Position numbers and translations under genes: made by a program. Shown here piece by piece: positions 1 through 64,000 of a stretch of 64,000 bases of DNA. Below the pieces are notes generated by a model. That model was not told where the DNA came from. It did not search any database and was given only the letters and a program-made list of their open reading frames with translations. Numbering within the stretch: the first letter of the stretch is position 1; each line of letters begins with the position of its first letter. Origin of the DNA: Trichodesmium erythraeum IMS101 (GTDB lineage Bacteria > Cyanobacteriota > Cyanobacteriia > Cyanobacteriales > Microcoleaceae); NCBI RefSeq assembly GCF_000014265.1, contig NC_008312.1, forward strand, positions 2,936,607 through 3,000,606. Reading direction: 5' to 3'.

Positions 1-1287
1 TCTCAAAAAATAGAATATATTGCAGCACAAGGTAATATAAAAGTTGTAGTTTTTGGTACGGGTTCAGCTGGTAAAACTTCTGTGGTTAATGCTCTAATGG
101 GACGAATGGTGGGAAGGGCGGAAGCACCAATAGGATCGACAAAAGTAGAAGAAACCTATTGTTTAAAGTTATCGGCTTTGGAAAGGGAAATTTTGATTAC
201 TGATACACCAGGTATTTTAGAGGCAGGGGTGGCAGGTAGGGAAAGGGGTCAACTGGCAAAAGTTTTGGCGACGGAAGCTAATCTTTTGTTGTTTGTGGTT
301 GATAATGATCTACAACAGTCGGAATATATGGCTTTGAAAAGTTTGGCGGCTATTGGTAAGCGATCGCTTGTAGTGTTTAACAAAACTGATCTTTATACGA
401 CTGAAGATCACGAAGCAATTTTAGTTCGCTTGAGGGAAAGGTTAGTTGGGGTTATAAGTAAAATGGATATTGTGGCGATCGCTGCTTGTCCTAATTCTGT
501 GCGACTGGAAACAGGGGAAGTATATCAACCGGAACCGGATATTATAGCTTTAATTGAACGTTTAGCTGCAGTTTTACGACTTGAGGGGGAAGATTTAATT
601 GCTGATAATATTTTGCTACAGTCTCAACTTTTGGGGGAGGAAGCAAGGAGTTTAATTGATAGTCAAAGAAGAAAACGAGGGGAAAGGGTTGTCGAAAAGT
701 TTCAGTGGATAGGAGCGGGTGTGATAGCAGCTACGCCTGTACCAGTTATAGATGTGTTGGCAACTGCGGCTGTTAATGCTCAAATGGTAATAGAAATTGG
801 CAAGGTTTATGGTTGTGAATTAAATCTGAAAAGAGGGCAAGAATTGGCAATGTCTTTGGCAAAAACTCTTGCTAGTTTGGGTATTGTTGAAGGGGTAATA
901 AAATTGATTTCTATGGCTTTACAATTAAATGTAGCTACTTTTATTCTTGGTAAGGCTATTCAAGGAGTAACTGCAGCTTATTTAACTAGAATTGCTGGTC
1001 AAAGTTTTATTGAATATTTTAGTCAGAATCAAGATTGGGGAGATGGTGGGATTACAGAGGCTGTAAAAAAACAGTTTCAATTGACCAAAAAAGATGAGTT
1101 TGTTAAGTTATTTATTCAGGATGCAATCACTAAGTTTGTTGAACCTTTGACTAATATTTATTCTTCTGATGAAAAAGTTGAAACTGAGTCAGAAGCTGAA
1201 ATAAATTATTATTCTCAGTCTGATAAAAAAGTATATGATTATGATGATTGGAAAACAGAAAGTCGGAATAAAAAAGAAGATTGGTGA
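1..1287 (+). CDS. GTP-binding protein with C-terminal DUF697/YcjF-like domain (5' partial; starts upstream of the window)
   Basis: Frame 1 is open from nt 1; the P-loop G1 motif GTGSAGKTS is encoded upstream of the ORF-track Met at 82. G3 is DTPG and G4 is NKTD (VVFNKTDL). The C-terminal hydrophobic region (VIDVLATAAVNAQMVIEIGKVYG) is typical of DUF697. Confidence 0.6.
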   Translation, partial: SQKIEYIAAQGNIKVVVFGTGSAGKTSVVNALMGRMVGRAEAPIGSTKVEETYCLKLSALEREILITDTPGILEAGVAGRERGQLAKVLATEANLLLFVVDNDLQQSEYMALKSLAAIGKRSLVVFNKTDLYTTEDHEAILVRLRERLVGVISKMDIVAIAACPNSVRLETGEVYQPEPDIIALIERLAAVLRLEGEDLIADNILLQSQLLGEEARSLIDSQRRKRGERVVEKFQWIGAGVIAATPVPVIDVLATAAVNAQMVIEIGKVYGCELNLKRGQELAMSLAKTLASLGIVEGVIKLISMALQLNVATFILGKAIQGVTAAYLTRIAGQSFIEYFSQNQDWGDGGITEAVKKQFQLTKKDEFVKLFIQDAITKFVEPLTNIYSSDEKVETESEAEINYYSQSDKKVYDYDDWKTESRNKKEDW

Positions 1288-2038
1288 TTTTAATAAGGAA
1301 GTAGAAAAAAAAGGATTTTTGAAAGGGATATACGGATAATATAATACTACCCATTTAGGTCAGGATATTCGTAAATTCTGAAGTTTAGTCAGGGATTACT
1401 TTTAACTTTTGAATGCATGACTTTGACTTCCAGGTAGGACTATGTTCTATGTATTGTCAGCTATTTACGGTTAAGTATATACAATCTAAATTCCGAATAC
1501 TAGCAAAATCAAAGGAGGGATAACTTTTCAAGTAGAAGAGGATATAAAATAATTTGTCTTCAACAGTGCGTAAACGAGCCAAAATGCCTCCTCGAAAAGA
1601 GTGTTGACGAGATTTGTCTCTCAATTAAGCAACCGTTGCTTTTGTTCCAACCTCCTATTGTTGTTGGTGGTGGTGACATAGGTGGCGCAATAGCTGGATT
1701 TTCTGTTCCTGTACCTCCTTAACTCAACTCTGTGATAAAACTGTGATGGAACCGGAAGTGAAGGCGGTGAAATACTTACTGAATCTCAAGGGTAAGGAGC
1801 TGATGTCCATCTGCAGCAATTGGGGGCATCACTCAGCAAATACTCTTGGGTGATATTTGGAAGTACGACGAACCTAACGGTTTATTTGAATGCTTTTTAG
1901 ATGATGAATGTTTCCTTCCCTTTGAAGGAACGGTACATTATCAAGCTGGCGATTAGAGTTAAGAGGAAAGCGCGGCAGCTACTCAATGGTTTCAAGCTGC
2001 TTGTCACTCTGTGAGCTAATTAAGTGTTGTGCATCTAT

Positions 2039-3045
2039 GGTTGAATAAAAAGTCATATATATGGGCGAGGTAACCCTTATAACTTTCATAGTATCAGAAT
2101 TTTAGTGAGGATGCAACTGAATAACTACCCTATTTTTTTGAGCTTAATGTAATGACAATAGAAATAAAAATTATAGAAATAAAAATTTTGGTGGTTTTCT
2201 GTTAAGGAAGAAATGAAGAATGGATAGAAAAATCTCAGTACATTAAGCTGATTTGAGGTTGAATAAAAAGTCATGTATATGGGCGAAGTAACCCTTATAG
2301 CTTTTATAGTATCAGAATTTTAGTGAGGATGCAACTAAATAACTACCCTATTTTTTTTGAGCTTAATGTAATGACAATAGAAATAAAAATTATAGGGATA
2401 AAAATTATAGGGATAAAAATTTTGGTGGTTTTCTGTTAAGGAAGAAATGAAGAATGGATAGAAAAATCTCAGTACATTAAGCTAATTTGAGGTTGAATAA
2501 AAAGTCATATATATGGGCAAGTTGACCCTTATAAATTTCATAGTATCAGAATTTTAGTGAGGATGCAACTGAATAACTACCCTATTTTTTTAAGCTTAAT
2601 GTAATGACAATAGAAATAAAAATTATAGAGATAAAAATTTTGGTGGTTTTCTGTTAAGGAAGAAATGAAGAATGGATAGAAAAATCTCAGTACATTAAGC
2701 TGATTTGAGGTTGAATAAAAAGTCATGTATATGGGCGAGTTGACCCTTATAAATTTCATAGTATCAGAATTTTAGTGAGGATGCAACTGAATAACTACCC
2801 TATTTTTTTGAGCTTAATGTAATGACAATAGAAATAAAAATTATAGAAATAAAAATTTTGGTGGTTTTCTGTTAAGGAAGAAATGAAGAATGGATAGAAA
2901 AATCTCAGTACATTAAGCTGATTTGAGGTTGAATAAAAAGTCATGTATATGGGCGAAGTAACCCTTATATATTTCATAGTATCAGAATTTTAGTGGGGAT
3001 GCAACTGAATAACGACGCTATTTTTTTTGAGCTTCATAAAATAAA
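2039..3045. repeat. Tandem repeat of about 4.5 copies of a 214-238 bp unit (ggttgaataaaaagtcat...cattaagctgatttga)
   Basis: Unit starts at 2039, 2277, 2491, 2709 and 2927. Internal mini-duplications (ttatagggataaaaa) account for the unit length variation. ORFs 2577..2759 and 2795..2977 are identical repeat artifacts. Confidence 0.9.
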
Positions 3046-3114
3046 AACTAAGGGTCAGGATGGATGGAAATATTTGATGGGAAAGCCTGATTCTAATCTT
3101 ATATATGATGAATA

Positions 3115-4692
3115 TTAATAAGGAAAAGGAATAATCTTGGCTTCAATTCCTATACCTATAAAACGATTAATAGTTGTCTGCCCATCTTCTACCCAAAATT
3201 CACGACCGAATTGTACTAGCTGTTGTCGTTGATCATCAAATATTAATGTTCCAACTGCTACCTTTGCTTTTTCCTCATCTCCAGAAGATTGTTCTTTCAA
3301 AATAGCTTGAATTTGTTCAAACAAAGAATTATCTTCAGGAATCTTATCTACTGACAGTTCCAAGATAATTATTTGTCTTTGTTTTGCAGAACTATTTTCA
3401 GTTTTTGATAATTCAGTTTTTCTAAGATTTCTTTGAGTCTCTAATTGCTCTACTGGTTTTTCTGCTTTTCCAATATCTTGATATTTTTTTATCTCTTCAT
3501 CTCTTGACTCATTTTGATAATTATCTAATTCTGTCACTGGTTTTTCCTCTTGTTTAACTGCATCTGCCATTACCTTTTCTATTGTTTCTGCACTCTCTAC
3601 TAATAATTGACTTTCGTCATCTTTATTATCAACTTTTCCTTTCAAAACTAAAAGAGAATTTTCTGTTAGTAATTCTTTAATTTCTTGATATACTTTTGGA
3701 AAAACTACGGCATCTAGTTGCCCGGTCATATCTTCTACTTGAATAAATGCCATAGGGTCGCCTTTTTTTGTAACATGAGGTTTAATTCCAGCTAACATTA
3801 CTACTAATTTTATTTTGGAATTAGATTTTTTTTCTTTCATTTGAGCGATAGAAATAGCATCTTGAATTTGATTTTGTTCTTGTGCATATTTAAGGGGATG
3901 ATCAGATACATAAAATCCTAGAATTTCTTTTTCATATTCCAATTTTTCTTTGGCTGGAAAATCTGAAACTGGGGAAGATTTAGGAACAGAATCAAAAGCT
4001 GAATTTTTTGCTCCAGGGATATGATTATCAAATAAACTTAATTGTCCTATATTGCGGTCTTTATTTCGATCTTGTGCCCATTTCATTACACCTTCTAAGT
4101 CTTTAATTAATTGGTGACGGTTTGCTTCAATTTTATCGAAGGCTCCACATTTTATTAAAGATTCTAAAGTACGACTATTAAGGGCATTAAGATTAACGCG
4201 GTCACATAAATCTGCTAAAGACTTAAATTCTCCTCCTTCTTTTCTGGCTTTTAAAATTGCTTCTATTGCTCCTTCTCCTACATTTTTTACAGCGGATAAT
4301 CCTACTAAAATTTTATCTTTTATTTCTTTTGTGGCTACTTTTGGCAAAGGAGTAAAGTCTACTTCTGACTGATTAATATTTGGTGGTTCGACTTCGATAT
4401 TAAATTTCTGACAATTAGCAAGATATTTTTGTACTTTATCTTGGTCGCCACTATTTGCGGTTAGTAAAGCTGCCATATATTCGAGTGAATAATTAGCTTT
4501 TAAATAAGCAGTTTGATAAGCTACATAAGCGTAAGCTGTGGAATGAGATTTATTAAAACAGTTGGAAGCAATTAACCCGTTTGCTAATACAAAATTATGG
4601 TCTTTAGTTACACCAATGTCATAAACATTTTCTGTTTTGGCAAGTTTGCGAGAGACAATTTTTACCACGAGAATAACTCCTTTGTTAGACAA
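3115..4692 (-). CDS. dnaE: DNA polymerase III alpha subunit, C-terminal half (DnaE-c) of a trans-splicing split gene; N-terminal 44 aa is the split-intein Int-C fragment
   Basis: N-terminus [56 protein letters not shown] closely parallels the Synechocystis DnaE Int-C ([46 protein letters not shown]). The C-terminal Asn and +1 Cys splice junction is intact. The rest has the DnaE C-terminal region with a KH/OB-like tail. Confidence 0.9.
   Translation of the reverse strand: [525 protein letters not shown]
4561..4692 (-). other. Int-C fragment of a naturally split DnaE intein (about 44 codons at the 5' end of dnaE-c)
   Basis: Conserved block DIGV.[15 protein letters not shown] ending in Asn immediately before the extein Cys-Phe-Asn-Lys. 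Confidence 0.85.
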
Positions 4693-4699
4693 AAATAGA

Positions 4700-5385
4700 A
4701 TAGGTTTTAGGTTTTAGGTTTGAGGTTTTAGGTTTTAAGTTTTAGGTGTCAATTTTTTGAGGTTTTAGGTTTTAGGTTTTAGGTTTTAGGTTTTAAGTTT
4801 TAGGTGTCAATTTTTTGAGGTTTTAGGTTTTAGTTTTTAGGTTTTAAGTTTTAGGTTTTAAGTTTTAGGTTTTTAAGTTTTAGGTGTCAATTTTTTTTTG
4901 TGTTAATTTTCTGAGGTTTTAGGTGGTAGGTTTTAGACGTCAATTTTTTGAGGTTTTAGGTGGCAGGTTTTAGGTTTTAGGTTTTAAGTTTGAGGTGTCA
5001 ATTTTTTGAGGTGTTAATTTTTTGAGGCGTCAATTTTTTGAGGTTTTAGGTGGTAGGTTTTAGACGTCAATTTTTTGAGGTTTTAGGTTGCAGGTTTTAG
5101 GTTTTAGGTTTTAAGTTTGAGGTGTTAATTTTTTGAGGTGTTAATTTTTTGAGGCGTCAATTTTTTGAGGTTTTAGGTGACAGGTTTTAGGTGTTAATTT
5201 TTTGAGGTTTTAGGTTGCAGGTTTTAGGTGTTAGGTGTCAATTTTTTGAGGTGTTAATTTTTTGAGGTGTTAATTTTTTGAGGTTTGAGGTTTTAGGTTT
5301 TAGGTTTGAGGTTTTAGGTGGTAGGTTTTAGGTTGCAGGTTTTAGGTTGCAGGTGTTAGGTGTTAAGTTTGAGGTTTAAAATTAA
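4700..5385. repeat. STRR-like heptanucleotide tandem repeats (TTTTAGG/GTTTTAG)n interspersed with tgtcaattttttgagg spacers
   Basis: About 680 bp of degenerate heptamers (ggttttag, gtttgag, ggtggtag variants) read directly in the sequence. It lies immediately 5' of the dnaE-c start codon. Confidence 0.9.
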
Positions 5386-5689
5386 CAAATTCATAACAGC
5401 CTACTACTAACTATCTTAGCCTTCGGTTTGGATACAAAAGCCTGTTAGATAAAATATTATAACATAAGGGCAAATTGTTATATAACGAGGAAATTCCAAA
5501 GTTTACTTCTCTTTTTTTGACTTTTTTAGATAACCCTACCTCTTGGGAAAGCTTTTTCAATTATTGAAACTTTTTATGTTTATTTATCTACTTTTTATCT
5601 GGTCTATGCTTCTCAATATAGTGGTCTTTTTCTTTTTTTGAACTGTTAATTCAAGGAATGGTTTTTCATTTAATAAAGGTTATTTTATT

Positions 5690-7380
5690 CTATGGCGTCT
5701 AGCGATCGCTTGATCAATTTTTCTTTTCATGACCTCTACTGACTATTTACTTAACTATTGCGCTTGAGTTTTTATATTTTAGATAAAGTGGGTGGGGTAG
5801 CGATCGCTTGATCAATTTTTCTTTTCATGACCTCTACTGGCTATTAACTTAACTATTGCGTTTGAGTTTTTAGATTTTAGATAAAGTGGGTGGGGTAGCG
5901 ATCGCTTGATCAATTTTTCTTTTCATGACCTCTACTGGCTATTAACTTAACTATTGCGTTTGAGTTTTTAGATTTTAGATAAAGTGGGTGGGGTAGCGAT
6001 CGCTTGATTAATTTTTCTTTTCATGACTTCTACTGGCTATTAACTTAACTATTGCGTTTGAGTTTTTAGATTTTAGATAAAGTGGGTGAGATAGCGATCG
6101 CTTGATAAATTTTTCTTTTCATGACTTCTACTGGCTATTAACTTAACTATTGCGTTTGAGTTTTTAGATTTTAGATAAAGTGGGTGAGATAGCGATCGCT
6201 TGATCAATTTTTCTTTTCATGACCTCTACTGACTATTTACTTAACTATTGCGCTTGAGTTTTTATATTTTAGATAAAGTGGGTGGGGTAGCGATCGCTTG
6301 ATCAATTTTTCTTTTCATGACCTCTACTGACTATTTACTTAACTATTGCGTTTGAGTTTTTAGATTTTAGATAAAGTAGGTGAGGTAGCGATCGCTTGAT
6401 TAATTTTTCTTTTCATGACTTCTACTGGCTATTAACTTAACTATTGCGTTTGAGTTTTTAGATTTTAGATAAAGTGGGTGAGGTAGCGATCGCTTGATTA
6501 ATTTTTCTTTTCATGACCTCTACTGACTATTTACTTAACTATTGCGTTTGAGTTTTTAGATTTTAGATAAAGTGGGTGAGGTAGCGATCGCTTGATCAAT
6601 TTTTCTTTTCATGACTTCTACTGGCTATTAACTTAACTATTGCGTTTGAGTTTTTAGATTTTAGATAAAGTGGGTGAGGTAGCGATCGCTTGATCAATTT
6701 CTCTTTTCATGACCTCTACTGACTATTTACTTAACTATTGCGTTTGAGTTTTTAGATTTTAGATAAAGTGGGTGAGATAGCGATCGCTTGATTAATTTTT
6801 CTTTTGATGACCTCTACTGACTATTTACTTAACTATTGCGTTTGAGTTTTTAGATTTTAGATAAAGTGGGTGAGGTAGCGATCGCTTGATTAATTTTTCT
6901 TTTGATGACCTCTACTGACTATTTACTTAACTATTGCGTTTGAGTTTTTAGATTTTAGATAAAGTAGGTGAGATAGCGATCGCTTGATCAATTTTTCTTT
7001 TCATGACTTCTACTGGCTATTAACTTAACTATTGCGTTTGAGTTTTTAGATTTTAGATAAAGTAGGTGAGGTAGCGATCGCTTGATCAATTTTTCTTTTC
7101 ATGACTTCTACTGGCTATTTACTTAACTATTGCGTTTGAGTTTTTAGATTTTAGATAAAGTAGGTGAGATAGCGATCGCTTGATCAATTTTTCTTTTCAT
7201 GACTTCTACTGGCTATTAACTTAACTATTGCGTTTGAGTTTTTAGATTTTAGATAAAGTGGGTGAGGTAGCGATCGCTTGATCAATTTCTCTTTTCATGA
7301 CCTCTACTGACTATTAACTTAACTATTGCGTTTGAGTTTTTAGATTTTAGATAAAGTGGGTGGGGTAGCGATCGCTTCAC
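5690..7380. repeat. Tandem array of about 17 copies of a 98-bp unit, each carrying one HIP1 site (tagcgatcgcttgatcaatttttcttttcatgac(c/t)tctactg(a/g)ctat(tt/ta)acttaactattgcgtttgagtttttagattttagataaagtgggtga(g/ga)g)
   Basis: HIP1 GCGATCGC recurs at 5703, 5801, 5899, 5997 ... 7371 with a 98 bp period. Units differ only by a few point variants, so there are no unique spacers and this is not CRISPR. Confidence 0.9.
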
Positions 7381-7394
7381 TTGAAGAGAAAAAT

Positions 7395-7545
7395 ATGTTC
7401 AACTACCTAATTCCCAAACTCCCAAATTCCCAAACTTTCCCAGTTCCGAAATTTCCCACTCCCAAACTCCCAAACTCCCAAACTCCTAATTCCCAAATTT
7501 CCCAATTCCCGAGTTTCCAAACTTCCAGCAAGGCTGCTAATATAT
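7395..7545. repeat. Octamer/hexamer microsatellite (CTCCCAAA/TTCCCAAA)n immediately upstream of the giant ORF
   Basis: ttcccaaactcccaaattcccaaactttcccag...ctcccaaactcccaaactcccaaactcctaattcccaaatttcccaattccc; ORF 7356..7553 is its translation artifact (PKLPNSQT repeats). Confidence 0.85.
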
Positions 7546-7580
7546 ATAGTTAAATCCAAACCCAAATCCAAGTTATTTCA

Positions 7581-10500
7581 ATGGCCGAGTTCTCTAAAGA
7601 CGATAATTCATACTATCCCGGGGAGCCAGACCCTCTATTCCCAGAAACTAACTATCATCCTGGCACTGACCTAGACCCTGAAATTGCAGACCCCATCATA
7701 CAATGTGCCTGGGGTGAGGTTCGTGACCAATTGGCGGACTTTATCTTAGCCCCCGAATTAGAGGCCCATATGGAGATGGCTTTTGGTGAAACGGTGGACT
7801 CGGATATGGCTAAAAATGAGATTCAGGACATTTTGACTGGGGAAAATTTGCCTGATATTCAAGTGTTGCCTGCGGCTGATATGGATCCGGTGGTGGGTGG
7901 TTTTGATTCTTTGACTGGTACTATTTATTTGGCTGATTCTTTATGGCTTGATACTTGTGGGGCTGAAGATGGGGTTTTGGAGGATGTCCTGTTGGAGGAG
8001 TTGGGGCATTTTTTGGATTCCCAGTTGTCTGAGTCGGACTCCCCTGGAGATGAGGGTGAGTTATGGGCAGGTTTGGTGAAGGGAGAGGAGTTGACGGAGT
8101 CGGAGGTTTTGCGGCTTCGGGCTCAGGATGATAGGGTTGAGATTTGGGTATGGGGTATTTTGGTTGAGGTTGAGGCTACTCAGGAGGTTTATTTTGAGAG
8201 GGTTGGTGATTTTCCGGTGGGAGACGAACCTAAGTCAGTAGCAGTAGAAGATTTTAATGGAGATGGCATTCCTGATCTGGCTGTGGCGAACTACAGTTCA
8301 GACAACGTATCAGTGTTATCAGGAAAAGGTGACGGTACTTTTGGTTCACCTACTAATTTCCTGGTAGGAGATTCTCCTAGTTCAGTAGCAGTAGAAGATT
8401 TTAATGGAGATGGCATTCCTGATCTGGCTGTGGCGAACTACAGTTCAGACAACGTATCAGTGTTACCAGGAAAAGGTGACGGTAGTTTTGGTTCAACTAC
8501 TAATTTTCCGGTGGGAAGCTTACCTAGGTCAGTAACAGTAGAAGATTTTAATGGAGATGGCATTTCTGATCTGGCTGTGGCAAACAGCTTTTCAGATAAC
8601 GTATCAGTGTTATCAGGAAAAGGTGACGGTACTTTTGGTTCAACTACTAATTTTCGGGTGGGAAACTCACCTAAGTCAGTAACAGTAGAAGATTTTAATG
8701 GAGATGGCATTTCTGATCTGGCTGTGGCGAACACATATTCAGACAACGTATCAGTGTTATTAGGAAAAGGTGACGGTACTTTTGGTTCAACTACTAATTT
8801 TCCGGTGGGAGACGATCCTTTATCAGTAGCAGTAGAAGATTTTAATGGAGATGGCATTCCTGATCTGGCTGTGGCGAACTACAGTTCATACAACTTATTA
8901 GTCTTATTCGGAAAAGGTGACGGTAGTTTTGGTTTACCTACTAATTTTCAGGTGGGGGATGGGCCATACTCAGTAGCAGCAAGAGATTTTAATGCAGATG
9001 GCATTCCTGATCTAGCTGTGGCAAACTATTGGGATGAAAACGTATCAGTGTTATTCGGAAAGGGTGACGGTAGTTTTGGTTCCGCTATTAATTTTCAGGT
9101 GGGGGATGGGCCGTACTCAGTAGCAGTAGAAGATTTTAATGCAGATGGCATTCCTGATCTAGCTGTGGCCAACTATTGGGATGACAACGTATCCATCCTC
9201 ATCAACACCCCCATAAACATCACCATATCCCCTTTAAGCACTACCAGTCTAGAACCAGGAAAGAGCTATACTCTTGAGTGGACAGACAACTTTAGGGATG
9301 AAGTAAAGCTGGAACTATACAAAGACAATTTTTTACAAGCAACAATTTCTAGTTCTACCCCCAGCGATGGCAGTTTCTCTTGGACGGTGCCGACATCTTT
9401 AACCAGCGGTAGTAATTACAATATTAAGATGACTAAGGTCAACGATAGTAGCATTTACGACTACAGCAACAACTTCACCATCGAACCCAATAAAGAGGTA
9501 AACATCACCTTCCCTTCAAATTTTACCAGTCTTCAAACTGGGCAAAGCTACGATATCCAGTGGACAGACAACATAGATGAAAACGTTAAGCTAGAATTAT
9601 ATAAAGGAGGTTCTTTCAACAGTACCATCTCCAGTTCCACGGAAAGCGACGGCAGTTACTCTTGGGCAGTTCCCACATCCGTGACCACTGGCAGCGACTA
9701 TCAAGTAAAAATTACTAGCATCAGCGACAGTAGTCTTTCCGACTTCAGTAACAGCAATTTTACTATTAAGCCAGAAGACTTCATCACAGTTAGTTCCCCC
9801 GACGGTGGCAATACCTTAGAACTTGGAAAAACCTATAGGATAAATTGGAGCGATAATATAGATGAAAATGTCAAGCTAGAATTGTACAAAGCAGGTTCTT
9901 TCTTCGGTACCATCTCCAGTTCCACCGCAAGCAACGGCAGTTACTCTTGGGCAGTTCCCACATCCCTAACCAGTGGCAGCGACTATCAAGTAAAAATTAC
10001 TAGCGTCAGCGACAGTAGTATTTCTGACTTGAGTAACAGCAACTTCACTATTAAGCCAGAAGACTTCATCACAGTTAGTTCCCCCGACGGTGGCAATACC
10101 TTAGAACCTGGAAAAACCTATACGATAAATTGGAGCGATAATATAGATGAAAATGTCAAACTAGAATTGTACAAAGCAGGTTCTTTCTTCGGTACCATCT
10201 CCAGTTCCACCGCAAGCAACGGCAGTTACTCTTGGGCAGTTCCCACATCCCTAAGCACTGGCAGCGACTATCAAGTAAAAATTACTAGCATCAGCGACAG
10301 TAGTATTTCTGACTTGAGTAACAGCAACTTCACTATTAAGCCAGAAGACTTCATCACAGTTAGTTCCCCCGACGGTGGCAATACCTTAGAACTTGGAAAA
10401 ACCTATACGATAAATTGGAGCGATAATATAGATGAAAATGTCAAGCTAGAATTGTACAAAGCAGGTTCTTTCTTCGGTACCATCTCCAGTTCCACCGCAA

Positions 10501-13500
10501 GCAACGGCAGCTACTCTTGGGCAGTTCCCACATCCCTAACCAGTGGCAGCGACTATCAAGTAAAAATTACTAGCGTCAGCGACAGTAGTATTTCTGACTT
10601 GAGTAACAGCAACTTCACTATTAAGCCAGAAGACTTCATCACAGTTAGTTCCCCCGACGGTGGCAATACCTTAGAACTTGGAAAAACCTATACGATAAAT
10701 TGGAGCGATAATATAGATGAAAATGTCAAGCTAGAATTGTACAAAGCAGGTTCTTTCTTCGGTACCATCTCCAGTTCCACCGCAAGCAACGGCAGCTACT
10801 CTTGGGCAGTTCCCACATCCGTGACCAGTGGCAGCGACTATCAAGTAAAAATTACCAGCATCAGCGACAGTAGTATTTCTGACTTGAGTAACAGCAACTT
10901 TACTATTAAGCCAGAAGACTTCATCACAGTTAGTTCCCCCGACGGTGGCAATACCTTAGAACCTGGAAAAACCTATACGATAAATTGGAGCGATAATATA
11001 GATGAAAATGTCAAACTAGAATTGTACAAGGCAGGTTCTTTCTTCGGTAATATCTCCAGTTCCACCGCAAGCAACGGCAGCTACTCTTGGGCAGTTCCCA
11101 CATCCCTAAGCACTGGTAACGACTATCAAGTAAAAATTACCAGCATCAGCGACAGTAGTCTTTCCGACTTCAGTAACAGCAATTTTACTATTAAGCCAGA
11201 AGACTTCATCACAGTTAGTTCCCCCGACGGTGGCAATACCTTAGAACCTGGAAAAACCTATACGATAAATTGGAGGGATAATATAGATGAAAATGTCAAA
11301 CTAGAGTTGTACAAAGCAGGTTCTTTCTTCGGTAATATCTCCAGTTCCACCGCAAGCAACGGCAGTTACTCTTGGGCAGTTCCCACATCCCTAACCAGTG
11401 GCAGCGACTATCAAGTAAAAATTACCAGCATCAGCGACAGTAGTCTTTCCGACTTGAGTAACAGCAATTTTACTATTAAGCCAGAAGACTTCATCACAGT
11501 TAGTTCCCCCGACGGAGGCAATACTTTAAAACGAGGAAAAAACTATAGGATAACTTGGAGGGATAATATAGATGAAAATGTCAAGGTAGAGTTGTACAAA
11601 GCAGGTTTTTTATTCGGCACCATCTCCAGTTCCACGGAAAGCGACGGCAGTTACTCTTGGGCAGTTCCCACATCCCTAAGCACTGGTAACGACTATCAGG
11701 TAAAAGTTACCAGCATCAGCGACGGTAGTCTTTCCGACTTCAGTAACAGCAATTTTACTATTAAACCAGAAGACTTAGCTAAAATTTCCATCGGAGACAC
11801 GAAAATTACTGAAGGCAATACAAATAAAGCGGCTAAATTCAAGGTCACCCTAGACAACCCCACGACGGAAACAGTTAAAGTCAACTACACCACAGCCAAC
11901 CAAACCGCCAAAGTCAACCAAGACTACAAACTGACCAAAGGCACCCTCACCTTCCGACCTGGAGAAACGAACAAGACTATAACAGTTCCGATATTGGGAG
12001 ATAAGCGGGATGAAGCGGAGGAAAAATTTAATCTCAACCTCAGCCGCCCCCGAAATGCAAAACTTAAAGATGCCCAAGCCATCGGAACTATTGTTGATAA
12101 CGACCAACCTCCGCAAATATCTATTGGGGATGCGAAGGTGACTGAGGGAAATAAGGGTAAGAAAAATATGGAGTTTGAAGTGAAGTTAAACGACCCCAGC
12201 GGTAAAACGGTGAAGGTGAGTTATGGAACTGTTGAGGGCAGCGCGAAGTCTGGAAAAGATTATCAAAAAACAAGTGGGGTACTGACGTTCAAGCCTGGGC
12301 AGAGGAAAAAGATTTTGAATGTTCCCATATTGGGAGATACTCGCGATGAGAAGAATGAGAATTTTCAGGTCAAACTCAGCGGTGCGAAAAATGCTAAGTT
12401 GTCAGATAAAAATGCAGTGGGTGTTATTCGGGATAATGATGAAACGGTTCCGCAAATATCTATTGGGGATGCGAAGGTGACTGAGGGAAATAAGGGTAAG
12501 AAAAATATGGAGTTTGAGGTGGAGTTGAATAAGGGGAGTAGTAAAACAGTGAAGGTGAGTTATGGAACTGTTGACGGCAGCGCGAAGTCTGGAAAAGATT
12601 ATCAAAAGACAAGTGGGGTACTGACGTTCAAGCCTGGGCAGAGGAAAAAGATTTTGAATGTTCCGATATTGGGAGATACTCGCGAGGAGAAGAATGAGAA
12701 TTTTCAGGTCAAACTCAGCGGTGCGAAAAATGCTAAGTTGTCAGATAAAAATGCAGTGGGTGTTATTCGGGATAATGATGAAACGGTTCCGCAAATATCT
12801 ATTGGGGATGCGAAAGTGACTGAGGGAAATAAGGGTAAGAAAAATATGGAGTTTGAGGTGGAGTTGAATAAGGGGAGTAGTAAAACAGTGAAGGTGAGTT
12901 ATGGAACTGTTGAGGGCAGCGCGAAGTCTGGAAAAGATTATCAAAAAACAAGTGGGGTACTGACATTCAAGCCTGGGCAGAGGAAAAAGATTTTGAATGT
13001 TCCGATATTGGGAGATACTCGCGATGAGAAGAATGAGCAGTTTCAGGTCAAACTCAGCGGTGCGAAAAATGCTAAGTTGTCAGATAAAAATGCAGTGGGT
13101 GTTATTCGGGATAATGATGAAACGGTTCCGCAAATATCTATTGGGGATGCGAAGGTGACTGAGGGAAATAAGGGTAAGAAAAATATGGAGTTTGAGGTGG
13201 AGTTGAATAAGGGGAGTAGTAAAACAGTGAAGGTGAGTTATGGAACTGTTGACGGCAGCGCGAAGTCTGGAAAAGATTATCAAAAAACAAGTGGGGTACT
13301 GACATTCAAGCCTGGGCAGAGGAAAAAGATTTTGAATGTTCCGATATTGGGAGATACTCGCGATGAGAAGAATGAGAATTTTCAGGTCAAACTCAGCGGT
13401 GCGAAAAATGCTAAGTTGTCAGATAAAAATGCAGTGGGTGTTATTCGGGATAATGATGAAATAATTGGAAAAACTCCCCAAATATCTATCAAGGATACAA

Positions 13501-14165
13501 AAATTACGGAAGGAAAGAAAGGTGAGAAAGATATGAAATTTGAAGTCAAGTTAGACAAAAGTAGTAGTCAAATAGTGAGAGTTAATTATGAGACTGTTGA
13601 CGGCAGCGCGAAAGCAGGAAAAGATTATGAGAAGAAAAAGGGAGTCTTAAAATTCCAACCGGGAGAGACGAAAAAGACTGTAAATATTTCTATTTTGGGA
13701 GATACTGTTGATGAAAAGAATGAGAATTTTCGAATCAAACTTAGCGGTGCGAAAAATGCTAATTTGTCAGATAAAAATGCAATAGGTATGATTCGAAATA
13801 ACCAGGTGCCAGAGAGTTTCAAAGATGCTGTAGATTTAGGAATTCTTTCTTCAGAACAAACTGTAGTGGTTGATGATATTGGGTTTGCAACTGGACCTGT
13901 AAATCGTAATACGGAAGATTATTTCTGTTTTAAGGTAGAAAAAGAAGGTTTAGTGAGTATTTTTGTGGATGGTTTTATTCAGGATCTAGGAATTAAATTG
14001 TATGGTGATGATGAGAGTTTACTTAACCAGTCAAACGAGAAAGGTAATACAACTAAAGAAAAGATTAATACTATTTTAGATCCTGGTGTTTATTATTTAA
14101 AAGTTTTCCCATTGGGAGTGGCTGCAACTGAATATAAGTTAAGGGTTAATATTGTTGATTCGTAA
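7581..14165 (+). CDS. Giant repetitive extracellular/adhesin-like protein (2194 aa): N-terminal acidic domain, 7 FG-GAP repeats (beta-propeller), 9 Kre9/KNH-like Ser/Thr-rich 95-aa modules, 6 Calx-beta domains, C-terminal PPC (pre-peptidase C-terminal) domain
   Basis: FG-GAP: seven copies of VAVEDFNGDGIPDLAVAN...GKGDGTFG (Ca-binding DxNxDGxxD). Kre9-like: nine copies of ITVSSPDGGNTLELGKTYTINWSDNIDENVKLELYKAGSFFGTISSSTASNGSYSWAVPTSLTSGSDYQVKITS with a 285-bp DNA period. Calx-beta: six copies of a 113-aa unit (PQISIGDAKVTEGN...VKVSYGTVEGSAKSGKDYQKTSGVLTFKPGQ...ILGDTRDE...VIRDNDE) with a 339-bp period. C-terminal YFCFKVEKEGLVSIFVDG...LKLYGDD...GVYYLKVFP is PPC-like. No N-terminal signal peptide is recognisable. 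Confidence 0.85.
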   Translation: MAEFSKDDNSYYPGEPDPLFPETNYHPGTDLDPEIADPIIQCAWGEVRDQLADFILAPELEAHMEMAFGETVDSDMAKNEIQDILTGENLPDIQVLPAADMDPVVGGFDSLTGTIYLADSLWLDTCGAEDGVLEDVLLEELGHFLDSQLSESDSPGDEGELWAGLVKGEELTESEVLRLRAQDDRVEIWVWGILVEVEATQEVYFERVGDFPVGDEPKSVAVEDFNGDGIPDLAVANYSSDNVSVLSGKGDGTFGSPTNFLVGDSPSSVAVEDFNGDGIPDLAVANYSSDNVSVLPGKGDGSFGSTTNFPVGSLPRSVTVEDFNGDGISDLAVANSFSDNVSVLSGKGDGTFGSTTNFRVGNSPKSVTVEDFNGDGISDLAVANTYSDNVSVLLGKGDGTFGSTTNFPVGDDPLSVAVEDFNGDGIPDLAVANYSSYNLLVLFGKGDGSFGLPTNFQVGDGPYSVAARDFNADGIPDLAVANYWDENVSVLFGKGDGSFGSAINFQVGDGPYSVAVEDFNADGIPDLAVANYWDDNVSILINTPINITISPLSTTSLEPGKSYTLEWTDNFRDEVKLELYKDNFLQATISSSTPSDGSFSWTVPTSLTSGSNYNIKMTKVNDSSIYDYSNNFTIEPNKEVNITFPSNFTSLQTGQSYDIQWTDNIDENVKLELYKGGSFNSTISSSTESDGSYSWAVPTSVTTGSDYQVKITSISDSSLSDFSNSNFTIKPEDFITVSSPDGGNTLELGKTYRINWSDNIDENVKLELYKAGSFFGTISSSTASNGSYSWAVPTSLTSGSDYQVKITSVSDSSISDLSNSNFTIKPEDFITVSSPDGGNTLEPGKTYTINWSDNIDENVKLELYKAGSFFGTISSSTASNGSYSWAVPTSLSTGSDYQVKITSISDSSISDLSNSNFTIKPEDFITVSSPDGGNTLELGKTYTINWSDNIDENVKLELYKAGSFFGTISSSTASNGSYSWAVPTSLTSGSDYQVKITSVSDSSISDLSNSNFTIKPEDFITVSSPDGGNTLELGKTYTINWSDNIDENVKLELYKAGSFFGTISSSTASNGSYSWAVPTSVTSGSDYQVKITSISDSSISDLSNSNFTIKPEDFITVSSPDGGNTLEPGKTYTINWSDNIDENVKLELYKAGSFFGNISSSTASNGSYSWAVPTSLSTGNDYQVKITSISDSSLSDFSNSNFTIKPEDFITVSSPDGGNTLEPGKTYTINWRDNIDENVKLELYKAGSFFGNISSSTASNGSYSWAVPTSLTSGSDYQVKITSISDSSLSDLSNSNFTIKPEDFITVSSPDGGNTLKRGKNYRITWRDNIDENVKVELYKAGFLFGTISSSTESDGSYSWAVPTSLSTGNDYQVKVTSISDGSLSDFSNSNFTIKPEDLAKISIGDTKITEGNTNKAAKFKVTLDNPTTETVKVNYTTANQTAKVNQDYKLTKGTLTFRPGETNKTITVPILGDKRDEAEEKFNLNLSRPRNAKLKDAQAIGTIVDNDQPPQISIGDAKVTEGNKGKKNMEFEVKLNDPSGKTVKVSYGTVEGSAKSGKDYQKTSGVLTFKPGQRKKILNVPILGDTRDEKNENFQVKLSGAKNAKLSDKNAVGVIRDNDETVPQISIGDAKVTEGNKGKKNMEFEVELNKGSSKTVKVSYGTVDGSAKSGKDYQKTSGVLTFKPGQRKKILNVPILGDTREEKNENFQVKLSGAKNAKLSDKNAVGVIRDNDETVPQISIGDAKVTEGNKGKKNMEFEVELNKGSSKTVKVSYGTVEGSAKSGKDYQKTSGVLTFKPGQRKKILNVPILGDTRDEKNEQFQVKLSGAKNAKLSDKNAVGVIRDNDETVPQISIGDAKVTEGNKGKKNMEFEVELNKGSSKTVKVSYGTVDGSAKSGKDYQKTSGVLTFKPGQRKKILNVPILGDTRDEKNENFQVKLSGAKNAKLSDKNAVGVIRDNDEIIGKTPQISIKDTKITEGKKGEKDMKFEVKLDKSSSQIVRVNYETVDGSAKAGKDYEKKKGVLKFQPGETKKTVNISILGDTVDEKNENFRIKLSGAKNANLSDKNAIGMIRNNQVPESFKDAVDLGILSSEQTVVVDDIGFATGPVNRNTEDYFCFKVEKEGLVSIFVDGFIQDLGIKLYGDDESLLNQSNEKGNTTKEKINTILDPGVYYLKVFPLGVAATEYKLRVNIVDS

Positions 14166-14289
14166 TCAAATTTTTCAGTCATTAATTATCAGTAAATATT
14201 CTAATTGGATATCTCCAAAATCAGAGTTAATATTGATGTTAATATTATCGAAAAATTTGTTTAAAGCTATATAATAATGACTTAAATTT

Positions 14290-16200
14290 GAGAATATTTA
14301 ATAACCACCCGAAAGAAATAAAAATATTTATTGGTTTTACTGAGCCGGCTGTTTCAAAAATTCAGATAAGGTCTTCAAGTTTTAGCCGAAAATACAAAAT
14401 GGAAATAGCTGAAGGAGAAAAATGATTAATTACAGCAAAAGGCGATAGAAAAAAAATTAAAATTCGAGTGACTCAGGCATTAGAATATCTCAATAACTAT
14501 CCGAAAGAAATAAAAATATTTATTGGTTTTACTGAGCCGGCTGTTTCAAAAATTCAGATAAGGTCTTCAAGTTTTAGCCGAAAATACAAAATGGAAATAG
14601 CTGAAGGAGAAAAATGATTAATTACAGCAAAAGGCGATAGAAAAAAAATTAAAATTCGAGTGACTCAGGCATTAGAATATCTCAATAACTATCCGAAAGA
14701 AATAAAAATATTTATTAGTGTTACTGAGCCGGCTGTTTCAAAAATTCAGATAAAGTCTTCAAGTTTTAGCCGAAAATACAAAATGGAAATAGCTGAAGGA
14801 GAAAAATGATTAATTACAGCAAAAGGCGATAGAAAAAAAATTAAAATTCGAGTGACTCAGGCATTAGAATATCTCAATAACTATCCGAAAGAAATAAAAA
14901 TATTTATTAGTGTTACTGAGCCGGCTGTTTCAAAAATTCAGATAAGGTCTTCAAGTTTTAGCCGAAAATACAAAATGGAAATAGCTGAAGGAGAAAAATG
15001 ATTAATTACAGCAAAAGGCGATAGAAAAAAAATTAAAATTCGAGTGACTCAGGCATTAAAATATCTCAATAACTATCCGAAAGAAATAAAAATATTTATT
15101 AGTGTTACTGAGCCGGCTGTTTCAAAAATTCAGATAAAGTCTTCAAGTTTTAGCCGAAAATACAAAATGGAAATAGCTGAAGGAGAAAAATGATTAATTA
15201 CAGCAAAAGGCGATAGAAAAAAAATTAAAATTCGAGTGACTCAGGCATTAGAATATCTCAATAACTATCCGAAAGAAATAAAAATATTTATTAGTGTTAC
15301 TGAGCCGGCTGTTTCAAAAATTCAGATAAAGTCTTCAAGTTTTAGCCGAAAATACAAAATGGAAATAGCTGAAGGAGAAAAATGATTAATTACAGCAAAA
15401 GGCGATAGAAAAAAAATTAAAATTCGAGTGACTCAGGCATTAGAATATCTCAATAACTATCCGAAAGAAATAAAAATATTTATTAGTGTTACTGAGCCGG
15501 CTGTTTCAAAAATTCAGATAAAGTCTTCAAGTTTTAGCCGAAAATACAAAATGGAAATAGCTGAAGGAGAAAAATGATTAATTACAGCAAAAGGCGATAG
15601 AAAAAAAATTAAAATTCGAGTGACTCAGGCATTAAAATATCTCAATAACTATCCGAAAAAAATAAAAATATTTATTAGTGTTACTGAGCCGGCTGTTTCA
15701 AAAATTCAGATAAAGTCTTCAAGTTTTAGCCGAAAATACAAAATGGAAATAGCTGAAGGAGAAAAATGATTAATTACAGCAAAAGGCGATAGAAAAAAAA
15801 TTAAAATTCGAGTGACTCAGGCATTAAAATATCTCAATAACTATCCGAAAGAAATAAAAATATTTATTGGTGTTACTGAGCCGGCTGTTTCAAAAATTCA
15901 GATAAAGTCTTCAAGTTTTAGCCGAAAATACAAAATGGAAATAGCTGAAGGAGAAAAATGATTAATTACAGCAAAAGGCGATAGAAAAAAAATTAAAATT
16001 CGAGTGACTCAGGCATTAGAATATCTCAATAACTATCCGAAAGAAATAAAAATATTTATTGGTTTTACTGAGCCGGCTGTTTCAAAAATTCAGATAAAGT
16101 CTTCAAGTTTTAGCCGAAAATACAAAATGGAAATAGCTGAAGGAGAAAAATGATTAATTACAGCAAAAGGCGATAGAAAAAAAATTAAAATCCGAGTCGG
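14290..16200. repeat. Tandem array of about 10 copies of a 190-bp unit
   Basis: The unit ccgaaagaaataaaaatatttatt(g/a)gt(t/g)ttactgagccggctgtttcaaaaattcagataa(g/a)gtcttcaagttttagccgaaaatacaaaatggaaatagctgaaggagaaaaatgattaattacagcaaaaggcgatag... restarts at 14309, 14501, 14690, 14880 and so on. Confidence 0.9.
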
Positions 16201-18350
16201 AAATAATATTAAATTTATACTATTTAGGTTATATTTTGACGTTCATTTACTCATTTTTTTGGGAAATTTTGGCAAATATAATTTACTAATATCTACGCCA
16301 TAAATGCGTGCTTTTATATTTTTTTTGCTCCTATTAATAATGATATTTTATATATTATTAGTATTTTTATTTTATCTATCATTTTTTATCAAATTTTTCA
16401 ATAATTTTTTGATTAAAAACTAACAACAAAAAACAGTAAATTAATTTTTTTGTGTGTAGCGATCGCTATAATATAGCACCATATAAATACTAATATATAC
16501 GCCATAAATATGTGATTTTATATTTTTTTGCTCCTATAAATAATTTAGTTTATATATATAAAATTTATTTTTTTTGATGTTATTTTTTAGTAAATTAGCC
16601 AATAAATTTTTGAGTAAAAACTAACAGAAATAAACAGATAATTATTTTTTTCCTGTGGAGCGATCGCTATTAATAGTATTATATCAGTGTTTCTACTTAC
16701 TCCTTAAATGTGTGATGCTGCATTTGTTTTTGCTGCTATAAATTTTGATATTGATATTATATATATAACTATAGTCTAACTGACTTGCAGTTTAGTGCAA
16801 ATCTCTATTTGTTAGATAAAGAGGAGTTGGTGAAGGCTAAACCTTCACCAACTCCCCTCCTATTTTAGGTTTATTATTGATAAAAAAAATACTTTAAATA
16901 CTCTTGAAAATATGACAAAAAAGGGTTAAAAATCAAACAAAAAAAACAATAAAAATGAAATATTGGATAATTATTGAGGCTAAAAAAAGCAGAAATTAAT
17001 TATCGCAATATAGTTTAAATATTTAAAAAAAATTATATTTTATATCAGTCTATTAAACTGTAAAAATATCAGAATAATCAGCTTTTTTTTATCACAATTA
17101 AATCTACAAAATTGCCGAAAATACATACAAAATTTTTTAGGATTAAAACAATTTATTTTACCTATATTCTGATTTTTTTAGTCAATATTCTGATAAGAAA
17201 ATGCTTTTATTTCAATCATAAGTAGTATTAACTTTAGATATAAACTAGTGAAAAAATATCAATATATTAATAATAAGTGTAGTTTAGAAAAAAAGAACAT
17301 TATCTATATACTAAAACAATTAAGTTATCAATATCCAAGTAATATAACAGAACAACAAGGAGTAATTCGTCATATTTTAAGATTATTGAAAAAATTTAAC
17401 TAATTTTAGTAATAGATAGGAAATTACATAGTATCCATCTATCATGTTGGTTAAAAAATTATCCTCAAAAATATCTATACTTTCCATTTCTACAAAAAAA
17501 CGAAATTAAGGGTGCTAGTAAATATTGTAAACTCGAGAAATTAAAAGTAAAATTTGGCTAAAAAAATTATTATTAAATCAAAAAAAATAAAAAAATCAAG
17601 CAAGTCTTTCTATGCAATTTGTTGATATATAAAAAGCGCAAAATTAACCAGAAAAATATATCAAAACCTAGTAAATTATTAGTAATTTATTTTCGCTAGA
17701 TAAAATTAATAAAGTATATAGTCAAAAAATAGAAATCAAGGATATGTTTGAAAAAATGTAATAATTGAAATTACAATTTTGAATAAGCAAAAGCAAACAA
17801 AAAAAATGAAATAATTTTATTGTAGTTTTATTCAATAATAGGTAGAGAATTTAGTACATTACATTCTCATAAGCTACCCTATTATCGAAAAGGAATTAAA
17901 GCTATCTCAAAGATTAATACTCTGTAGAATCGTTTTCTTGTTTTTTTCTTGAATTATCAACTCTTTTTTATAATCTTTTTAAGAGCATTTAGAGTATTTT
18001 TTTTGAATAAATAATCAACTAAAATAGAGGGGAGTTTTTGAAAGCGAAGGGTTCACCAACTCCCCCTTATTAAAAATAAGCTTTCCATTGGACTTGAATT
18101 ACTATTCAGCTTAACCTGTAAATTCCTTGAGATATTTATTTTCCAGCTAGCTTGTCACCCCGTGATCATTTTTACTTAATGTATGGGTATGAAATGATTG
18201 TTATACTTTTTAGTTTAAGTCTTTACAAGCCAACAAGTCGAAAATAATCATTAAATTAAAAAAAACTACTAAAAAGTCGCTTTTCTAGGGCAAGGCTTCA
18301 AACCAAGTTTTTTGGTAATATATTATTGTTGATAAGCTAAAACTTAAGCA
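16200..18350. repeat. Extremely AT-rich non-coding island with internal about 200-bp duplications and two related GC-rich hairpins
   Basis: Segments 16289-16480 and 16489-16680 are diverged copies (ctaatat(c/a)tacgccataaat(g/a)(c/t)gtg...ttgctcctat(t/a)aataa...aaaaactaaca...gcgatcgctat). Hairpins are at 16823-16855 and 18029-18065. There is no ORF of 60 aa or more. Confidence 0.7.
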
Positions 18351-18353
18351 AAT

Positions 18354-19229
18354 ATGGCTCTAACAAAAACACAACTAATTGGTTTAAAAGCAAATCATTT
18401 TCGGCATCCCTTAGATCTAGAGGCAACAAATGCTTTGAAGCAACTTCCTGGTATAGACCTCTTAGTTAGACAGTTGTTAAGTCCATTAGGTGAGCAATTT
18501 TTCTATATGGAAAATATTGCTTCCAGTGTTCTCGTCAGTGAAGCACAACTGCCAAATTTACACAAAACACTATTAGACGCTTGTCAAGCACTTGACATAG
18601 AACCACCCCAATTATATATTCGTCAAAATCCTGTACCTAATGCTTATACATTTGCTATGCGAGGGAAGCAACCTTTTATTGTTGTTCATACATCTCTAAT
18701 AGAGTTGCTCAACTTAGAGGAGATCCAAGCAGTATTAGGTCATGAGCTAGGACATCTTAAATGTGAGCATGGAGTATATCTTACCCTAGGTAACTTAATT
18801 GTACTTGCTGCTGGACAAATTTCGACATGGGGTGGCATAATAGCCCAAAGCTTACAAAGCAAAATACTAGAATGGCTAAGATGTGCCGAATTTAGTTGTG
18901 ATCGCGCAGCCCTACTGGCCACACAAAATTCTCAAGTAGTTGTATCAGCTTTGATGAAGTTAGCTGGTGGTTCTCCAACAATATCACCTCAACTTAATGT
19001 AGATGCTTTTTTAGCTCAGGCAAGAGCTTATAATGAACTTAGTAATACAGAAGTTGGTGAAGTATTAAAGGAAGTCCAAACGGCTCAACTAACTCATCCT
19101 CTACCTGTATTGAGGGCCAAAGAAATTGATATGTGGGCAAGTAGCAAAAAATATCAGGATATATTGCAAAATTTAGCAAAAGATGTGTATAATAATCAAA
19201 GGATTAAGGGCGGGTGGCGAAATTGGTAG
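18354..19229 (+). CDS. M48-family zinc metallopeptidase (HtpX/Ste24-like)
   Basis: HEXXH zinc motif in IQAVLGHELGHLKCEHG with a downstream Glu; about 290 aa as for bacterial M48 peptidases. The stop codon TAG (19227-19229) lies inside the downstream tRNA-Leu. Confidence 0.8.
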   Translation: MALTKTQLIGLKANHFRHPLDLEATNALKQLPGIDLLVRQLLSPLGEQFFYMENIASSVLVSEAQLPNLHKTLLDACQALDIEPPQLYIRQNPVPNAYTFAMRGKQPFIVVHTSLIELLNLEEIQAVLGHELGHLKCEHGVYLTLGNLIVLAAGQISTWGGIIAQSLQSKILEWLRCAEFSCDRAALLATQNSQVVVSALMKLAGGSPTISPQLNVDAFLAQARAYNELSNTEVGEVLKEVQTAQLTHPLPVLRAKEIDMWASSKKYQDILQNLAKDVYNNQRIKGGWRNW

Positions 19230-19289
19230 ACGCACCACACTCAAAATGTGGCGACTTCGGTCGTGAGAGTTCGAGTCTCTCTCCGCCCA
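19208..19289 (+). tRNA. tRNA-Leu (anticodon CAA), type II with long variable arm
   Basis: Acceptor stem gggcggg/tccgccc with one G-U pair and discriminator A. D-arm is gcgaAATTGGTAGAcgc, anticodon stem ccaca/tgtgg with loop ctCAAaa, variable arm cgacttcggtcgt, T-arm gagagTTCGAGTctctc. Folded by hand. Confidence 0.85.
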
Positions 19290-20087
19290 TAACAGTTGAC
19301 TATATAGTTTTAGATTTCTAAGTAGGGTTCAGAATATGGCAAAATATATGAAAAGATTGGAGTATTTTAGTCAATAAAGGGGAAATATTAAAGTTAAGTC
19401 AGCAAATTATCTGCAAGATTAGCGCAAAATTTAAAATTAGGTTGAATAGTTAATAAAAAGGGAACAACAAATAAATAGTTCCTTTTTATTAATAGATTCG
19501 GTGGATTAACAACTTCTAAATAATCTCTAAATATTTATTTGCTTTTCCTATATATTTGACTAGTAATAATCTACAACTAGTGTTTTTTATTTAAATTCCT
19601 TATATTGAAAGGTTTTTACTGATAAAGATCACTATACCTATAGAATTACCCTTTGACTTTTTCTATTAGGACAAACAGTCTCTCTAACCTAATCAGTTCA
19701 TTGCTGTTACTCCTACTAATTATTAAGAATTTCTTCTAACTCAGTTTTTAAGTTTTCCCATGATTCTATTAAAAAATTAGATATTAGACTTTACTGATTA
19801 ATTTATGCCGAACCTTTCTACCAAGTAATTAACCTTTATCTATGATGACCAAGATTTCAGCAATTTTCCTTAAGCTTAAACCTAAATAACTAGGACTGTT
19901 AGAAAAACCCAGTCTATCAAGCACCGAATATTTAAACAAATGATAACTAATTTAGAAAGTTCTGCATTTAATGCAAGTCAACCATTATCATAATAGAGCA
20001 CTTAATAGAGCGGGAATATTCGTAAATTAAAAGGTCACTAATAGCAACTACTTGGGTAATTTTTCTAGACTATAAATTCTTTCTAAT

Positions 20088-20381
20088 CTAAGGAAGATGT
20101 TTTTTATTTATATTTAGAATTGGTAGTTGTGGACGAGACGAATTAGGAGGCAAATAATATTCTGGAACAGCACTAGATTGCTCAATATGAGAACCCTTGA
20201 GCAGATAGAGGCGTAATATAATGGCAACTCCTACAGTTCCCATTCCTAGAAAAAATAAAGACCAACTTGATTCGACACCTCCAATGACGGCATCAACTGC
20301 TCCCATTGTCACTACAAAGCTGACTACTGGATCTTTTCGATAAGCTGTTTTAAGAATTTTTAGCCATAAAGCATTGATCAT
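20088..20381 (-). CDS. Hypothetical small membrane protein (97 aa)
   Basis: Two predicted TM helices (VVSFVVTMGAVDAVIGGV; SLFFLGMGTVGVAIILRLYLL). No recognisable family; lies just outside the tnpB relic. Confidence 0.3.
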   Translation of the reverse strand: MINALWLKILKTAYRKDPVVSFVVTMGAVDAVIGGVESSWSLFFLGMGTVGVAIILRLYLLKGSHIEQSSAVPEYYLPPNSSRPQLPILNINKKHLP

Positions 20382-20429
20382 AAGCTTAATTTAGTACAAA
20401 ATAGATTTTCAGTATACTTATTTATTTGA

Positions 20430-21370
20430 CGTAAGGAGATTGACACTCTCCCGACGCTTATCCTACAAGACATTTGCGGAAAATTCCCAATTCATCAATA
20501 TTAAGGGCTTTCTGCTTCATCGTACTTGCCCTCCGAGATTTACTCTCTTCAGGTCTTACAGTCGCGACCCAGACTGACACTGCCTGTCCGGTAGCCAAAA
20601 TGTTTATACTTGCGTTTAGATAACTATCATGGTGACTAGCGCTTTCAGGACAGTCCCATTGTCTAATATTTAAAGATAATTTTTCTACTATATGAATACA
20701 ATTAGAGTAACGTTTAGAACTAGGAAAATATCTGTCAATTTTTATTAATGTACGACTATACCATTGAGCTTTGTATTCTAATTGCTTCACTAATTCTCCC
20801 CAATTAGCATCACTTATTGCTATCGTACTGGGTATACAACCTAGTAGTAATTGCCTGCTCCATCTAATATATAATTGTTCTGCATACTTAGCTAAATAGA
20901 CTTGACCATCTTTACATTTGAAGGCTGACTTTGTAAACGTAGCACTACCAACATTTCTTTTTTTCTTGGAATTAGGATATTTAGTATGTCCACTAAAAAG
21001 GTTATTAGAAGCCGTTTTTAAATATCTTAAGCTTTGCTGTAATACTACACTGCTTACTTCAGGGAGAAAACTTAAATATTCCGGTTTTTTCCAAGAAGTC
21101 AATATAGCTGAAGTTTGTTTATAGCTCACTCTTTCTGGGTGTTCATGCCAAGCTTGAGTTCTAGTTGCTAAAGCTTTGTTGTAGATGAGGTGTATACAAC
21201 CCAAAATCCTCAGCAACAGAATTTCCTGCTCTGGAGTTGGATAAAATCTAAATTTGTATGCTTTTTGGACCATCTACTGCTTAACTTTTAATATTTAAAT
21301 TTTAGAATATTTTTTGTAAGAACACAACATTGATTGGTTTTCATCTCAAAGCTCCCTTAAAGGAGAGCGC
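20430..21370 (-). mobile_element. Non-autonomous IS200/IS605-like element remnant bounded by subterminal hairpins
   Basis: Hairpin ggaga-ttgacac-tctcc at 20435-20451 on the tnpB 3' side, and ctccc-ttaaa-ggagag at 21352-21366 on the 5' side. Both carry the same GGAGA/TCTCC core, as expected for the imperfect palindromes at the ends of this family. Confidence 0.45.
20458..21273 (-). pseudogene. tnpB: Truncated IS200/IS605-family tnpB (OrfB) relic, 271 aa with an internal deletion and degenerate Zn-finger/RuvC-III
   Basis: The N-terminus KAYKFRFYPTPEQEILLLRILGCIHLIYNKAL is the TnpB N-terminal signature. The C-terminus RYFPSSKRYSNC...QWDCPESASHHDSYLNASINILATG matches the Zn-finger/RuvC-III block with substitutions. 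The central RuvC-I/II region is missing: full TnpB is about 400 aa. No tnpA is adjacent. Confidence 0.65.
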
Positions 21371-22082
21371 GGGTCTTTAAGCAAAATTGATATAAAGCTT
21401 AAAGTCTCATTCCTTTAATCTTAAATTATGTAGACTTACAGTTATAAACTATACTAAATATGAAAATTTAAATTAGTTCAAAGCATAATTATATTGCTTT
21501 CTATATTTATTAATCATGCAGATGTTTAGATCAAATAATTTTCAGTATTCAAAGTAATTTTGGGAATTACAATAGTTAATAGTTATAAGTATAAATTATA
21601 GAAATACTATTTATTATAGTACTGTTTTCTTATTTTATCACTGTAAGATTCATTATACTTAACTGCTTAATAATTGAAAAAATATTCAAAAAGCTTGTTA
21701 TATAAAAAAATTGTAGCTATTGGAAATCAAACATAATAATTATTGCTTCTGTGTTTACTTGAACAATTTTTGTTACCTCTATTTAGCAACAACTTTCTTA
21801 AAGTTAAGCTGGTTTGTTTTTGAGCTATATGTTATAATATAAAAAATATTAAACTCAGGGCAATTTTTGATAATATGTAGTCTTAATTTGTACATATAAT
21901 TAATTATTGCTTACTCTAGAGATATTGTGCATTATAATTAAATATTGGAAAGTTGTTGGTCAACTTTATGATCAAAATACTTGAGCTGACCAACAACAAT
22001 CCTGTAAAAAATTAGAGGTAGACTCTAGCTTTAATATCTATTATAATATATATTTAAAAACTTAATGTAGATATTCAGAGCC

Positions 22083-22253
22083 CTAATTGAGACCCAACCA
22101 AGAGAGCAAACCTTCTCCAGTAAAGTATTCGATTGCTAAAGTCAATACAAAACCAATCATTGCTGCTCTACCATTCAGGCGTTCTGCGTACTGGTTAAAC
22201 CCAAATTTTGGCTCATCCAAGTTAGGTGTATTAGTAGGTTGTGGTTGTTTCAT
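22083..22253 (-). CDS. hli: High-light-inducible protein (HLIP/Scp, one-helix CAB-like), 56 aa. Not in the ORF track because it is under 60 aa.
   Basis: Reverse-strand translation gives MKQPQPTNTPNLDEPKFGFNQYAERLNGRAAMIGFVLTLAIEYFTGEGLLSWLGLN. The chlorophyll-binding motif AE.LNGRAAMIGF......E..TG.G.L is diagnostic. The ORF-track entry 22087..22269(+) is its antisense artifact. Confidence 0.8.
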   Translation of the reverse strand: MKQPQPTNTPNLDEPKFGFNQYAERLNGRAAMIGFVLTLAIEYFTGEGLLSWLGLN

Positions 22254-22413
22254 TATCAATTGGCCTTAAAATTAATAGTGTTTGCAAATAGAGTTGTTTG
22301 TTTATAATTATTAAGTATATTTTAAAAGGAGTCGACCCAGTGTCAATATCTCTGTGCAAAAATTTTAGCGAGAGAGTCGAGAAGCTCCACAATTAAAGTT
22401 TTCACCGAAAAAT

Positions 22414-22989
22414 TTGGTAAGTATGTCAAATTCATTAGACTCCCCTTCTTCCTTACCACCTGCAGTCGAACAAGTAGCCAAAGCTCTGCGACTAGGTGGA
22501 TGGATTTGTTTTTGGGTACAACTTGTCCTCGGTATGGTTTCAGGTATAATTTTTATTTTTGCTGTAGGTTTACTAAGCCAGAATACTGGAGCTGGCACAG
22601 GAGGTGGACTATTTTTTGCAGTTTGTAGTCTTGTGGTACTAGGATTCAGTATTTTCTTGTCATTTCGGTATACCCGCTTAGCAAGGCAATTGCGATCACA
22701 AATATCTTCTTTAAGGCCAAGCAGGGCAGATACAACTCAAAAAGTAAAAAGGACTTTAATTATTAACTTAGTTGGGATGAGTCTAGCTTTATTAGGAGGA
22801 GAAGCAATTGGAGGTATTTTATTAGGCAAATCCTTAGTGAGTAAGTCATTTGTATTTAACCCTACAGAACTAGAAAAATTTACACTAGATATTTTTATAC
22901 TCTTGGGTAATACTCACATAATTGTAGCTCATTTTATTGGGATTATAGTAGGGCTATTTTTGCTTGATAGGGTTTACAACAAGCAGTGA
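22414..22989 (+). CDS. Hypothetical integral membrane protein (191 aa, about 4 TM helices)
   Basis: Hydrophobic segments WICFWVQLVLGMVSGIIFIFAVGLL, LFFAVCSLVVLGFSIFLSF, LIINLVGMSLALLGGEAIGGILL, IFILLGNTHIIVAHFIGIIVGLFLL; divergent from hli. Confidence 0.5.
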   Translation: MVSMSNSLDSPSSLPPAVEQVAKALRLGGWICFWVQLVLGMVSGIIFIFAVGLLSQNTGAGTGGGLFFAVCSLVVLGFSIFLSFRYTRLARQLRSQISSLRPSRADTTQKVKRTLIINLVGMSLALLGGEAIGGILLGKSLVSKSFVFNPTELEKFTLDIFILLGNTHIIVAHFIGIIVGLFLLDRVYNKQ

Positions 22990-24353
22990 AGTTGACAATA
23001 GTTTTCTATTTTGGATATCCTCAAAACTATCTTGAAAGCCTACGATAATATGAATATTTTTTTTAGTGATTGATTGCCTCAGTAGTCTTAATTATTAATC
23101 ACTTCTATAGAAAAATATTTTGAGAGACAATGCACATTGGTAGAAGAAAAGTATATTAATAATGGATATATCAACTTGATAGCTTTTTACCCAATCCTAA
23201 TCTCTCTAAAAACTAAATTTGTTTGTAGATTGCTCAAGAATTGTATAACCTTATTCTCAACTTATACTCTCAGGTTTTTTAGGAAAGTTTTCTCTTTCTT
23301 GTTATGACTGACTGTGTCGGGTCAAATCTCTCGGAGGGTTCGTTATAGTTACTTACCATTAGCACTCATTCATTTGTTAAGTTTGAGTAGGTTTAGTAGT
23401 TTGCTGGTTTGGTGGTATGGAGCAAAGATAGTTAGTAGGTTTGCTGATAGGGAGCAAAGATAGAAAATTATTGAAGTAAAAACTTATTGAGAAAAACCCG
23501 GGCTAAAATTGATGCATTTGGTAGTAAGGTATTATCAATTTTTTAATTCTTTAACTCTTAACCTGAAACCTGAAACCTGAAATATGATATCTTAAATCAA
23601 CAACGAATTCTATTTTATAGAAACTCGGAATTATATCCTATATTCGAGTAGTTACTGACTGAATATTTCATATCCTAGAGAGTTTATTACCTACCTTCCT
23701 TCGTGTTTGTGAATGTATCAGTTTGAGTTGGAGGTATTGTTTCTGGTAACTGGTATTTTCCCGGGGTTTAATTTAACTTCAGAGATTGATGTTCAGTTAC
23801 TATTCTGTGGACTATGCTGTCAACCCAACAACAGAACAGTATAAGATTTCAGCCTACTTGGTCATAAGAGTTATTTATAAGTCGAGGTTGTCCTGATATA
23901 TTGATTTAGAACGGTCATTTATATCCTAATTACAGGTGTTGTAGCTAATGGGTAGTACTTTGAAGTTAGTATTATACCAAATCCGCTTTAATAAGAAGAT
24001 AGATATTTACAAAATTCAAAACTCTTGCTTAACAAAGATTTGGGTATCTATACCACTTTTAGTTATTAATCCGGAATCAATACTAACTCACAGAATAAAT
24101 TACTTAGATTACTCCTATTAAGTAAAAATAGAACTACAACCATAGCCATGGAATTTAAACTTGCATCTAGCTATTTTTTTTACATATCTTCGATAAAATC
24201 TGATAATGGATAGATCGAGATAGTTAGCGATCGCTACCCACTCAAATTAAAATCGAAGTCAAAAGCAAAAATAGTCAAGTTTACAGTCTTATATTCAGAA
24301 ACTTAAAATAGGAAAAATTAATCTCCAAAAATAAAAGTCAGGTTCAATAAAAC

Positions 24354-25094
24354 ATGAGTACAAACCTAGCTACTACTATAGAATTAGAAACTTCAACTGA
24401 ATCAATCATCCTATCTAGAAACTCTGATAATACAGACACTAATCTATCAGAAAATAACTACAATTTATCTCAAGAGTTTGAACCAAAAAGATATCTACTA
24501 AAATGGAATAAAAAGCCGACAAAAGCAGAACAAGAAGCTTTGTTGCTTGAGGAAAGAAATACATATCTACAGGAACTAGGCGAAAAACTACAAAAAGCGC
24601 GAAAAATGCGTTGTTTATCAATAAAACAAATTCATAAACAAACTTTCGTGCCACTTCATTATATAGAAGCAATAGAGAAAGGTGAAACCGAAAAATTACC
24701 AGAAGATATATATCTTCGGGGATTCATCTTTCATCTTGGCAATGCTTTAGGATTTGATGGAGTAACTTTAGCAGCAGCCTTACCTATTTCCAATTCACTT
24801 CAAGGTTTAATTCCATCTTGGTCTGAGTCCAATAAAGGCTTTGGATTTTATCTACATCCAGCTTACTTATATTTAGGTTATGCAGCTTTAATAGCTGGAG
24901 CAGTAGGTGGACTAAATTGGATATCTCAACAACCAAGTCCTGAAGCAAATCTGATTCGGAAGACAATAGAACCTCCTAATTTAGCTGCCCATTCAAATCA
25001 GCATTTAGAAACGACTCAAAGACCAGGATTAAAATACACTAAAGATAGTCTAGTTGTTGGTTCTGATATAGCTCCACCAGAAACAATGATTTAA
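24354..25094 (+). CDS. RodZ-like cytoskeleton-associated protein (HTH_25 + TM)
   Basis: HTH region [65 protein letters not shown] matches the RodZ N-terminal helix-turn-helix. Single [21 protein letters not shown]; the 4-bp convergent overlap with proB is tolerable. Confidence 0.6.
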
Positions 25095-26221
25095 TTTGTC
25101 AGCAAAAGATTATTTCTATGTACAACTGTTTCAGCTCCCACATAGCCCAAAATATCAGATATATTTTCTGAGCGACAACCTAGAATTTTTTGCAATTCAA
25201 TACTGCTGTAGTTCACAAGTCCCCTAGCTATTTCCTGGCCTTTTTCATTGCATAGTTTGACAGCATCCGATGAATTAAATTCTCCTTCTACTTGAATAAT
25301 ACCAGCAGCTAATAGAGATTTACCATACTCAGAAATTGCCTTAACTGCACCTTGGTCTAGATATAGTTGGCCTGCTGGAACTAAAACATTGGCAATCCAA
25401 TGTTTGCGACCATTGACTTGTTCTGGTTGAGGTTCAAACTGAGTACCTATAGATTCTCCATTGAGGATTTTTTGTATATTAGTGGGTACTTTACCATCAG
25501 TAATTACAGTTCGGACTCCAGCAGAAGTAGCAATTTTAGCAGCCTCAATTTTTGTAACCATTCCCCCAGTTCCTCGTCCACTAACAGACTCTCCAACTTG
25601 AACTTTAAGTTCTTTGAGTTGTTCTATTTCCCCTACTAAGGTAATGGGTAAAGCATCTGGATTTTTTCTCGGGTCGGCGGAGTATAATCTATCGACATCA
25701 GTTAGTATGAATAACCAATCAGCCTCTACTAGACTGGCAACTAAAGCTGATAGAGTATCATTGTCCCCAAAATTTAGCTCTTCAACAGCAGTGGTATCAT
25801 TTTCATTCACTATTGGGACTACACCTAGTCGAAAAAGTTGTTGAAATGTGTTGTAGGCATTGACATAACTACTACGTCGTGACAGGTCACTTTTTGTTAA
25901 TAAAATCTGGGCAACTGTTTGTTGCAAAGATGAAAACAAGTCATTGTAAACTCGCATTATTTGTCCTTGACCTACTGCTGCTATGGCTTGTTTCATAGAA
26001 ATATTTCGAGGCTTTTTGGTTAGTCCTAATATATCGCAACCTACACCAACAGCTCCAGAAGATACTAAAACTACTTGATATCCCTGCTGACGTAAATTGA
26101 TAATAGTTTCAATTAAGCTAGAAATTGTAGATAAGGCTAAATTTCCGGTTTCTGAATTAGTTAGGCTAGAAGTGCCTATTTTGATCACTATTGTATTCAT
26201 AGAAATAATTGAATTTTCCAC
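25091..26221 (-). CDS. proB: Glutamate 5-kinase (amino-acid kinase domain + PUA domain)
   Basis: [11 protein letters not shown]...[12 protein letters not shown]...[10 protein letters not shown]...[15 protein letters not shown], with a C-terminal PUA region; length 376 aa. Confidence 0.9.
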
Positions 26222-26984
26222 TACTAATTCTCAAGCAAAAAATCAGCTTTGAACTAATTACAAAATATTAATTATTACAATCTCTTGTATAGTTAGCATT
26301 GTCAATAATTTCTGATTGATTCTCATGCAAACAACTCCCTCAAGATGATAAAAAATGGGGTTTTTGATTGAGAATATATAGTGCTTTTGGTATAATTTTA
26401 CTGAGTGGATAAAATACTATTATAAATTCCTAAATCTTGTTTGTATAGCACTTGCTCCCAGATTTCATGCCCTCATAATTTTTCATTATAATAATGGGGA
26501 TGAGATAGTTAAAAATCATTGTTAACTCTCTTGAGCACTAGATATAATAGGTCAAAATTAATCTAGTTTCTATTTATCAAAGTAAATATATTTATAAAAT
26601 ACTACTAATGGTTGTATTTTTATGGCCATGAAGCAAGTAATTGAGGACTTTACAGATTTATAACTTGAGAATCCCAAGCTTTTTATTGGAAAAAAAGGGT
26701 AAGGTCAAAGATTCTCAACTCAAAAATACTATTACTAATTTTGACAATTAGAAACTAGTAAATCCATGTTTTTTTAAGATTATGTGGTATAATATCATTC
26801 TTTAATGTTTGTTATCGAAAAATTATCATCATCGACACTCCCTAAAAATTGGAAAACCTAAATAGAATTTCATAGCACTAGCTTCAACTAGCAAATTAAG
26901 ATAAATTTGCAAAGACTAAACAAAACAAATCTTTAGTCTAATTAGTTAGGTGTGCTGGAGGATAATCTAGGAGTGCTAAATAGA

Positions 26985-28055
26985 ATGTCAACACTATATT
27001 CAACTGATTTTACCAAAAATAGTCAAGCAAAACTACTTCGTGTAGGGGTAATTGGGGTCGGTAATATGGGGCAGCATCATACCCGTGTCCTAAGCTTGCT
27101 CAAAGATACTGAATTAGTAGGTGTAGCAGATATCAATGTTGAAAGGGGACTAGATACTGCCAGTAAGTATGGAGTTCGTTTTTTTGAGGAGTATCAAGAG
27201 CTTTTGCCTCATGTTGATGCTGTCTGTGTCGCTGTGCCCACTCTTCAACATTATGCTGTAGGAATGACCTGCTTAAAGGCGGGAGTTCATGTACTAATGG
27301 AAAAACCCATCGCTGCCAGTATTGGTGAGGCGGAGTTTTTGGTTAATACTGCTGCTGAAACAAATAGAATTTTACAGGTGGGTCATATAGAAAGGTTTAA
27401 TCCTGCTTTTCAAGAACTCAGTAAAGTTCTGAAAACGGAAGAATTACTGGCCTTGGAAGCTCATCGGATGAGTCCTTATTCTCATAGGGCTAATGATGTG
27501 TCTGTAGTGTTGGACTTGATGATTCATGATATTGATTTATTACTAGAGTTGGTGGCTGCCCCAGTTGTCAAACTGACTGCTAGTGGTAGTAGTGCTTCTA
27601 GTTCGGGAAATTTAGATTACGTTACGGCTACTCTTGGCTTTGCTAATGGTATTGTGGCTACTTTAACGGCCAGTAAGGTGACACATAAAAAACTTCGTTC
27701 CATCGTTGCCCACTGTAAAAATTCTTTGACAGAGGCAGATTTTCTCAACAATGAAATTCTGATTCACCGTCAAACAACAGGAGATTATGTGACTGACTAT
27801 GGTCAGGTTCTTTATCGTCAGGATGGTTTAATTGAAAGGGTTTATACTAGCAATATTGAACCTCTTCATGCAGAATTAGAGCATTTTGTTTATTGTGTAG
27901 GTGGAGGAAATAAACCTTCAGTTGGAGGAGAACAAGCTCTTAAGGCATTAAGATTAGGTAGTTTGATTGAGAAAATAGCTATTGATGATTTGGCTTACCA
28001 TCCAGTAGATTCAGAATTTAATTTGTTGAATAATTCTATGCTGAAAGTGGGGTAA
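26985..28055 (+). CDS. Gfo/Idh/MocA-family NAD(P)-dependent oxidoreductase
   Basis: N-terminal Rossmann LRVGVIGVGNMGQHHTRVL and the EKP motif (LMEKPIAAS) typical of the family. The start is probably the ATG at 26985 (MSTLYST) rather than the GTG at 26952. Confidence 0.8.
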   Translation: MSTLYSTDFTKNSQAKLLRVGVIGVGNMGQHHTRVLSLLKDTELVGVADINVERGLDTASKYGVRFFEEYQELLPHVDAVCVAVPTLQHYAVGMTCLKAGVHVLMEKPIAASIGEAEFLVNTAAETNRILQVGHIERFNPAFQELSKVLKTEELLALEAHRMSPYSHRANDVSVVLDLMIHDIDLLLELVAAPVVKLTASGSSASSSGNLDYVTATLGFANGIVATLTASKVTHKKLRSIVAHCKNSLTEADFLNNEILIHRQTTGDYVTDYGQVLYRQDGLIERVYTSNIEPLHAELEHFVYCVGGGNKPSVGGEQALKALRLGSLIEKIAIDDLAYHPVDSEFNLLNNSMLKVG

Positions 28056-28882
28056 AATATTTTGATAATTCTACTAGGAATTTTTGCTAATAAATATTAT
28101 ACTAAATCTCAAAAGTATTGCTATGTATTTTTGAGGTTAGGATGGAATATTGTATCCAACAATTATTTGGGTATTAGGGTTTTACCGAATAATATATTCT
28201 CGCTAAATTTCTATAATTGTTAAAGGTATTACTGAACTTTACTTATTACTTAATAGCTGAAGTTTTGGTCAATTTTCCTATTATTTTTGGGAATTAGTAT
28301 GATTTTTGGCTGATTTTTTTATATATTACTCCGCCTATATTGATAGATTTAGGCGGATTTTTATGCAAGGAAAGTAACCTTGTTAGTTTAAATAGCTCCT
28401 AATACCAAGTGTGATAAATATTTGCTACAAATGACTAGGAAATTTATGAGGAATTAGGAATTAGAATTAATGGTTTCAATACCTAATACCATTTTTTAAT
28501 TTTCAGGTGAGAAATTATCTGTTTTTGCCAAAGAAAAATTTCCTGTAAAGTATTTCATTTAATATGAAATGACTATAGCAGTTCTTTCATCTATGAGGTA
28601 CAGTTTTAGATACCCCTGCTCTCCTTTTTAAGCTATCCCTGATCGGGAACTACTGATACCCTTTTCTTTTCTGGTAGTGACATGGGGACATAGCCTTAAG
28701 CCCGACTTTAGATAGGAACAGGTGGAAGAGCGATCGCTATTTTCACATAGGGAAAAAAATATCTTGGGAAAAACCTATGTTTAAATACATTTACTATTGA
28801 GAAATATTCAATTTATAGTAAATTTGTAACTTCTTTCTTTTGTCAAGTTTGACATTAAAAAATATTTTTATAAACCATAGCT

Positions 28883-28917
28883 AAAAAAGAGAGGCTTAAA
28901 AGCAGCCTCTCTTTTTT
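28883..28917. terminator. Bidirectional rho-independent terminator hairpin
   Basis: aaaaaAGAGAGGCT-taaaagc-AGCCTCTCT-tttttt: a 9-bp perfect stem flanked by an A-run and a T-run, between the convergent oxidoreductase and MIF genes. Confidence 0.7.
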
Positions 28918-29064
28918 AGGGAGAAAACAGGGAATCATAAACGCACCTCATAACTGGGGGAATTGCTATATAAGTATTAAAATTCTTTAATAAATTACTT
29001 TTGACTTATGACTTTTTAGTTGCCCGTAGCCTTATAATTTCCTCAAAAAAATCAGGAAAAGTTA

Positions 29065-29418
29065 TCAAAAAGTTGAACTATTCCAACCCCAAAGATAACC
29101 TTGAGCATCAGAAAATTCTATATAGATTCGATTTTTAGGAACCCCGAGAGTTTTATTAATTTGTTCACAAAAATCTTGACTCATTTCTTTGGTTTGGTTA
29201 GGCTTCATACTACCAATACTTTTAATTTCTATGTAGCAAGTCGGCTCATCACTATTTCCACCAAAAGTCATGGGAATATCAGATTCAAAGGCTGTCATTA
29301 CGTAAGATTCTGATTTACTAAAATGCTTGGCCATACTAGATGAAAGTTGTTTGAGAAGGTTGTCAATTTTATCTTTTTCTAGTTGGGCAACGGAAGTTTT
29401 GACTTTGATTAATGGCAT
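29065..29418 (-). CDS. MIF-family tautomerase (macrophage migration inhibitory factor / phenylpyruvate tautomerase-like), 117 aa
   Basis: MPLIKVKTSV... N-terminus with catalytic Pro-1 after Met removal; FGGNSDEP, SIG, and the C-terminal IYIEFSDAQGYLWGWNSSTF are MIF signatures. The true start is the internal Met of the 135-aa ORF-track entry. Confidence 0.75.
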   Translation of the reverse strand: MPLIKVKTSVAQLEKDKIDNLLKQLSSSMAKHFSKSESYVMTAFESDIPMTFGGNSDEPTCYIEIKSIGSMKPNQTKEMSQDFCEQINKTLGVPKNRIYIEFSDAQGYLWGWNSSTF

Positions 29419-29544
29419 AGTTCGATTAATAGTTGAGGATGAACAAAATAAACTATTTACGTAGGTCTTCAATTATAAAAGTTAACTAATCAATTGTCTA
29501 TAATAGACCTAAAGAAAGGAAGGGAAAACACATAGAAAAAATAT

Positions 29545-30183
29545 ATGAATATCAAACGGGCATTGAAAAGTATAACTAAGGGAGTTTCGACCTTTGCTGG
29601 ACCTCTGGGGGCTCCTTTTGAAGCATTGCTATATTTCGTTGAGGATAAACAAACACAAGAGCGTGAGGCTCAACTAGATGCAATGATCTTTGAGGTACAA
29701 AGTTTGAACCGTGAAACTCTTGAGGAGATATTTCAAGCTAGAGAGGAAATTAAGGAATTGAGGGCACAATTTATTTTGGCAATGGAAATTTGTTTTTCTA
29801 TTTTAGCTGAAAACAGGAAATTGTTGTTTAGTCCAGATTTAGAACAAAATCTTCCTTTTTTTATTGAACCATATAAGGAACGGTTGGAAGCAAGTGGGTT
29901 GATTACTAATGATGTTTTGGCTGATGCACTTTATCATTGTTATGAAAAAGATGCTCGACTTTTTTTAGCACATATTTCTGCTGATTTTCCTGTGGGAGAA
30001 CTTCGTAGTTATGAGGCTTTACCTGTTATTATTTCTGATTTTTTAACAAGATTTTCTGGTCAGGGATTAAATCAACAAGCTAAAATATTTAAGACTTTAA
30101 GTAAGAAAAATCCAGGTAGTAGACCTTTAAGGGTAAAAAGCTTGATGCTTCAAGAACAAGTGATTAATCAAATAGGGAAGTGA
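29545..30183 (+). CDS. Hypothetical protein (212 aa); its C-terminal module is paralogous to the N-terminal module of the downstream 1204-aa protein
   Basis: ELRSYEALPVIISDFLTRFSGQGLNQQAKIFKTL versus DIRKLTLSDPLLVIISDFFNQCNGLNKNELYKFFRVL in ORF 30194..33808. Same strand; 10-bp gap to the next start. Confidence 0.5.
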   Translation: MNIKRALKSITKGVSTFAGPLGAPFEALLYFVEDKQTQEREAQLDAMIFEVQSLNRETLEEIFQAREEIKELRAQFILAMEICFSILAENRKLLFSPDLEQNLPFFIEPYKERLEASGLITNDVLADALYHCYEKDARLFLAHISADFPVGELRSYEALPVIISDFLTRFSGQGLNQQAKIFKTLSKKNPGSRPLRVKSLMLQEQVINQIGK

Positions 30184-30193
30184 GAAAATATTT

Positions 30194-33100
30194 ATGCCTA
30201 GTGAGTTTGAAAAGGTTCTAGACGAGATTAGAAAACGAAGTAGTAAATATGAAGATATTGGAGATGTTAAGAGGGAAATTATTAATGCGCTTTCACAAAG
30301 ATATAAAACACAGGAACGTTTGTTTACACATTATGTTCTAGAAAAAGGGGGATTTGATATTCGTAAATTAACTTTAAGTGACCCTCTGCTAGTAATTATA
30401 TCTGATTTTTTTAATCAGTGTAATGGTCTAAACAAAAACGAATTATATAAATTTTTTAGAGTGTTATATGATGAAAATAAAGGTATTAGTTTGCTAAAAG
30501 AAATTAGAGATACACTTGTACAATTTAAACATCAAAGTACTGATACTCCTACATATACACCATCACCATACATATCAGTTATTACTTCAGAAGCAATAGG
30601 CTTAGTAGAAGCAAAATATGGACAGTCTCTAGAACAGGGAAAAAACTTTGCTAAAAAAGTTGATTGTAATAATTTTCAGGATGTACAAGCTTTTTTTAAT
30701 AATGGGGGACAAGCTGGTAAACAGCTTGCTATTTTGGAGCCAGGAACCTATTACATTAACCCCGAAATATTCACTATTCGTACAGTTCCTATTATTAGGA
30801 TTCTTCAAGGAGAAATAGGACTGGTAATAGCCAATGAGGGGACTTTTAAGTCTGATGAACAAACGTTAGGTAGAGTGGTGGAATGTGATAACTTTCAGGA
30901 TGCTGAAGCATTTCTGAAAAATGGAGGACAAAAAGGTAAGCAACTTGCTATTTTGACTGACGGTGACTATAAAATTAACACTGATTTCTTTAGCGTAATT
31001 ACTACTACTAATGCCTATAAATATAATGAAAATCCAAATAATTTAAAGGTTTATAAAATCGACAAAGATAAAATTGGTATTTTAACTACGATGGTTGGGA
31101 AAATTCTCCCTAAAGGTGAAATTGCTGGACCAATAATTGAAGGACACGATAATTATCAAAATGCACAAAAATTCCTAGATTTAGGAGGATATAAAGGATT
31201 GCAAGAAGAAGTTCTCCAAGAAGGAGCCTGGAGTCTAAATCCTTGGTTTGTTGAAGTTGAGCAGGTACCACTAACTAGAATTGAGCAAGAAGAGGTGGGA
31301 GTTGTTATATCTTTTGTTGGAAAAGAATATGACAAAAATTATGATCAACAGCCCATTTTTTATGGTGCAGAAAAGTCTCTATACCAATTAGTTCCAAAAG
31401 GGTACAAAGGAGTTCAAAAAGAACCTCTTACTGCTGGTCAATATGCAATTAATACCAGAGTAAAAACGGTCAAATTAGTGCCAACTACCCAAATTATACT
31501 GAATTGGTCAGATCAGAAAAAACATCCCTTAAATTATGACTATGAACTGAAACAAATGAAGCTAATTTCTAGAGACCATTTTGAAATTTTTGTTCAGTTT
31601 ACCCAAATTATTCGTATTGCTGCTGAGAATGCTCCTAAGATGATTTGTATGGTTGGATATTATACAGGGGAAGACAAAATATATGTTACTGATGATTCTG
31701 GGCAAGTTGTTAAGAAATATGCAGTTATTAGAAATTTAGTTTCTCGTGTATTAACAAAAGTTGTTTATAGTCATTTTCAACAAGCTGCTACTGGTAAAAC
31801 GGCAATACAGTTTCTAAACACAAGAGGTGACTCTCAAAAGGAGGCCGAAAATTATATAAAAACACTTCTTGAAATGATTGGTGTTGAAGGATGTGGCACT
31901 TTTATGGTTGATACAGTTAATCTACCTCTAGTAGTTGATTCTTACTTACAAGAGAAACAAAAGCAAGAGGCAAGAGAAGCTCAAGCAAAAGCTGCACCTG
32001 AACGGCTTCTTGAACCTGAATTTGTTGAGAATCCTGAACAACGGCTTCCTGAACCTGAATTTGTTGAGAATCCTGAAAACCGTTGTCCCATTATCCTCCT
32101 ACTGGATACATCTTACTCAATGTCAGGAGAAGCTATTACTGAATTAAATCAAGGAGTGAAAATATTTCAGGCAAGTGTAAAGGAAGATGAACTGGCTTCC
32201 TTAAGAGTAGAAATAGCTGTCATTACTTTTAACAGTGAAATTGAAGTAGTTCAAGATTTTGTTACTGTAGATAAATTTATTCCCAAAACATTAGAAGCAT
32301 CAGGAGTAACGCACATGGGAAAAGCTATTGAAAAAGCCCTAGAATTATTAGAAAAGCGAAAACAAGACTACAAAAATAGCGATATTCAATACTATCGACC
32401 CTGGATCTTTCTAATTACTGATGGGCAACCTACTGATACTTGGCAAGATGCAGCAAAAAAAATAGAAGAAGCTGAAACTAATAGAAAATTACTTTTTTTT
32501 GCTGTTGGGGTAAGAGATGCAGATATGGAGACATTAAGTGAAATTTCTGTATGCCCTCCTAAAAAACTCAACGGCTTAGATTTTCAATCTTTGTTTAAAT
32601 GGCTAAGTTTTTCACTTCAGCAAGTTTCAGTTAGCAAGATAGGAGAAAAGAATAGACTTCCTCCAACGAATGCATGGGAAGAAATAACTAGTAAAAATCA
32701 AAATACTAAACAGACTCAACAAACTCAACAAAAGACAACAATTCCTAATTCTGACCCTAATCCTGAACCAATTATCCCTATCTTAGTTTTAGATAGAGAT
32801 ATTTTTAAAGATCAACGAATTAAGAGTAATTCGGAGGGAGAAATTTGGATAACTCAAAAATATCGCTACCGAAAGAAATACCTAATAAAAATTTATTATG
32901 AAGTTACACCAGCAAGGATAAAAAAGTTAGAAGTAATGGTAGCTTATAAACCGAAAAATTTTCATGGTTCTCAACAAGCGTGGGCTTGGCCTGAGTATTT
33001 ACTAGCAGATAAAACAGGAAAAATTATCGGCTTTGTCATGGAATTTATTGAAGATAGTAAACTGCTATTTAATATTTATAATCCTCAGCGTCGTAAGCAA

Positions 33101-33808
33101 ATAAATAGTCAACTCCACTGGTCAGTAGACTGGCTTTTTCTTCACCATACTGCTAAAAATATTGCTACTATTATTCAGTCTCTTCATAGTCAGGATTATG
33201 TTATTGGAGATATGAAGCCACAAAATATTCTAGTTAACCGATATGCTTCTGCTTCAATAATTAATACAGACTCATTTCAAGTTCGCCATCCTCAGACAAA
33301 AGAAATCTATCATTGTTTAGTTGGTTCCGAAGAATTTACCCCTCCTGAACTATTAGAAAAAGAATTAGCAAAAATTGTTCAAACTCCTACCCATGATAAC
33401 TTTAGATTAGCCCTTATTATCTATCATTTATTATTTGGAGGACATCCCTTTAAAGGAAGGTGGATAGGAACAGAAGAGCCACCCAAAATTGATGAACTCA
33501 TCCGACTAGGTTTCTGGTGCTATGCTCCCAATAGTAAAATTCTACCAGGACCGAGAACTATTCCCCTTGAAATAGTTCACCCCAAAATTCAAAAATGCTT
33601 CCAAAAATGCTTCAACGATGGACACTATCATCCAGAAAAACGACCCACTCCTCAGAACTGGGTTGACGCTTTAGAGAGTGCCATTAATGATTTAGTACAG
33701 TGTAAAAGAGTTGATACCCATTGGTATAGTAAAACTTATGGCAAATGCTATTGGTGCGAAAGAGAAGAAAAATTAGAGGTTGACATATTTTCTGATTCCA
33801 AAACATAA
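30194..33808 (+). CDS. Multidomain signalling protein: N-terminal module + 4 tandem ~80-aa beta-repeats and SPFH/flotillin-like region + vWA domain (MIDAS) + Hanks-type Ser/Thr kinase domain (non-RD) + Cys/His cluster
   Basis: Repeats: (C/E)(N/D)NFQD..AF...GGQ.GKQLAIL..G.Y.IN..(I/F)F four times, then a flotillin-like block HFEIFVQFTQIIRIAAENAPKMICMVGYYTGEDK...FLNTRGDSQKEAENYIKTLLE and a Glu/Ala-rich coil. vWA: ILLLDTSYSMSGEAI (DxSxS) ...ITDGQPTD. Kinase: VAYKP (beta3 Lys), IGDMKPQNILV (catalytic loop), DSF (for DFG), FTPPE (APE). C-terminus KCFQKCFNDGHYH...CKRVDTHWYSKTYGKCYWC. Confidence 0.8.
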   Translation: MPSEFEKVLDEIRKRSSKYEDIGDVKREIINALSQRYKTQERLFTHYVLEKGGFDIRKLTLSDPLLVIISDFFNQCNGLNKNELYKFFRVLYDENKGISLLKEIRDTLVQFKHQSTDTPTYTPSPYISVITSEAIGLVEAKYGQSLEQGKNFAKKVDCNNFQDVQAFFNNGGQAGKQLAILEPGTYYINPEIFTIRTVPIIRILQGEIGLVIANEGTFKSDEQTLGRVVECDNFQDAEAFLKNGGQKGKQLAILTDGDYKINTDFFSVITTTNAYKYNENPNNLKVYKIDKDKIGILTTMVGKILPKGEIAGPIIEGHDNYQNAQKFLDLGGYKGLQEEVLQEGAWSLNPWFVEVEQVPLTRIEQEEVGVVISFVGKEYDKNYDQQPIFYGAEKSLYQLVPKGYKGVQKEPLTAGQYAINTRVKTVKLVPTTQIILNWSDQKKHPLNYDYELKQMKLISRDHFEIFVQFTQIIRIAAENAPKMICMVGYYTGEDKIYVTDDSGQVVKKYAVIRNLVSRVLTKVVYSHFQQAATGKTAIQFLNTRGDSQKEAENYIKTLLEMIGVEGCGTFMVDTVNLPLVVDSYLQEKQKQEAREAQAKAAPERLLEPEFVENPEQRLPEPEFVENPENRCPIILLLDTSYSMSGEAITELNQGVKIFQASVKEDELASLRVEIAVITFNSEIEVVQDFVTVDKFIPKTLEASGVTHMGKAIEKALELLEKRKQDYKNSDIQYYRPWIFLITDGQPTDTWQDAAKKIEEAETNRKLLFFAVGVRDADMETLSEISVCPPKKLNGLDFQSLFKWLSFSLQQVSVSKIGEKNRLPPTNAWEEITSKNQNTKQTQQTQQKTTIPNSDPNPEPIIPILVLDRDIFKDQRIKSNSEGEIWITQKYRYRKKYLIKIYYEVTPARIKKLEVMVAYKPKNFHGSQQAWAWPEYLLADKTGKIIGFVMEFIEDSKLLFNIYNPQRRKQINSQLHWSVDWLFLHHTAKNIATIIQSLHSQDYVIGDMKPQNILVNRYASASIINTDSFQVRHPQTKEIYHCLVGSEEFTPPELLEKELAKIVQTPTHDNFRLALIIYHLLFGGHPFKGRWIGTEEPPKIDELIRLGFWCYAPNSKILPGPRTIPLEIVHPKIQKCFQKCFNDGHYHPEKRPTPQNWVDALESAINDLVQCKRVDTHWYSKTYGKCYWCEREEKLEVDIFSDSKT

Positions 33809-34231
33809 CATTCCCTTGAAAAATTGCTTCAAAATAAAAAGTGGAAAGAAGCTGATTTAGAAACTAAATATATTATGCTAAAGTTTGCAGGAAGAATTGA
33901 TCAAGGATGGTTAGATAAATCATCCCTAGAAAATTTCCCGACTAAAGTTATTCTTCAAATAGATCAACTTTGGCGACAATATTCTGATGAACGTTTTGGC
34001 TTTGCTACACAGAAGCGTATCTATTTAGAAACTGGTAATAAATTAGAACAAATAAATTGGGAAACCTATAATCATTTTGGTGAAAAAGTTGGTTGGCGAG
34101 AAGGGGGAATGTGGAAAAATTACTTCGATCTAGAATTTTCTCTGAATTCACCAGAAGGTCATCTTCCATTCTGTTGTGCTGGTTTTAATGTTTGCTTCAT
34201 TGCTCATCTAGCCCTTCTGAAAGACTTATGA
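33809..34231 (+). CDS. GUN4-like porphyrin-binding domain ORF, in the same frame as and separated by a single TAA from the upstream kinase gene
   Basis: LLQNKKWKEADLETKYIMLKFAGR...ILQIDQLWRQYSDERFGFATQKRIY...FGEKVGWREGGMWKNY...LNSPEGHLP matches the GUN4 domain consensus (W.eAD.eT...IDqLW..S.GrFGF..Q..I...VGW...W....AP.GHLP). 30194 and 33824 are both frame 2, with only the TAA at 33806-33808 between them. Confidence 0.65.
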   Translation, partial: HSLEKLLQNKKWKEADLETKYIMLKFAGRIDQGWLDKSSLENFPTKVILQIDQLWRQYSDERFGFATQKRIYLETGNKLEQINWETYNHFGEKVGWREGGMWKNYFDLEFSLNSPEGHLPFCCAGFNVCFIAHLALLKDL

Positions 34232-34648
34232 TCATCTACATGAATCTTTGATTTTCTCTAAATAATCAGTTCTATTCCTGCTTCACCTCGGCAACCTCAG
34301 CGTTCTCTCAAAATCTATAATTTTCTATATAAACTTTCAATTATAGTTATCGTAGTGGAAAATCTTCATATCTTAGGAAGAATATCATATCCGAATCATC
34401 AGTGATCAAAAAGTTTTTGTTTGTAGTAAAGCGATCGCCTTATTCGCCGTAAGTGCTAATTCTCTCCTCCTGCTTTCTGCCTCCCGCCTTACCTCCTCCA
34501 AAGTGTAAGTATTGAACCTAGAGAGCGAATGCCATGTAGAGGGCGAATGCTAGAAAACCCCCACTAGATATGGGGTTTGTGTGTAAGCCCTATAAATTAA
34601 CTACTTATTTGACTCTTAACCACAGACAAATAGTAATAGAAGACTTAA

Positions 34649-34840
34649 ATGTATCGGGAATCTCAAACTGTTGATTTGTGTTGCAGTCTTTACTGTTATC
34701 AGAACTTGTTTTCAATTGCAAACACTGCAATTAAAGCTCGTGAGCGATACTTGAATGCAGCCTTAAATTTAGCTACAGTTAGTCAGTTCATTCCGTGTGC
34801 CTGTGAACTAGATCGCACCGACATTGCCAGAATAAAGTAG
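34649..34840 (+). pseudogene. Possible TnpB C-terminal fragment (Zn-finger/RuvC-III relic)
   Basis: DLCCSLYCYQNLFSIANTAIKARERYLNAALNLA resembles C..C...(A/H)D.NAAiNI of TnpB. 63 aa only, with no upstream TnpB body. Confidence 0.3.
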
Positions 34841-34992
34841 GAACAAAAATAGATCAAAAATCAGATAATGATAGATTTTATGAATTTTTTGTAGATTTCT
34901 GGGAACGGAATGAACTTGCCAAAATTGTGGTGCACACCATGACCGCCAGACACTAAATTAAAATTATAGCGCTAGTCTTTCGGTAATTTTAG

Positions 34993-35484
34993 CTAGCCAC
35001 CATAATTCCAGCCTGTATTTTCTAATAACAGAGGATCTCCCTCACGATGCACACCTGCTGCAATTACTTCTCCTACATACACAGTATGATCCCCTTTTTC
35101 GACAGCACCCATAACTCTACATTCAACATAGCCAAGAGTATCAGAAATAATTGGACAACCAGTTTCCCCCAAATAAAATTCTACCTCTTCAAATTTATTT
35201 CCCACACGACGTTGAGGTTTGAAAAACTGTTGAGCTAAATCTTTTTGCTCTGCTCCTAAGAAACTAAGGGAAAATACTCCACTAGTCTTAATCATGGTAT
35301 GGGATATAGAAGATTTATTAACACAGTTAACAATTAGGGGAGGCTTAAAAGATGCTTGCATTACCCAACTAGCTGTAAAGCCGTTTACTTCATCCCCATC
35401 TTTAACACCACAAATGTATAATCCATGGGGAATTTTACGCAGTATAGTTTTTTTTGCCTGTTCGTCTAGCAAAGTTTTACCCAC
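34993..35484 (-). CDS. Flavin reductase-like (FMN-binding split-barrel) protein
   Basis: LYICGVKDGDEVNGFTASWVMQASFKPPLIVNCVNK...GDHTVYVGEVIAAG is typical of the NADH:flavin oxidoreductase/HpaC-like family; 163 aa. Confidence 0.8.
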   Translation of the reverse strand: MGKTLLDEQAKKTILRKIPHGLYICGVKDGDEVNGFTASWVMQASFKPPLIVNCVNKSSISHTMIKTSGVFSLSFLGAEQKDLAQQFFKPQRRVGNKFEEVEFYLGETGCPIISDTLGYVECRVMGAVEKGDHTVYVGEVIAAGVHREGDPLLLENTGWNYGG

Positions 35485-35964
35485 TATGTACTAAGAATTT
35501 AACATTTTTTATTTTACCTGAAGTGATTAAAATTCATCTTACACTAAACATTTTCAGCGCTTACCCATACTTCACATAAGGACCCCATTTTTAGGAATGA
35601 ATCGCATTTGTCCTCACGGTCATTACATAGCCGTGGGTAAGTCTTAATATTAGGATTTTAAAATTAAACTAATATCATACCTTAAAGTCTATTATCAACA
35701 AGAGCCATAAACTAGAGCTTATTGATAGTTGCCAACTTTAAAAAATAGATAACAAGTTTTGTGGTATAATAAAAAATTTTATTAACTAATTAAATATTTT
35801 TAATTACACATTTTTGAGTTATAAACTCTAAATATATTGTGGCACTATAGTTTTGATAATTCCTATATAGTTGATTTACACTTATGTATTTGTGAGTCAG
35901 GCAGAAATTTCGTACTCATAAAATAAAAACCGCTATAAATTCTAACCACAACAATAAATATCCT

Positions 35965-37788
35965 ATGTCTTCCCTAAACAAATTGATCCAAAAATTCACT
36001 CATCACAAAAATTGGCCCTTCAGATTAATAATATTAACAATTGCTTCAATAGCGATCGCCTGCAACAACATCAAAACCCCCACCACAACCTCAGAAACAC
36101 TCACCGCTCCCGAAACAGATACTTTAGTTTGGGCTAGATATAAAGACTCCGACACCCTTGACCCCCACAAAACAACATCACCCTTATCCAGACAAATAAT
36201 AGACCAAATCTACGATACCCTGCTTACTTTCGACGACCAAGGCAAAATTCAACCTAACCTAGCCAAAGAATGGTCAGTCAACGACAATGGCCAAGAATAT
36301 ACCTTCAAACTCAACGAAAACATCAAATGCCACGACGGCAAAACCTTTAACGCTAATGCCGTAAAATTTACCATAGACAGAGCCATAGACCCCGAAACAG
36401 AAAATAACATCAAAGACAGTTGGGGGCCAATAGAAACAGTAGAAGTCGTAGACGATCTGACAGTTAAAGTAAAAATGACTGAACCCTTTAGCCCTTTTCC
36501 TCGTTTTCTAGCCGACCCTTACTCTAGCATGATTTGTCCCTCAGCCATAAAAACTTACAACAACAAATTTGGTATAGACGGAGTCATAGGTACAGGTCCT
36601 TTTGAATTTGTAGAATGGACTCAAGGGGAACAACTTGTACTGAAAGCTAACCCAAACTACAAAAATTATGGGAGACCCGTAGAAAATTCTGGAACTCCTT
36701 ATATCAAGAAATTAGTAATAAAAACCATTCCGGAAATAGAAGCTCGTTTAGCAGGTATTAATTCTGGAAAAATTCATTTAACTGAACCTCCAATAGCAGA
36801 AATTTCTAATCTAAAGCAAGACTCTAATTTAAAACTTTATACTGCTAAAAATACTGGGCAAATAGTATTTTTAGAATTCGTTACTTCTCGAGCGCCTTTC
36901 AATAAAAAAAAGGCAAGACAAGCAATAGCTTATGGAATAGATGTGAAAAAAGCAACAGAAGAAATCTTAGCAAATTTAGCTAAACCTGCAGAATGTCCCA
37001 TCGTCAATGTTATGTTCCCTAATGATGGTAAACTTTGTTCAGAGTTTAGTATTAAACCAGACCCAGAAAAGGCAAAAACCCTACTAAAAGAACTTGGTTA
37101 TAGTAAAGATAAACCATTAGAAGTAACTCTCCTAACTTGGAAAGGAGGAAACCGTGAAAAAATCCTCGAAAATTTTCAAACTCAACTAAAAGTTGTGGGA
37201 ATAAAAGCCAATTTAGAGACAATGGATATTGGCAGTCTGAATGCCAGAATAAAACAGGAGAATAGTCAAGCAGAAGGCAGAGGTGTTATTGATATGATGG
37301 GATGGTCTTGGTACGACCCAGATTTTCTTTATAAATTGTGGCATTCTCCCGGTTGGATGGGAGGTTATCACAGTGATGAACTTGATAAATTACTAACAGA
37401 AATGCGCACTGCAACTAATTCTAAAGAACAGCAAGAAAAAGTTGTGGCAGTTCAAAAATATTTGCTTAATAATGCTGTGATGGTGCCACTTTATAGTCCT
37501 GGTTGGATGTGGAATTATGTTAGTAGTTTGAATGTAGAAGGTTTTAATATTGGAGCTTTTAATCGACCTTTATTTAATGATATAAAATTATCGACTACTA
37601 CGGAAAAAAAAGAAGGATTTCAGTCTCCTGCAAGTTCTGAAAAAGAAGTAGTAGAGGAGAAAATTAATTCAGAAAAAAATATCAAAAATAAAGATTCTGT
37701 CTCTGAAAAAGAAGTAATAGAAGAGGAAGTTAATTCAGAAAAAAATATCAAAAATAAAGATTCTGTTGCTTCTCCAGAAAATGAATAG
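35965..37788 (+). CDS. ABC transporter substrate-binding lipoprotein, family 5 (peptide/nickel/opine-binding, DppA/OppA-like)
   Basis: Lipobox IASIAIAC. The SBP_bac_5 core is LVWARYKDSDTLDPHKTTSPLSRQIIDQIYDTLLTFDDQGKIQPNLAKEWSVNDNGQEYTFKLNENIKCHDGKTFNANAV. The C-terminal low-complexity tail has a duplicated SEKEV(V/I)EE.(I/V)NSEKNIKNKDSV. Confidence 0.85.
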   Translation: MSSLNKLIQKFTHHKNWPFRLIILTIASIAIACNNIKTPTTTSETLTAPETDTLVWARYKDSDTLDPHKTTSPLSRQIIDQIYDTLLTFDDQGKIQPNLAKEWSVNDNGQEYTFKLNENIKCHDGKTFNANAVKFTIDRAIDPETENNIKDSWGPIETVEVVDDLTVKVKMTEPFSPFPRFLADPYSSMICPSAIKTYNNKFGIDGVIGTGPFEFVEWTQGEQLVLKANPNYKNYGRPVENSGTPYIKKLVIKTIPEIEARLAGINSGKIHLTEPPIAEISNLKQDSNLKLYTAKNTGQIVFLEFVTSRAPFNKKKARQAIAYGIDVKKATEEILANLAKPAECPIVNVMFPNDGKLCSEFSIKPDPEKAKTLLKELGYSKDKPLEVTLLTWKGGNREKILENFQTQLKVVGIKANLETMDIGSLNARIKQENSQAEGRGVIDMMGWSWYDPDFLYKLWHSPGWMGGYHSDELDKLLTEMRTATNSKEQQEKVVAVQKYLLNNAVMVPLYSPGWMWNYVSSLNVEGFNIGAFNRPLFNDIKLSTTTEKKEGFQSPASSEKEVVEEKINSEKNIKNKDSVSEKEVIEEEVNSEKNIKNKDSVASPENE

Positions 37789-39015
37789 GAAGTATAAGTT
37801 TTTCCTTGATTTGATTAAATAAATAATTTAGGGTTTGCTGATTAAATCTAAAAGCATTGACAGATAAAGGCACTTGCTTTTTTGGGGATGAAAAAAGTGC
37901 CTAGTATCGCATCTAAAACCCTCAAAAAGTTAATATTTTGGACAGAATAATTGCATAAAAATCAAAGGACAAAATATCCGACCACTTCTCCTATAATACT
38001 CTTGAGTTGTTTTTCTAATACATATTTTAAGATTGCTTTTCTTCGCGGGTGGGTAGTCTGAGATCAAAAATGTATAGGTTGAAGGACTATAATGTTGATT
38101 AGTCTTGTAATTCTTACTTTGATGACCCTTGATGAATGTATGAATTGAATATACAGACTTTTAGAGAAATGAGAAATTAGTGTAATACTAAATCTGGTTT
38201 AGACGGGAGCTTTATTCTCAACGTAAGGCAGAGGAAAAAAGGACTTATGCTGAAAGATTAGAAAATAATTTTAAATATTAGCTTTTGATCACTGGATATG
38301 GTATTATTTACATATATGGTATTCCTAAATTTGCTTGTTCCACTAGGAAAAATAGTTAGGATTGGGAAATTTTCAAATATTTAAAAGCTTGTATAGTAAG
38401 CTTTACAGGATTTTATCACTGAACAACAGAACAGAACAACACTTCTTCATTGACTCTAATTTTGGTTTGAGTCTTTTCTTCTGCTTCTTGAGTACAGCTT
38501 ACTTTACTAGTACTTTATTTTTGAAAAATTGTATGTAATGACTTTTGAAGTGCTTATGTAGTTAAGTCAGATTAAGGGTAATAGTCTACAAGCAGTTATT
38601 TTTGCAGTTAGGCTCCTGAAAGTGAACGAGGAGATTTAATCATCAATATTACTAAATCTGCATAATAACTATTAAGGAAGGAAAAGGAACATTAATATTG
38701 TTATGAATCATAGTTTATGTAAAATAATAAAATACATAGATAAATATGGTAAATAATTAATAATAAATAACTATATCTAATATGGTAAAGAGCACAAAAA
38801 AAATAACTATCTAAAAGATTTGTGTTTCGCTTCCCAAAATGAAACACAAATCCTAGCTGCTGCTATGTAAGTCCTTTAAACATAGTTATATTAAGTATTG
38901 GATAATTTTTAGAGATGTTTATTATAAAAAAAACCTGATAGTTAAATCAAAATTACTATAAACCAGGAGTTAGAAGTTATTCTAGCTCCCAAGCTATAAA
39001 AACTTCATAATTAGA

Positions 39016-39984
<969 letters not shown>

Positions 39985-40957
39985 TTAACAATGAAAAATG
40001 TGCTGACTATGATAATCTTTAACAATACCAGAAAACCAGTCAGTTATAGATGATACACCTACCAATATATCTCTTTGAAAACTTTTTTTCATTTTGCCTT
40101 AGAGCAATAACCCTAATATGGCTTGTGAATAGTTTGTTATCTTAGTATATTTTTACACCCTGTATAGTTTTATGGAAAGACGTAATAGAAATAATTGTAC
40201 AAGTATAGTTTCTACTTGCTGTTTACGAGTTTTGGAATCTCTATAAGCTTCAATTCCCGAATATTATCAATAGGTTAATATTTTTTGATATTAATCTATA
40301 GTTTTAAATCTCACTTCAAAAGCTCAACTCTTCCTAAAGGCCATATGATTCTAGTAAAATGGACTAAAGTTAAAATATCCAACGAGAATATTCACAATTC
40401 TCATTCTTACTTATTTTGTTAGCTTTAACAAAAACTAAGTAATTATAACCAACCTCAACTTAATAATCATAACATAAAATTACCCAATAAAGGAAATAAT
40501 TTTAACTTAATGTCAGTTCTTGATTAGAATTGGAGAAGTGACATGCTGAAGAAAAGAAAGGAAATAATTTAGCTACCTCTCCATATGATTAATTATAGAT
40601 GCTTTGTTTTGTCATGTCGATGATTGTTATCAACAACTTTCCGCGTAGTGAGAATTGGCTATTATTGATGTCTTTCAAGCCTAATAGTGTTTCAAAACCT
40701 AGCACAAAGAGGCCATACTTCAATTGATTGATTTGGTTTTTTTTCTTTCTGACTTCATCTGGTTGTTAATGAACCAGAAGCTTATAGTTTATTAACAAAA
40801 GCTATAAATCATGTTAAAAATAGGATAAAATCGCTTAATTATAGCATGATTATTTGCAAAAAATGCACTAACTTATAAACCTTCTTATTGGATCTTCTTG
40901 ATCCCAAACATTCCATTATCGAAACAGTTATTGATTGAAAAATCTTAAGAATATTTT

Positions 40958-40989
40958 TCAAATAAAAACTCGCCCGTCCATCGGGCGAG
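40958..40989 (-). terminator. Rho-independent terminator for the minus-strand small gene 41206..41478
   Basis: On the minus strand: CTCGCCCG-atgga-CGGGCGAG followed by TTTTTATTT; an 8-bp GC-rich stem. Confidence 0.65.
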
Positions 40990-41205
40990 GCTTTAAAGCT
41001 AATACTAAATCCGGGTATAAATCAGGCTTGTCCCATAGCCCAATACCTTATTTAGCAAAGGCTATAACTTTTAAAAATATCCTTTCACTAATGTGAATTT
41101 AGTATTATTTCTAGTTAAGTATTGTAAATTATCAAGGGTAAATCAAATTTGACATTTGCAAGAGGCGTAATCCTTATTTAGAAATTTAAAAAGTAGGAAA
41201 CAGCC

Positions 41206-41478
41206 TCAGCGTCCACTACCACGATGAGGGATAAGATCCTGATTATCTTGCCCAGAAGTAGGAATTATACTGAAAAATTTATATTTTTTTCGGATACCTT
41301 CTCCACTAGGAACAGTTTCTAAATCTCCATGATTGTTTACAGCATTGCCTCTACCTGCGTGTTGTGTTAAAAAATTTGCAGATAATTCAAGTTCATTTGC
41401 AGTCATCAAAGCTTGGCTACTAGAAGTATTACCAAGTAATAATAAAAAAGAGATAATGATAGGCGTATAATTTTGCAT
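41206..41478 (-). CDS. Hypothetical small secreted protein (90 aa) with an N-terminal signal peptide
   Basis: MQNYTPIIISFLLLLGNTSSSQA is signal-peptide-like. A terminator hairpin lies 220 bp downstream. Confidence 0.4.
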   Translation of the reverse strand: MQNYTPIIISFLLLLGNTSSSQALMTANELELSANFLTQHAGRGNAVNNHGDLETVPSGEGIRKKYKFFSIIPTSGQDNQDLIPHRGSGR

Positions 41479-41865
41479 AGGTTACGTCCGTCTGAGAGTG
41501 TCTACTTTCTGATACGGACTGTTAGGAACAAATCAGGATAGTTAGGAAATAATTTGTCAGTTCAATATATAGAAAAGGCTGTAGTGTACAAAGATATTGA
41601 GAGAAATTTTTATCAGGAGTAAATATTAACTTAGAACTTAAATAAATCTAAAGATTATTGCAATTAGCCAGTAAAATTTAAAAGTTTATTCCCATAATTA
41701 TCGGGTGTTTTACCATTAGATAGTAAATAAAAATATCAAGAACTGAATGGCCAAAAAAATATTGTTTTCTGGCAAAAAATTTGGTTAGACAATATGTATT
41801 AACTACTAATTCACAAATACAGGTAAAATATAACTTTAGTAAAAACTAAAAAAAATCAAGCTAAA

Positions 41866-42393
41866 ATGGAAAAAGGATTTATTCTGTGGTTTACGGGGTT
41901 AAGTGGAGCTGGTAAAACAACTATCAGCAAAATTGTGGCAGAAAAATTAAAACAAAGAGGTCGGAAAGTAGAAATATTAGATGGGGATATAGTCAGAGAA
42001 AACTTATCAAAAGGGTTGACTTTTAGCAAAGCGGACCGAGATATAAATATCCGGCGCATCGGATTTGTAGCTCATCTCTTAAGCAGGAATGGAGTAGTGG
42101 CGATAACTGCAGCAATTAGTCCTTACAAAGCAGTACGCAATGAAATTAGAGAAATGGATGAAAATTTTATAGAAGTTTATATCAATGCACCTTTAGAAGT
42201 ATGTGAACAACGTGATGTTAAGGGGTTATATGGTAAAGCTAGGGCTGGAGAAATTAAAAATTTTACCGGTATTGATGATCCTTACGAACCACCAAATAAT
42301 CCAGAAATTACTTGTTGCACAGATAAAGAAAGTTTAGATGAAAGTGTAGCTAATGTAATTAGTAGTTTAGAAAAACTAGGTTATTTGGTTTGA
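41866..42393 (+). CDS. cysC: Adenylylsulfate (APS) kinase
   Basis: GFILWFTGLSGAGKTTI P-loop, RENLSKGLTFSKADRDINIRRIGFVA, 175 aa: a canonical CysC. Confidence 0.9.
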   Translation: MEKGFILWFTGLSGAGKTTISKIVAEKLKQRGRKVEILDGDIVRENLSKGLTFSKADRDINIRRIGFVAHLLSRNGVVAITAAISPYKAVRNEIREMDENFIEVYINAPLEVCEQRDVKGLYGKARAGEIKNFTGIDDPYEPPNNPEITCCTDKESLDESVANVISSLEKLGYLV

Positions 42394-42415
42394 AATTAGA
42401 GCAAGGGAGTGATCA

Positions 42416-44071
42416 ATGAAGCAACAAGAATCAATAAATAAAGAAGATATCTTTAGCCGAAAATTATCTTTATCCCAGGTTTTAAGTTGTGGAATAATAG
42501 TTATATTATGCATTTTTTGGGAAGTTTCATATTCGGCACTTGCTCACACCCTACTCCAGGAAGACCAAACATTATCAGAAACCTCAACCTTACCAAAACT
42601 AAGAGAATCTTGGTCTAAAGAGCAAGAACCACAACCAACTCTATTAAATCTACCTCCAGAACTAATACTGATTCCTGAAACAGAAACACCTTTAAGTGTT
42701 TCAAAAGAGTACACACTTGGTCCTGGTGATCACGTTCAAATAGATGTTTTTAATATACCAGAATATAGTGGACAAAATGGGCAACATCAAGTACAAATTG
42801 ATGGGACTCTTAATCTACCATTAATAGGTAAGGTTTATGTTCAGGGAAGGACCTTGGAAAAAGCCAAAGGGTTAATTGAAGAAAAATATGGTGAGTATTT
42901 ACAAATACCTATAGTTAACCTTAACTTATTAGCTGCACGTCCATTAAGAATAGCGATCGCTGGAGAAGTTCAATATCCCGGTTCATACACAATTTCGCCT
43001 ATAGTAAGTCTTGGGGGTAGTAGTAAAAGTGGGACTCAAATGCCTACAGTTACTAAAGCATTACAGGTAGCAGGTGGAGTAACAACTTCAGCAGATATTA
43101 GACAAATCAAAATTCGTCGTTTCCAACTCAACGCCCCAGAAGAACTAATCAATATTAATCTATGGGAACTTTTGCAAAGTGGCAACTTAGTTCAAGATAT
43201 TTTTTTGCTGGATGGGGATACCTTATTTGTACCTAGTATTGCAGAAATTAACCCGGTAGAGTTAACTCAACTAGCAAGTGCTAACTTTGCTGGTACTAAT
43301 AATAAACCTCTCAAAATTGCGGTGGTTGGAGAAGTAGCACGCCCTGGCCCATATATACTAGAAACAGATATTGACCAAAGTCAAGTTTTGCCTACAGCAG
43401 AGAAATCAGACTCTAGTGAAGCAGATAGCAATATTTCACTCCGTCAGAATACTAGGCTGCATACTGTGACTAAAGCAATTAAAATGGCGGGGGGTATTAC
43501 TTTAAGTGCAGATATTAAAGAAATTAAGGTGCGCCGACTAACTCGCGCTGGAGAGAAGCAAATTATTAAAGTAAATCTTTGGGAACTGCTGCAAAGTGGT
43601 GATTTAAGTCAAGATATAGTCTTACAGACAGGGGATACAATTTATGTGCCAGTAGCAAATGAAGTTGATTTAGATGAATTAGCTGAAGTTACGACTTCAA
43701 GTTTTTCTCTAGGTCAGCTCAAAATTAATGTTATTGGGGAAGTAGTTAAACCAGGAACAATATTGATAGATCCTAATAGTACACTTAATCAAGCTTTGTT
43801 GGCAGCAGGAGGTTTTAATCCATCAAGGGCAGAAACAAAAGAAATAGAACTTATTCGCCTTAACCCTAATGGTACAGTTACTCGACGAAAAGTGCAAGTA
43901 GATTTTTCGGCAAAAGCTAATGAAGAAACAAATCCAGCTTTATTGCATAATGATGTAATTGTAGTTGGTCGTTCTAGTAGGGCAGCCTTTAGTGATAATA
44001 TAGGAGGTGTTTTAGCTCCTTTTAATCCAATTAATAGAATTTTAGGGATATTTTTTGATATTTTTGATTGA
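42416..44071 (+). CDS. Polysaccharide export outer-membrane protein (Wza/KpsD/GumB family) with duplicated SLBB domains
   Basis: N-terminal Poly_export region PGDHVQIDVFNIPEYSG...GTLNLPLIGKVYVQGRTLEKAKGLIEEKY. Two SLBB repeats: INLWELLQSGNLVQDIFLLDGDTLFVP and VNLWELLQSGDLSQDIVLQTGDTIYVP. Confidence 0.8.
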   Translation: MKQQESINKEDIFSRKLSLSQVLSCGIIVILCIFWEVSYSALAHTLLQEDQTLSETSTLPKLRESWSKEQEPQPTLLNLPPELILIPETETPLSVSKEYTLGPGDHVQIDVFNIPEYSGQNGQHQVQIDGTLNLPLIGKVYVQGRTLEKAKGLIEEKYGEYLQIPIVNLNLLAARPLRIAIAGEVQYPGSYTISPIVSLGGSSKSGTQMPTVTKALQVAGGVTTSADIRQIKIRRFQLNAPEELININLWELLQSGNLVQDIFLLDGDTLFVPSIAEINPVELTQLASANFAGTNNKPLKIAVVGEVARPGPYILETDIDQSQVLPTAEKSDSSEADSNISLRQNTRLHTVTKAIKMAGGITLSADIKEIKVRRLTRAGEKQIIKVNLWELLQSGDLSQDIVLQTGDTIYVPVANEVDLDELAEVTTSSFSLGQLKINVIGEVVKPGTILIDPNSTLNQALLAAGGFNPSRAETKEIELIRLNPNGTVTRRKVQVDFSAKANEETNPALLHNDVIVVGRSSRAAFSDNIGGVLAPFNPINRILGIFFDIFD

Positions 44072-44907
44072 TTTAGTAGATAGAGAATATAGAAGGAATA
44101 GAAAGGATAAATTATTATAAACTATTAGAAGTTATTATTAAATTTACCTCACAATCATCAAAAATAATATAAGGTTTTTAATAAAAAAATTTAGGTGGAA
44201 AAAATTATTTGTATTGGTTTATTTATTGCCAAAATTTAAATCTATTTTTAGTTATCATTTAAGCTTTGCCTTGAGCAATAGTTTACTATGAGTAAAATTA
44301 ATTTTAATAGATAATTATAGTAGTTCTCACTTAAGTAGTCCATAATAGGGATGTTCTAAGGAAAGTACCTATAAGGGTTTTTTATTTTTAGGAGTGTGTT
44401 CCAAATTTGTTCTTAAGTGCTATTAATTTAAGGCTCAATAGGCTGCTAGTATTAAATTACATTAATTAACTATAATTCAGTAACTATTTATATTACTTTA
44501 GACTACTAATAAAGAAGGTGATACCTTAAATAAAATAAGTTTTATGAAGAAGATTATTGTGGCACTATTCAATAAAATTTTAAGTTATACACGGAAAAAA
44601 AATTGTTTGGCAAGGAAAATAAAATTGATAAAAAGCTATAATATTGTATGATTAATTAACAATAATAAAAATGCTTTTATGTTTCCAATTTCTCCTATTT
44701 CCTGATTTTTTCCCTCAGCGAGTATTCAAAAAGATATGATATTAAGGTTAAGGTTAAGGTTAAAGTTAAATGATAAACTTTTCAATAATTTTTAGTTTTG
44801 AGAAATTTATCAATTGCTTTTTCCTCCTTTAAAGGTAATAAAACTGATGCTGACTGCTGAAAACTTAGGCAATAACTGAATTTTTACTTTTAACTTTAAC
44901 TATAGAT

Positions 44908-47313
44908 ATGGAACAAAAAAAAACTTCTTGGTTATCTCTGTATAATAATCGGGATAAACCCTTGGATTCATCCCTAAGTTCTATTCCTTACTCTTTACTT
45001 CCTAACCATATATATGAAGCTAAGTTTCATGGATCGGAAGAAAAACTATCTGAAAAAGAAAATAAGATTTGGAAATTAATATGTCATTGTTTTTTCTTGA
45101 TTTTTAGTGTGACAACTACTACGACAACTGGAGCATATTTCTGGAGTTTGAATCAGATTCCTATATATCAAGGAAAATTTCAAATATTGGTTGAAGGAGT
45201 TATGGTTAAGAATTCAGCTAATCATCAATTGACTATGGATAAAAAAATATTCGGCACAAATTTTGGAGAAGATTGGGAAAAACAGGCAACAAAAATTATG
45301 GATGGTCAAGATGAAGATATAATGACTTCATATTCACATCAAAATATTATAAAAAATCCAGAGTTAAATAACTATAGCTTAGATTATAAATCACAAATTC
45401 AAGTGCTAAAAAGTCCGCATATTATGGAGTCAATAATTGCGGAAATTCAAAGGGAGTATCCAGAAATTAATTATAATTTTTTATTTAATAAGCCAAAAAA
45501 TGTTTTTTTTACTCGGGAAAAAATTAGAATTCAAAGGTTAGGTGATACGAAAATTTTAGAAGTTAGCTATAATGACTCAGACAAAAATAAAATAAAGTTT
45601 GTATTAGATAAACTGGCGGAAGCTTATATTAAATATGGTCGTGAATATAGTCAAAATAATACTGGTGAAGGGTTAAAGTTTGTTGAGGAACAAATTCCTA
45701 AATATCAGCAAAAAATTAAAAAATTGCGACAGGAATTACAGGAGTTACAACAAGAGTATCTCTTTATTAATCCAGAAATTAAAAGTCAAGAAATAGCAGC
45801 AGAAAGGAATCAAATTAAATCTCAAAAAATAGAAAATAAAATATTGCTTGGCCAACAGCGATCGCTCTATACTATGTTGCAAGGTCAGTTGGGAATTAAT
45901 CCTGAAGAAGCCTTGATAGCTTCAGCTTTAAGTCAAGCACAAAGATATCAATCATTATTAAGTAAATTGCAAAAACTGGAAATAACAATTGCTATGGAGT
46001 CAGCTCGCTTTAAAGAGAAAGCACCTCAAATGCAAGTTTTATATAAAGAGCGAGAAAATTTACTTCCTTTGTTAAATGAAGAGGCCGAAAAAGTTATTGG
46101 CAGAGATATAGAACAAGTAAATAAAAATGCTTTAGCTTTTCAAGACTCTATTCGCCTAGAATTAATTCATAAAATGATATTAGCTGCAAATCAAATAGAG
46201 GTGATTGCAGTTAGAATTAAAGTCTTGGATGAGGCTGAAGCTAAATTAAATGAATACCAAGAAAAAATGCCAGAATTAGTAAGGCGCTACAGGGAAATTC
46301 AGGAAGAATTAGCAATATTAAATAAAAGGATTAAAAATTTATTAGAAAAACAACAAATATTACAAATAGAAGTAGCTAATACAAAATTACCTTGGGAATT
46401 AATTGCTCCACCAGAATTGCTAAAAACTCAAAAAGGTGAGTTAGTAATAGTCTCTCCCAATATATTATTAAATATGGCTATGGGATTTTTAATAGGGTTA
46501 GTGCTGGGAATATTATTAGCTCTGTTGGGAGAGAAATTTAAGCAAGATGTTTTTGAGACACCAAAAGAAGTAAAAAAGTCTCTTGGTTTGCCTTTGTTGG
46601 GGGTCATTCCTATACATGAACAAAGAATGTGGATAAATGAAGAATTGAAAGAAAAGAAAAGTTCATCTTTGGTTTTATATCCCTCAGTTTTTCAAGAAGC
46701 TTTTCGGACTTTAAATACTAATATTCGTCTACTAAATATCGAAAACCCGATTAATTCTCTTGTAATTAGTTCTGCTTTACCAGGGGATGGTAAATCTACA
46801 GTAGCGGGTCATTTAGCTAGTGCTGCTGCTGCTATGGGTCAACGAGTGTTATTAATAGATGCTGATGTACGTTGTCCACAAATTCATAATATGATGGGAT
46901 TTTCAAACCAGGAGGGTTTAAGTAGTGTAATTACTGATGGTCTACTAATAGAAGCAGCAATTCAGCGATCGCCTGTGGATGAAAATCTGTTTGTTTTAAC
47001 TTCTGGACCTATTCCATCTGACCCAACAAAAATTTTGTCCTCAAGGCGAATGTCACAATTGATTCAAGAGTCAGTAAATACTTTTGATTTAGTGATTTGT
47101 GATACTGCTCCATTATTGGGAAGAGCGGATGCTAATATATTGGCAGCTTGTACTAATGGATTACTGTTAGTAGTGGGATTGGGCAAAACTGAGCGAGAGG
47201 CTTTAAGTTTAGCTCTGGATGATTTGAGTATAGCAGGTGTGCCGATGTTGGGAATTGTGGGTAATGGCGATCGAGCTGATTCTTATTATCAGCGATATTA
47301 TGATTATGACTAA
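44908..47313 (+). CDS. Wzc/GumC-like polysaccharide co-polymerase with C-terminal BY-kinase (CpsD/CapB) domain
   Basis: Two TM segments flank a large coiled-coil periplasmic domain. Walker A is SSALPGDGKSTVAGHLASAAA, with a DxD/Walker B (LLIDADVR) and a C-terminal Tyr cluster DSYYQRYYDYD. Confidence 0.8.
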   Translation: MEQKKTSWLSLYNNRDKPLDSSLSSIPYSLLPNHIYEAKFHGSEEKLSEKENKIWKLICHCFFLIFSVTTTTTTGAYFWSLNQIPIYQGKFQILVEGVMVKNSANHQLTMDKKIFGTNFGEDWEKQATKIMDGQDEDIMTSYSHQNIIKNPELNNYSLDYKSQIQVLKSPHIMESIIAEIQREYPEINYNFLFNKPKNVFFTREKIRIQRLGDTKILEVSYNDSDKNKIKFVLDKLAEAYIKYGREYSQNNTGEGLKFVEEQIPKYQQKIKKLRQELQELQQEYLFINPEIKSQEIAAERNQIKSQKIENKILLGQQRSLYTMLQGQLGINPEEALIASALSQAQRYQSLLSKLQKLEITIAMESARFKEKAPQMQVLYKERENLLPLLNEEAEKVIGRDIEQVNKNALAFQDSIRLELIHKMILAANQIEVIAVRIKVLDEAEAKLNEYQEKMPELVRRYREIQEELAILNKRIKNLLEKQQILQIEVANTKLPWELIAPPELLKTQKGELVIVSPNILLNMAMGFLIGLVLGILLALLGEKFKQDVFETPKEVKKSLGLPLLGVIPIHEQRMWINEELKEKKSSSLVLYPSVFQEAFRTLNTNIRLLNIENPINSLVISSALPGDGKSTVAGHLASAAAAMGQRVLLIDADVRCPQIHNMMGFSNQEGLSSVITDGLLIEAAIQRSPVDENLFVLTSGPIPSDPTKILSSRRMSQLIQESVNTFDLVICDTAPLLGRADANILAACTNGLLLVVGLGKTEREALSLALDDLSIAGVPMLGIVGNGDRADSYYQRYYDYD

Positions 47314-47776
47314 ATTTATCCTCAATATGAAGAAATTAGGTGAGCTACCCGGTTTTGAACTTATGGGTGGTTATAATGATGGGCTATGGCTTCATTGGGG
47401 AGCTACTTACTCAAAGATCGATTACTCAATTGAGTATCAATAACTCCAAAACTAATGTAAGTTTTAGTTTCTGTAAATTGAGCACGAAGCTTTTATCCTT
47501 TAATACTAAATCCCACGATAGTTTGCAGGTATTTGTCAGGCCTAAGGGTTCCAAACAAGCATTGCCTTTCTATCCCGAATAGTTGGGAATATTTCTGGAA
47601 AAATTGAAGTTGAGAAAAGGCAACAAGTTAAACTACATTAATAGGTCAGTGGACAAAAAATTAAAGTTCTTGTGAAAAAAAACATGATAACTTTATGGGA
47701 AAGATATGTTGATCTTCATAAGTATTGAATTATGACTTATGAGAGAGTAATTTTGTGTTTTTGAGGAGAATAAAAA

Positions 47777-49144
47777 ATGCAGATCGCTACAGTTAATCCA
47801 GCAACAGGAGAAGTCCTGAAAACTTTTGAACAAATTACAGATACACAAATAGAGGCTAAACTAGAGTTAGCAGAAAAAACTTTTCGTGCCTATTGTCAAA
47901 CTTCTATAACTCAACGTGGAGAATGGTTGTTAGCAGCAGCAGACATTTTAGAAAAAAATGCTGAGAAATTTGGTAAGATAATGACTCTAGAGATGGGTAA
48001 AACTATAAGTGGAGCGATCGCCGAAGCTAAAAAATGTGCTCTAGTCTGTCGTTACTATGCAGAAAAGGCTACTGAGTTTCTGGCTGATGTTCCTGCACAA
48101 ACTGATGCTAGTAAATCATTTGTTCGTTATCAACCAATTGGTCCAGTGCTAGCGGTTATGCCCTGGAATTTTCCTTTTTGGCAGGTTTTCCGTTTTGCAG
48201 CACCAGCTTTAATGGCAGGAAATGTGGGTTTATTGAAACACGCTTCTAATGTTCCTCAATGTGCTTTGGCTATTGAGGAAATTTTTCAAGAAGCAGGTTT
48301 CCCAGAAGGTGTATTTCAAACTCTTTTGATCAGCTCAGATAAAGTGTCTGGTATTATGATGGATGACCGGGTCAAAGCAGGAACTTTAACTGGCAGTGAA
48401 CCTGCGGGTGCAAGTTTAGCGGCAACAGCAGGTAGAGCTATTAAAAAAACGGTCTTGGAACTTGGGGGTAGTGACCCTTTTATAGTATTAGAAAGTGCTG
48501 ATTTAGAAACAGCAGTTACAACAGCAGTTACAGCTAGGATGCTAAATAATGGTCAATCTTGTATTGCAGCTAAACGTTTTATTTTGGCAGATGCGATCGC
48601 TGATCAATTTCAAGAGGGTTTGGTAGAAAAATTTGAGGCTTTAAAAGTAGGAGACCCTATGTTGCCAGATACTAATATTGGTCCTTTGGCAACTCCATCT
48701 ATTCTTGAAGAGTTAAATGCTCAAGTGGAAGCTTCTGTGGAGAAAGGAGCGAAAATTCTCACAGGTGGTCATCTTTTATCTGACCTTCCTGGAAATTTTT
48801 ACCCTCCGACAATTTTAGCTGAGATACCAATAAGTTCTCCTGCTTATCAGGAAGAATTTTTTGGTCCGGTAGCTTTAGTCTTTCGCGTTGCTAATATTGA
48901 TGAAGCAATAAATTTGGCAAATAATACACCTTTTGGTTTAGGTGCAAGTGCATGGACTAAAGATACGGGAGAGACGGAAAGATTAATCTCAGAATTAGAG
49001 GCTGGTGCTGTTTTTATCAACGGTTTAGTTAAGTCTGATCCACGTCTGCCTTTTGGTGGAATTAAACGTTCTGGTTATGGTCGGGAACTGAGCAGGGAAG
49101 GAATTTTGGAATTTGTCAATATTAAGACTGTTTGGGTTAAATAA
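47777..49144 (+). CDS. NAD(P)+-dependent aldehyde dehydrogenase (succinate-semialdehyde dehydrogenase-like)
   Basis: ALDH family: catalytic Cys in [10 protein letters not shown], Glu in LELGGSDP, and a GxxxxG NAD-binding region; 455 aa. Confidence 0.9.
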
Positions 49145-49292
49145 TTATTTTCGACATGATAGGGTATTTAATATTAATTCGGTTTTGATGCTTTATTTAT
49201 ACCAATGCTAACTGATTTAATATAAGGGTCTCATTCACGGGTGGGAGTAGGATGCTCCCACTAACCAACAAAAACAATTATCCAAACATGGT

Positions 49293-50362
49293 TTAGCTCT
49301 CACTTTCAGCAATGAGAAAATCTTCTGGGGTTAGTAAACTAGAGGCTACCCCTGAAACAAGGGCTAAACGTTGGCTGCCAGAATTAATCACTGTATTACC
49401 TGATTCTTCGGTTAGAGTCAAATTCTCAAAAGCAATACCCCCATTAAGCTGCAATAAATCAATACCATCCTCAAAGTCCTGAATAATATTGCTACCGTTG
49501 TCTGGAGCTAACACAAAGCGATCGCTACCCTGACCACCACTAAATGAGTCATTACCCTTGTTGCCTAAGAGGTTATTCTTACTTATACCTCCGAAAACAC
49601 GGTTGGCATCTTTCCGCAAAGTAAATCTACTCCAACATCACCTGACAAAATATTGCTAAAATTAGTACCCATAATAACTTGAGCTACTTCTGGTTACTAT
49701 TCTGGAGACTTTTGTGGATTTTTGGGGTCGATAATTAGCTATTCTCCTGCTTTATCTTCTGGAGTTGAGTTACCTCCATCAAATTCGCAAGTCTTTGTTA
49801 ATTCATTCTCATCAGGTTTCTTTATCTGGGTAGTCTCATCATCATCTTCATCGTCTTTGATATTAAGGTTACAGTTTTTTTGATTCTGATTGATTCAATA
49901 TAAACTGTCAAACAATTGATTTTCGGGGATAATGTGCCCATCGCATTTTGCCCCACAACTGATCGCCCCGCAATAGGCCCTGTCTCAACTTCCAAATTCC
50001 AATCACTCCTAAGGACACTATTCCCCGTCAAATCATTAGAGGCAGCCACATCACGTCCAATTAACCGACTCAAGTCCTCCACAAAAGACCTATGATTTTC
50101 AGCGCATTACATTTATACAATAGAATATCCCCACCATCAACTATAGCTTGGCCCCAGATATCTAAATGGACAATATAATCCTGCAAATTGCCATTATCCA
50201 ACTGACTATTACTCGAATGCAACACCCCTTCAGACCCGTGGGATAATATTTGGGTATTTTGAGGTTCTGCCGTTTGGCTAAAACATTAATAATGACCTCC
50301 ATACCATCCTGATGGCCATTAATCAGAATAATTTCAGTACTATTACGGTCTATTTCCTCCAT
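49293..50362 (-). pseudogene. Decayed gene for an RTX-type calcium-binding protein (three ORF fragments in different frames)
   Basis: Fragment 49293..49619 carries the hemolysin-type Ca-binding C-terminal repeats GNDSFSGGQGSDRFVLAPDNGSNIIQDFEDGIDLLQL. Adjacent fragments 49822..50082 and 50162..50362 are in other frames on the same strand. Confidence 0.55.
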
Positions 50363-50880
50363 TAAATGTTGGTAGTTAGAAATGCTGGTCTCGAGAAAAT
50401 TAGGGAATTAGATTGGTTATGCATTACAAAACTCGGTAAGTTTTATATTTTCAATGTCAATTAAAACCCTATAAATTAAGCACTTATAATCATTAAAAAA
50501 AAATAACATTTCTAGGGATTGTAAAGTACAATTTATATTTCTTAATCCTTAGGGAAAACCCATTAGTCAAGAATCACGTTTACTACCTGGTACTTTAAGA
50601 AAAAATAGGTTAAAAATAAGGTAAATAATAAAGCTTTGTTGCACTATGGATGCCCATAGTGTAAAAATGATAGTACAATATTAAGCCGAATGATTCAAAT
50701 AGGTAAACCTAAGAATTATATGGGTTAAAATCTAGTTACTTTTTGGGGGAGTGGTTTGCCTTAGGGAGTTTGTGCGGCAGCTATATCGCCACCTTCACAC
50801 AACAAAGTCGTAAATAAGGTAAAGCTGTCAATAAGGTAAATAAGGTAAAAATTTTTAACAGTAATGTTTTTACGTTAAAA

Positions 50881-51025
50881 TTTACCTCTGGTAAAATATA
50901 TTTTTAAAATTTACCTCTGGTAAAATATATTTTTAAAATTTACCTCTGGTAAAATATATTTTTAAAATTTACCTCTGGTAAAATATATTTTTAAAATTTA
51001 CCTCTGGTAAAATATATTTTTTATT
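50881..51025. promoter_or_regulatory. Tandem array of 5 copies of a 29-bp unit, each containing the palindrome TTTACCtctGGTAAA
   Basis: TTTACC starts at 50881, 50910, 50939, 50968 and 50997: a perfect 29-bp period, about 290-340 bp upstream of the acetolactate-synthase-like gene. It looks like an operator array. Confidence 0.4.
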
Positions 51026-51361
51026 AGCGATTTTTAGTACCCTTGGTATTTCCCTTGCTAATACTGGGTTTAGAACCATTTTCGGTGTGAAAAATCTCAA
51101 AGTCCAGCTATTGACTAAAGTTTCTCAAAAAAAAGAAGTAAAAAGAAACTTTCAAAGTTCACCTATAGTCTGTTAATGATTTAGGATTACTGTATATCCT
51201 GTTGTTAAATTTTACAGAACTTACGTATGGCCTCTATATATAATGTATTTTTGATAATTCTTTCAGATGTTTAAACTGCAATTAGTGTTTTTGCGTAAGT
51301 CCTGATTTTTATAATGTTGATTAAGTTTTTAAATACCTTTTATGAGAGGAGAACAATAAAA

Positions 51362-52999
51362 ATGAACACTGCAGAATTATTAATCAAATGCCTCGAAAAC
51401 GAAGGGGTAAAATATATATTTGGACTTCCTGGAGAAGAGAATTTGAACATTTTAGAAGCTCTGAAAAATTCTTCAATCCAATTTATTACTACCCGACATG
51501 AACAAGGTGCTGCTTTTATGGCAGATGTCTACGGTCGTCTAACAGGAAAAGCAGGAGTTTGTTTATCAACATTAGGTCCTGGTGCTACTAATTTAATGAC
51601 TGGTGTTGCTGATGCTAATTTGGACGGCGCACCTTTAGTAGCAATTACAGGTCAAGTTGGTACTGATAGAATGCACATAGAATCTCACCAATATTTAGAT
51701 TTGGTGGCTATGTTTTCTCCAGTAACTAAATGGAATGCTCAAATTCTTCGCCCTAGTAATACACCAGAAATTGTTCGCAAAGCATTTAAAGTAGCTCAAC
51801 AAGAAAAACCTGGTGCGATTCATATCGACCTACCAGAAAACATTGCAGCGATGTCTGTAGAAGGGAAACCCTTGAAGCAGGACAAGCGGGAAAAATCTTA
51901 TTCTGCTTATCAGAGTATGACCGAAGCAGCAGTGGCAATTTCTAAAGCCAAAAACCCGATGATTTTGGTAGGAAATGGAGCTCTTCGAGGGAATGCAAGT
52001 GAAATTGTAACGGAGTTTGCTACACGATTAAATATTCCTGTTGCTAATACTTTTATGGGTAAAGGGGTGATTCCTTATACTCATCCTCTGTCTTTATGGA
52101 CAACAGGATTACAACAACGGGATTTTATTACTTGTGCTTTTGAGCAAACAGATTTGGTGATTGCAGTTGGTTACGACTTGATTGAATATTCACCAAAAAA
52201 ATGGAATCCTCAAGGTAAAATTCCAGTTATTCATGTTGGGGCAAAATATGCAGAGATTGACAGTAGTTATATTCCTATCGCTGAAATAGTAGGAGATATT
52301 TCTGATTCTTTGAATGAAATTTTGCGACGCTCCGAGCGCATAAATCAATTAAGCCCAACTGTATCAGAGATTAGAAAAAGTATGCGCTATGAATATGAGG
52401 GACATGGCAAGGATGATGGGTTTCCAATTAAGCCTCAAAAACTAATTTATGATTTACGTCAGGTTATGGGTCCGGAGGATATTGTCATCTCTGATGTTGG
52501 TGCCCATAAAATGTGGATTGCTAGGCATTATCATTGTGAACGTCCTAATACTTGTTTGATTTCTAACGGATTTGCGGCGATGGGTATTGCGATTCCAGGA
52601 GCGATCGCGGCGAAGTTAGTTTATCCTGAGCGTAAGGTTGTGGCAGCTACGGGGGATGGTGGGTTTATGATGAATTGTCAAGAGTTGGAAACTGCTTTAC
52701 GAGTGGGTACTAATTTTGTGACTTTGATTTTTAATGATGGTGGTTATGGTTTGATTGAGTGGAAACAGGAAAACCATTTTGGGGAGTCATCTTTTATTAA
52801 GTTCGGCAATCCAGATTTTGTTAAGTTTGCTGAAAGTTTTGGTTTGAAAGGTTATCGAGTTGAGTCTGCTGCTGATTTAATTCCTACTCTGAAAGAGGCT
52901 CTTGCTCAAGATGTTCCTGCTGTGATAGACTGCCCTATTGATTACCGAGAAAATTCTCGTTTTAGTCAAAAATCAGGTGGTTTAAATTGTTCTGTTTAG
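51362..52999 (+). CDS. Thiamine-pyrophosphate-dependent acetolactate synthase-like enzyme (IlvB/AlsS family)
   Basis: N-terminal TPP-PYR domain LLIKCLENEGVKYIFGLPGEENL, a central domain, and a C-terminal TPP-binding motif GDGGFMMNCQELETALR...NDGGYGLI. Probable start at 51362 (MNTAELL). Confidence 0.85.
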   Translation: MNTAELLIKCLENEGVKYIFGLPGEENLNILEALKNSSIQFITTRHEQGAAFMADVYGRLTGKAGVCLSTLGPGATNLMTGVADANLDGAPLVAITGQVGTDRMHIESHQYLDLVAMFSPVTKWNAQILRPSNTPEIVRKAFKVAQQEKPGAIHIDLPENIAAMSVEGKPLKQDKREKSYSAYQSMTEAAVAISKAKNPMILVGNGALRGNASEIVTEFATRLNIPVANTFMGKGVIPYTHPLSLWTTGLQQRDFITCAFEQTDLVIAVGYDLIEYSPKKWNPQGKIPVIHVGAKYAEIDSSYIPIAEIVGDISDSLNEILRRSERINQLSPTVSEIRKSMRYEYEGHGKDDGFPIKPQKLIYDLRQVMGPEDIVISDVGAHKMWIARHYHCERPNTCLISNGFAAMGIAIPGAIAAKLVYPERKVVAATGDGGFMMNCQELETALRVGTNFVTLIFNDGGYGLIEWKQENHFGESSFIKFGNPDFVKFAESFGLKGYRVESAADLIPTLKEALAQDVPAVIDCPIDYRENSRFSQKSGGLNCSV

Positions 53000-53489
53000 G
53001 CTTTGCTGAAAAACTTTTTGGTGAAGGGAAGCAATTGTTGACTTGACAAAAGCTTTTTGAGGTTTAACAGCAGTAAAATTTTTACGAGTTCTAGTTTCCT
53101 GAGGTACATCCAAAACTTAACTCAATCAGGACTTACGCAGTGCTGCTTGGTATGGTGTGTTTTTGATAAAAATTTCATATATTTACACTATAATTAATGC
53201 CTTTTCGTAAGTCCTTTCAATATAAAGTTTATAGGTTCAAGTTTATAGGTTATGTCACGTACCTCACTAGCTTAAAAAGCTATATATTAGTCAGTTTGAT
53301 ATAATTTTAAACGATAACCTGTATCTTACCTCTCAATATCTTCTAACACATCCTGAAATGGATTAGAAATGAAAAGGTTATCCATTCGGAAATCTTTAGC
53401 TTTTCCTTCTGCTTGCATCTGCCTGAGAATTGCTGCAGTTGCATTTACTGCTGACTGCATTGCACTTTCAATACAGCCTCCAGCAAAAG

Positions 53490-53740
53490 AGCAATTATTT
53501 CCAGCTAGATATACTCATTTGTTGAGTTGCTGGTATTGCTATACCAACTTACTTGTGGCATAGTATTGCTTGAGATAATCTATCTTAAAAACTCCAGAAA
53601 TCATTGGCTATTATTTCCAGCTAGATATACTCATTTGTTGATTTGTTGAGTTGCTGGTATTGCTATACCAACTGATTTGTGACATAGTATTGCTTGAGAT
53701 AATCTATCTTAAAAACTCCAGAAATCATTGGCTATTCTTG
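53490..53740. repeat. Direct duplication (2 copies of about 105 bp)
   Basis: ttatttccagctagatatactcatttgttg...gagttgctggtattgctataccaact(t/g)a(c/t)ttgtg(g/a)catagtattgcttgagataatctatcttaaaaactccagaaatcattggctatt appears twice. Confidence 0.8.
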
Positions 53741-54711
53741 CTAAACAACAGAAGCTAGACGATCATCTTCAGATTCAGAAATAGAATCTAGAGCAGCAGT
53801 TATTGGGCTATCTGAGTCCGATCCTTCCAGACCAAACTGATAAGCTTTATTCAGAAAAAAATCTGAACTCTTACTTGGGTAAATAGTCTGATAGCTCTCA
53901 TAATTCCGTGTAGCCATCATCTTAGTGGAATCATCTTCCCAGTTATACCTGATGAGTATATTGAAAGCTGCATCATCTTGATCTGGATAAGGATCAAGAA
54001 AATATATTTGTCGTGCCAGGGTATCTTTAAGAACGCATTTGATTGCTTCTCCTTCATATTCTGGCCAACCTGTGATAGCTCTACTATTTGCCCAAGGTTT
54101 CGGATCGCTCAAACCAAACATTGACATTGTTTGAGTTTTCTTGGTCTTCTGCCTGAGAGTAGTCGTCAATATCATTCCAACTGTATTTTAATCCCGGAAA
54201 AATTAGCTGTGTAGCAACAACACCGGGGCCAGGGAAATTTTTCTGTCCCAAAGTGATCTCCACCATTTGCCTCCAAAACTTTGGAAAAGTAGTGTCAAAA
54301 CAGCTTGGAGTTTTCTGGAATTCTCATCGGCCCCATTTAATTCACATATTTTCTTCTATTACTTTTGAATGTAGGAGAATATGCGCGCCCACCAACTAGG
54401 ACTTGTCCATTTTTTTGTTGGCGAGCTTCATAAATTATGATATCTGTAATTCCTGCTTGATGCAATTCGTAGGTGGCTTTTGCTCCGGGAAAACCAGCTC
54501 CTATTATGGCAACCTTTATACTTGTATCTGTCACATTTGCAAAAGGAGCAGAATTATCTCGTACTAATTGAGGATAATTATAAACAAAGGTATCTACCAT
54601 GGGGGAATATCCCGTATTTAATATGTTTAGTTGCTCTGTTTTTCTAGTAGCTCTTCGACTCTTGGGCTTCAGCTTACCGAAAATACTGCCTACTCCTCTA
54701 AGGGCAGACAA
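53741..54711 (-). pseudogene. Frameshifted/truncated FAD-dependent amine oxidase-like gene
   Basis: Fragment 54337..54711 has the FAD dinucleotide-binding motif VAIIGAGFPGAKATYELHQAGITDIIIYEARQ..GG. Downstream fragments 54084..54266 and 53741..54175 continue in other frames. The total span of about 320 aa is too short for an intact enzyme. Confidence 0.5.
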
Positions 54712-55019
54712 TGATGGAAATTATAAGTAGGCATAATTCAATTCACTACCTTACTTTACACTACAGCAACTGGATATATTATATTTACAGCTATTTTACC
54801 ACTATTTTACCATCAAAGAAAATTAAATAATAGTTAAGTTGCTATTTAAGTTTTTTGTGCGATGAAGGTGTTAGGTTTCAGGTATCAGGTTTTAGGTTTA
54901 AAAATCAACAAATTGATCATATCTTACTACCAAGTCGATTGATTTTAGTCACACCGTTAAATCTCTATAACTTTTTACTTCAATCAATTTTCTATCTTTG
55001 CTTTCTAACTGAAACCTAA

Positions 55020-55480
55020 AATTACTAAACCTACTCAAACTTAAAATATTTGGGAGTGCTAATGGTCAGCTTATAAAAAATTAGAAAGAAAAAAGTCATT
55101 TACCAAAAATACCTTTTTTTGAGGTTTGTCTGATTTTTTTTAGCATCATATTTGAGCAAATATTCGTTAGCGATCGCTACCTACTCAAACTTAAAATATT
55201 TGGGAGTGCTAATGGTCAGCTTATAAAAAATTAGAAAGAAAAAAGTCATTTACCAAAAATACCCTTTTTTGAGGTTTGTCTGATTTTTTTTAGCATTATA
55301 TTTGAGCAAATATTCGTTAGCGATCGCTACCTACTCAAACTTAAAATATTTGGGAGTGCTAATGGTCAGCTTATAAAAAATTAGAAAGAAAAAAGTCATT
55401 TACCAAAAATACCCTTTTTTGAGGTTTGTCTGATTTTTTTTAGCATCATATTTGAGCAAATATTCGTTAGCGATCGCTTC
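55020..55480. repeat. Three tandem copies of a 150-bp HIP1-containing repeat; the last copy overlaps the dndD 3' end
   Basis: Unit (gcgatcgctacctactcaaacttaaaatatttgggagtgctaatggtcagcttataaaaaattagaaagaaaaaagtcatttaccaaaaatacc.tttttttgaggtttgtctgattttttttagcat.atatttgagcaaatattcgttagcgatcgc) at 55031, 55181 and 55331. Confidence 0.85.
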
Positions 55481-57382
55481 TAAATTACGTAGATTTTCTA
55501 CTTCTGATTTACTAATCTCAGTATCAGTAGAAAACAGAATAACTTGATGACTAGCAGCAGGGAAATAACGTTCAACTAAATTTTGACGATGAGAAGAATC
55601 TAACCTACCTAGAGGTGTATCAATAGCCACAGGTAAACGTCTACCAGAAACCCTTGCCAACCCCCATAAAAAAGAAATTGCCAAAAGTTGTTTTTCCCCT
55701 GCAGATATTCGATTTTTAGGAACAAGTTGCCCTTGATTATTATAGAGAAAAAGGGTAAAATTATCAGTATCAATAGCCACGCGATGAACTAAGTCTGATT
55801 TATGCAAAAGATAACGGAAACATTCAGTTACTTCTCTTTCTAATTTATTCAGCTTTTTCAGGGTTAACTTATGTTTAAATAGCTGTAAAGTCTGCTTAAC
55901 TTTTGCAGAAGAATTAATTATATGTTGAATATTGTGACGTTCGATAGTTTCGTCAGTATAACTCAACAATTCTTTCTTAGTTTGAGTAATAGCATCCTCT
56001 AATTTTTTAGAATCACGCTTACTATTTTCATAAGCAACTTCTGCCCTTGCTAACTCAGTTTGTGACTCTTGCAAAGTAGTTGCTAAAATTTCATAAGCTT
56101 CTGGGGGTGCTGCAGCTGCCAATTGCTTTTCCAAAATATCTATCTCTACTTCAAAATCTTTCAGACGAGTTAAACTTTCCCGGGCACTTTTAAGAGAATC
56201 TTCAATCTCATAGCGCAATAAATTTTCTAGTAGAATTAAAGTTTCTTCATCAGCGGACAACCAAGGTTCATTAACTTGATTAATATCATCTTTCAGCGTC
56301 AAATTTTCTTGATTGAGAAACTCTTCAATTTTGCTAATTTTATCAGTAGAAATAGATAAATCATCCAGATAATTAAGTAGACGTTTATCTCTTTCCTGAA
56401 AAGCATCCAAAGCAATTTCTGCTTCATGGCGTAAAATTTCCAAATCACCCTGAGAACTTGCTTGTTCCAAAAGTGGAGAAATTAAAGCTATAGGTAAAGC
56501 TCCCCCAGCAAGTTCAACCATTTCCTGACGAGCATTATCCACATCTAGCTCTGTATCTTTCAACTCTTGTTCTAACTGACTCCTTTCCGCAGCAATTTTC
56601 CCTCCTTCTGAGACGAATTTTCTCATTGCTTTTTTTTGCTTTTGTTGAGATTTTTTTAATTTTTTTTCCAAGTCTATTTTTTTGTCTTTTATCAATTCTA
56701 AATCTGTTTTTTGCTGATTAATTTTTTGTTCAATTTCCTCTAGATTTGCTATTTCTTTAGTCTTAGAAAGTTGTTTCTTTTTCCGAGTAACTAAAATATC
56801 TAAATCTGCTGCCAGACGTTCCGCTAATTCTAATCCCAATAATGACTGAATTGCATCTACAACTAAAGGTGGTGGTGTTTCTAATTCAGCTAATTCTTTT
56901 ACCTGTTCTCCATCAAATAGAAATAGGTTAGAAATTCCTAAAGGTAAAAGATTTTCTATATATTCATCCCAGGTATTTGCTAAGTAATAATCTGGCCATT
57001 CTCCATCAAGAATTCCCAGAGTATCTTTGCCGTCTTTAGGATTTTTTTCCCAGGTACGAACAATACGATATTCTACAATTTGGTCATCTTGAATATGTTC
57101 AAAAGCTAATTCAATACGAGTTTTTTCTGTCGGTGGAGTATTCCGGTTTACGCACTGAGAAAGAAAGTCGCCATAAGTTAAATTTCCCCTAGTTGAACAT
57201 TGGGCACGATGACCGTAAAGTGCAAGGCGAATGGCATCTAAAAGAGTAGTTTTTCCTCCTCCATTCATACCTCCAAATAAGATTATAGGGCAGGGGCGAT
57301 CGCTAAGTGTAGGGCGAAGGTTTATTGTTTGTTTACCGAAGTACGGTCCGAAGTTTTGTAAGACGAGTTCTAAGAATATCAT
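55400..57382 (-). CDS. dndD: DndD-like SMC/ABC-type ATPase of a DNA phosphorothioation (dnd) system
   Basis: The N-terminus MIFLELVLQNFGPYFGKQTINLRP....PIILFGGMNGGGKTTLLDAIRLALYGHRAQCSTRG matches the DndD N-terminal Walker A region. Long coiled-coil middle; C-terminal signature/Walker B region (AISFLWGLA...PVAIDTPLGRLD). 660 aa. Confidence 0.75.
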   Translation of the reverse strand: MIFLELVLQNFGPYFGKQTINLRPTLSDRPCPIILFGGMNGGGKTTLLDAIRLALYGHRAQCSTRGNLTYGDFLSQCVNRNTPPTEKTRIELAFEHIQDDQIVEYRIVRTWEKNPKDGKDTLGILDGEWPDYYLANTWDEYIENLLPLGISNLFLFDGEQVKELAELETPPPLVVDAIQSLLGLELAERLAADLDILVTRKKKQLSKTKEIANLEEIEQKINQQKTDLELIKDKKIDLEKKLKKSQQKQKKAMRKFVSEGGKIAAERSQLEQELKDTELDVDNARQEMVELAGGALPIALISPLLEQASSQGDLEILRHEAEIALDAFQERDKRLLNYLDDLSISTDKISKIEEFLNQENLTLKDDINQVNEPWLSADEETLILLENLLRYEIEDSLKSARESLTRLKDFEVEIDILEKQLAAAAPPEAYEILATTLQESQTELARAEVAYENSKRDSKKLEDAITQTKKELLSYTDETIERHNIQHIINSSAKVKQTLQLFKHKLTLKKLNKLEREVTECFRYLLHKSDLVHRVAIDTDNFTLFLYNNQGQLVPKNRISAGEKQLLAISFLWGLARVSGRRLPVAIDTPLGRLDSSHRQNLVERYFPAASHQVILFSTDTEISKSEVENLRNLEAIANEYLLKYDAKKNQTNLKKGYFW

Positions 57383-59580
57383 TTCAGTTATTAGTTATCA
57401 GTTATCAATACTTATCCCACTCAGTATTCGGCTTGAAATACTGAAGTTTATTTTTTGATTCTTAAGACTTACCTTTTTCCTGTAGAAGGTAAGTCTAACA
57501 AATAAAATTTTAATTTACCCCGTGAGAAATTTTTGCCTTTTATCCAAATTTATTTGGGAAAATATAGGTTTACCAGAAATAAACTTTTCAAAGAAAATTT
57601 TATAGTTACTCCTATATCAGTTATCAGTTATCAATACTTATCCCACTCAGTATTCGGCTTGAAATACTGAAGTTTATTTTTTGATTCTTAAGACTTACCT
57701 TTTTCCTGTACAAGGTAAGTCTAACAAATAAAATTTTAATTTACCCCGTGAGGAATTTTTGCCTTTTATCCAAATTTATTTGGGAAAAGATAGGTTTACC
57801 AGAAATAAACTTTTCAAAGAAAATTTTATAGTTACTCCTATATCAGTTATCAGTTATCAATACTTACCCTACTCAGTATTCGGCTTGAAATACTGAAGTT
57901 TATTTTTTGATTCTTAAGACTTACCTTTTTCCTGTACAAGGTAAGTCTAACAAATAAAATTTTAATTTACCCCGTGAGGAATTTTTGCCTTTTATCCAAA
58001 TTTATTTGGGAAAAGATAGGTTTACCAGAAATAAACTTTTCAAAGAAAATTTTATAGTTACTCCTATATCAGTTATCAGTTATCAATACTTACCCTACTC
58101 AGTATTCGGCTTGAAATACTGAAGTTTATTTTTTGATTCTTAAGACTTACCTTTTTCCTGTAGAAGGTAAGTCTAACAAATAAAATTTTAATTTACCCCA
58201 TGAGGAATTTTTGCCTTTTATCTAAATTTATTTGGGAAAATATAGGTTTACCAGAAATAAACTTTTCAAAGAAAATTTTATAGTTACTCCTATATCAGTT
58301 ATCAGTTATCAATACTCACCCTACTCAGTATTCGGCTTGAAATACTGAAGTTTATTTTTTGATTCTTAAGACTTACCTTTTTCCTGTAGAAGGTAAGTCT
58401 AACAAATAAAATTTTAATTTACCCCGTGAGGAATTTTTGTCTTTTATCTAAATTTATTTGGGAAAATATAGGTTTACCAGAAATAAACTTTTCAAAGAAA
58501 ATTTTATAGTTACTCCTATTTACTATTGCACTTTTTCTGTAGAAGTTAGGTCTAACAAATAGATTTTTTTTCAACAAGAAAAAATTTTGGGATTTCATCT
58601 AGAGGATGAACTGAAAAGATAAAATTTCATATTATCTAAATTTATTTGGGAAAATATAGGTTTACCAGAAATAAACTTTTCAAAGAAAATTTTATAGTTA
58701 CTCCTATTTACTATTGCACTTTTTCTGTAGAAGTTAGGTCTAACAAATAGATTTTTTTTCAACAAGAAAAAATTTTGGGATTTCATCTAGAGGATGAACT
58801 GAAAAGATAAAATTTCATATTATCTAAATTTATTTGGGAAAATATAGGTTTACCAGAAATAAACTTTTCAGAGAAAATTTTATAGTTACTCCTATTTACT
58901 ATTGCACTTTTTCTGTAGAAGTTAGGTCTAACAAATAGATTTTTTTTTCAACAAGAAAAAATTTTGGGATTTCATCTAGAGGATGAACTGAAAAGATAAA
59001 ATTTCATATTATCTAAATTTATTTGGGAAAATATAGGTTTACCAGAAATAAACTTTTCAGAGAAAATTTTATAGTTACTCCTATTTACTATTGCACTTTT
59101 TCTGTAGAAGTTAGGTCTAACAAATAGATTTTTTTTTCAACAAGAAAAAATTTTGGGATTTCATCTAGAGGATGAACTGAAAAGATAAAATTTCATATTA
59201 TCTAAATTTATTTGGGAAAATATAGGTTTACCAGAAATAAACTTTTCAGAGAAAATTTTATAGTTACTCCTATTTACTATTGCACTTTTTCTGTAGAAGT
59301 TAGGTCTAACAAATAGATTTTTTTTTCAACAAGAAAAAATTTTGGGATTTCATCTAGAGGATGAACTGAAAAGATAAAATTTCATATTATCTAAATTTAT
59401 TTGGGAAAATATAGGTTTACCAGAAATAAACTTTTCAGAGAAAATTTTATAGTTACTCCTATTTACTATTGCACTTTTTCTGTAGAAGTTAGGTCTAACA
59501 AATAGATTTTTTTTTCAACAAGAAAAAATTTTGGGATTTCATCTAGAGGATGAACTGAAAAGATAAAATTTCATAATTAC
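57383..59580. repeat. Composite tandem repeat field: 5 copies of a 228-bp unit (57383-58520), then about 6 copies of a 190-bp unit (58480-59580), sharing a common core
   Basis: Unit A contains the hairpins cagtat-TCGGCTTGA-atactg and AGACTTACC-tttttcctgtagaa-GGTAAGTCT. Unit B contains ttttttc-aacaa-gaaaaaa. Shared core is aatttatttgggaaaatataggtttaccagaaataaacttttca.agaaaattttatagttactcctat. Confidence 0.9.
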
Positions 59581-59927
59581 TCCTAACATCAGGAAATAAG
59601 TTATTACAAAAGTGTGTTGATCACTTAATAACTGAAATGTTACCTAAATATAGGATAAATTCATAATAATTGGTATAACAAATAGATTTTTTTTCTTCAA
59701 CAAGAAAAAAATTTTGCCTTTGGCATAAACTCAGAAAAATAAATATTTACCAGATAGAATTGTATCTCTCGGAAAAGCTTTATAAATTCCTAGTCATTAT
59801 AGAATTTTATAGGTAAGAGATAAGTCTTAAAAATATAATTTTATTGTCACTATGTGAGTAATTTTTACCTTTTCTCTTGATTCCAAAAAAATAGAGGTTT
59901 ACTAAACAATAAAATTCTTGCTTATTC

Positions 59928-61484
59928 TCACTCAGTATCTGCCGAAATTTGACGAGAAAACTTCATATTTGCCCAACTTAATTGTTTGATTTTTTCTGAA
60001 ACTTTTCCTCTATCAACAGCTTCTTTGAGGTCTCTTTTATTATGAGCATTTTGAATAGCTTCTTCCTTAGAACGAGAACTTGTTTCAAAACATTGTTCAA
60101 GACTTTCATAAATCTTATACCGGTGAGACTTAATATAATATTGCCGTTCTGTGTCTAACAGTTTTGCCATAAGTTCAAGATGCATCTCATCCTGATTACA
60201 TATTTCTTCTAATACTGACCATTCATCACTACCTAAAAGACTCATTCCTGTACCAGGACGACAGTCTTGAAATTCTTCTCCTATTACTTCTTCATATATA
60301 CGAGGTAAACTATCATCAAACTCGTGTTTTTCTTCTAACCATATGCGTCTAATTTCACTAAGTTCTTCTGAAGAAATTAGAGTAATACCTCGCATATTTT
60401 CTGGAGCATTTTCACGAATTTTGGCTTGAGCTTCTAACAATTTTCTAAGTAAAGTATCTCGCCATTCTTTTTTGTAAGGACCGGGTATTGGTTCTACAGA
60501 AACTTCACCATTTATATTCCGTTCAAAGAGTTGAACTTTTCCCCAAATTCGCCGAAAATCTCTTTTATCTCTGTCAGAAATATCTAGTTCTTGACGCAAA
60601 TTTATTAGAGGTTGTAACCATTCTTTTTCTTCATCATTTTGAATCATTGCTGACATAGATTTATCACTATCTACTAAGGTACAAACCCAACATCCAAAAC
60701 GAGAACTTCCACAACTAGGAGTAGAGGTATCAACCACTAAGGGACATTCATTATCTTCTGTTGCACCTCGATACATTGCTAGTAAATCTTTATTACTATT
60801 TTCCCAAGGATTTTCCCATTGCATTAAATATAGCCAAACTTCATCAGTTCGCCAGTCTTCAATAGGAGTATAAAGCAAAGAATTAAGGAGACTAGGATGA
60901 GGGCTTAGATGGTTTCTTAATCTACCAATTTCTCGTTTATTCATTATTGCTAAACGATTAGCACTTTCTGCTTTACGAGTTCCTAAAACAACTATTGTTT
61001 CCCCATTATTTCTAACAACATTACGAATAAAAAGATTGGATGGATCTATTTTTAAACGGGGAGTACACCAGCGAAATGTATGACGTGGAGCTGGGTATCC
61101 TTTACCAAGTAGTCCTACCCAGTATGTTTGTTTAACTGCTGGTTTTAATAAATGACATTCTATAGGTAGTTTCTGATTTTTTGCAGACTCTTTCATCAAC
61201 TGTAAAGAGTTAGTTACCCAAGCAGAAACAATGGGATTTTCTACTAATGTATCTGTGGTAATAACGTGGATAGTTTTAATTCGTTTTTTTTGGGGAAGTT
61301 CGGCGATCGCATTCCATATAAGCTGCAATGTTGCGGTACTATCTTTACCCCCTGAATATCCAATAACCCAGGGAATAGAATCTAAACAATATAGTTCTTG
61401 AATTTCTGTAGTTAGCTTTTTTATATCTTCTACTAATTGGGTAGTAGTTCTGCTTGGAAATAAAGATTGTTGTGTACCTTTCAT
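59928..61484 (-). CDS. dndC: DndC-like PAPS-reductase/ATP-pyrophosphatase (PP-loop) protein of a dnd system
   Basis: PP-loop SGGKDS in VIGYSGGKDSTATLQLIW. Cys residues are in CTPRLK and GCWVC as in DndC iron-sulfur ligands. 518 aa, typical for DndC. Confidence 0.8.
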   Translation of the reverse strand: MKGTQQSLFPSRTTTQLVEDIKKLTTEIQELYCLDSIPWVIGYSGGKDSTATLQLIWNAIAELPQKKRIKTIHVITTDTLVENPIVSAWVTNSLQLMKESAKNQKLPIECHLLKPAVKQTYWVGLLGKGYPAPRHTFRWCTPRLKIDPSNLFIRNVVRNNGETIVVLGTRKAESANRLAIMNKREIGRLRNHLSPHPSLLNSLLYTPIEDWRTDEVWLYLMQWENPWENSNKDLLAMYRGATEDNECPLVVDTSTPSCGSSRFGCWVCTLVDSDKSMSAMIQNDEEKEWLQPLINLRQELDISDRDKRDFRRIWGKVQLFERNINGEVSVEPIPGPYKKEWRDTLLRKLLEAQAKIRENAPENMRGITLISSEELSEIRRIWLEEKHEFDDSLPRIYEEVIGEEFQDCRPGTGMSLLGSDEWSVLEEICNQDEMHLELMAKLLDTERQYYIKSHRYKIYESLEQCFETSSRSKEEAIQNAHNKRDLKEAVDRGKVSEKIKQLSWANMKFSRQISADTE

Positions 61485-61979
61485 TTTTATAAATATTCTC
61501 GAATTTAGTCAAATTAATTTTCTATGATTATGATCTAAATAGGTTCTAGGGATACTATTGTCAGGTTTGTCTTCTAGATTTTTTTTTAATAAGCAACTAA
61601 AGCTGATTATCGTTCAATATTTTTTTTAATTGAATATTGTATGATTCAATCAATTACAGATAGAATAAAATCGGTTTCTTCTTGGCAATACCATTTTTTT
61701 CTTTTTGTTGATTTCGGTAAAATGTTGACAGTAATGCGCTAATTTTTTTTCTTTTATCCCTTTTTTTTTTAATTATAAAATTAACTATAATAAACATATT
61801 ATTTTGAATAATATCAATATTTATCCCTCATTTTCTATCGGTTACTCTTGACATAATAAATATTATATGATTAGTAAAAAGAACTCTACAATTAATTATT
61901 ATAATAACTCAAAAGTTTTTAAAAACTTTTGTTGACAAAAATTTATATATGTAGTATTTTTCAAAAAAAGATTAAAAAT

Positions 61980-63599
61980 ATGTCCAAAAAATTAATGATA
62001 AAAAAGGCCAATAAACCGACATCAGAAATAGCAAAAGAAATTTTAGAAAATGATAATCGAGAAAAAGAAGCGATCGCTATCCTATTAGACAAACATATAG
62101 GCAAAGACAATAGATTATTAGTACAAAAAACCATGATGGGAAACACAGAAGCTTACATTGGTTCGGTCACTCTAGAATGGTTAGATAGTCGTGTACGCTT
62201 TGCCTCTCAACTACCATTATTTAGGCAAAAATTTGACATAGAAACTGATAATATAATTCGGGATTCAGAAACAATAGATGAAATTCAACAACGACCCTTA
62301 GACTGGTCTCGTCAAGCTCCATTAACTTTATATTTAGCAACTAGAAAATCCCATAAATTTCCGGCAGTATTAGTAGTAATTAGTCCGAGTTGGGTAGATA
62401 ATCCTAAGGCAGAAGAATGGAATAAAAATGGTGAAGCAAATAAATCTGCAACTGATTTTTTTTCCCTAGATTCACAGGGAAAAGTAGGATTATTAGACCT
62501 ACGTTTAGAAGTAGCAGTATTTGCCTTAGATGGTCAACATAGACTGATGGGAATTCAAGGATTAATGGAATTAATAAAAACTGGTAGATTACCAAGATAT
62601 AACAAACAAAAGAAATCAGTAGGTGCAGCAATTACTATTGATGATTTAACTATAACTCATCAGATTGAATTACCAGAAATACAAAAATTAGCTTACGAAC
62701 AAATAGGAATAGAATTTATTCCAGCAGTAGTAAAAGGGGAGACAAGAGCACAAGCACGACGCAGAGTTAGGTCAGTTTTTGCTCATGTAAATTTGACAGC
62801 AGTAAAATTAAGTAAAGGGCAATTAGCATTATTAAATGAAGATGATGGATTTGCTATTGTAGCGAGAAAAATAGCAATTTATCATCCTATTTTAAAGGAG
62901 AAAGATGGTAGAAATCCAAGAATAAATTGGGATAGTGCAACTGTGGCAGCTAACTCTACTGTTTTAACTACTCTCCAAGCATTGCAAGAAATGTCTGAAA
63001 GATATTTAAAACCTCGTTATCCCTATTGGAAACCTTCAGATAGAGGTTTAATTCCTATGCGTCCTGCAGAAGAAGAGCTAGAAGAGGGGGTAGAAGAATT
63101 TATGGTACTTTGGAATTATTTGTCTAATTTGCCTAGTTATTCTAGATTAGAAAATGGCTCTGAAACTTCGGAATTAAGAAGATTTAGTTTTGAGAGAAAA
63201 CCGGGAGAAGGTCATGTTTTGTTCCGCCCTATTGGGCAAATTGCTTTTGCTGAAGCTTTAGGGATTTTAATATATAAAAAAGAATTTTCTCTCAAAGAAG
63301 TTTTTCATAAATTAAATAAGTATGATGTGGATGGTGGTTTGAGTGGAATAGAATTTCCTGACTCAATTTGGTATGGGGTTTTATATGATTTTAATCGGAA
63401 ACGAATGTCGGTAGCTGGTAGAGATTTAGCAATGAGATTATTTATCTATATATTAGGTGGAGTTTCTGACAAAATGGAGCGGGCAGAAGTTCGTCGGCAG
63501 TTGGCGCAAGCAAGACGAGTTGGAGAGGATCAAGCTGTAGATTTTCAGGGTAAGTTTGTCGAATTAAAAAAAGTAGGATTACCTGAAATTTTATATTAA
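61980..63599 (+). CDS. dndB: DndB-like DGQHR-domain protein (ParB-like fold), with a C-terminal extension
   Basis: DGQHR motif in VFALDGQHRLMGIQGL, with the upstream conserved QR block (IQQRPLDWSRQAPLTLYLAT...FPAVLVVISP). Likely start is ATG 61980 (MSKKLMIKK), preceded by TTGACA-17bp-TATTTT at 61932-61960. Confidence 0.75.
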   Translation: MSKKLMIKKANKPTSEIAKEILENDNREKEAIAILLDKHIGKDNRLLVQKTMMGNTEAYIGSVTLEWLDSRVRFASQLPLFRQKFDIETDNIIRDSETIDEIQQRPLDWSRQAPLTLYLATRKSHKFPAVLVVISPSWVDNPKAEEWNKNGEANKSATDFFSLDSQGKVGLLDLRLEVAVFALDGQHRLMGIQGLMELIKTGRLPRYNKQKKSVGAAITIDDLTITHQIELPEIQKLAYEQIGIEFIPAVVKGETRAQARRRVRSVFAHVNLTAVKLSKGQLALLNEDDGFAIVARKIAIYHPILKEKDGRNPRINWDSATVAANSTVLTTLQALQEMSERYLKPRYPYWKPSDRGLIPMRPAEEELEEGVEEFMVLWNYLSNLPSYSRLENGSETSELRRFSFERKPGEGHVLFRPIGQIAFAEALGILIYKKEFSLKEVFHKLNKYDVDGGLSGIEFPDSIWYGVLYDFNRKRMSVAGRDLAMRLFIYILGGVSDKMERAEVRRQLAQARRVGEDQAVDFQGKFVELKKVGLPEILY

Positions 63600-64000
63600 A
63601 GTATGAGTTTATAGAAGTTATATTATTTCACGGAAGTCAAAATTTAGTATACTTTTAATTTAGATGTTGTCTAGCATTTGTATTTTAAGTGTTAATTATC
63701 TTAGGTATTGACTTTTAATTTAGATATATGCCAACTATTTTTTAAGTAAAATATTCATCGTCTCAACTTTTTATTTTTAACTTTTGAGTTTATATATTTA
63801 GCTATTTTAAATAAATACTTTTCCCAAAACTATTCTTAATTTTGATGATCATATTATTCTCTAGGAATATATTCAGATTAGTATCAATAACTAATTCTTA
63901 ATATTCATTTCTTGGAAGTCAAAATTTATGATATAATATTCTTTGTATAATAGTTTTTAGTAAACTAGTAATATAACAATGTTTTTATACCCATTGAAAA

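What the first reader, a model, noticed from the sequence alone, without database searches (positions are those of the whole stretch)
29065..34231. TerY-P-like signalling locus: flotillin/SPFH-like + vWA + Hanks kinase fusion, with a paralogous small ORF and a divergent MIF tautomerase
The 1204-aa protein joins four tandem beta-repeats and an SPFH/flotillin-like block to a vWA domain with an intact MIDAS (DTSYSMSG) and a non-RD eukaryotic-like Ser/Thr kinase, followed by a Cys/His cluster. The 212-aa ORF immediately upstream shares a roughly 35-aa module (VIISDF....GLN....F..L) with its N-terminus. A MIF-family tautomerase gene is divergently adjacent. vWA + kinase (+ phosphatase) triads are known as TerY-P modules, but fusion of vWA and kinase in one polypeptide with an SPFH-like scaffold and a GUN4 tail is not an architecture I recognise.
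Basis: partly seen in the sequence, partly recalled or inferred. Interest (0 to 1): 0.8.

Follow-up and report, generated by a model that had tools for sequence, protein, structure and literature searches.

The report
Deletion-collapsed TerY-P/SPFH defence-like cassette
The odd 1204-residue "flotillin + vWA + kinase" protein of Trichodesmium erythraeum is real, but it was made by three in-frame deletions that welded together pieces of a conserved multi-gene cyanobacterial cassette, losing the phosphatase, the membrane anchor and a key kinase catalytic residue on the way.

Summary
The fusion is not a designed architecture. Sister Trichodesmium contigs and Microcystis carry the same parts as separate genes: small adaptor ORF; adaptor/protease-GUN4; membrane-anchored beta-repeat-SPFH-coiled-coil-vWA giant; a TM/coiled-coil + OmpA-like pair; then a classical TerY-P triad (vWA, PP2C, Ser/Thr kinase-Zn-ribbon) whose kinase ends in GUN4. 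IMS101 has three in-frame deletions (adaptor|SPFH, SPFH|vWA, vWA|kinase), which removed one GUN4 domain, the membrane anchor, the coiled coil, four genes including PP2C, and the kinase 5' end. A TAC->TAA change cuts off the second GUN4. The kinase DFG aspartate is Asn and the domain evolves at dN/dS about 1.2-1.3, while the vWA is still constrained (0.36). The shared "35-aa module" is a ~100-aa terminal adaptor that behaves like an effector-associated domain. The beta-repeats plus SPFH resemble the major vault protein in fold. The window holds an eroded variant of a known kind; the intact cassette behind it appears undescribed and is the more interesting object.

The parts
29065..29418 (-). 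MIF-family tautomerase gene (117 aa, Met-Pro start). It is a flanking gene at the island border, not part of the cassette.
   Evidence: Pfam MIF 5.9e-20; called as 117 aa in all contigs; MPLIKV start; absent next to the Microcystis and Okeania KiyG1 cassettes.
29545..30183 (+). Tery_1916, 212-aa adaptor protein: N-terminal FAGPL..AP/LYEDE motif, coiled coil, and C-terminal ~100-aa adaptor module (residues 107-206, nt 29863-30162).
   Evidence: Homologues in Okeania and Trichodesmium; module HMM; the whole unit is fused to the C-terminus of larger proteins, one with a P-loop motif and only sub-threshold nSTAND6/AAA_16 hits; all-helical but low-confidence model.
30194..33808 (+). Tery_1917, 1204-aa mosaic ORF.
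30233..30529 (+). Adaptor module (residues 14-112). It is orthologous to the N-terminus of a module-GUN4 protein that is a separate 325-aa gene in another Trichodesmium lineage.
   Evidence: Window 28975-30577 = L018 5959-7558 at 94.5% DNA identity; residues 1-129 are 86% identical to L018 GUN4_325 residues 1-127.
30577..30581 (+). Deletion junction 1 (adaptor | SPFH repeats). It removed the first GUN4 domain, the SPFH membrane anchor and the N-terminal repeats.
   Evidence: DNA homology to L018 ends at 30577; no TM segment in the IMS101 protein, TM at ~72-115 in intact homologues.
30578..32005 (+). Three to four vault-like beta-repeats plus SPFH/Band_7 domain (residues ~129-604).
32006..32083 (+). 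Deletion junction 2 (SPFH | TerY-type vWA), marked by a tandem 39-nt duplication (35/39 identical) encoding LEPEFVENPEQR / LPEPEFVENPENR.
   Evidence: homology to the stand-alone vWA gene of L011 starts at 32046.
32046..32698 (+). TerY-type vWA domain with intact MIDAS. It is orthologous to the stand-alone triad vWA, not to the SPFH protein's own C-terminal vWA.
   Evidence: 97.9% DNA identity to L011 2254-2906; 54% to the Okeania stand-alone vWA against 43% to the SPFH C-terminal vWA; 72% to the Microcystis triad vWA; dN/dS 0.36.
32692..32740 (+). Deletion junction 3 (vWA | kinase) and Q/T-rich repeat linker. About 1.1 kb is missing: the vWA stop, the whole PP2C gene and the first ~60 kinase codons.
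   Evidence: ACTAGT|AAAAATCAAAAT with short microhomology.
32804..33643 (+). Non-RD Ser/Thr kinase domain. K899, D1006 and N1011 are present, but the DFG-equivalent Asp is Asn (N1024, AAT at 33263-33265) and the glycine loop is degraded (S879N, G880S).
   Evidence: Pfam Pkinase; alignment to PDK1 and to canonical IIDFG homologues; codons; dN/dS 1.18-1.34.
33701..33757 (+). C-terminal zinc-ribbon-like C-x5-H-x8-C-x2-C, conserved in the Okeania and Microcystis orthologues.
33806..33808 (+). TAA stop where sister lineages have Tyr (TAC in L011). It splits the kinase-GUN4 protein.
33809..34231 (+). GUN4 domain (Tery_1918, called from TTG at 33824), in frame with Tery_1917. It is the C-terminal domain of the kinase in all other alleles.
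   Evidence: Pfam GUN4 9.8e-34; continuous in P0139, P0142, P0145 and P0151 and in 6 of 6 triad loci.

Best explanation
Tery_1916-1918 is a deletion-collapsed remnant of a conserved cyanobacterial multi-gene cassette. In intact form (Microcystis; pieced together from sister Trichodesmium contigs) the cassette encodes, in order: a small adaptor protein; an adaptor- or protease-GUN4 protein; a membrane-anchored giant with vault-like beta-repeats, an SPFH domain, a coiled coil and a C-terminal vWA; a multi-TM/coiled-coil protein plus an OmpA-like protein; and a TerY-P triad (vWA, PP2C phosphatase, Ser/Thr kinase with Zn ribbon) whose kinase carries a C-terminal GUN4. Shown: in the IMS101 lineage three in-frame deletions fused the adaptor module, the SPFH core, the triad vWA and the kinase into one 1204-aa ORF. 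These deletions removed one GUN4 domain, the membrane anchor, the coiled coil, the SPFH protein's own vWA, the two membrane-protein genes and PP2C. A TAC->TAA mutation detached the remaining GUN4. Inferred: the intact cassette is a conflict/defence- or stress-type signalling system. An SPFH/vWA membrane scaffold and a kinase/phosphatase switch, both linked to tetrapyrrole-binding GUN4 domains, would control a caspase-like effector recruited through the adaptor module. Inferred: the IMS101 version can no longer work as a phospho-switch, because it has no phosphatase, the DFG Asp is Asn and the kinase is unconstrained. It is either a decaying relic or at most a soluble vWA/SPFH scaffold that still binds Tery_1916 through the module.
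For: Separate genes in relatives with segment-wise orthology: Okeania KiyG1; Trichodesmium L011, L015, L016, L017 with vWA-PP2C-kinase-GUN4 at the syntenic site; L018/L019 with small ORF, module-GUN4 and TM-SPFH. Base-level junctions. Microcystis operon with every gene orthologous (42-72% identity). Five further metagenome loci with p340-p270-vWA-PP2C-kinase-ZnR-GUN4. TerY-P definition: PMC11090510. Stop codon = Tyr in sister alleles. DFG Asp->Asn only in the two PP2C-less alleles. dN/dS: kinase 1.18-1.34, vWA 0.36, housekeeping neighbours 0.11-0.26. No TM segment in IMS101. No remnants of PP2C, p340, p270 or a protease in the window. The syntenic site in Okeania SIO3H1 is eroded to a 177-aa stub plus kinase fragments. 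Adaptor behaviour of the module.
Against: All three deletions are in frame (about 1/27 by chance if independent and random). The ORF has stayed open for 3.6 kb in a 33% GC genome. The same junctions 2 and 3 are kept open in partial proteins from St18/St19 bins that are ~6-9% diverged in protein. The vWA is under purifying selection and its MIDAS is intact. So some function of the fused protein may be selected. dN/dS near 1 in the kinase is also seen between unfused and fused alleles (L011 vs L037, 1.05) and could reflect diversifying selection typical of defence genes rather than decay. Substitution counts are small. No expression data were found. The function of the intact cassette is inferred from domain content only.
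Confidence: 0.8

Rival explanations
1. The fusion is a functional, selected single-chain signalling protein. The SPFH scaffold, vWA and a pseudo- or atypical kinase act as one unit, docked to Tery_1916 through the shared module, with GUN4 supplied in trans from the downstream ORF.
For: Three in-frame junctions and a 1204-codon open frame. Junctions 2 and 3 are kept open in St18/St19-bin fragments ~6-9% diverged in protein. vWA dN/dS 0.36 and intact MIDAS. The GUN4 ORF is still intact and 98.6% identical in protein to the L011 GUN4 domain. Fusion of adaptor-linked partners to core components is a recognised theme for EADs (PMC7159879).
Against: DFG Asp->Asn plus glycine-loop losses. Kinase dN/dS 1.2-1.3. 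Loss of the membrane anchor, coiled coil and PP2C, which are conserved in Microcystis and other loci. A nonsense mutation splits GUN4 only in IMS101-type sequences. A related Okeania has eroded the same site almost completely.
Confidence: 0.3
2. The architecture is an assembly or annotation artefact, or the TAA is a sequencing error or a read-through codon, so that the true product is a 1346-aa protein ending in GUN4.
For: GUN4 is in frame directly after the stop, and continuous versions exist in other bins.
Against: The identical 1204-aa protein and a separate 135-aa GUN4 ORF are found on at least 23 contigs from NCBI, ENA and Logan samples and on the 7.75-Mb genome record. No read-through signal was looked for or is known here.
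Confidence: 0.03

Closest known systems
TerY-P triad (TerY-like vWA + PP2C phosphatase + Ser/Thr kinase fused to a C-terminal zinc ribbon; Anantharaman et al. 2012 as summarised in PMC11090510; kinase-OB variants shown to be antiphage by Gao et al. 2020, as cited there)
   Same: The sister allele L011 and five other loci have exactly this gene order and domain content. The window retains the vWA and the kinase-ZnR, 93-95% identical in protein to the L011 versions.
   Different: The kinase carries an extra C-terminal GUN4 in all six loci. The triad is preceded by a TM/coiled-coil + OmpA-like gene pair and often by an SPFH-vWA giant. In the window PP2C is deleted, vWA and kinase are one polypeptide, and the DFG Asp is lost. 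PADLOC's TerY model matches only weakly (E 0.005).
Effector-associated domains (EADs) and bacterial Death-like adaptors of conflict systems in multicellular bacteria (Kaur et al. 2020, PMC7159879; 2021, PMC8195603)
   Same: The module is small, non-enzymatic, predicted helical and always terminal. One copy lies in one gene and a second in the adjacent gene. It is fused elsewhere to GUN4, CHAT, TRADD-N, a PNP phosphorylase with bDLD1, and STAND NTPases.
   Different: No Pfam EAD or bDLD model reaches threshold (best EAD1 E 0.04). hhalign to a single bDLD1 sequence is negative. The core partner here is an SPFH-vWA protein rather than a MoxR/VMAP, STAND or GAP1 NTPase.
SPFH cage proteins (HflK/C, prohibitin, stomatin, flotillin) and the eukaryotic major vault protein
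   Different: No sequence-level Vault Pfam hit. This family is distinct from the true bacterial MVP homologues reported in Moorea and others (10.1101/872010). The intact proteins are membrane-anchored and end in a vWA domain. The window copy has lost the anchor and the coiled coil.
Cyanobacterial GUN4-fusion proteins (kinase-GUN4, orthocaspase-GUN4)
   Same: Kinase-GUN4 and caspase-GUN4 architectures are noted in PMC7159879 and in orthocaspase surveys.
   Different: Here two GUN4 proteins occur in one conserved operon with an SPFH-vWA giant and a TerY-P triad. In the window one GUN4 is deleted and the other is cut off by a stop.

Membership tests
TerY-P triad | TerY-like vWA domain with MIDAS | tested here: met
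   Pfam VWA 6.5e-14, D638xSxS; orthologous to the stand-alone triad vWA of L011 and Microcystis. Assignment to the TerY subfamily itself is weak (PADLOC TerY E 0.005).
TerY-P triad | Adjacent PP2C-family phosphatase gene | tested here: not met
   No PP2C anywhere in the 64-kb window (tblastn). It is present (PP2C_2, 4.4e-50) in sister alleles L011, L015 and L016 and was removed from IMS101 by a ~1.1-kb deletion.
TerY-P triad | Ser/Thr kinase fused to a C-terminal zinc ribbon | tested here: met
   Pkinase 5.2e-11; C1170-x5-H-x8-C-x2-C conserved in the Okeania and Microcystis orthologues.
Catalytically competent eukaryotic-like protein kinase | VAIK Lys, catalytic-loop Asp/Asn, DFG Asp, glycine-rich loop | tested here: not met
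   K899, D1006 and N1011 are present. The DFG-equivalent Asp is Asn1024 (Asp in all unfused alleles, Okeania, Microcystis and canonical homologues). The glycine loop is reduced to one Gly.
SPFH / Band 7 | SPFH alpha/beta fold | tested here: met
SPFH / Band 7 | Membrane anchoring and C-terminal coiled coil for cage assembly | tested here: not met
   No hydrophobic segment in the window protein, and the coiled coil is deleted. Intact homologues have a TM at ~72-115, and the Okeania KiyG1 homologue has a ~170-aa charged, coiled-coil-like linker by inspection.
Flotillin | SPFH followed by the flotillin-specific coiled-coil domain; closest fold match among SPFH proteins | tested here: inconclusive
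Major vault protein | Sequence membership (Pfam Vault repeats / MVP shoulder) | tested here: not met
Effector-associated domain (EAD)-type adaptor | Small non-enzymatic terminal domain, with one copy on a system component and another on the protein of the adjacent gene | tested here: met
   Module in Tery_1916 (C-terminus) and Tery_1917 (N-terminus). The same pairing occurs in Okeania KiyG1, Okeania SIO3B5 and L018. It is terminal in nearly all of the 56 library hits.
Effector-associated domain (EAD)-type adaptor | Other copies fused to effector or signalling domains | tested here: met
   GUN4 (9 of 49), CHAT, TRADD-N, PNP_UDP_1 + bDLD1, CTP_transf_like, NB-ARC/nSTAND.
Effector-associated domain (EAD)-type adaptor | Sequence or fold relationship to a named EAD or Death-like family | tested here: inconclusive
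   EAD1 hits are sub-threshold in 3 of 49 proteins (best E 0.04; in P0225 the hit lies exactly on the module). hhalign to a single bDLD1 sequence is negative. The AF2 model is all-helical but has pLDDT 46.
GUN4 | GUN4 porphyrin-binding domain | tested here: met
   Pfam 9.8e-34. Porphyrin binding itself cannot be tested here.
MIF / tautomerase superfamily | MIF fold with N-terminal catalytic Pro after Met | tested here: met
   Pfam MIF 5.9e-20; the gene starts MPLIKV.

The most novel reading that the evidence does not exclude
The intact cassette that the window's relic points to is a previously undescribed cyanobacterial immunity or programmed-cell-death system. It consists of adaptor, protease-GUN4, membrane-anchored vault-like SPFH-coiled-coil-vWA giant, a MotAB/ZorAB-like membrane pair, and a TerY-P triad with kinase-ZnR-GUN4. 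It is found next to an integrase in Microcystis and next to relaxase/T4SS genes in Iningainema. In this reading an SPFH cage and a kinase/phosphatase switch read envelope and tetrapyrrole status and release a caspase-like effector. The pairing of a vault-like protein with vWA partners would then echo eukaryotic vaults (MVP with the vWA-bearing vPARP and TEP1; that vWA content is from my own knowledge, not from a tool).
Probability: 0.4. Interest if true: 0.75.

Novelty: new variant of a known kind. Interest (0 to 1): 0.5.

Why it matters
For genome annotation, this shows that a striking "new architecture" in the Trichodesmium reference strain is a scar of deletions and should not be read as a designed multidomain sensor. 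That fits this genome's unusually low coding density (PMC4143802). More broadly, the comparison uncovers a conserved operon in the bloom-forming cyanobacteria Microcystis and Trichodesmium. The operon joins a TerY-P phospho-switch, two GUN4 tetrapyrrole-binding domains, a caspase-type protease, a vault-like SPFH-vWA membrane giant and an unnamed adaptor domain. If it controls cell death or phage defence, it would bear on bloom collapse, where caspase-like activity in Trichodesmium has long been discussed. It would also give a testable bacterial context for vault-like repeat proteins.

Tried and rejected
The genome-contig scan with the whole protein found only three distant kinase relatives (Kuenenia, Pirellulales) and no orthologous locus.

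PADLOC gave only generic kinase hits (PD-T4-6, mad6, MkoA) and no system-level match. ZorA/ZorB hits to the p340/p270 pair are weak and lie mostly in coiled-coil or OmpA-like regions, so I did not file the pair as Zorya.

The small-ORF structure prediction was too poor (pLDDT 46) for a fold search. The module is not TRADD-N, because in the Okeania SIO3B5 protein it lies N-terminal to a separate TRADD-like_N hit. It shows no hhalign signal to a single bDLD1 sequence.

The promoter/terminator scan was no better than shuffles for promoters. No paper mentions Tery_1916-1918, and the IMS101 transcriptome paper has no supplement held as text.

True bacterial MVP homologues (10.1101/872010) are a different family. 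The first GUN4 dN/dS figure was a codon-misalignment artefact and was recomputed. MIF as a system component was rejected on synteny.
Full report
**1. What is in the window**

The four ORFs exist as described. Pfam hits above the curated cut-offs confirm:
- Band_7/SPFH (residues 363-600), VWA (633-789) and Pkinase (945-1155) in the 1204-aa protein;
- MIF in the divergent upstream gene;
- GUN4 in the downstream ORF.

Exact-sequence look-ups identify the genes as Tery_1916 (212 aa), Tery_1917 (1204 aa, annotated "von Willebrand factor, type A") and Tery_1918 ("GUN4-like") of Trichodesmium erythraeum IMS101. The same 1204-aa protein with the same neighbours is present on at least 23 contigs from independent NCBI, ENA and Logan assemblies, so it is not an assembly artefact.

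Four details need correcting:
- The MIF gene is 29065..29418 (117 aa, starting Met-Pro), not the longer TTG ORF.
- There are three clear beta-repeats plus one degenerate one.
- The module shared with the small ORF is about 100 aa.
- GUN4 is not a tail. It follows a single TAA stop in the same reading frame, and the GUN4 sequence begins before the called TTG start.

**2. The fusion is unique; its parts are separate genes in relatives**

Of 974 homologues, the best 120 all share the repeat/SPFH block, and about a third of them also end in a vWA domain. None has the kinase, GUN4 or the N-terminal 130 residues.

In Okeania sp. KiyG1 the same parts are separate genes: vWA (221 aa), kinase-Zn-ribbon (365), small ORF (210), module-GUN4 (316) and SPFH-coiled-coil-vWA (1077). 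Segment-wise identity to the window protein:

| Window residues | Okeania KiyG1 gene | Identity |
|---|---|---|
| 48-108 | N-terminus of the GUN4 protein | 52% |
| 128-604 | SPFH protein | 69% |
| 623-833 | stand-alone vWA | 54% (only 43% to the SPFH protein's own vWA) |
| 874-1199 | kinase | 43% |

**3. Sister Trichodesmium alleles give the junctions at base resolution**

At the syntenic site (upstream of a 63-aa ORF, flavin reductase, an SBP_bac_5 protein and hetR), contig L011 carries vWA (234 aa), PP2C_2 (259 aa; Pfam 4.4e-50) and kinase-GUN4 (572 aa). L015 and L016 show PP2C and kinase-GUN4 before their contigs end, and L017 shows kinase-GUN4. This is the TerY-P triad as defined in the literature: TerY-like vWA, PP2C, and Ser/Thr kinase with a C-terminal zinc ribbon (PMC11090510).

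- **Junction 3 (vWA | kinase).** Window 32046-32698 matches L011 2254-2906 (97.9%), and window 32698-35500 matches L011 4035-6835 (98.5%). IMS101 therefore lacks about 1.1 kb holding the vWA stop codon, the whole PP2C gene and the first ~60 kinase codons. The join (ACTAGT|AAAAATCAAAAT) lies at a short microhomology inside a Q/T-rich repeat and keeps the frame.
- **What lay upstream.** Upstream of its vWA, L011 has a 340-aa multi-TM/coiled-coil protein, a 270-aa protein with a weak OmpA hit, and the tail of an SPFH-type vWA.
- **Junction 1 (adaptor | SPFH).** Contigs L018/L019 give the left half: MIF, small ORF, a 325-aa module-GUN4 protein, and an SPFH protein with an N-terminal membrane anchor. 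Window 28975-30577 matches L018 at 94.5%. Residues 1-128 of Tery_1917 are therefore the N-terminus of the module-GUN4 gene, after which the window jumps into the SPFH repeats.
- **Junction 2 (SPFH | vWA).** It sits at a tandem 39-nt duplication (35/39 identical) at 32006-32083.
- **The stop.** The stop at 33806-33808 is TAA, where L011 has TAC (Tyr). All other alleles read ...DSKTYHSLEKLL... straight into GUN4.

The 1204-aa ORF is thus the product of three in-frame deletions plus one nonsense mutation.

**4. The undeleted arrangement is conserved far outside Trichodesmium**

In Microcystis aeruginosa (L020) the operon reads Pepco (139 aa), caspase-GUN4 (540), TM-SPFH-coiled-coil-vWA (1405), p338, p216, vWA (222), PP2C (256), kinase-ZnR-GUN4 (648), then an integrase. 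Each gene is orthologous to the Trichodesmium pieces:

| Microcystis gene | Trichodesmium counterpart | Identity |
|---|---|---|
| p338 | L011 p340 | 43% |
| p216 | L011 p270 | 43% |
| vWA | L011 vWA and window vWA | 72% |
| PP2C | L011 PP2C | 60% |
| kinase-GUN4 | L011 kinase-GUN4 | 57% |
| SPFH N-terminus (with TM) | L018 SPFH N-terminus | 46% |

Iningainema has GUN4, then SPFH-vWA, then p340, next to relaxase and T4SS coupling-protein genes.

A metagenome scan with p340 found five further loci with p340-p270-vWA-PP2C-kinase-ZnR-GUN4. The kinase carried GUN4 in 6 of 6 triad loci. The SPFH-vWA giant lay upstream in a subset only, and p340/p270 also occur alone.

**5. State of the IMS101 copy**

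- It has no hydrophobic segment, whereas intact homologues have a strong TM at ~72-115.
- No remnant of PP2C, p340, p270 or a protease is found in the 64-kb window.
- Alignment to PDK1 and to canonical IIDFG kinases places the DFG aspartate on Asn1024 (AAT; GAT in L011). This substitution is found only in the two PP2C-less alleles (IMS101 and St18_bin1). IMS101 has in addition S879N and G880S in the glycine loop.

Nei-Gojobori dN/dS:

| Segment | Comparison | dN/dS |
|---|---|---|
| Kinase | IMS101 vs L011 | 1.18 (6 synonymous, 28 nonsynonymous) |
| Kinase | IMS101 vs St18_bin1 | 1.34 (7 synonymous, 36 nonsynonymous) |
| vWA | IMS101 vs St18_bin1 | 0.36 |
| Small ORF | IMS101 vs L018 | 1.23 |
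| Module | IMS101 vs L018 | 0.70 |
| GFO_IDH (neighbour) | IMS101 vs L018 | 0.11 |
| proB (neighbour) | IMS101 vs L018 | 0.26 |
| GUN4 | IMS101 vs L011 or St18_bin1 | too few changes to judge |

Relative to L011, the flanking genes are almost identical (0-7 differences) while the triad region is 2-3% diverged. This suggests recombination or hypervariability at this island.

In Okeania sp. SIO3H1 the same site is eroded to a 177-aa stub (module plus SPFH start) and two short kinase fragments beside flavin reductase.

Together this supports progressive deletional decay of an ancestral cassette in the Trichodesmium/Okeania clade. IMS101 is an intermediate stage whose kinase/phosphatase switch is no longer operative.

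Several points run against pure decay: the in-frame junctions, the long open frame, retention of junctions 2 and 3 in fragments from St18/St19 bins ~6-9% diverged in protein, and the constrained vWA. I therefore keep a 0.3 rival in which the fused protein is a selected scaffold.

**6. The module**

A profile of the module finds it in four contexts:
- the C-terminus of the small ORF;
- the N-terminus of Tery_1917;
- the N-terminus of module-GUN4 proteins;
- the N-terminus of a module/TRADD-N/CHAT/GUN4 protein in Okeania SIO3B5, where it lies upstream of a separate TRADD-like_N hit.

Against 1.84 billion representatives it has 56 hits and is terminal in nearly all of them. Its partners are GUN4 (9 of 49), CHAT, TRADD-N, a PNP_UDP_1 phosphorylase carrying bDLD1, a nucleotidyltransferase and STAND NTPases (NB-ARC, nSTAND3/6). 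There is one Death_3 hit, whose position relative to the module I did not check, and sub-threshold EAD1/EAD7 hits. In two proteins the whole small-ORF unit is fused to the C-terminus of a larger protein; one has a P-loop motif and sub-threshold nSTAND6/AAA_16 hits.

This matches the published operational definition of effector-associated domains (PMC7159879). No named family reaches threshold, the bDLD1 comparison is negative, and the structure model is poor. I therefore treat it as an unnamed adaptor of the EAD kind.

**7. The repeat/SPFH block**

An AlphaFold model built with 45 sequences is confident (pLDDT 87, pTM 0.77).
- Foldseek's best matches over the whole length are major vault proteins (E 7.5e-9). 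Prohibitin, stomatin, erlin, HflK/C and flotillin match the C-terminal part only.
- There is no Vault Pfam hit, and the reported bacterial MVP homologues are a different family.

The resemblance is at the level of fold and layout, not family membership.

**8. How it most likely works**

- **Shown:** the gene content, orthology, junctions and residue changes above.
- **Established for the families:** TerY-P triads are thought to act as phosphorylation switches, and related kinase-OB versions defend against phage (PMC11090510). GUN4 binds tetrapyrroles and has been proposed as an allosteric sensor in cyanobacterial conflict systems (PMC7159879). SPFH proteins form membrane-attached cages, as in the solved structures matched. 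EADs couple effectors to core components by homotypic contacts.
- **Inferred for the intact cassette:** a membrane-anchored SPFH/vWA scaffold and a membrane pair (p340/p270; only weak ZorA/ZorB-type hits) report envelope state. The vWA-PP2C-kinase switch, modulated by GUN4, sets a threshold. A caspase/CHAT-GUN4 effector is recruited through the adaptor.
- **Inferred for IMS101:** with no anchor, no phosphatase, no protease and a kinase lacking the metal-binding Asp, the locus can at most provide a soluble vWA/SPFH scaffold bound to Tery_1916. More probably it is a relic.

**9. Novelty and score**

The window feature is a new, degenerate variant of a known kind (TerY-P). The conserved cassette around it, and its adaptor module, were not found in the searchable literature. 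They are the part worth following up. Overall interest is 0.5.

Noticed in passing
L020 5959-17332 (Microcystis); L022, L025, L026, L028, L032: A conserved operon p340-p270-vWA-PP2C-kinase-ZnR-GUN4, preceded in some loci by protease-GUN4 and a TM-SPFH-coiled-coil-vWA giant. It lies next to an integrase in Microcystis and to relaxase/T4SS genes in Iningainema (L021). It appears undescribed in the searchable literature.
   Followed up: partly
L011 348-2179; L020 12285-13948: The p340 (multi-TM plus repetitive coiled-coil tail) and p270 (TM plus OmpA-like) pair gives weak PADLOC hits to ZorA and ZorB. It also occurs alone in several metagenome loci. It may be a MotAB/ZorAB-like membrane sensor.
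   Followed up: partly
window 32046-34231 versus flanks 34993-37788 (compared with L011): Against the sister contig L011, the triad region is 2-3% diverged while flavin reductase, hetR and the other flanks are 99.6-100% identical. This suggests allele exchange or hypervariability confined to the island.
   Followed up: partly
window 32699-32740; L011 3930-4060: The Q/T-rich linker (NTKHTQQTQ units) encoded by an imperfect ~27-nt tandem repeat varies in copy number between alleles (kinase-GUN4 of 572, 546 and 545 aa). It is where deletion junction 3 lies.
   Followed up: partly
L018 9680-10309: This Trichodesmium contig carries a fragment of the p270 gene, then a short stretch I did not identify, then a duplicated copy of the small-ORF 3' end plus module. 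All contigs of this population break here, which suggests repeated rearrangement at the locus.
   Followed up: no
L012 / L013 (MAG labelled Crocosphaera sp., syntenic MIF...flavin reductase): The same chromosomal site holds a different variant: an IS605-family OrfB gene, an SPFH-vWA protein of 1226 aa, and on the opposite strand a Peptidase_C14 + HATPase_c_4 protein with a 129-aa ORF. There is no TerY-P triad.
   Followed up: no
window 35965-37788: The SBP_bac_5 protein ends in a tandemly repeated acidic segment (SEKEV.EE.(I/V)NSEKNIKNKDSV, two copies). Its length varies between assemblies (607 against 585 aa in L006).
   Followed up: no
window ~20458-21273 (-) and ~39016-39921 (-), by offset from L004: By synteny with L004, a TnpB/Cas12f1-like IS605 OrfB gene lies about 9 kb upstream of the locus and hetR about 5 kb downstream.
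   Followed up: no
window 16001-18000 and 58001-60000; 12001-14000: Two very AT-rich stretches (GC 0.22 and 0.25), and a stretch with strong GC skew (0.41) at GC 0.40.
   Followed up: no
L025 4439-8094 and 11276-12961: One metagenome locus has a ~3.6-kb insertion between the triad vWA and PP2C, and a second p340-p270 pair downstream of the kinase-GUN4 gene.
   Followed up: no

Follow-up and report, generated by a model that had tools for sequence, protein, structure and literature searches.

A TAC-to-TAA nonsense allele detaches GUN4 from a TerY-P-like kinase in Trichodesmium erythraeum IMS101

Introduction

Proteins in which a Ser/Thr kinase is fused to GUN4 (PF00069 with PF05419) were first noted in Nostoc PCC 7120 (PMC1262709) and have been discussed as tetrapyrrole-sensing modules (PMC7159879). 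A second described system, the TerY-P triad, is outlined in PMC11090510, which cites Anantharaman et al. (2012), as the combination of a TerY-like VWA protein, a PP2C phosphatase and a Ser/Thr kinase with a C-terminal zinc ribbon. Here we analyse a stretch of 64,000 nucleotides from Trichodesmium erythraeum IMS101 (the window), which contains a locus that can be compared with both. An example of the triad in Escherichia coli is yegL/yegK/yegI.

The IMS101 locus resembles the kinase-GUN4 fusions in that kinase, C-terminal Cys/His cluster and GUN4 follow one another in the same order; however, GUN4 is severed in its helix 1, the DFG aspartate is replaced by asparagine and the kinase N-terminus has been replaced by an SPFH-VWA fusion. 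Likewise, L001, an intact Trichodesmium locus, and L105, a relative, match the TerY-P triad in carrying genes for VWA (234–236 aa), PP2C (259–261 aa) and kinase in that order on one strand, but the Trichodesmium kinase bears an extra GUN4 domain, and IMS101 has lost PP2C and joined VWA with the kinase. Nothing at the locus pointed to tellurite resistance or to a restriction system. Relatives of the kinase carry the JGI name ‘helix-hairpin-helix protein with protein kinase domain’, and an NCBIfam search returned only generic kinase, VWA and PP2C matches far below cutoff.

A further point of likeness is with PD-T4-6, a single-gene Ser/Thr-kinase anti-phage system, as the GUN4 part matches the PADLOC model PDLC04062 (E 1.5e-34, model positions 313–424 of 450). 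Matches of the IMS101 kinase to the PD-T4-6 and mad6 models were weak (E 1e-8 to 1e-3) and fell on generic kinase motifs. The PDLC04062 match shows that this sub-model was built from kinase-GUN4 proteins, and it is no evidence of phage defence at the locus.

The genome of IMS101 is about 60% protein-coding (PMC4143802). Like nonsense-split pseudogenes of this strain, the locus shows one point mutation and two adjacent ORFs in the same frame that are annotated separately; unlike them, its stop allele is common to wild populations, lies on two species backgrounds and coexists with an intact allele, and so is neither private to the strain nor acquired in culture. The literature searched makes no mention of Tery_1917 or Tery_1918.

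Results

A lone TAA lies inside the first GUN4 helix

The initial annotation had placed a single in-frame TAA between a kinase ORF and a GUN4 domain, and this was confirmed. TAA at 33806–33808 (+) terminates the 1204-aa ORF 30194..33808, and the stretch 33809..34231 stays in frame with it (positions 30194 and 33824 each leave a remainder of 2 on division by 3), the next in-frame stop being the TGA at 34229–34231. The features at the junction are:

33800..33832, + strand: codons of GUN4 helix 1, K T stop H S L E K L L Q, equivalent to residues 430–440 of the intact orthologue
33806..33808, + strand: TAA stop, the nonsense allele of TAC (Tyr432) in the kinase-GUN4 gene
33809..34231, + strand: GUN4 coding sequence detached from the kinase (Pfam PF05419), ORF intact to TGA 34229–34231
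33824..34231, + strand: 135-aa GUN4-like ORF, ABG51173.1 / WP_011611546.1, Tery_1918 (GenBank annotation, TTG start)

PF05419 matches residues 2–122 of the 140 post-stop codons (E 2.4e-35, 122 bits against a cutoff of 29.2, profile positions 10–125 of 141). Because the match runs from residue 2, GUN4 homology begins directly past the stop, ahead of any start codon. The TAA is itself the third codon of the helix 1 stretch, and three sense codons (CAT TCC CTT, encoding H S L) lie between it and the E of EKLLQ. The five sense codons that had originally been counted up to the start of GUN4 (HSLEK) instead reach the first possible start, TTG 33824, which is the Leu438 codon of the intact protein and the sole start ahead of the first ATG (in ...YIMLK...).

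An AlphaFold2 model of the continuous Trichodesmium protein P0121 (alignment A1) has a helix at residues 430–440, with a pLDDT of 73–86 for the block. The stop does cut GUN4 off from the kinase as first described, but according to this model it falls inside the first predicted GUN4 helix, where there is no interdomain linker, and a product initiated at TTG 33824 would be missing most of that helix.

The stop codon replaces a conserved tyrosine codon

The codon in question is TAC (Tyr) in loci L001, L003, L004, L103 and L104 and TAA in the IMS101 window and 20 other loci, numbers that are biased and do not represent allele frequencies, as many loci were fetched through GUN4-only ORFs. The downstream flanks of L001, L103 and L104, which belong to the same species, are at least 99.5% identical to that of the window, yet these loci have TAC; their products are continuous kinase-GUN4 proteins of 545–572 aa with a PP2C gene upstream, and in L001 a stand-alone VWA gene also precedes kinase-GUN4. 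The adjacency of kinase and GUN4 in IMS101 is therefore not due to chance, since a contig with a 99.5% identical downstream flank reads through this codon as TAC/Tyr to give a single 572-aa kinase-GUN4 protein.

It had been proposed that orthologous kinase-GUN4 proteins be aligned across the stop site, and in all other genera found they are continuous there. This is the case for the GUN4-bearing orthologues of Caldora, Symploca, Iningainema, Stigonema, Rivularia, Nostoc and others. Kinase and GUN4 are continuous in proteins P0121 and P0123–P0134 and at loci L004–L010 and L029, and split in the IMS101 window. The IMS101 sequence is 94% identical to P0121 and 54–67% identical to continuous proteins of other genera, and Tyr432 is at least 90% conserved in a 15-sequence family alignment. 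As TAC is found on near-identical flanks, the orthologues are continuous and the tyrosine is conserved, we conclude that the stop is a single C-to-A nonsense substitution, TAC to TAA (Tyr to stop), that cuts GUN4 off the kinase.

The upstream ORF is a chimera with a damaged kinase

Although a kinase is present in what had been called the kinase ORF, the ORF itself is an SPFH-VWA-kinase chimera, with these features:

30194..33808, + strand: chimeric ORF of 1204 aa, ABG51172.1 / WP_011611545.1 (domains by Pfam, accessions by exact-sequence look-up)
32001..32077, + strand: 39-nt tandem duplication (LEPEFVENPEQR / LPEPEFVENPENR) at the SPFH/VWA join (sequence repeat)
32046..32698, + strand: VWA segment, orthologous to a stand-alone 234-aa TerY/YegL-like VWA gene (97.9% identical to L001 2254–2906)
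32687..32698, + strand: in-frame deletion junction ACTAGT/AAAAAT (comparison with L001)
32698..33805, + strand: kinase domain and C-terminal Cys/His cluster, the latter at 33701–33757 (Pfam, family alignment)
32825..32842, + strand: Gly-rich loop, SNSEGE (SSGEGE in relatives), an invariant Gly changed to Ser
33263..33265, + strand: Asn codon AAT at the DFG-equivalent Asp position (D251N; GAT in L001)

The ORF begins with an N-terminal module that has no Pfam match, followed by SPFH/Band_7 (Band_7, residues 363–600), VWA (633–789; PF00092, E 6.5e-14) and the Ser/Thr kinase with its Cys/His cluster (Pkinase, 945–1155; PF00069, E 5.2e-11). Similarity to the stand-alone VWA gene of L001 starts at 32046, and the MIDAS motif of the VWA segment, DTSYS, is at 32105–32119. 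At the junction IMS101 lacks 1,128 bp that are present in L001 (2907–4034) and contain the VWA stop codon, the entire PP2C gene and approximately the first 60 kinase codons; as a result of this deletion, VWA and kinase form a single reading frame. L001, L002 and L103 carry the PP2C gene (PF13672), and PP2C also occurs in L105, but it is absent from the window. In relatives, the VWA/PP2C/kinase module ends a larger cluster that includes an SPFH-VWA protein and a caspase-HATPase protein.

Within the kinase, the catalytic loop GDMKPQN lies at 33206–33226, and the family-invariant residues C397, H403, C412 and C415 are kept in the window at 33701–33757, as a putative zinc-ribbon-like cluster. The DFG-equivalent, metal-binding residue is Asp in L001 and in all 14 of 14 relatives from outside Trichodesmium, and Asn in the IMS101 window; the position of the D251N change aligns with the DFG aspartate of PDK1. 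Because PP2C has been deleted, VWA and kinase have been fused, and both the DFG aspartate and a Gly-loop glycine have been substituted (by Asn and Ser respectively), the most fitting view of the IMS101 locus is of a remnant that is decaying or has been remodelled.

The TAA allele is widespread and lies on mosaic haplotypes

A sequencing error was one of three explanations first offered for the stop. An error of sequencing or assembly in the IMS101 genome has nothing in its favour and is refuted as far as any practical doubt is concerned: the exact 1204-aa product ending at the stop, followed by the 135-aa ORF, occurs on at least 23 contigs from independent assemblies, among them GCA_018457135.1 (listed under T. 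erythraeum GBRTRLIN201), an ENA metagenome and separate runs assembled in Logan, and the 20 further TAA loci, which are non-identical, come from many samples including Tara Oceans. TAA loci were recovered via the kinase protein as well as via the GUN4 ORF. A junction pattern scan of JGI metagenome contigs found one locus, L003, which has TAC.

Mosaic haplotypes, some with TAA and others with TAC, are found on backgrounds of both the T. erythraeum and the T. thiebautii type; most of them derive from metagenome assemblies and may include chimeras. TAA is also found in a third, L094-type context. Over about 1.1 kb, L086 (TAA) equals L004 (TAC) at every informative site except the stop base. Between the two species types the gene is 96–97% identical and its flanks 88–93%, and this higher identity of the gene suggests gene flow between them. 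Independent C-to-A changes on each background were judged less likely than recombination, as the same base is always affected and the haplotypes are visibly mosaic.

With respect to a recent nonsense mutation splitting a fusion gene, another of the original explanations, the TAC-to-TAA change at a conserved tyrosine bears out the mutation, but ‘recent’ has to be qualified given that TAA is on many environmental contigs. Relatives with separate kinase and GUN4 genes, a conserved spacer and their own ribosome-binding site or start had been named as the observation that would speak against it. Split relatives do exist, but their TAA and 15-nt spacer are identical to those of IMS101 and so represent this very allele, with no ribosome-binding site visible by eye and TTG as the only start.

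Further lesions accompany the stop. The 1,128-bp deletion is carried by the IMS101 window, L097 and L100; a separate deletion of 1,438 bp has removed PP2C and the kinase N-lobe from the TAA haplotypes L101 and L102; and L097, also a TAA haplotype, has a frameshifting 1-nt insertion. D251N was found in 9 TAA loci vs none of the 5 TAC loci. Two observations count against a reading of decay tied to TAA. One is that the Tyr-allele protein P0245 also has the VWA-kinase fusion and D251N, and the other is the high frequency of TAA and its presence on two species backgrounds, an unusual pattern for an allele that plainly does harm.

The distribution of TAA might also reflect selected loss or a balanced polymorphism, with the stop kept at intermediate frequency across Trichodesmium species because, for a costly module of the conflict or immunity type, it is advantageous under some conditions to have the GUN4 sensor silenced or uncoupled. 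The spread of TAA over three contexts, the mosaic haplotypes with the L086/L004 pair, and the excess of gene over flank identity are all in its favour, and dN/dS ratios of about 1 or more with replacements in patches are compatible with diversifying selection. The same data are nevertheless explained if the locus is dispensable and a loss-of-function allele has spread neutrally through recombination, and the sampling of loci is biased by GUN4-only retrieval and may include chimeric contigs. We regard selection of this kind as improbable. To a version of it we give the same low weight. In this version TAA is a trans-species nonsense polymorphism that selection maintains together with the intact allele in T. 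erythraeum and T. thiebautii, possibly after transfer by recombination; at the level of the population it would turn tetrapyrrole sensing by a TerY-P-type conflict or signalling module on or off, or uncouple it, and some GUN4 might still come from reinitiation or readthrough at a low level.

Reinitiation and readthrough at the stop

Downstream of the stop the GUN4 sequence is well preserved, with 2 of 140 residues differing between IMS101 and intact P0121, and the ORF is undamaged in 21 of 21 TAA loci. This would be expected after functional gene fission, in which two working proteins are made and GUN4, translated by termination-reinitiation at TTG 33824, 15 nt past the stop, acts in trans. 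It would also fit with fission that the 15-nt stop-to-TTG spacing is the same in every TAA locus, that the allele is common on T. erythraeum-type and T. thiebautii-type backgrounds and that GenBank lists the GUN4 ORF as a separate gene. However, in the intact allele the spacer and the TTG are simply codons of the protein (H S L E K L), so that their conservation is not independent evidence, and the intact ORF is uninformative and does not contradict decay, because the time elapsed (dS about 0.01–0.03) is too short. Inspection by eye revealed no Shine-Dalgarno-like or purine-rich run in the 15-nt spacer before TTG, a promoter and terminator scan at the junction gave neither promoter-like nor terminator signals above shuffles, and in the model the TTG product would lack almost all of GUN4 helix 1. 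With PP2C, the kinase N-lobe or the DFG aspartate gone from TAA haplotypes, the partner kinase protein is itself degenerating.

Among TAA haplotypes the dN/dS of GUN4 is about 1 or higher, which also speaks against fission. It should be noted that pairwise (Nei-Gojobori) values were about 1 for both kinase and GUN4 in TAA–TAA, TAA–TAC and TAC–TAC pairs alike, with 0–3 synonymous differences, and dN/dS is therefore powerless on constraint on GUN4 behind the stop; that TAA lineages are not singled out as relaxed counts against decay. Taken together, we consider functional fission unlikely, if slightly less so than selected loss.

Regulated readthrough, the third of the original explanations, would have UAA 33806–33808 decoded at a regulated frequency to give kinase-only and kinase-GUN4 proteins. 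The downstream frame is indeed open and well conserved, and the C that follows the stop (TAA-C) makes for weaker termination in bacteria, but these points are circumstantial. UAA, on the other hand, leaks least of the three stops and is recognised by the two release factors alike. RNA folding downstream of the stop was not above shuffles (MFE −17.7 kcal/mol against a shuffle mean of −16.05, z −0.55), and tRNA and Rfam scans of the window detected no suppressor, the only tRNA being Leu-CAA. Moreover, conservation would be expected of a recoding site, whereas this stop is a within-species polymorphism with a sense allele, is missing from all other genera and is accompanied on TAA haplotypes by further disabling lesions. 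Programmed readthrough thus found no positive support and is highly improbable.

Discussion

The most probable explanation, and one in which we have reasonable confidence, is that TAA is a segregating loss-of-fusion allele, and that the TerY-P-like (VWA/PP2C/kinase) locus which carries it is decaying and recombining. The gene normally encodes one protein, in which a YegI-like Ser/Thr kinase is followed by a Cys/His cluster and then by GUN4 at the C-terminus, and this kinase is the third gene of a TerY-P-like module, after VWA and the PP2C phosphatase. In IMS101, ribosomes would halt at UAA 33806–33808 and release an SPFH-VWA-kinase protein without GUN4, and the GUN4 remnant would either be untranslated or give a low-level product from TTG 33824 that is without the first helix. 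In wild populations of T. erythraeum and T. thiebautii type, TAA segregates alongside the intact TAC, recombination having presumably spread it onto many haplotype backgrounds. The substitution, its polymorphism, the continuity of the orthologues and the accompanying lesions are matters of observation. From the sequence, we infer that kinase-GUN4 function has been lost, and that GUN4 is unexpressed, in IMS101.

The significance of this is mainly for annotation and for the use of IMS101 as a model strain. ABG51172.1 (‘von Willebrand factor, type A’) and ABG51173.1 (‘GUN4-like’, Tery_1918) are not two ordinary genes but remnants of a rearranged VWA/PP2C/kinase-GUN4 module. Some wild Trichodesmium keep the PP2C gene, the DFG aspartate and the linkage of kinase to GUN4, and as the IMS101 locus is without all three, this strain is unsuited as the wild type for work on kinase-GUN4 signalling or on the module. 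The locus is also a compact case of structural variants and mosaic haplotypes that are common to T. erythraeum-type and T. thiebautii-type Trichodesmium, and it could be used to gauge recombination and gene flow between these two backgrounds.

A nonsense codon divides a single kinase-GUN4 reading frame

The initial annotation described a kinase ORF and a GUN4 domain separated by one in-frame TAA, and its coordinates, stop codon and frame are all correct. The two reading frames, both of which have exact-sequence matches on the 7.75-Mb IMS101 chromosome, are as follows.

30194..33808, + strand: long ORF, 1204 aa, terminated by TAA at 33806-33808; Pfam matches to SPFH/Band_7 (residues 363-600), VWA (residues 633-789) and Pkinase (residues 945-1155); product ABG51172.1/WP_011611545.1, 'von Willebrand factor, type A'
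33809 to TGA 34229-34231, + strand: open frame after the stop, same frame, 140 codons; product ABG51173.1/WP_011611546.1, 'GUN4-like', Tery_1918

The look-up also listed T. erythraeum GBRTRLIN201 for both products. The Pfam GUN4 match (E 2.4e-35) starts from the second codon after the stop, at profile position 10, and GUN4 homology therefore begins ahead of every potential start codon, of which TTG 33824 is the earliest; an ATG is not reached until further into the domain. Three sense codons (H S L) precede EKLLQ, not the five originally counted, which is the number before the TTG. A sequencing error, one of three explanations first offered for the TAA, can be set aside with near certainty, as the 1204-aa product with an identical end at the stop is found on 23+ contigs of several assemblies, including GCA_018457135.1, an ENA metagenome and Logan assemblies.

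Orthologues were sought with the kinase-plus-GUN4 region translated through the stop. The Trichodesmium protein P0121 (572 aa) is continuous, shows 94% identity over 100% of the query and reads ...DIFSDSKT-Y-HSLEKLLQNKKW...; its contig, L001, is 99.5% identical to the window 3' of GUN4 and has TAC at the window's TAA codon, as do two loci of the same type, L103 and L104. Kinase-GUN4 fusions were previously known (PMC1262709, PMC7159879), and the distant orthologues recovered here (54-67% identity; Caldora, Symploca, Iningainema, Nostoc, Stigonema, Rivularia, Microcystis and others) are all of this kind. Aligning them, a check that had been proposed at the outset, showed continuity across the stop position in all genera found, and the tyrosine (Y432 of P0121) is conserved at 90% or above in a family alignment of 15 sequences. 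Taken together, the TAC codons, the continuous orthologues and the conserved tyrosine indicate that the lesion is a C-to-A transversion of a conserved Tyr codon to a stop, and the suggestion of a split fusion gene is borne out.

AlphaFold2 modelling of P0121 (mean pLDDT 79.9) gives residues 430-440 (KTYHSLEKLLQ) as the first GUN4-domain helix. The model thus places the stop within the GUN4 domain and not in a linker, and predicts that a product begun at TTG 33824 (Leu438) would be without nearly all of that helix.

TAA and TAC alleles co-occur in wild Trichodesmium

The 416-aa protein P0122 ends ...DIFSDSKT exactly as in the window, and its contig, L002, has TAA, an IMS101-like flank (99.7%), PP2C and the kinase N-terminus. 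A junction alignment of 26 loci gave TAA in 21 and TAC in 5, a ratio biased by the retrieval of L084-L099 via GUN4-only ORFs. TAA was also seen in loci retrieved via the kinase protein (L002, L100, L101, L102 and L085-L087, the last three being contigs of the stop-terminated kinases P0260, P0258 and P0265), and among the cluster members listed the alleles were roughly equal, with 8 distinct Tyr-allele and 10 stop-terminated proteins.

Where flanks are IMS101-like (at least 99.5%), TAC is found in L001, L103 and L104, and TAA in the window, L002, L100 and L101. Where flanks are only 88-93% identical, TAC is found in L004, from MAG_R02, which is assigned to T. thiebautii (PMC9189399), and TAA in L084. 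A third context, L094-L096, has TAA; here the kinase 3' end and GUN4, with a divergent GUN4 C-terminus, are followed by Peptidase_M28 and EamA, and this copy could represent another species or a second locus.

The informative-site matrix is strongly mosaic across haplotypes: L086 (TAA) equals L004 (TAC) at all informative sites over ~1.1 kb save the stop-codon base. For L004 and L084, between-species-type identity is 96-97% in the kinase-GUN4 gene (32698-34231) and 88-93% in the downstream flank (34232-36500). That the gene is more alike than its flanks, along with the mosaic haplotypes, suggests gene flow between T. erythraeum-type and T. thiebautii-type at this locus. The data are explained most economically by a single mutation that recombination has spread, with recurrent mutation and chimeric metagenome assembly as caveats.

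Tests for a programmed role or constraint

Regulated readthrough had been the remaining suggestion, and the frame does stay open beyond the single stop. However, as a recoding site the stop is not conserved (TAA/TAC within Trichodesmium, a sense codon in other genera), RNA folding of the 121 nt around it is no better than shuffles (z -0.55), and scanning the 64-kb window for tRNA and Rfam families gave a single match, a tRNA-Leu (anticodon CAA; 19208-19289, + strand). We regard programmed readthrough as very improbable.

A functional fission, with GUN4 reinitiated at the TTG, seems unlikely. Promoter-like sites at the junction are not above shuffles, and no Shine-Dalgarno-like run was seen by eye in the 15-nt spacer. 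The GUN4 ORF is intact in all TAA loci, which carries little weight because synonymous differences are so few. For the same reason (0-3 per close pair), the dN/dS of ~1 (range 0.5-3.5), alike for kinase and GUN4 with any allele pairing, cannot tell 'still constrained' from 'decaying'; against the more distant L003 it is 0.5-0.6. The occurrence of both alleles in the two species-type backgrounds might also reflect a selected or balanced polymorphism, a reading that overlaps the nonsense-allele one and that we rate as slightly less probable still than fission.

IMS101 and other haplotypes carry further lesions

The intact Trichodesmium locus has the order VWA (234 aa), PP2C (259 aa), kinase-GUN4. 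A 67%-identical relative, L105 (GCA_013332635.1, contig JAAUYK010147882.1), has what looks like the complete cluster, eight genes on one strand: SPFH-VWA (1345 aa), 147-aa, caspase-HATPase, 368-aa, 270-aa, VWA, PP2C and DUF4278-kinase-GUN4. Trichodesmium loci hold varying subsets or inversions of it. The VWA, PP2C and kinase set in both resembles the TerY-P triad of VWA, PP2C and Ser/Thr kinase with a C-terminal Cys cluster (PMC11090510). In PADLOC, one PD-T4-6 sub-model was matched strongly by the GUN4 part and others weakly by the kinase; we did not count these as a sign of defence function.

Compared with L001, the window has the following features.

32687-32698: deletion junction ACTAGT/AAAAAT
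33263-33265: D251N codon, AAT (Asn); GAT (Asp) in L001

The window is missing 1,128 bp (L001 2907-4034) comprising the VWA stop codon, the entire PP2C gene and ~60 kinase codons, and as the deletion is in frame it produces a VWA-kinase fusion. This fusion also occurs in the environmental stop-bearing contigs L097 and L100 and, with the Tyr allele, in P0245. At 32001-32077, the SPFH-VWA join, a 39-nt tandem duplication (2 copies, 97% match; encoding LEPEFVENPEQR/LPEPEFVENPENR) may mark another recombination junction.

A set of 14 non-Trichodesmium relatives shares 100 invariant positions, of which three are altered in the window: G107S (Gly-rich loop), D251N and A546S, the last common to all Trichodesmium. 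In alignment, D251 falls on the DFG aspartate of PDK1, and Asp-to-Asn at this position abolishes catalysis in kinases generally; from the alignment, D251N in IMS101 is a predicted kinase-dead-type substitution. The site is itself polymorphic among Trichodesmium haplotypes, with D251N in 9 TAA loci vs 0/5 TAC loci; the protein P0245 departs from this pattern, having the Tyr allele together with the VWA-kinase fusion and D251N. L101 and L102 share an independent 1,438-bp deletion relative to L002 (L101 1-120; L102 2560-2700; breakpoint equivalent to window 33055) that removed PP2C and the kinase N-lobe (~first 165 kinase codons), the residual 254-aa kinase fragment adjoining a caspase-HATPase gene. 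In L097, 1 nt is inserted 35 nt upstream of the stop.

Haplotypes differ in how many NTK(Q/H)TQQTQ units they have in the low-complexity linker that precedes the kinase domain (window 32700-32750; L001 3950-4060; L002 4445-4545).

Neighbouring genes

29545-30183: upstream ORF, 212 aa
34993-35484, - strand: Flavin_Reduct gene
35965-37788, + strand: SBP_bac_5 gene
39016-39948, - strand: hetR, 310-aa ORF

The 212-aa ORF is similar in its C-terminal part to the N-terminal module of the 1204-aa ORF (30194-30640; 32% identity, 69 aa, E 8e-8), and neither has a Pfam match; a possible identity for the common module is a domain of adaptor or effector-associated type that recurs in adjoining genes. The Flavin_Reduct and SBP_bac_5 genes lie between the kinase-GUN4 locus and hetR, which is ~5 kb downstream and whose counterpart by synteny in L001 is the Peptidase_S48/HetR_C gene.

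Discussion

We think it likely that the TAA is a real nonsense mutation, dividing a kinase-GUN4 gene and segregating as an allele in wild Trichodesmium, and that in IMS101 it sits in a TerY-P-like module that has been rearranged and is probably non-functional. A split kinase-GUN4 gene is an ordinary kind of feature, and its population distribution is somewhat unusual. The practical value lies in annotation, and in caution against taking IMS101 as wild type for the TerY-P-like module.
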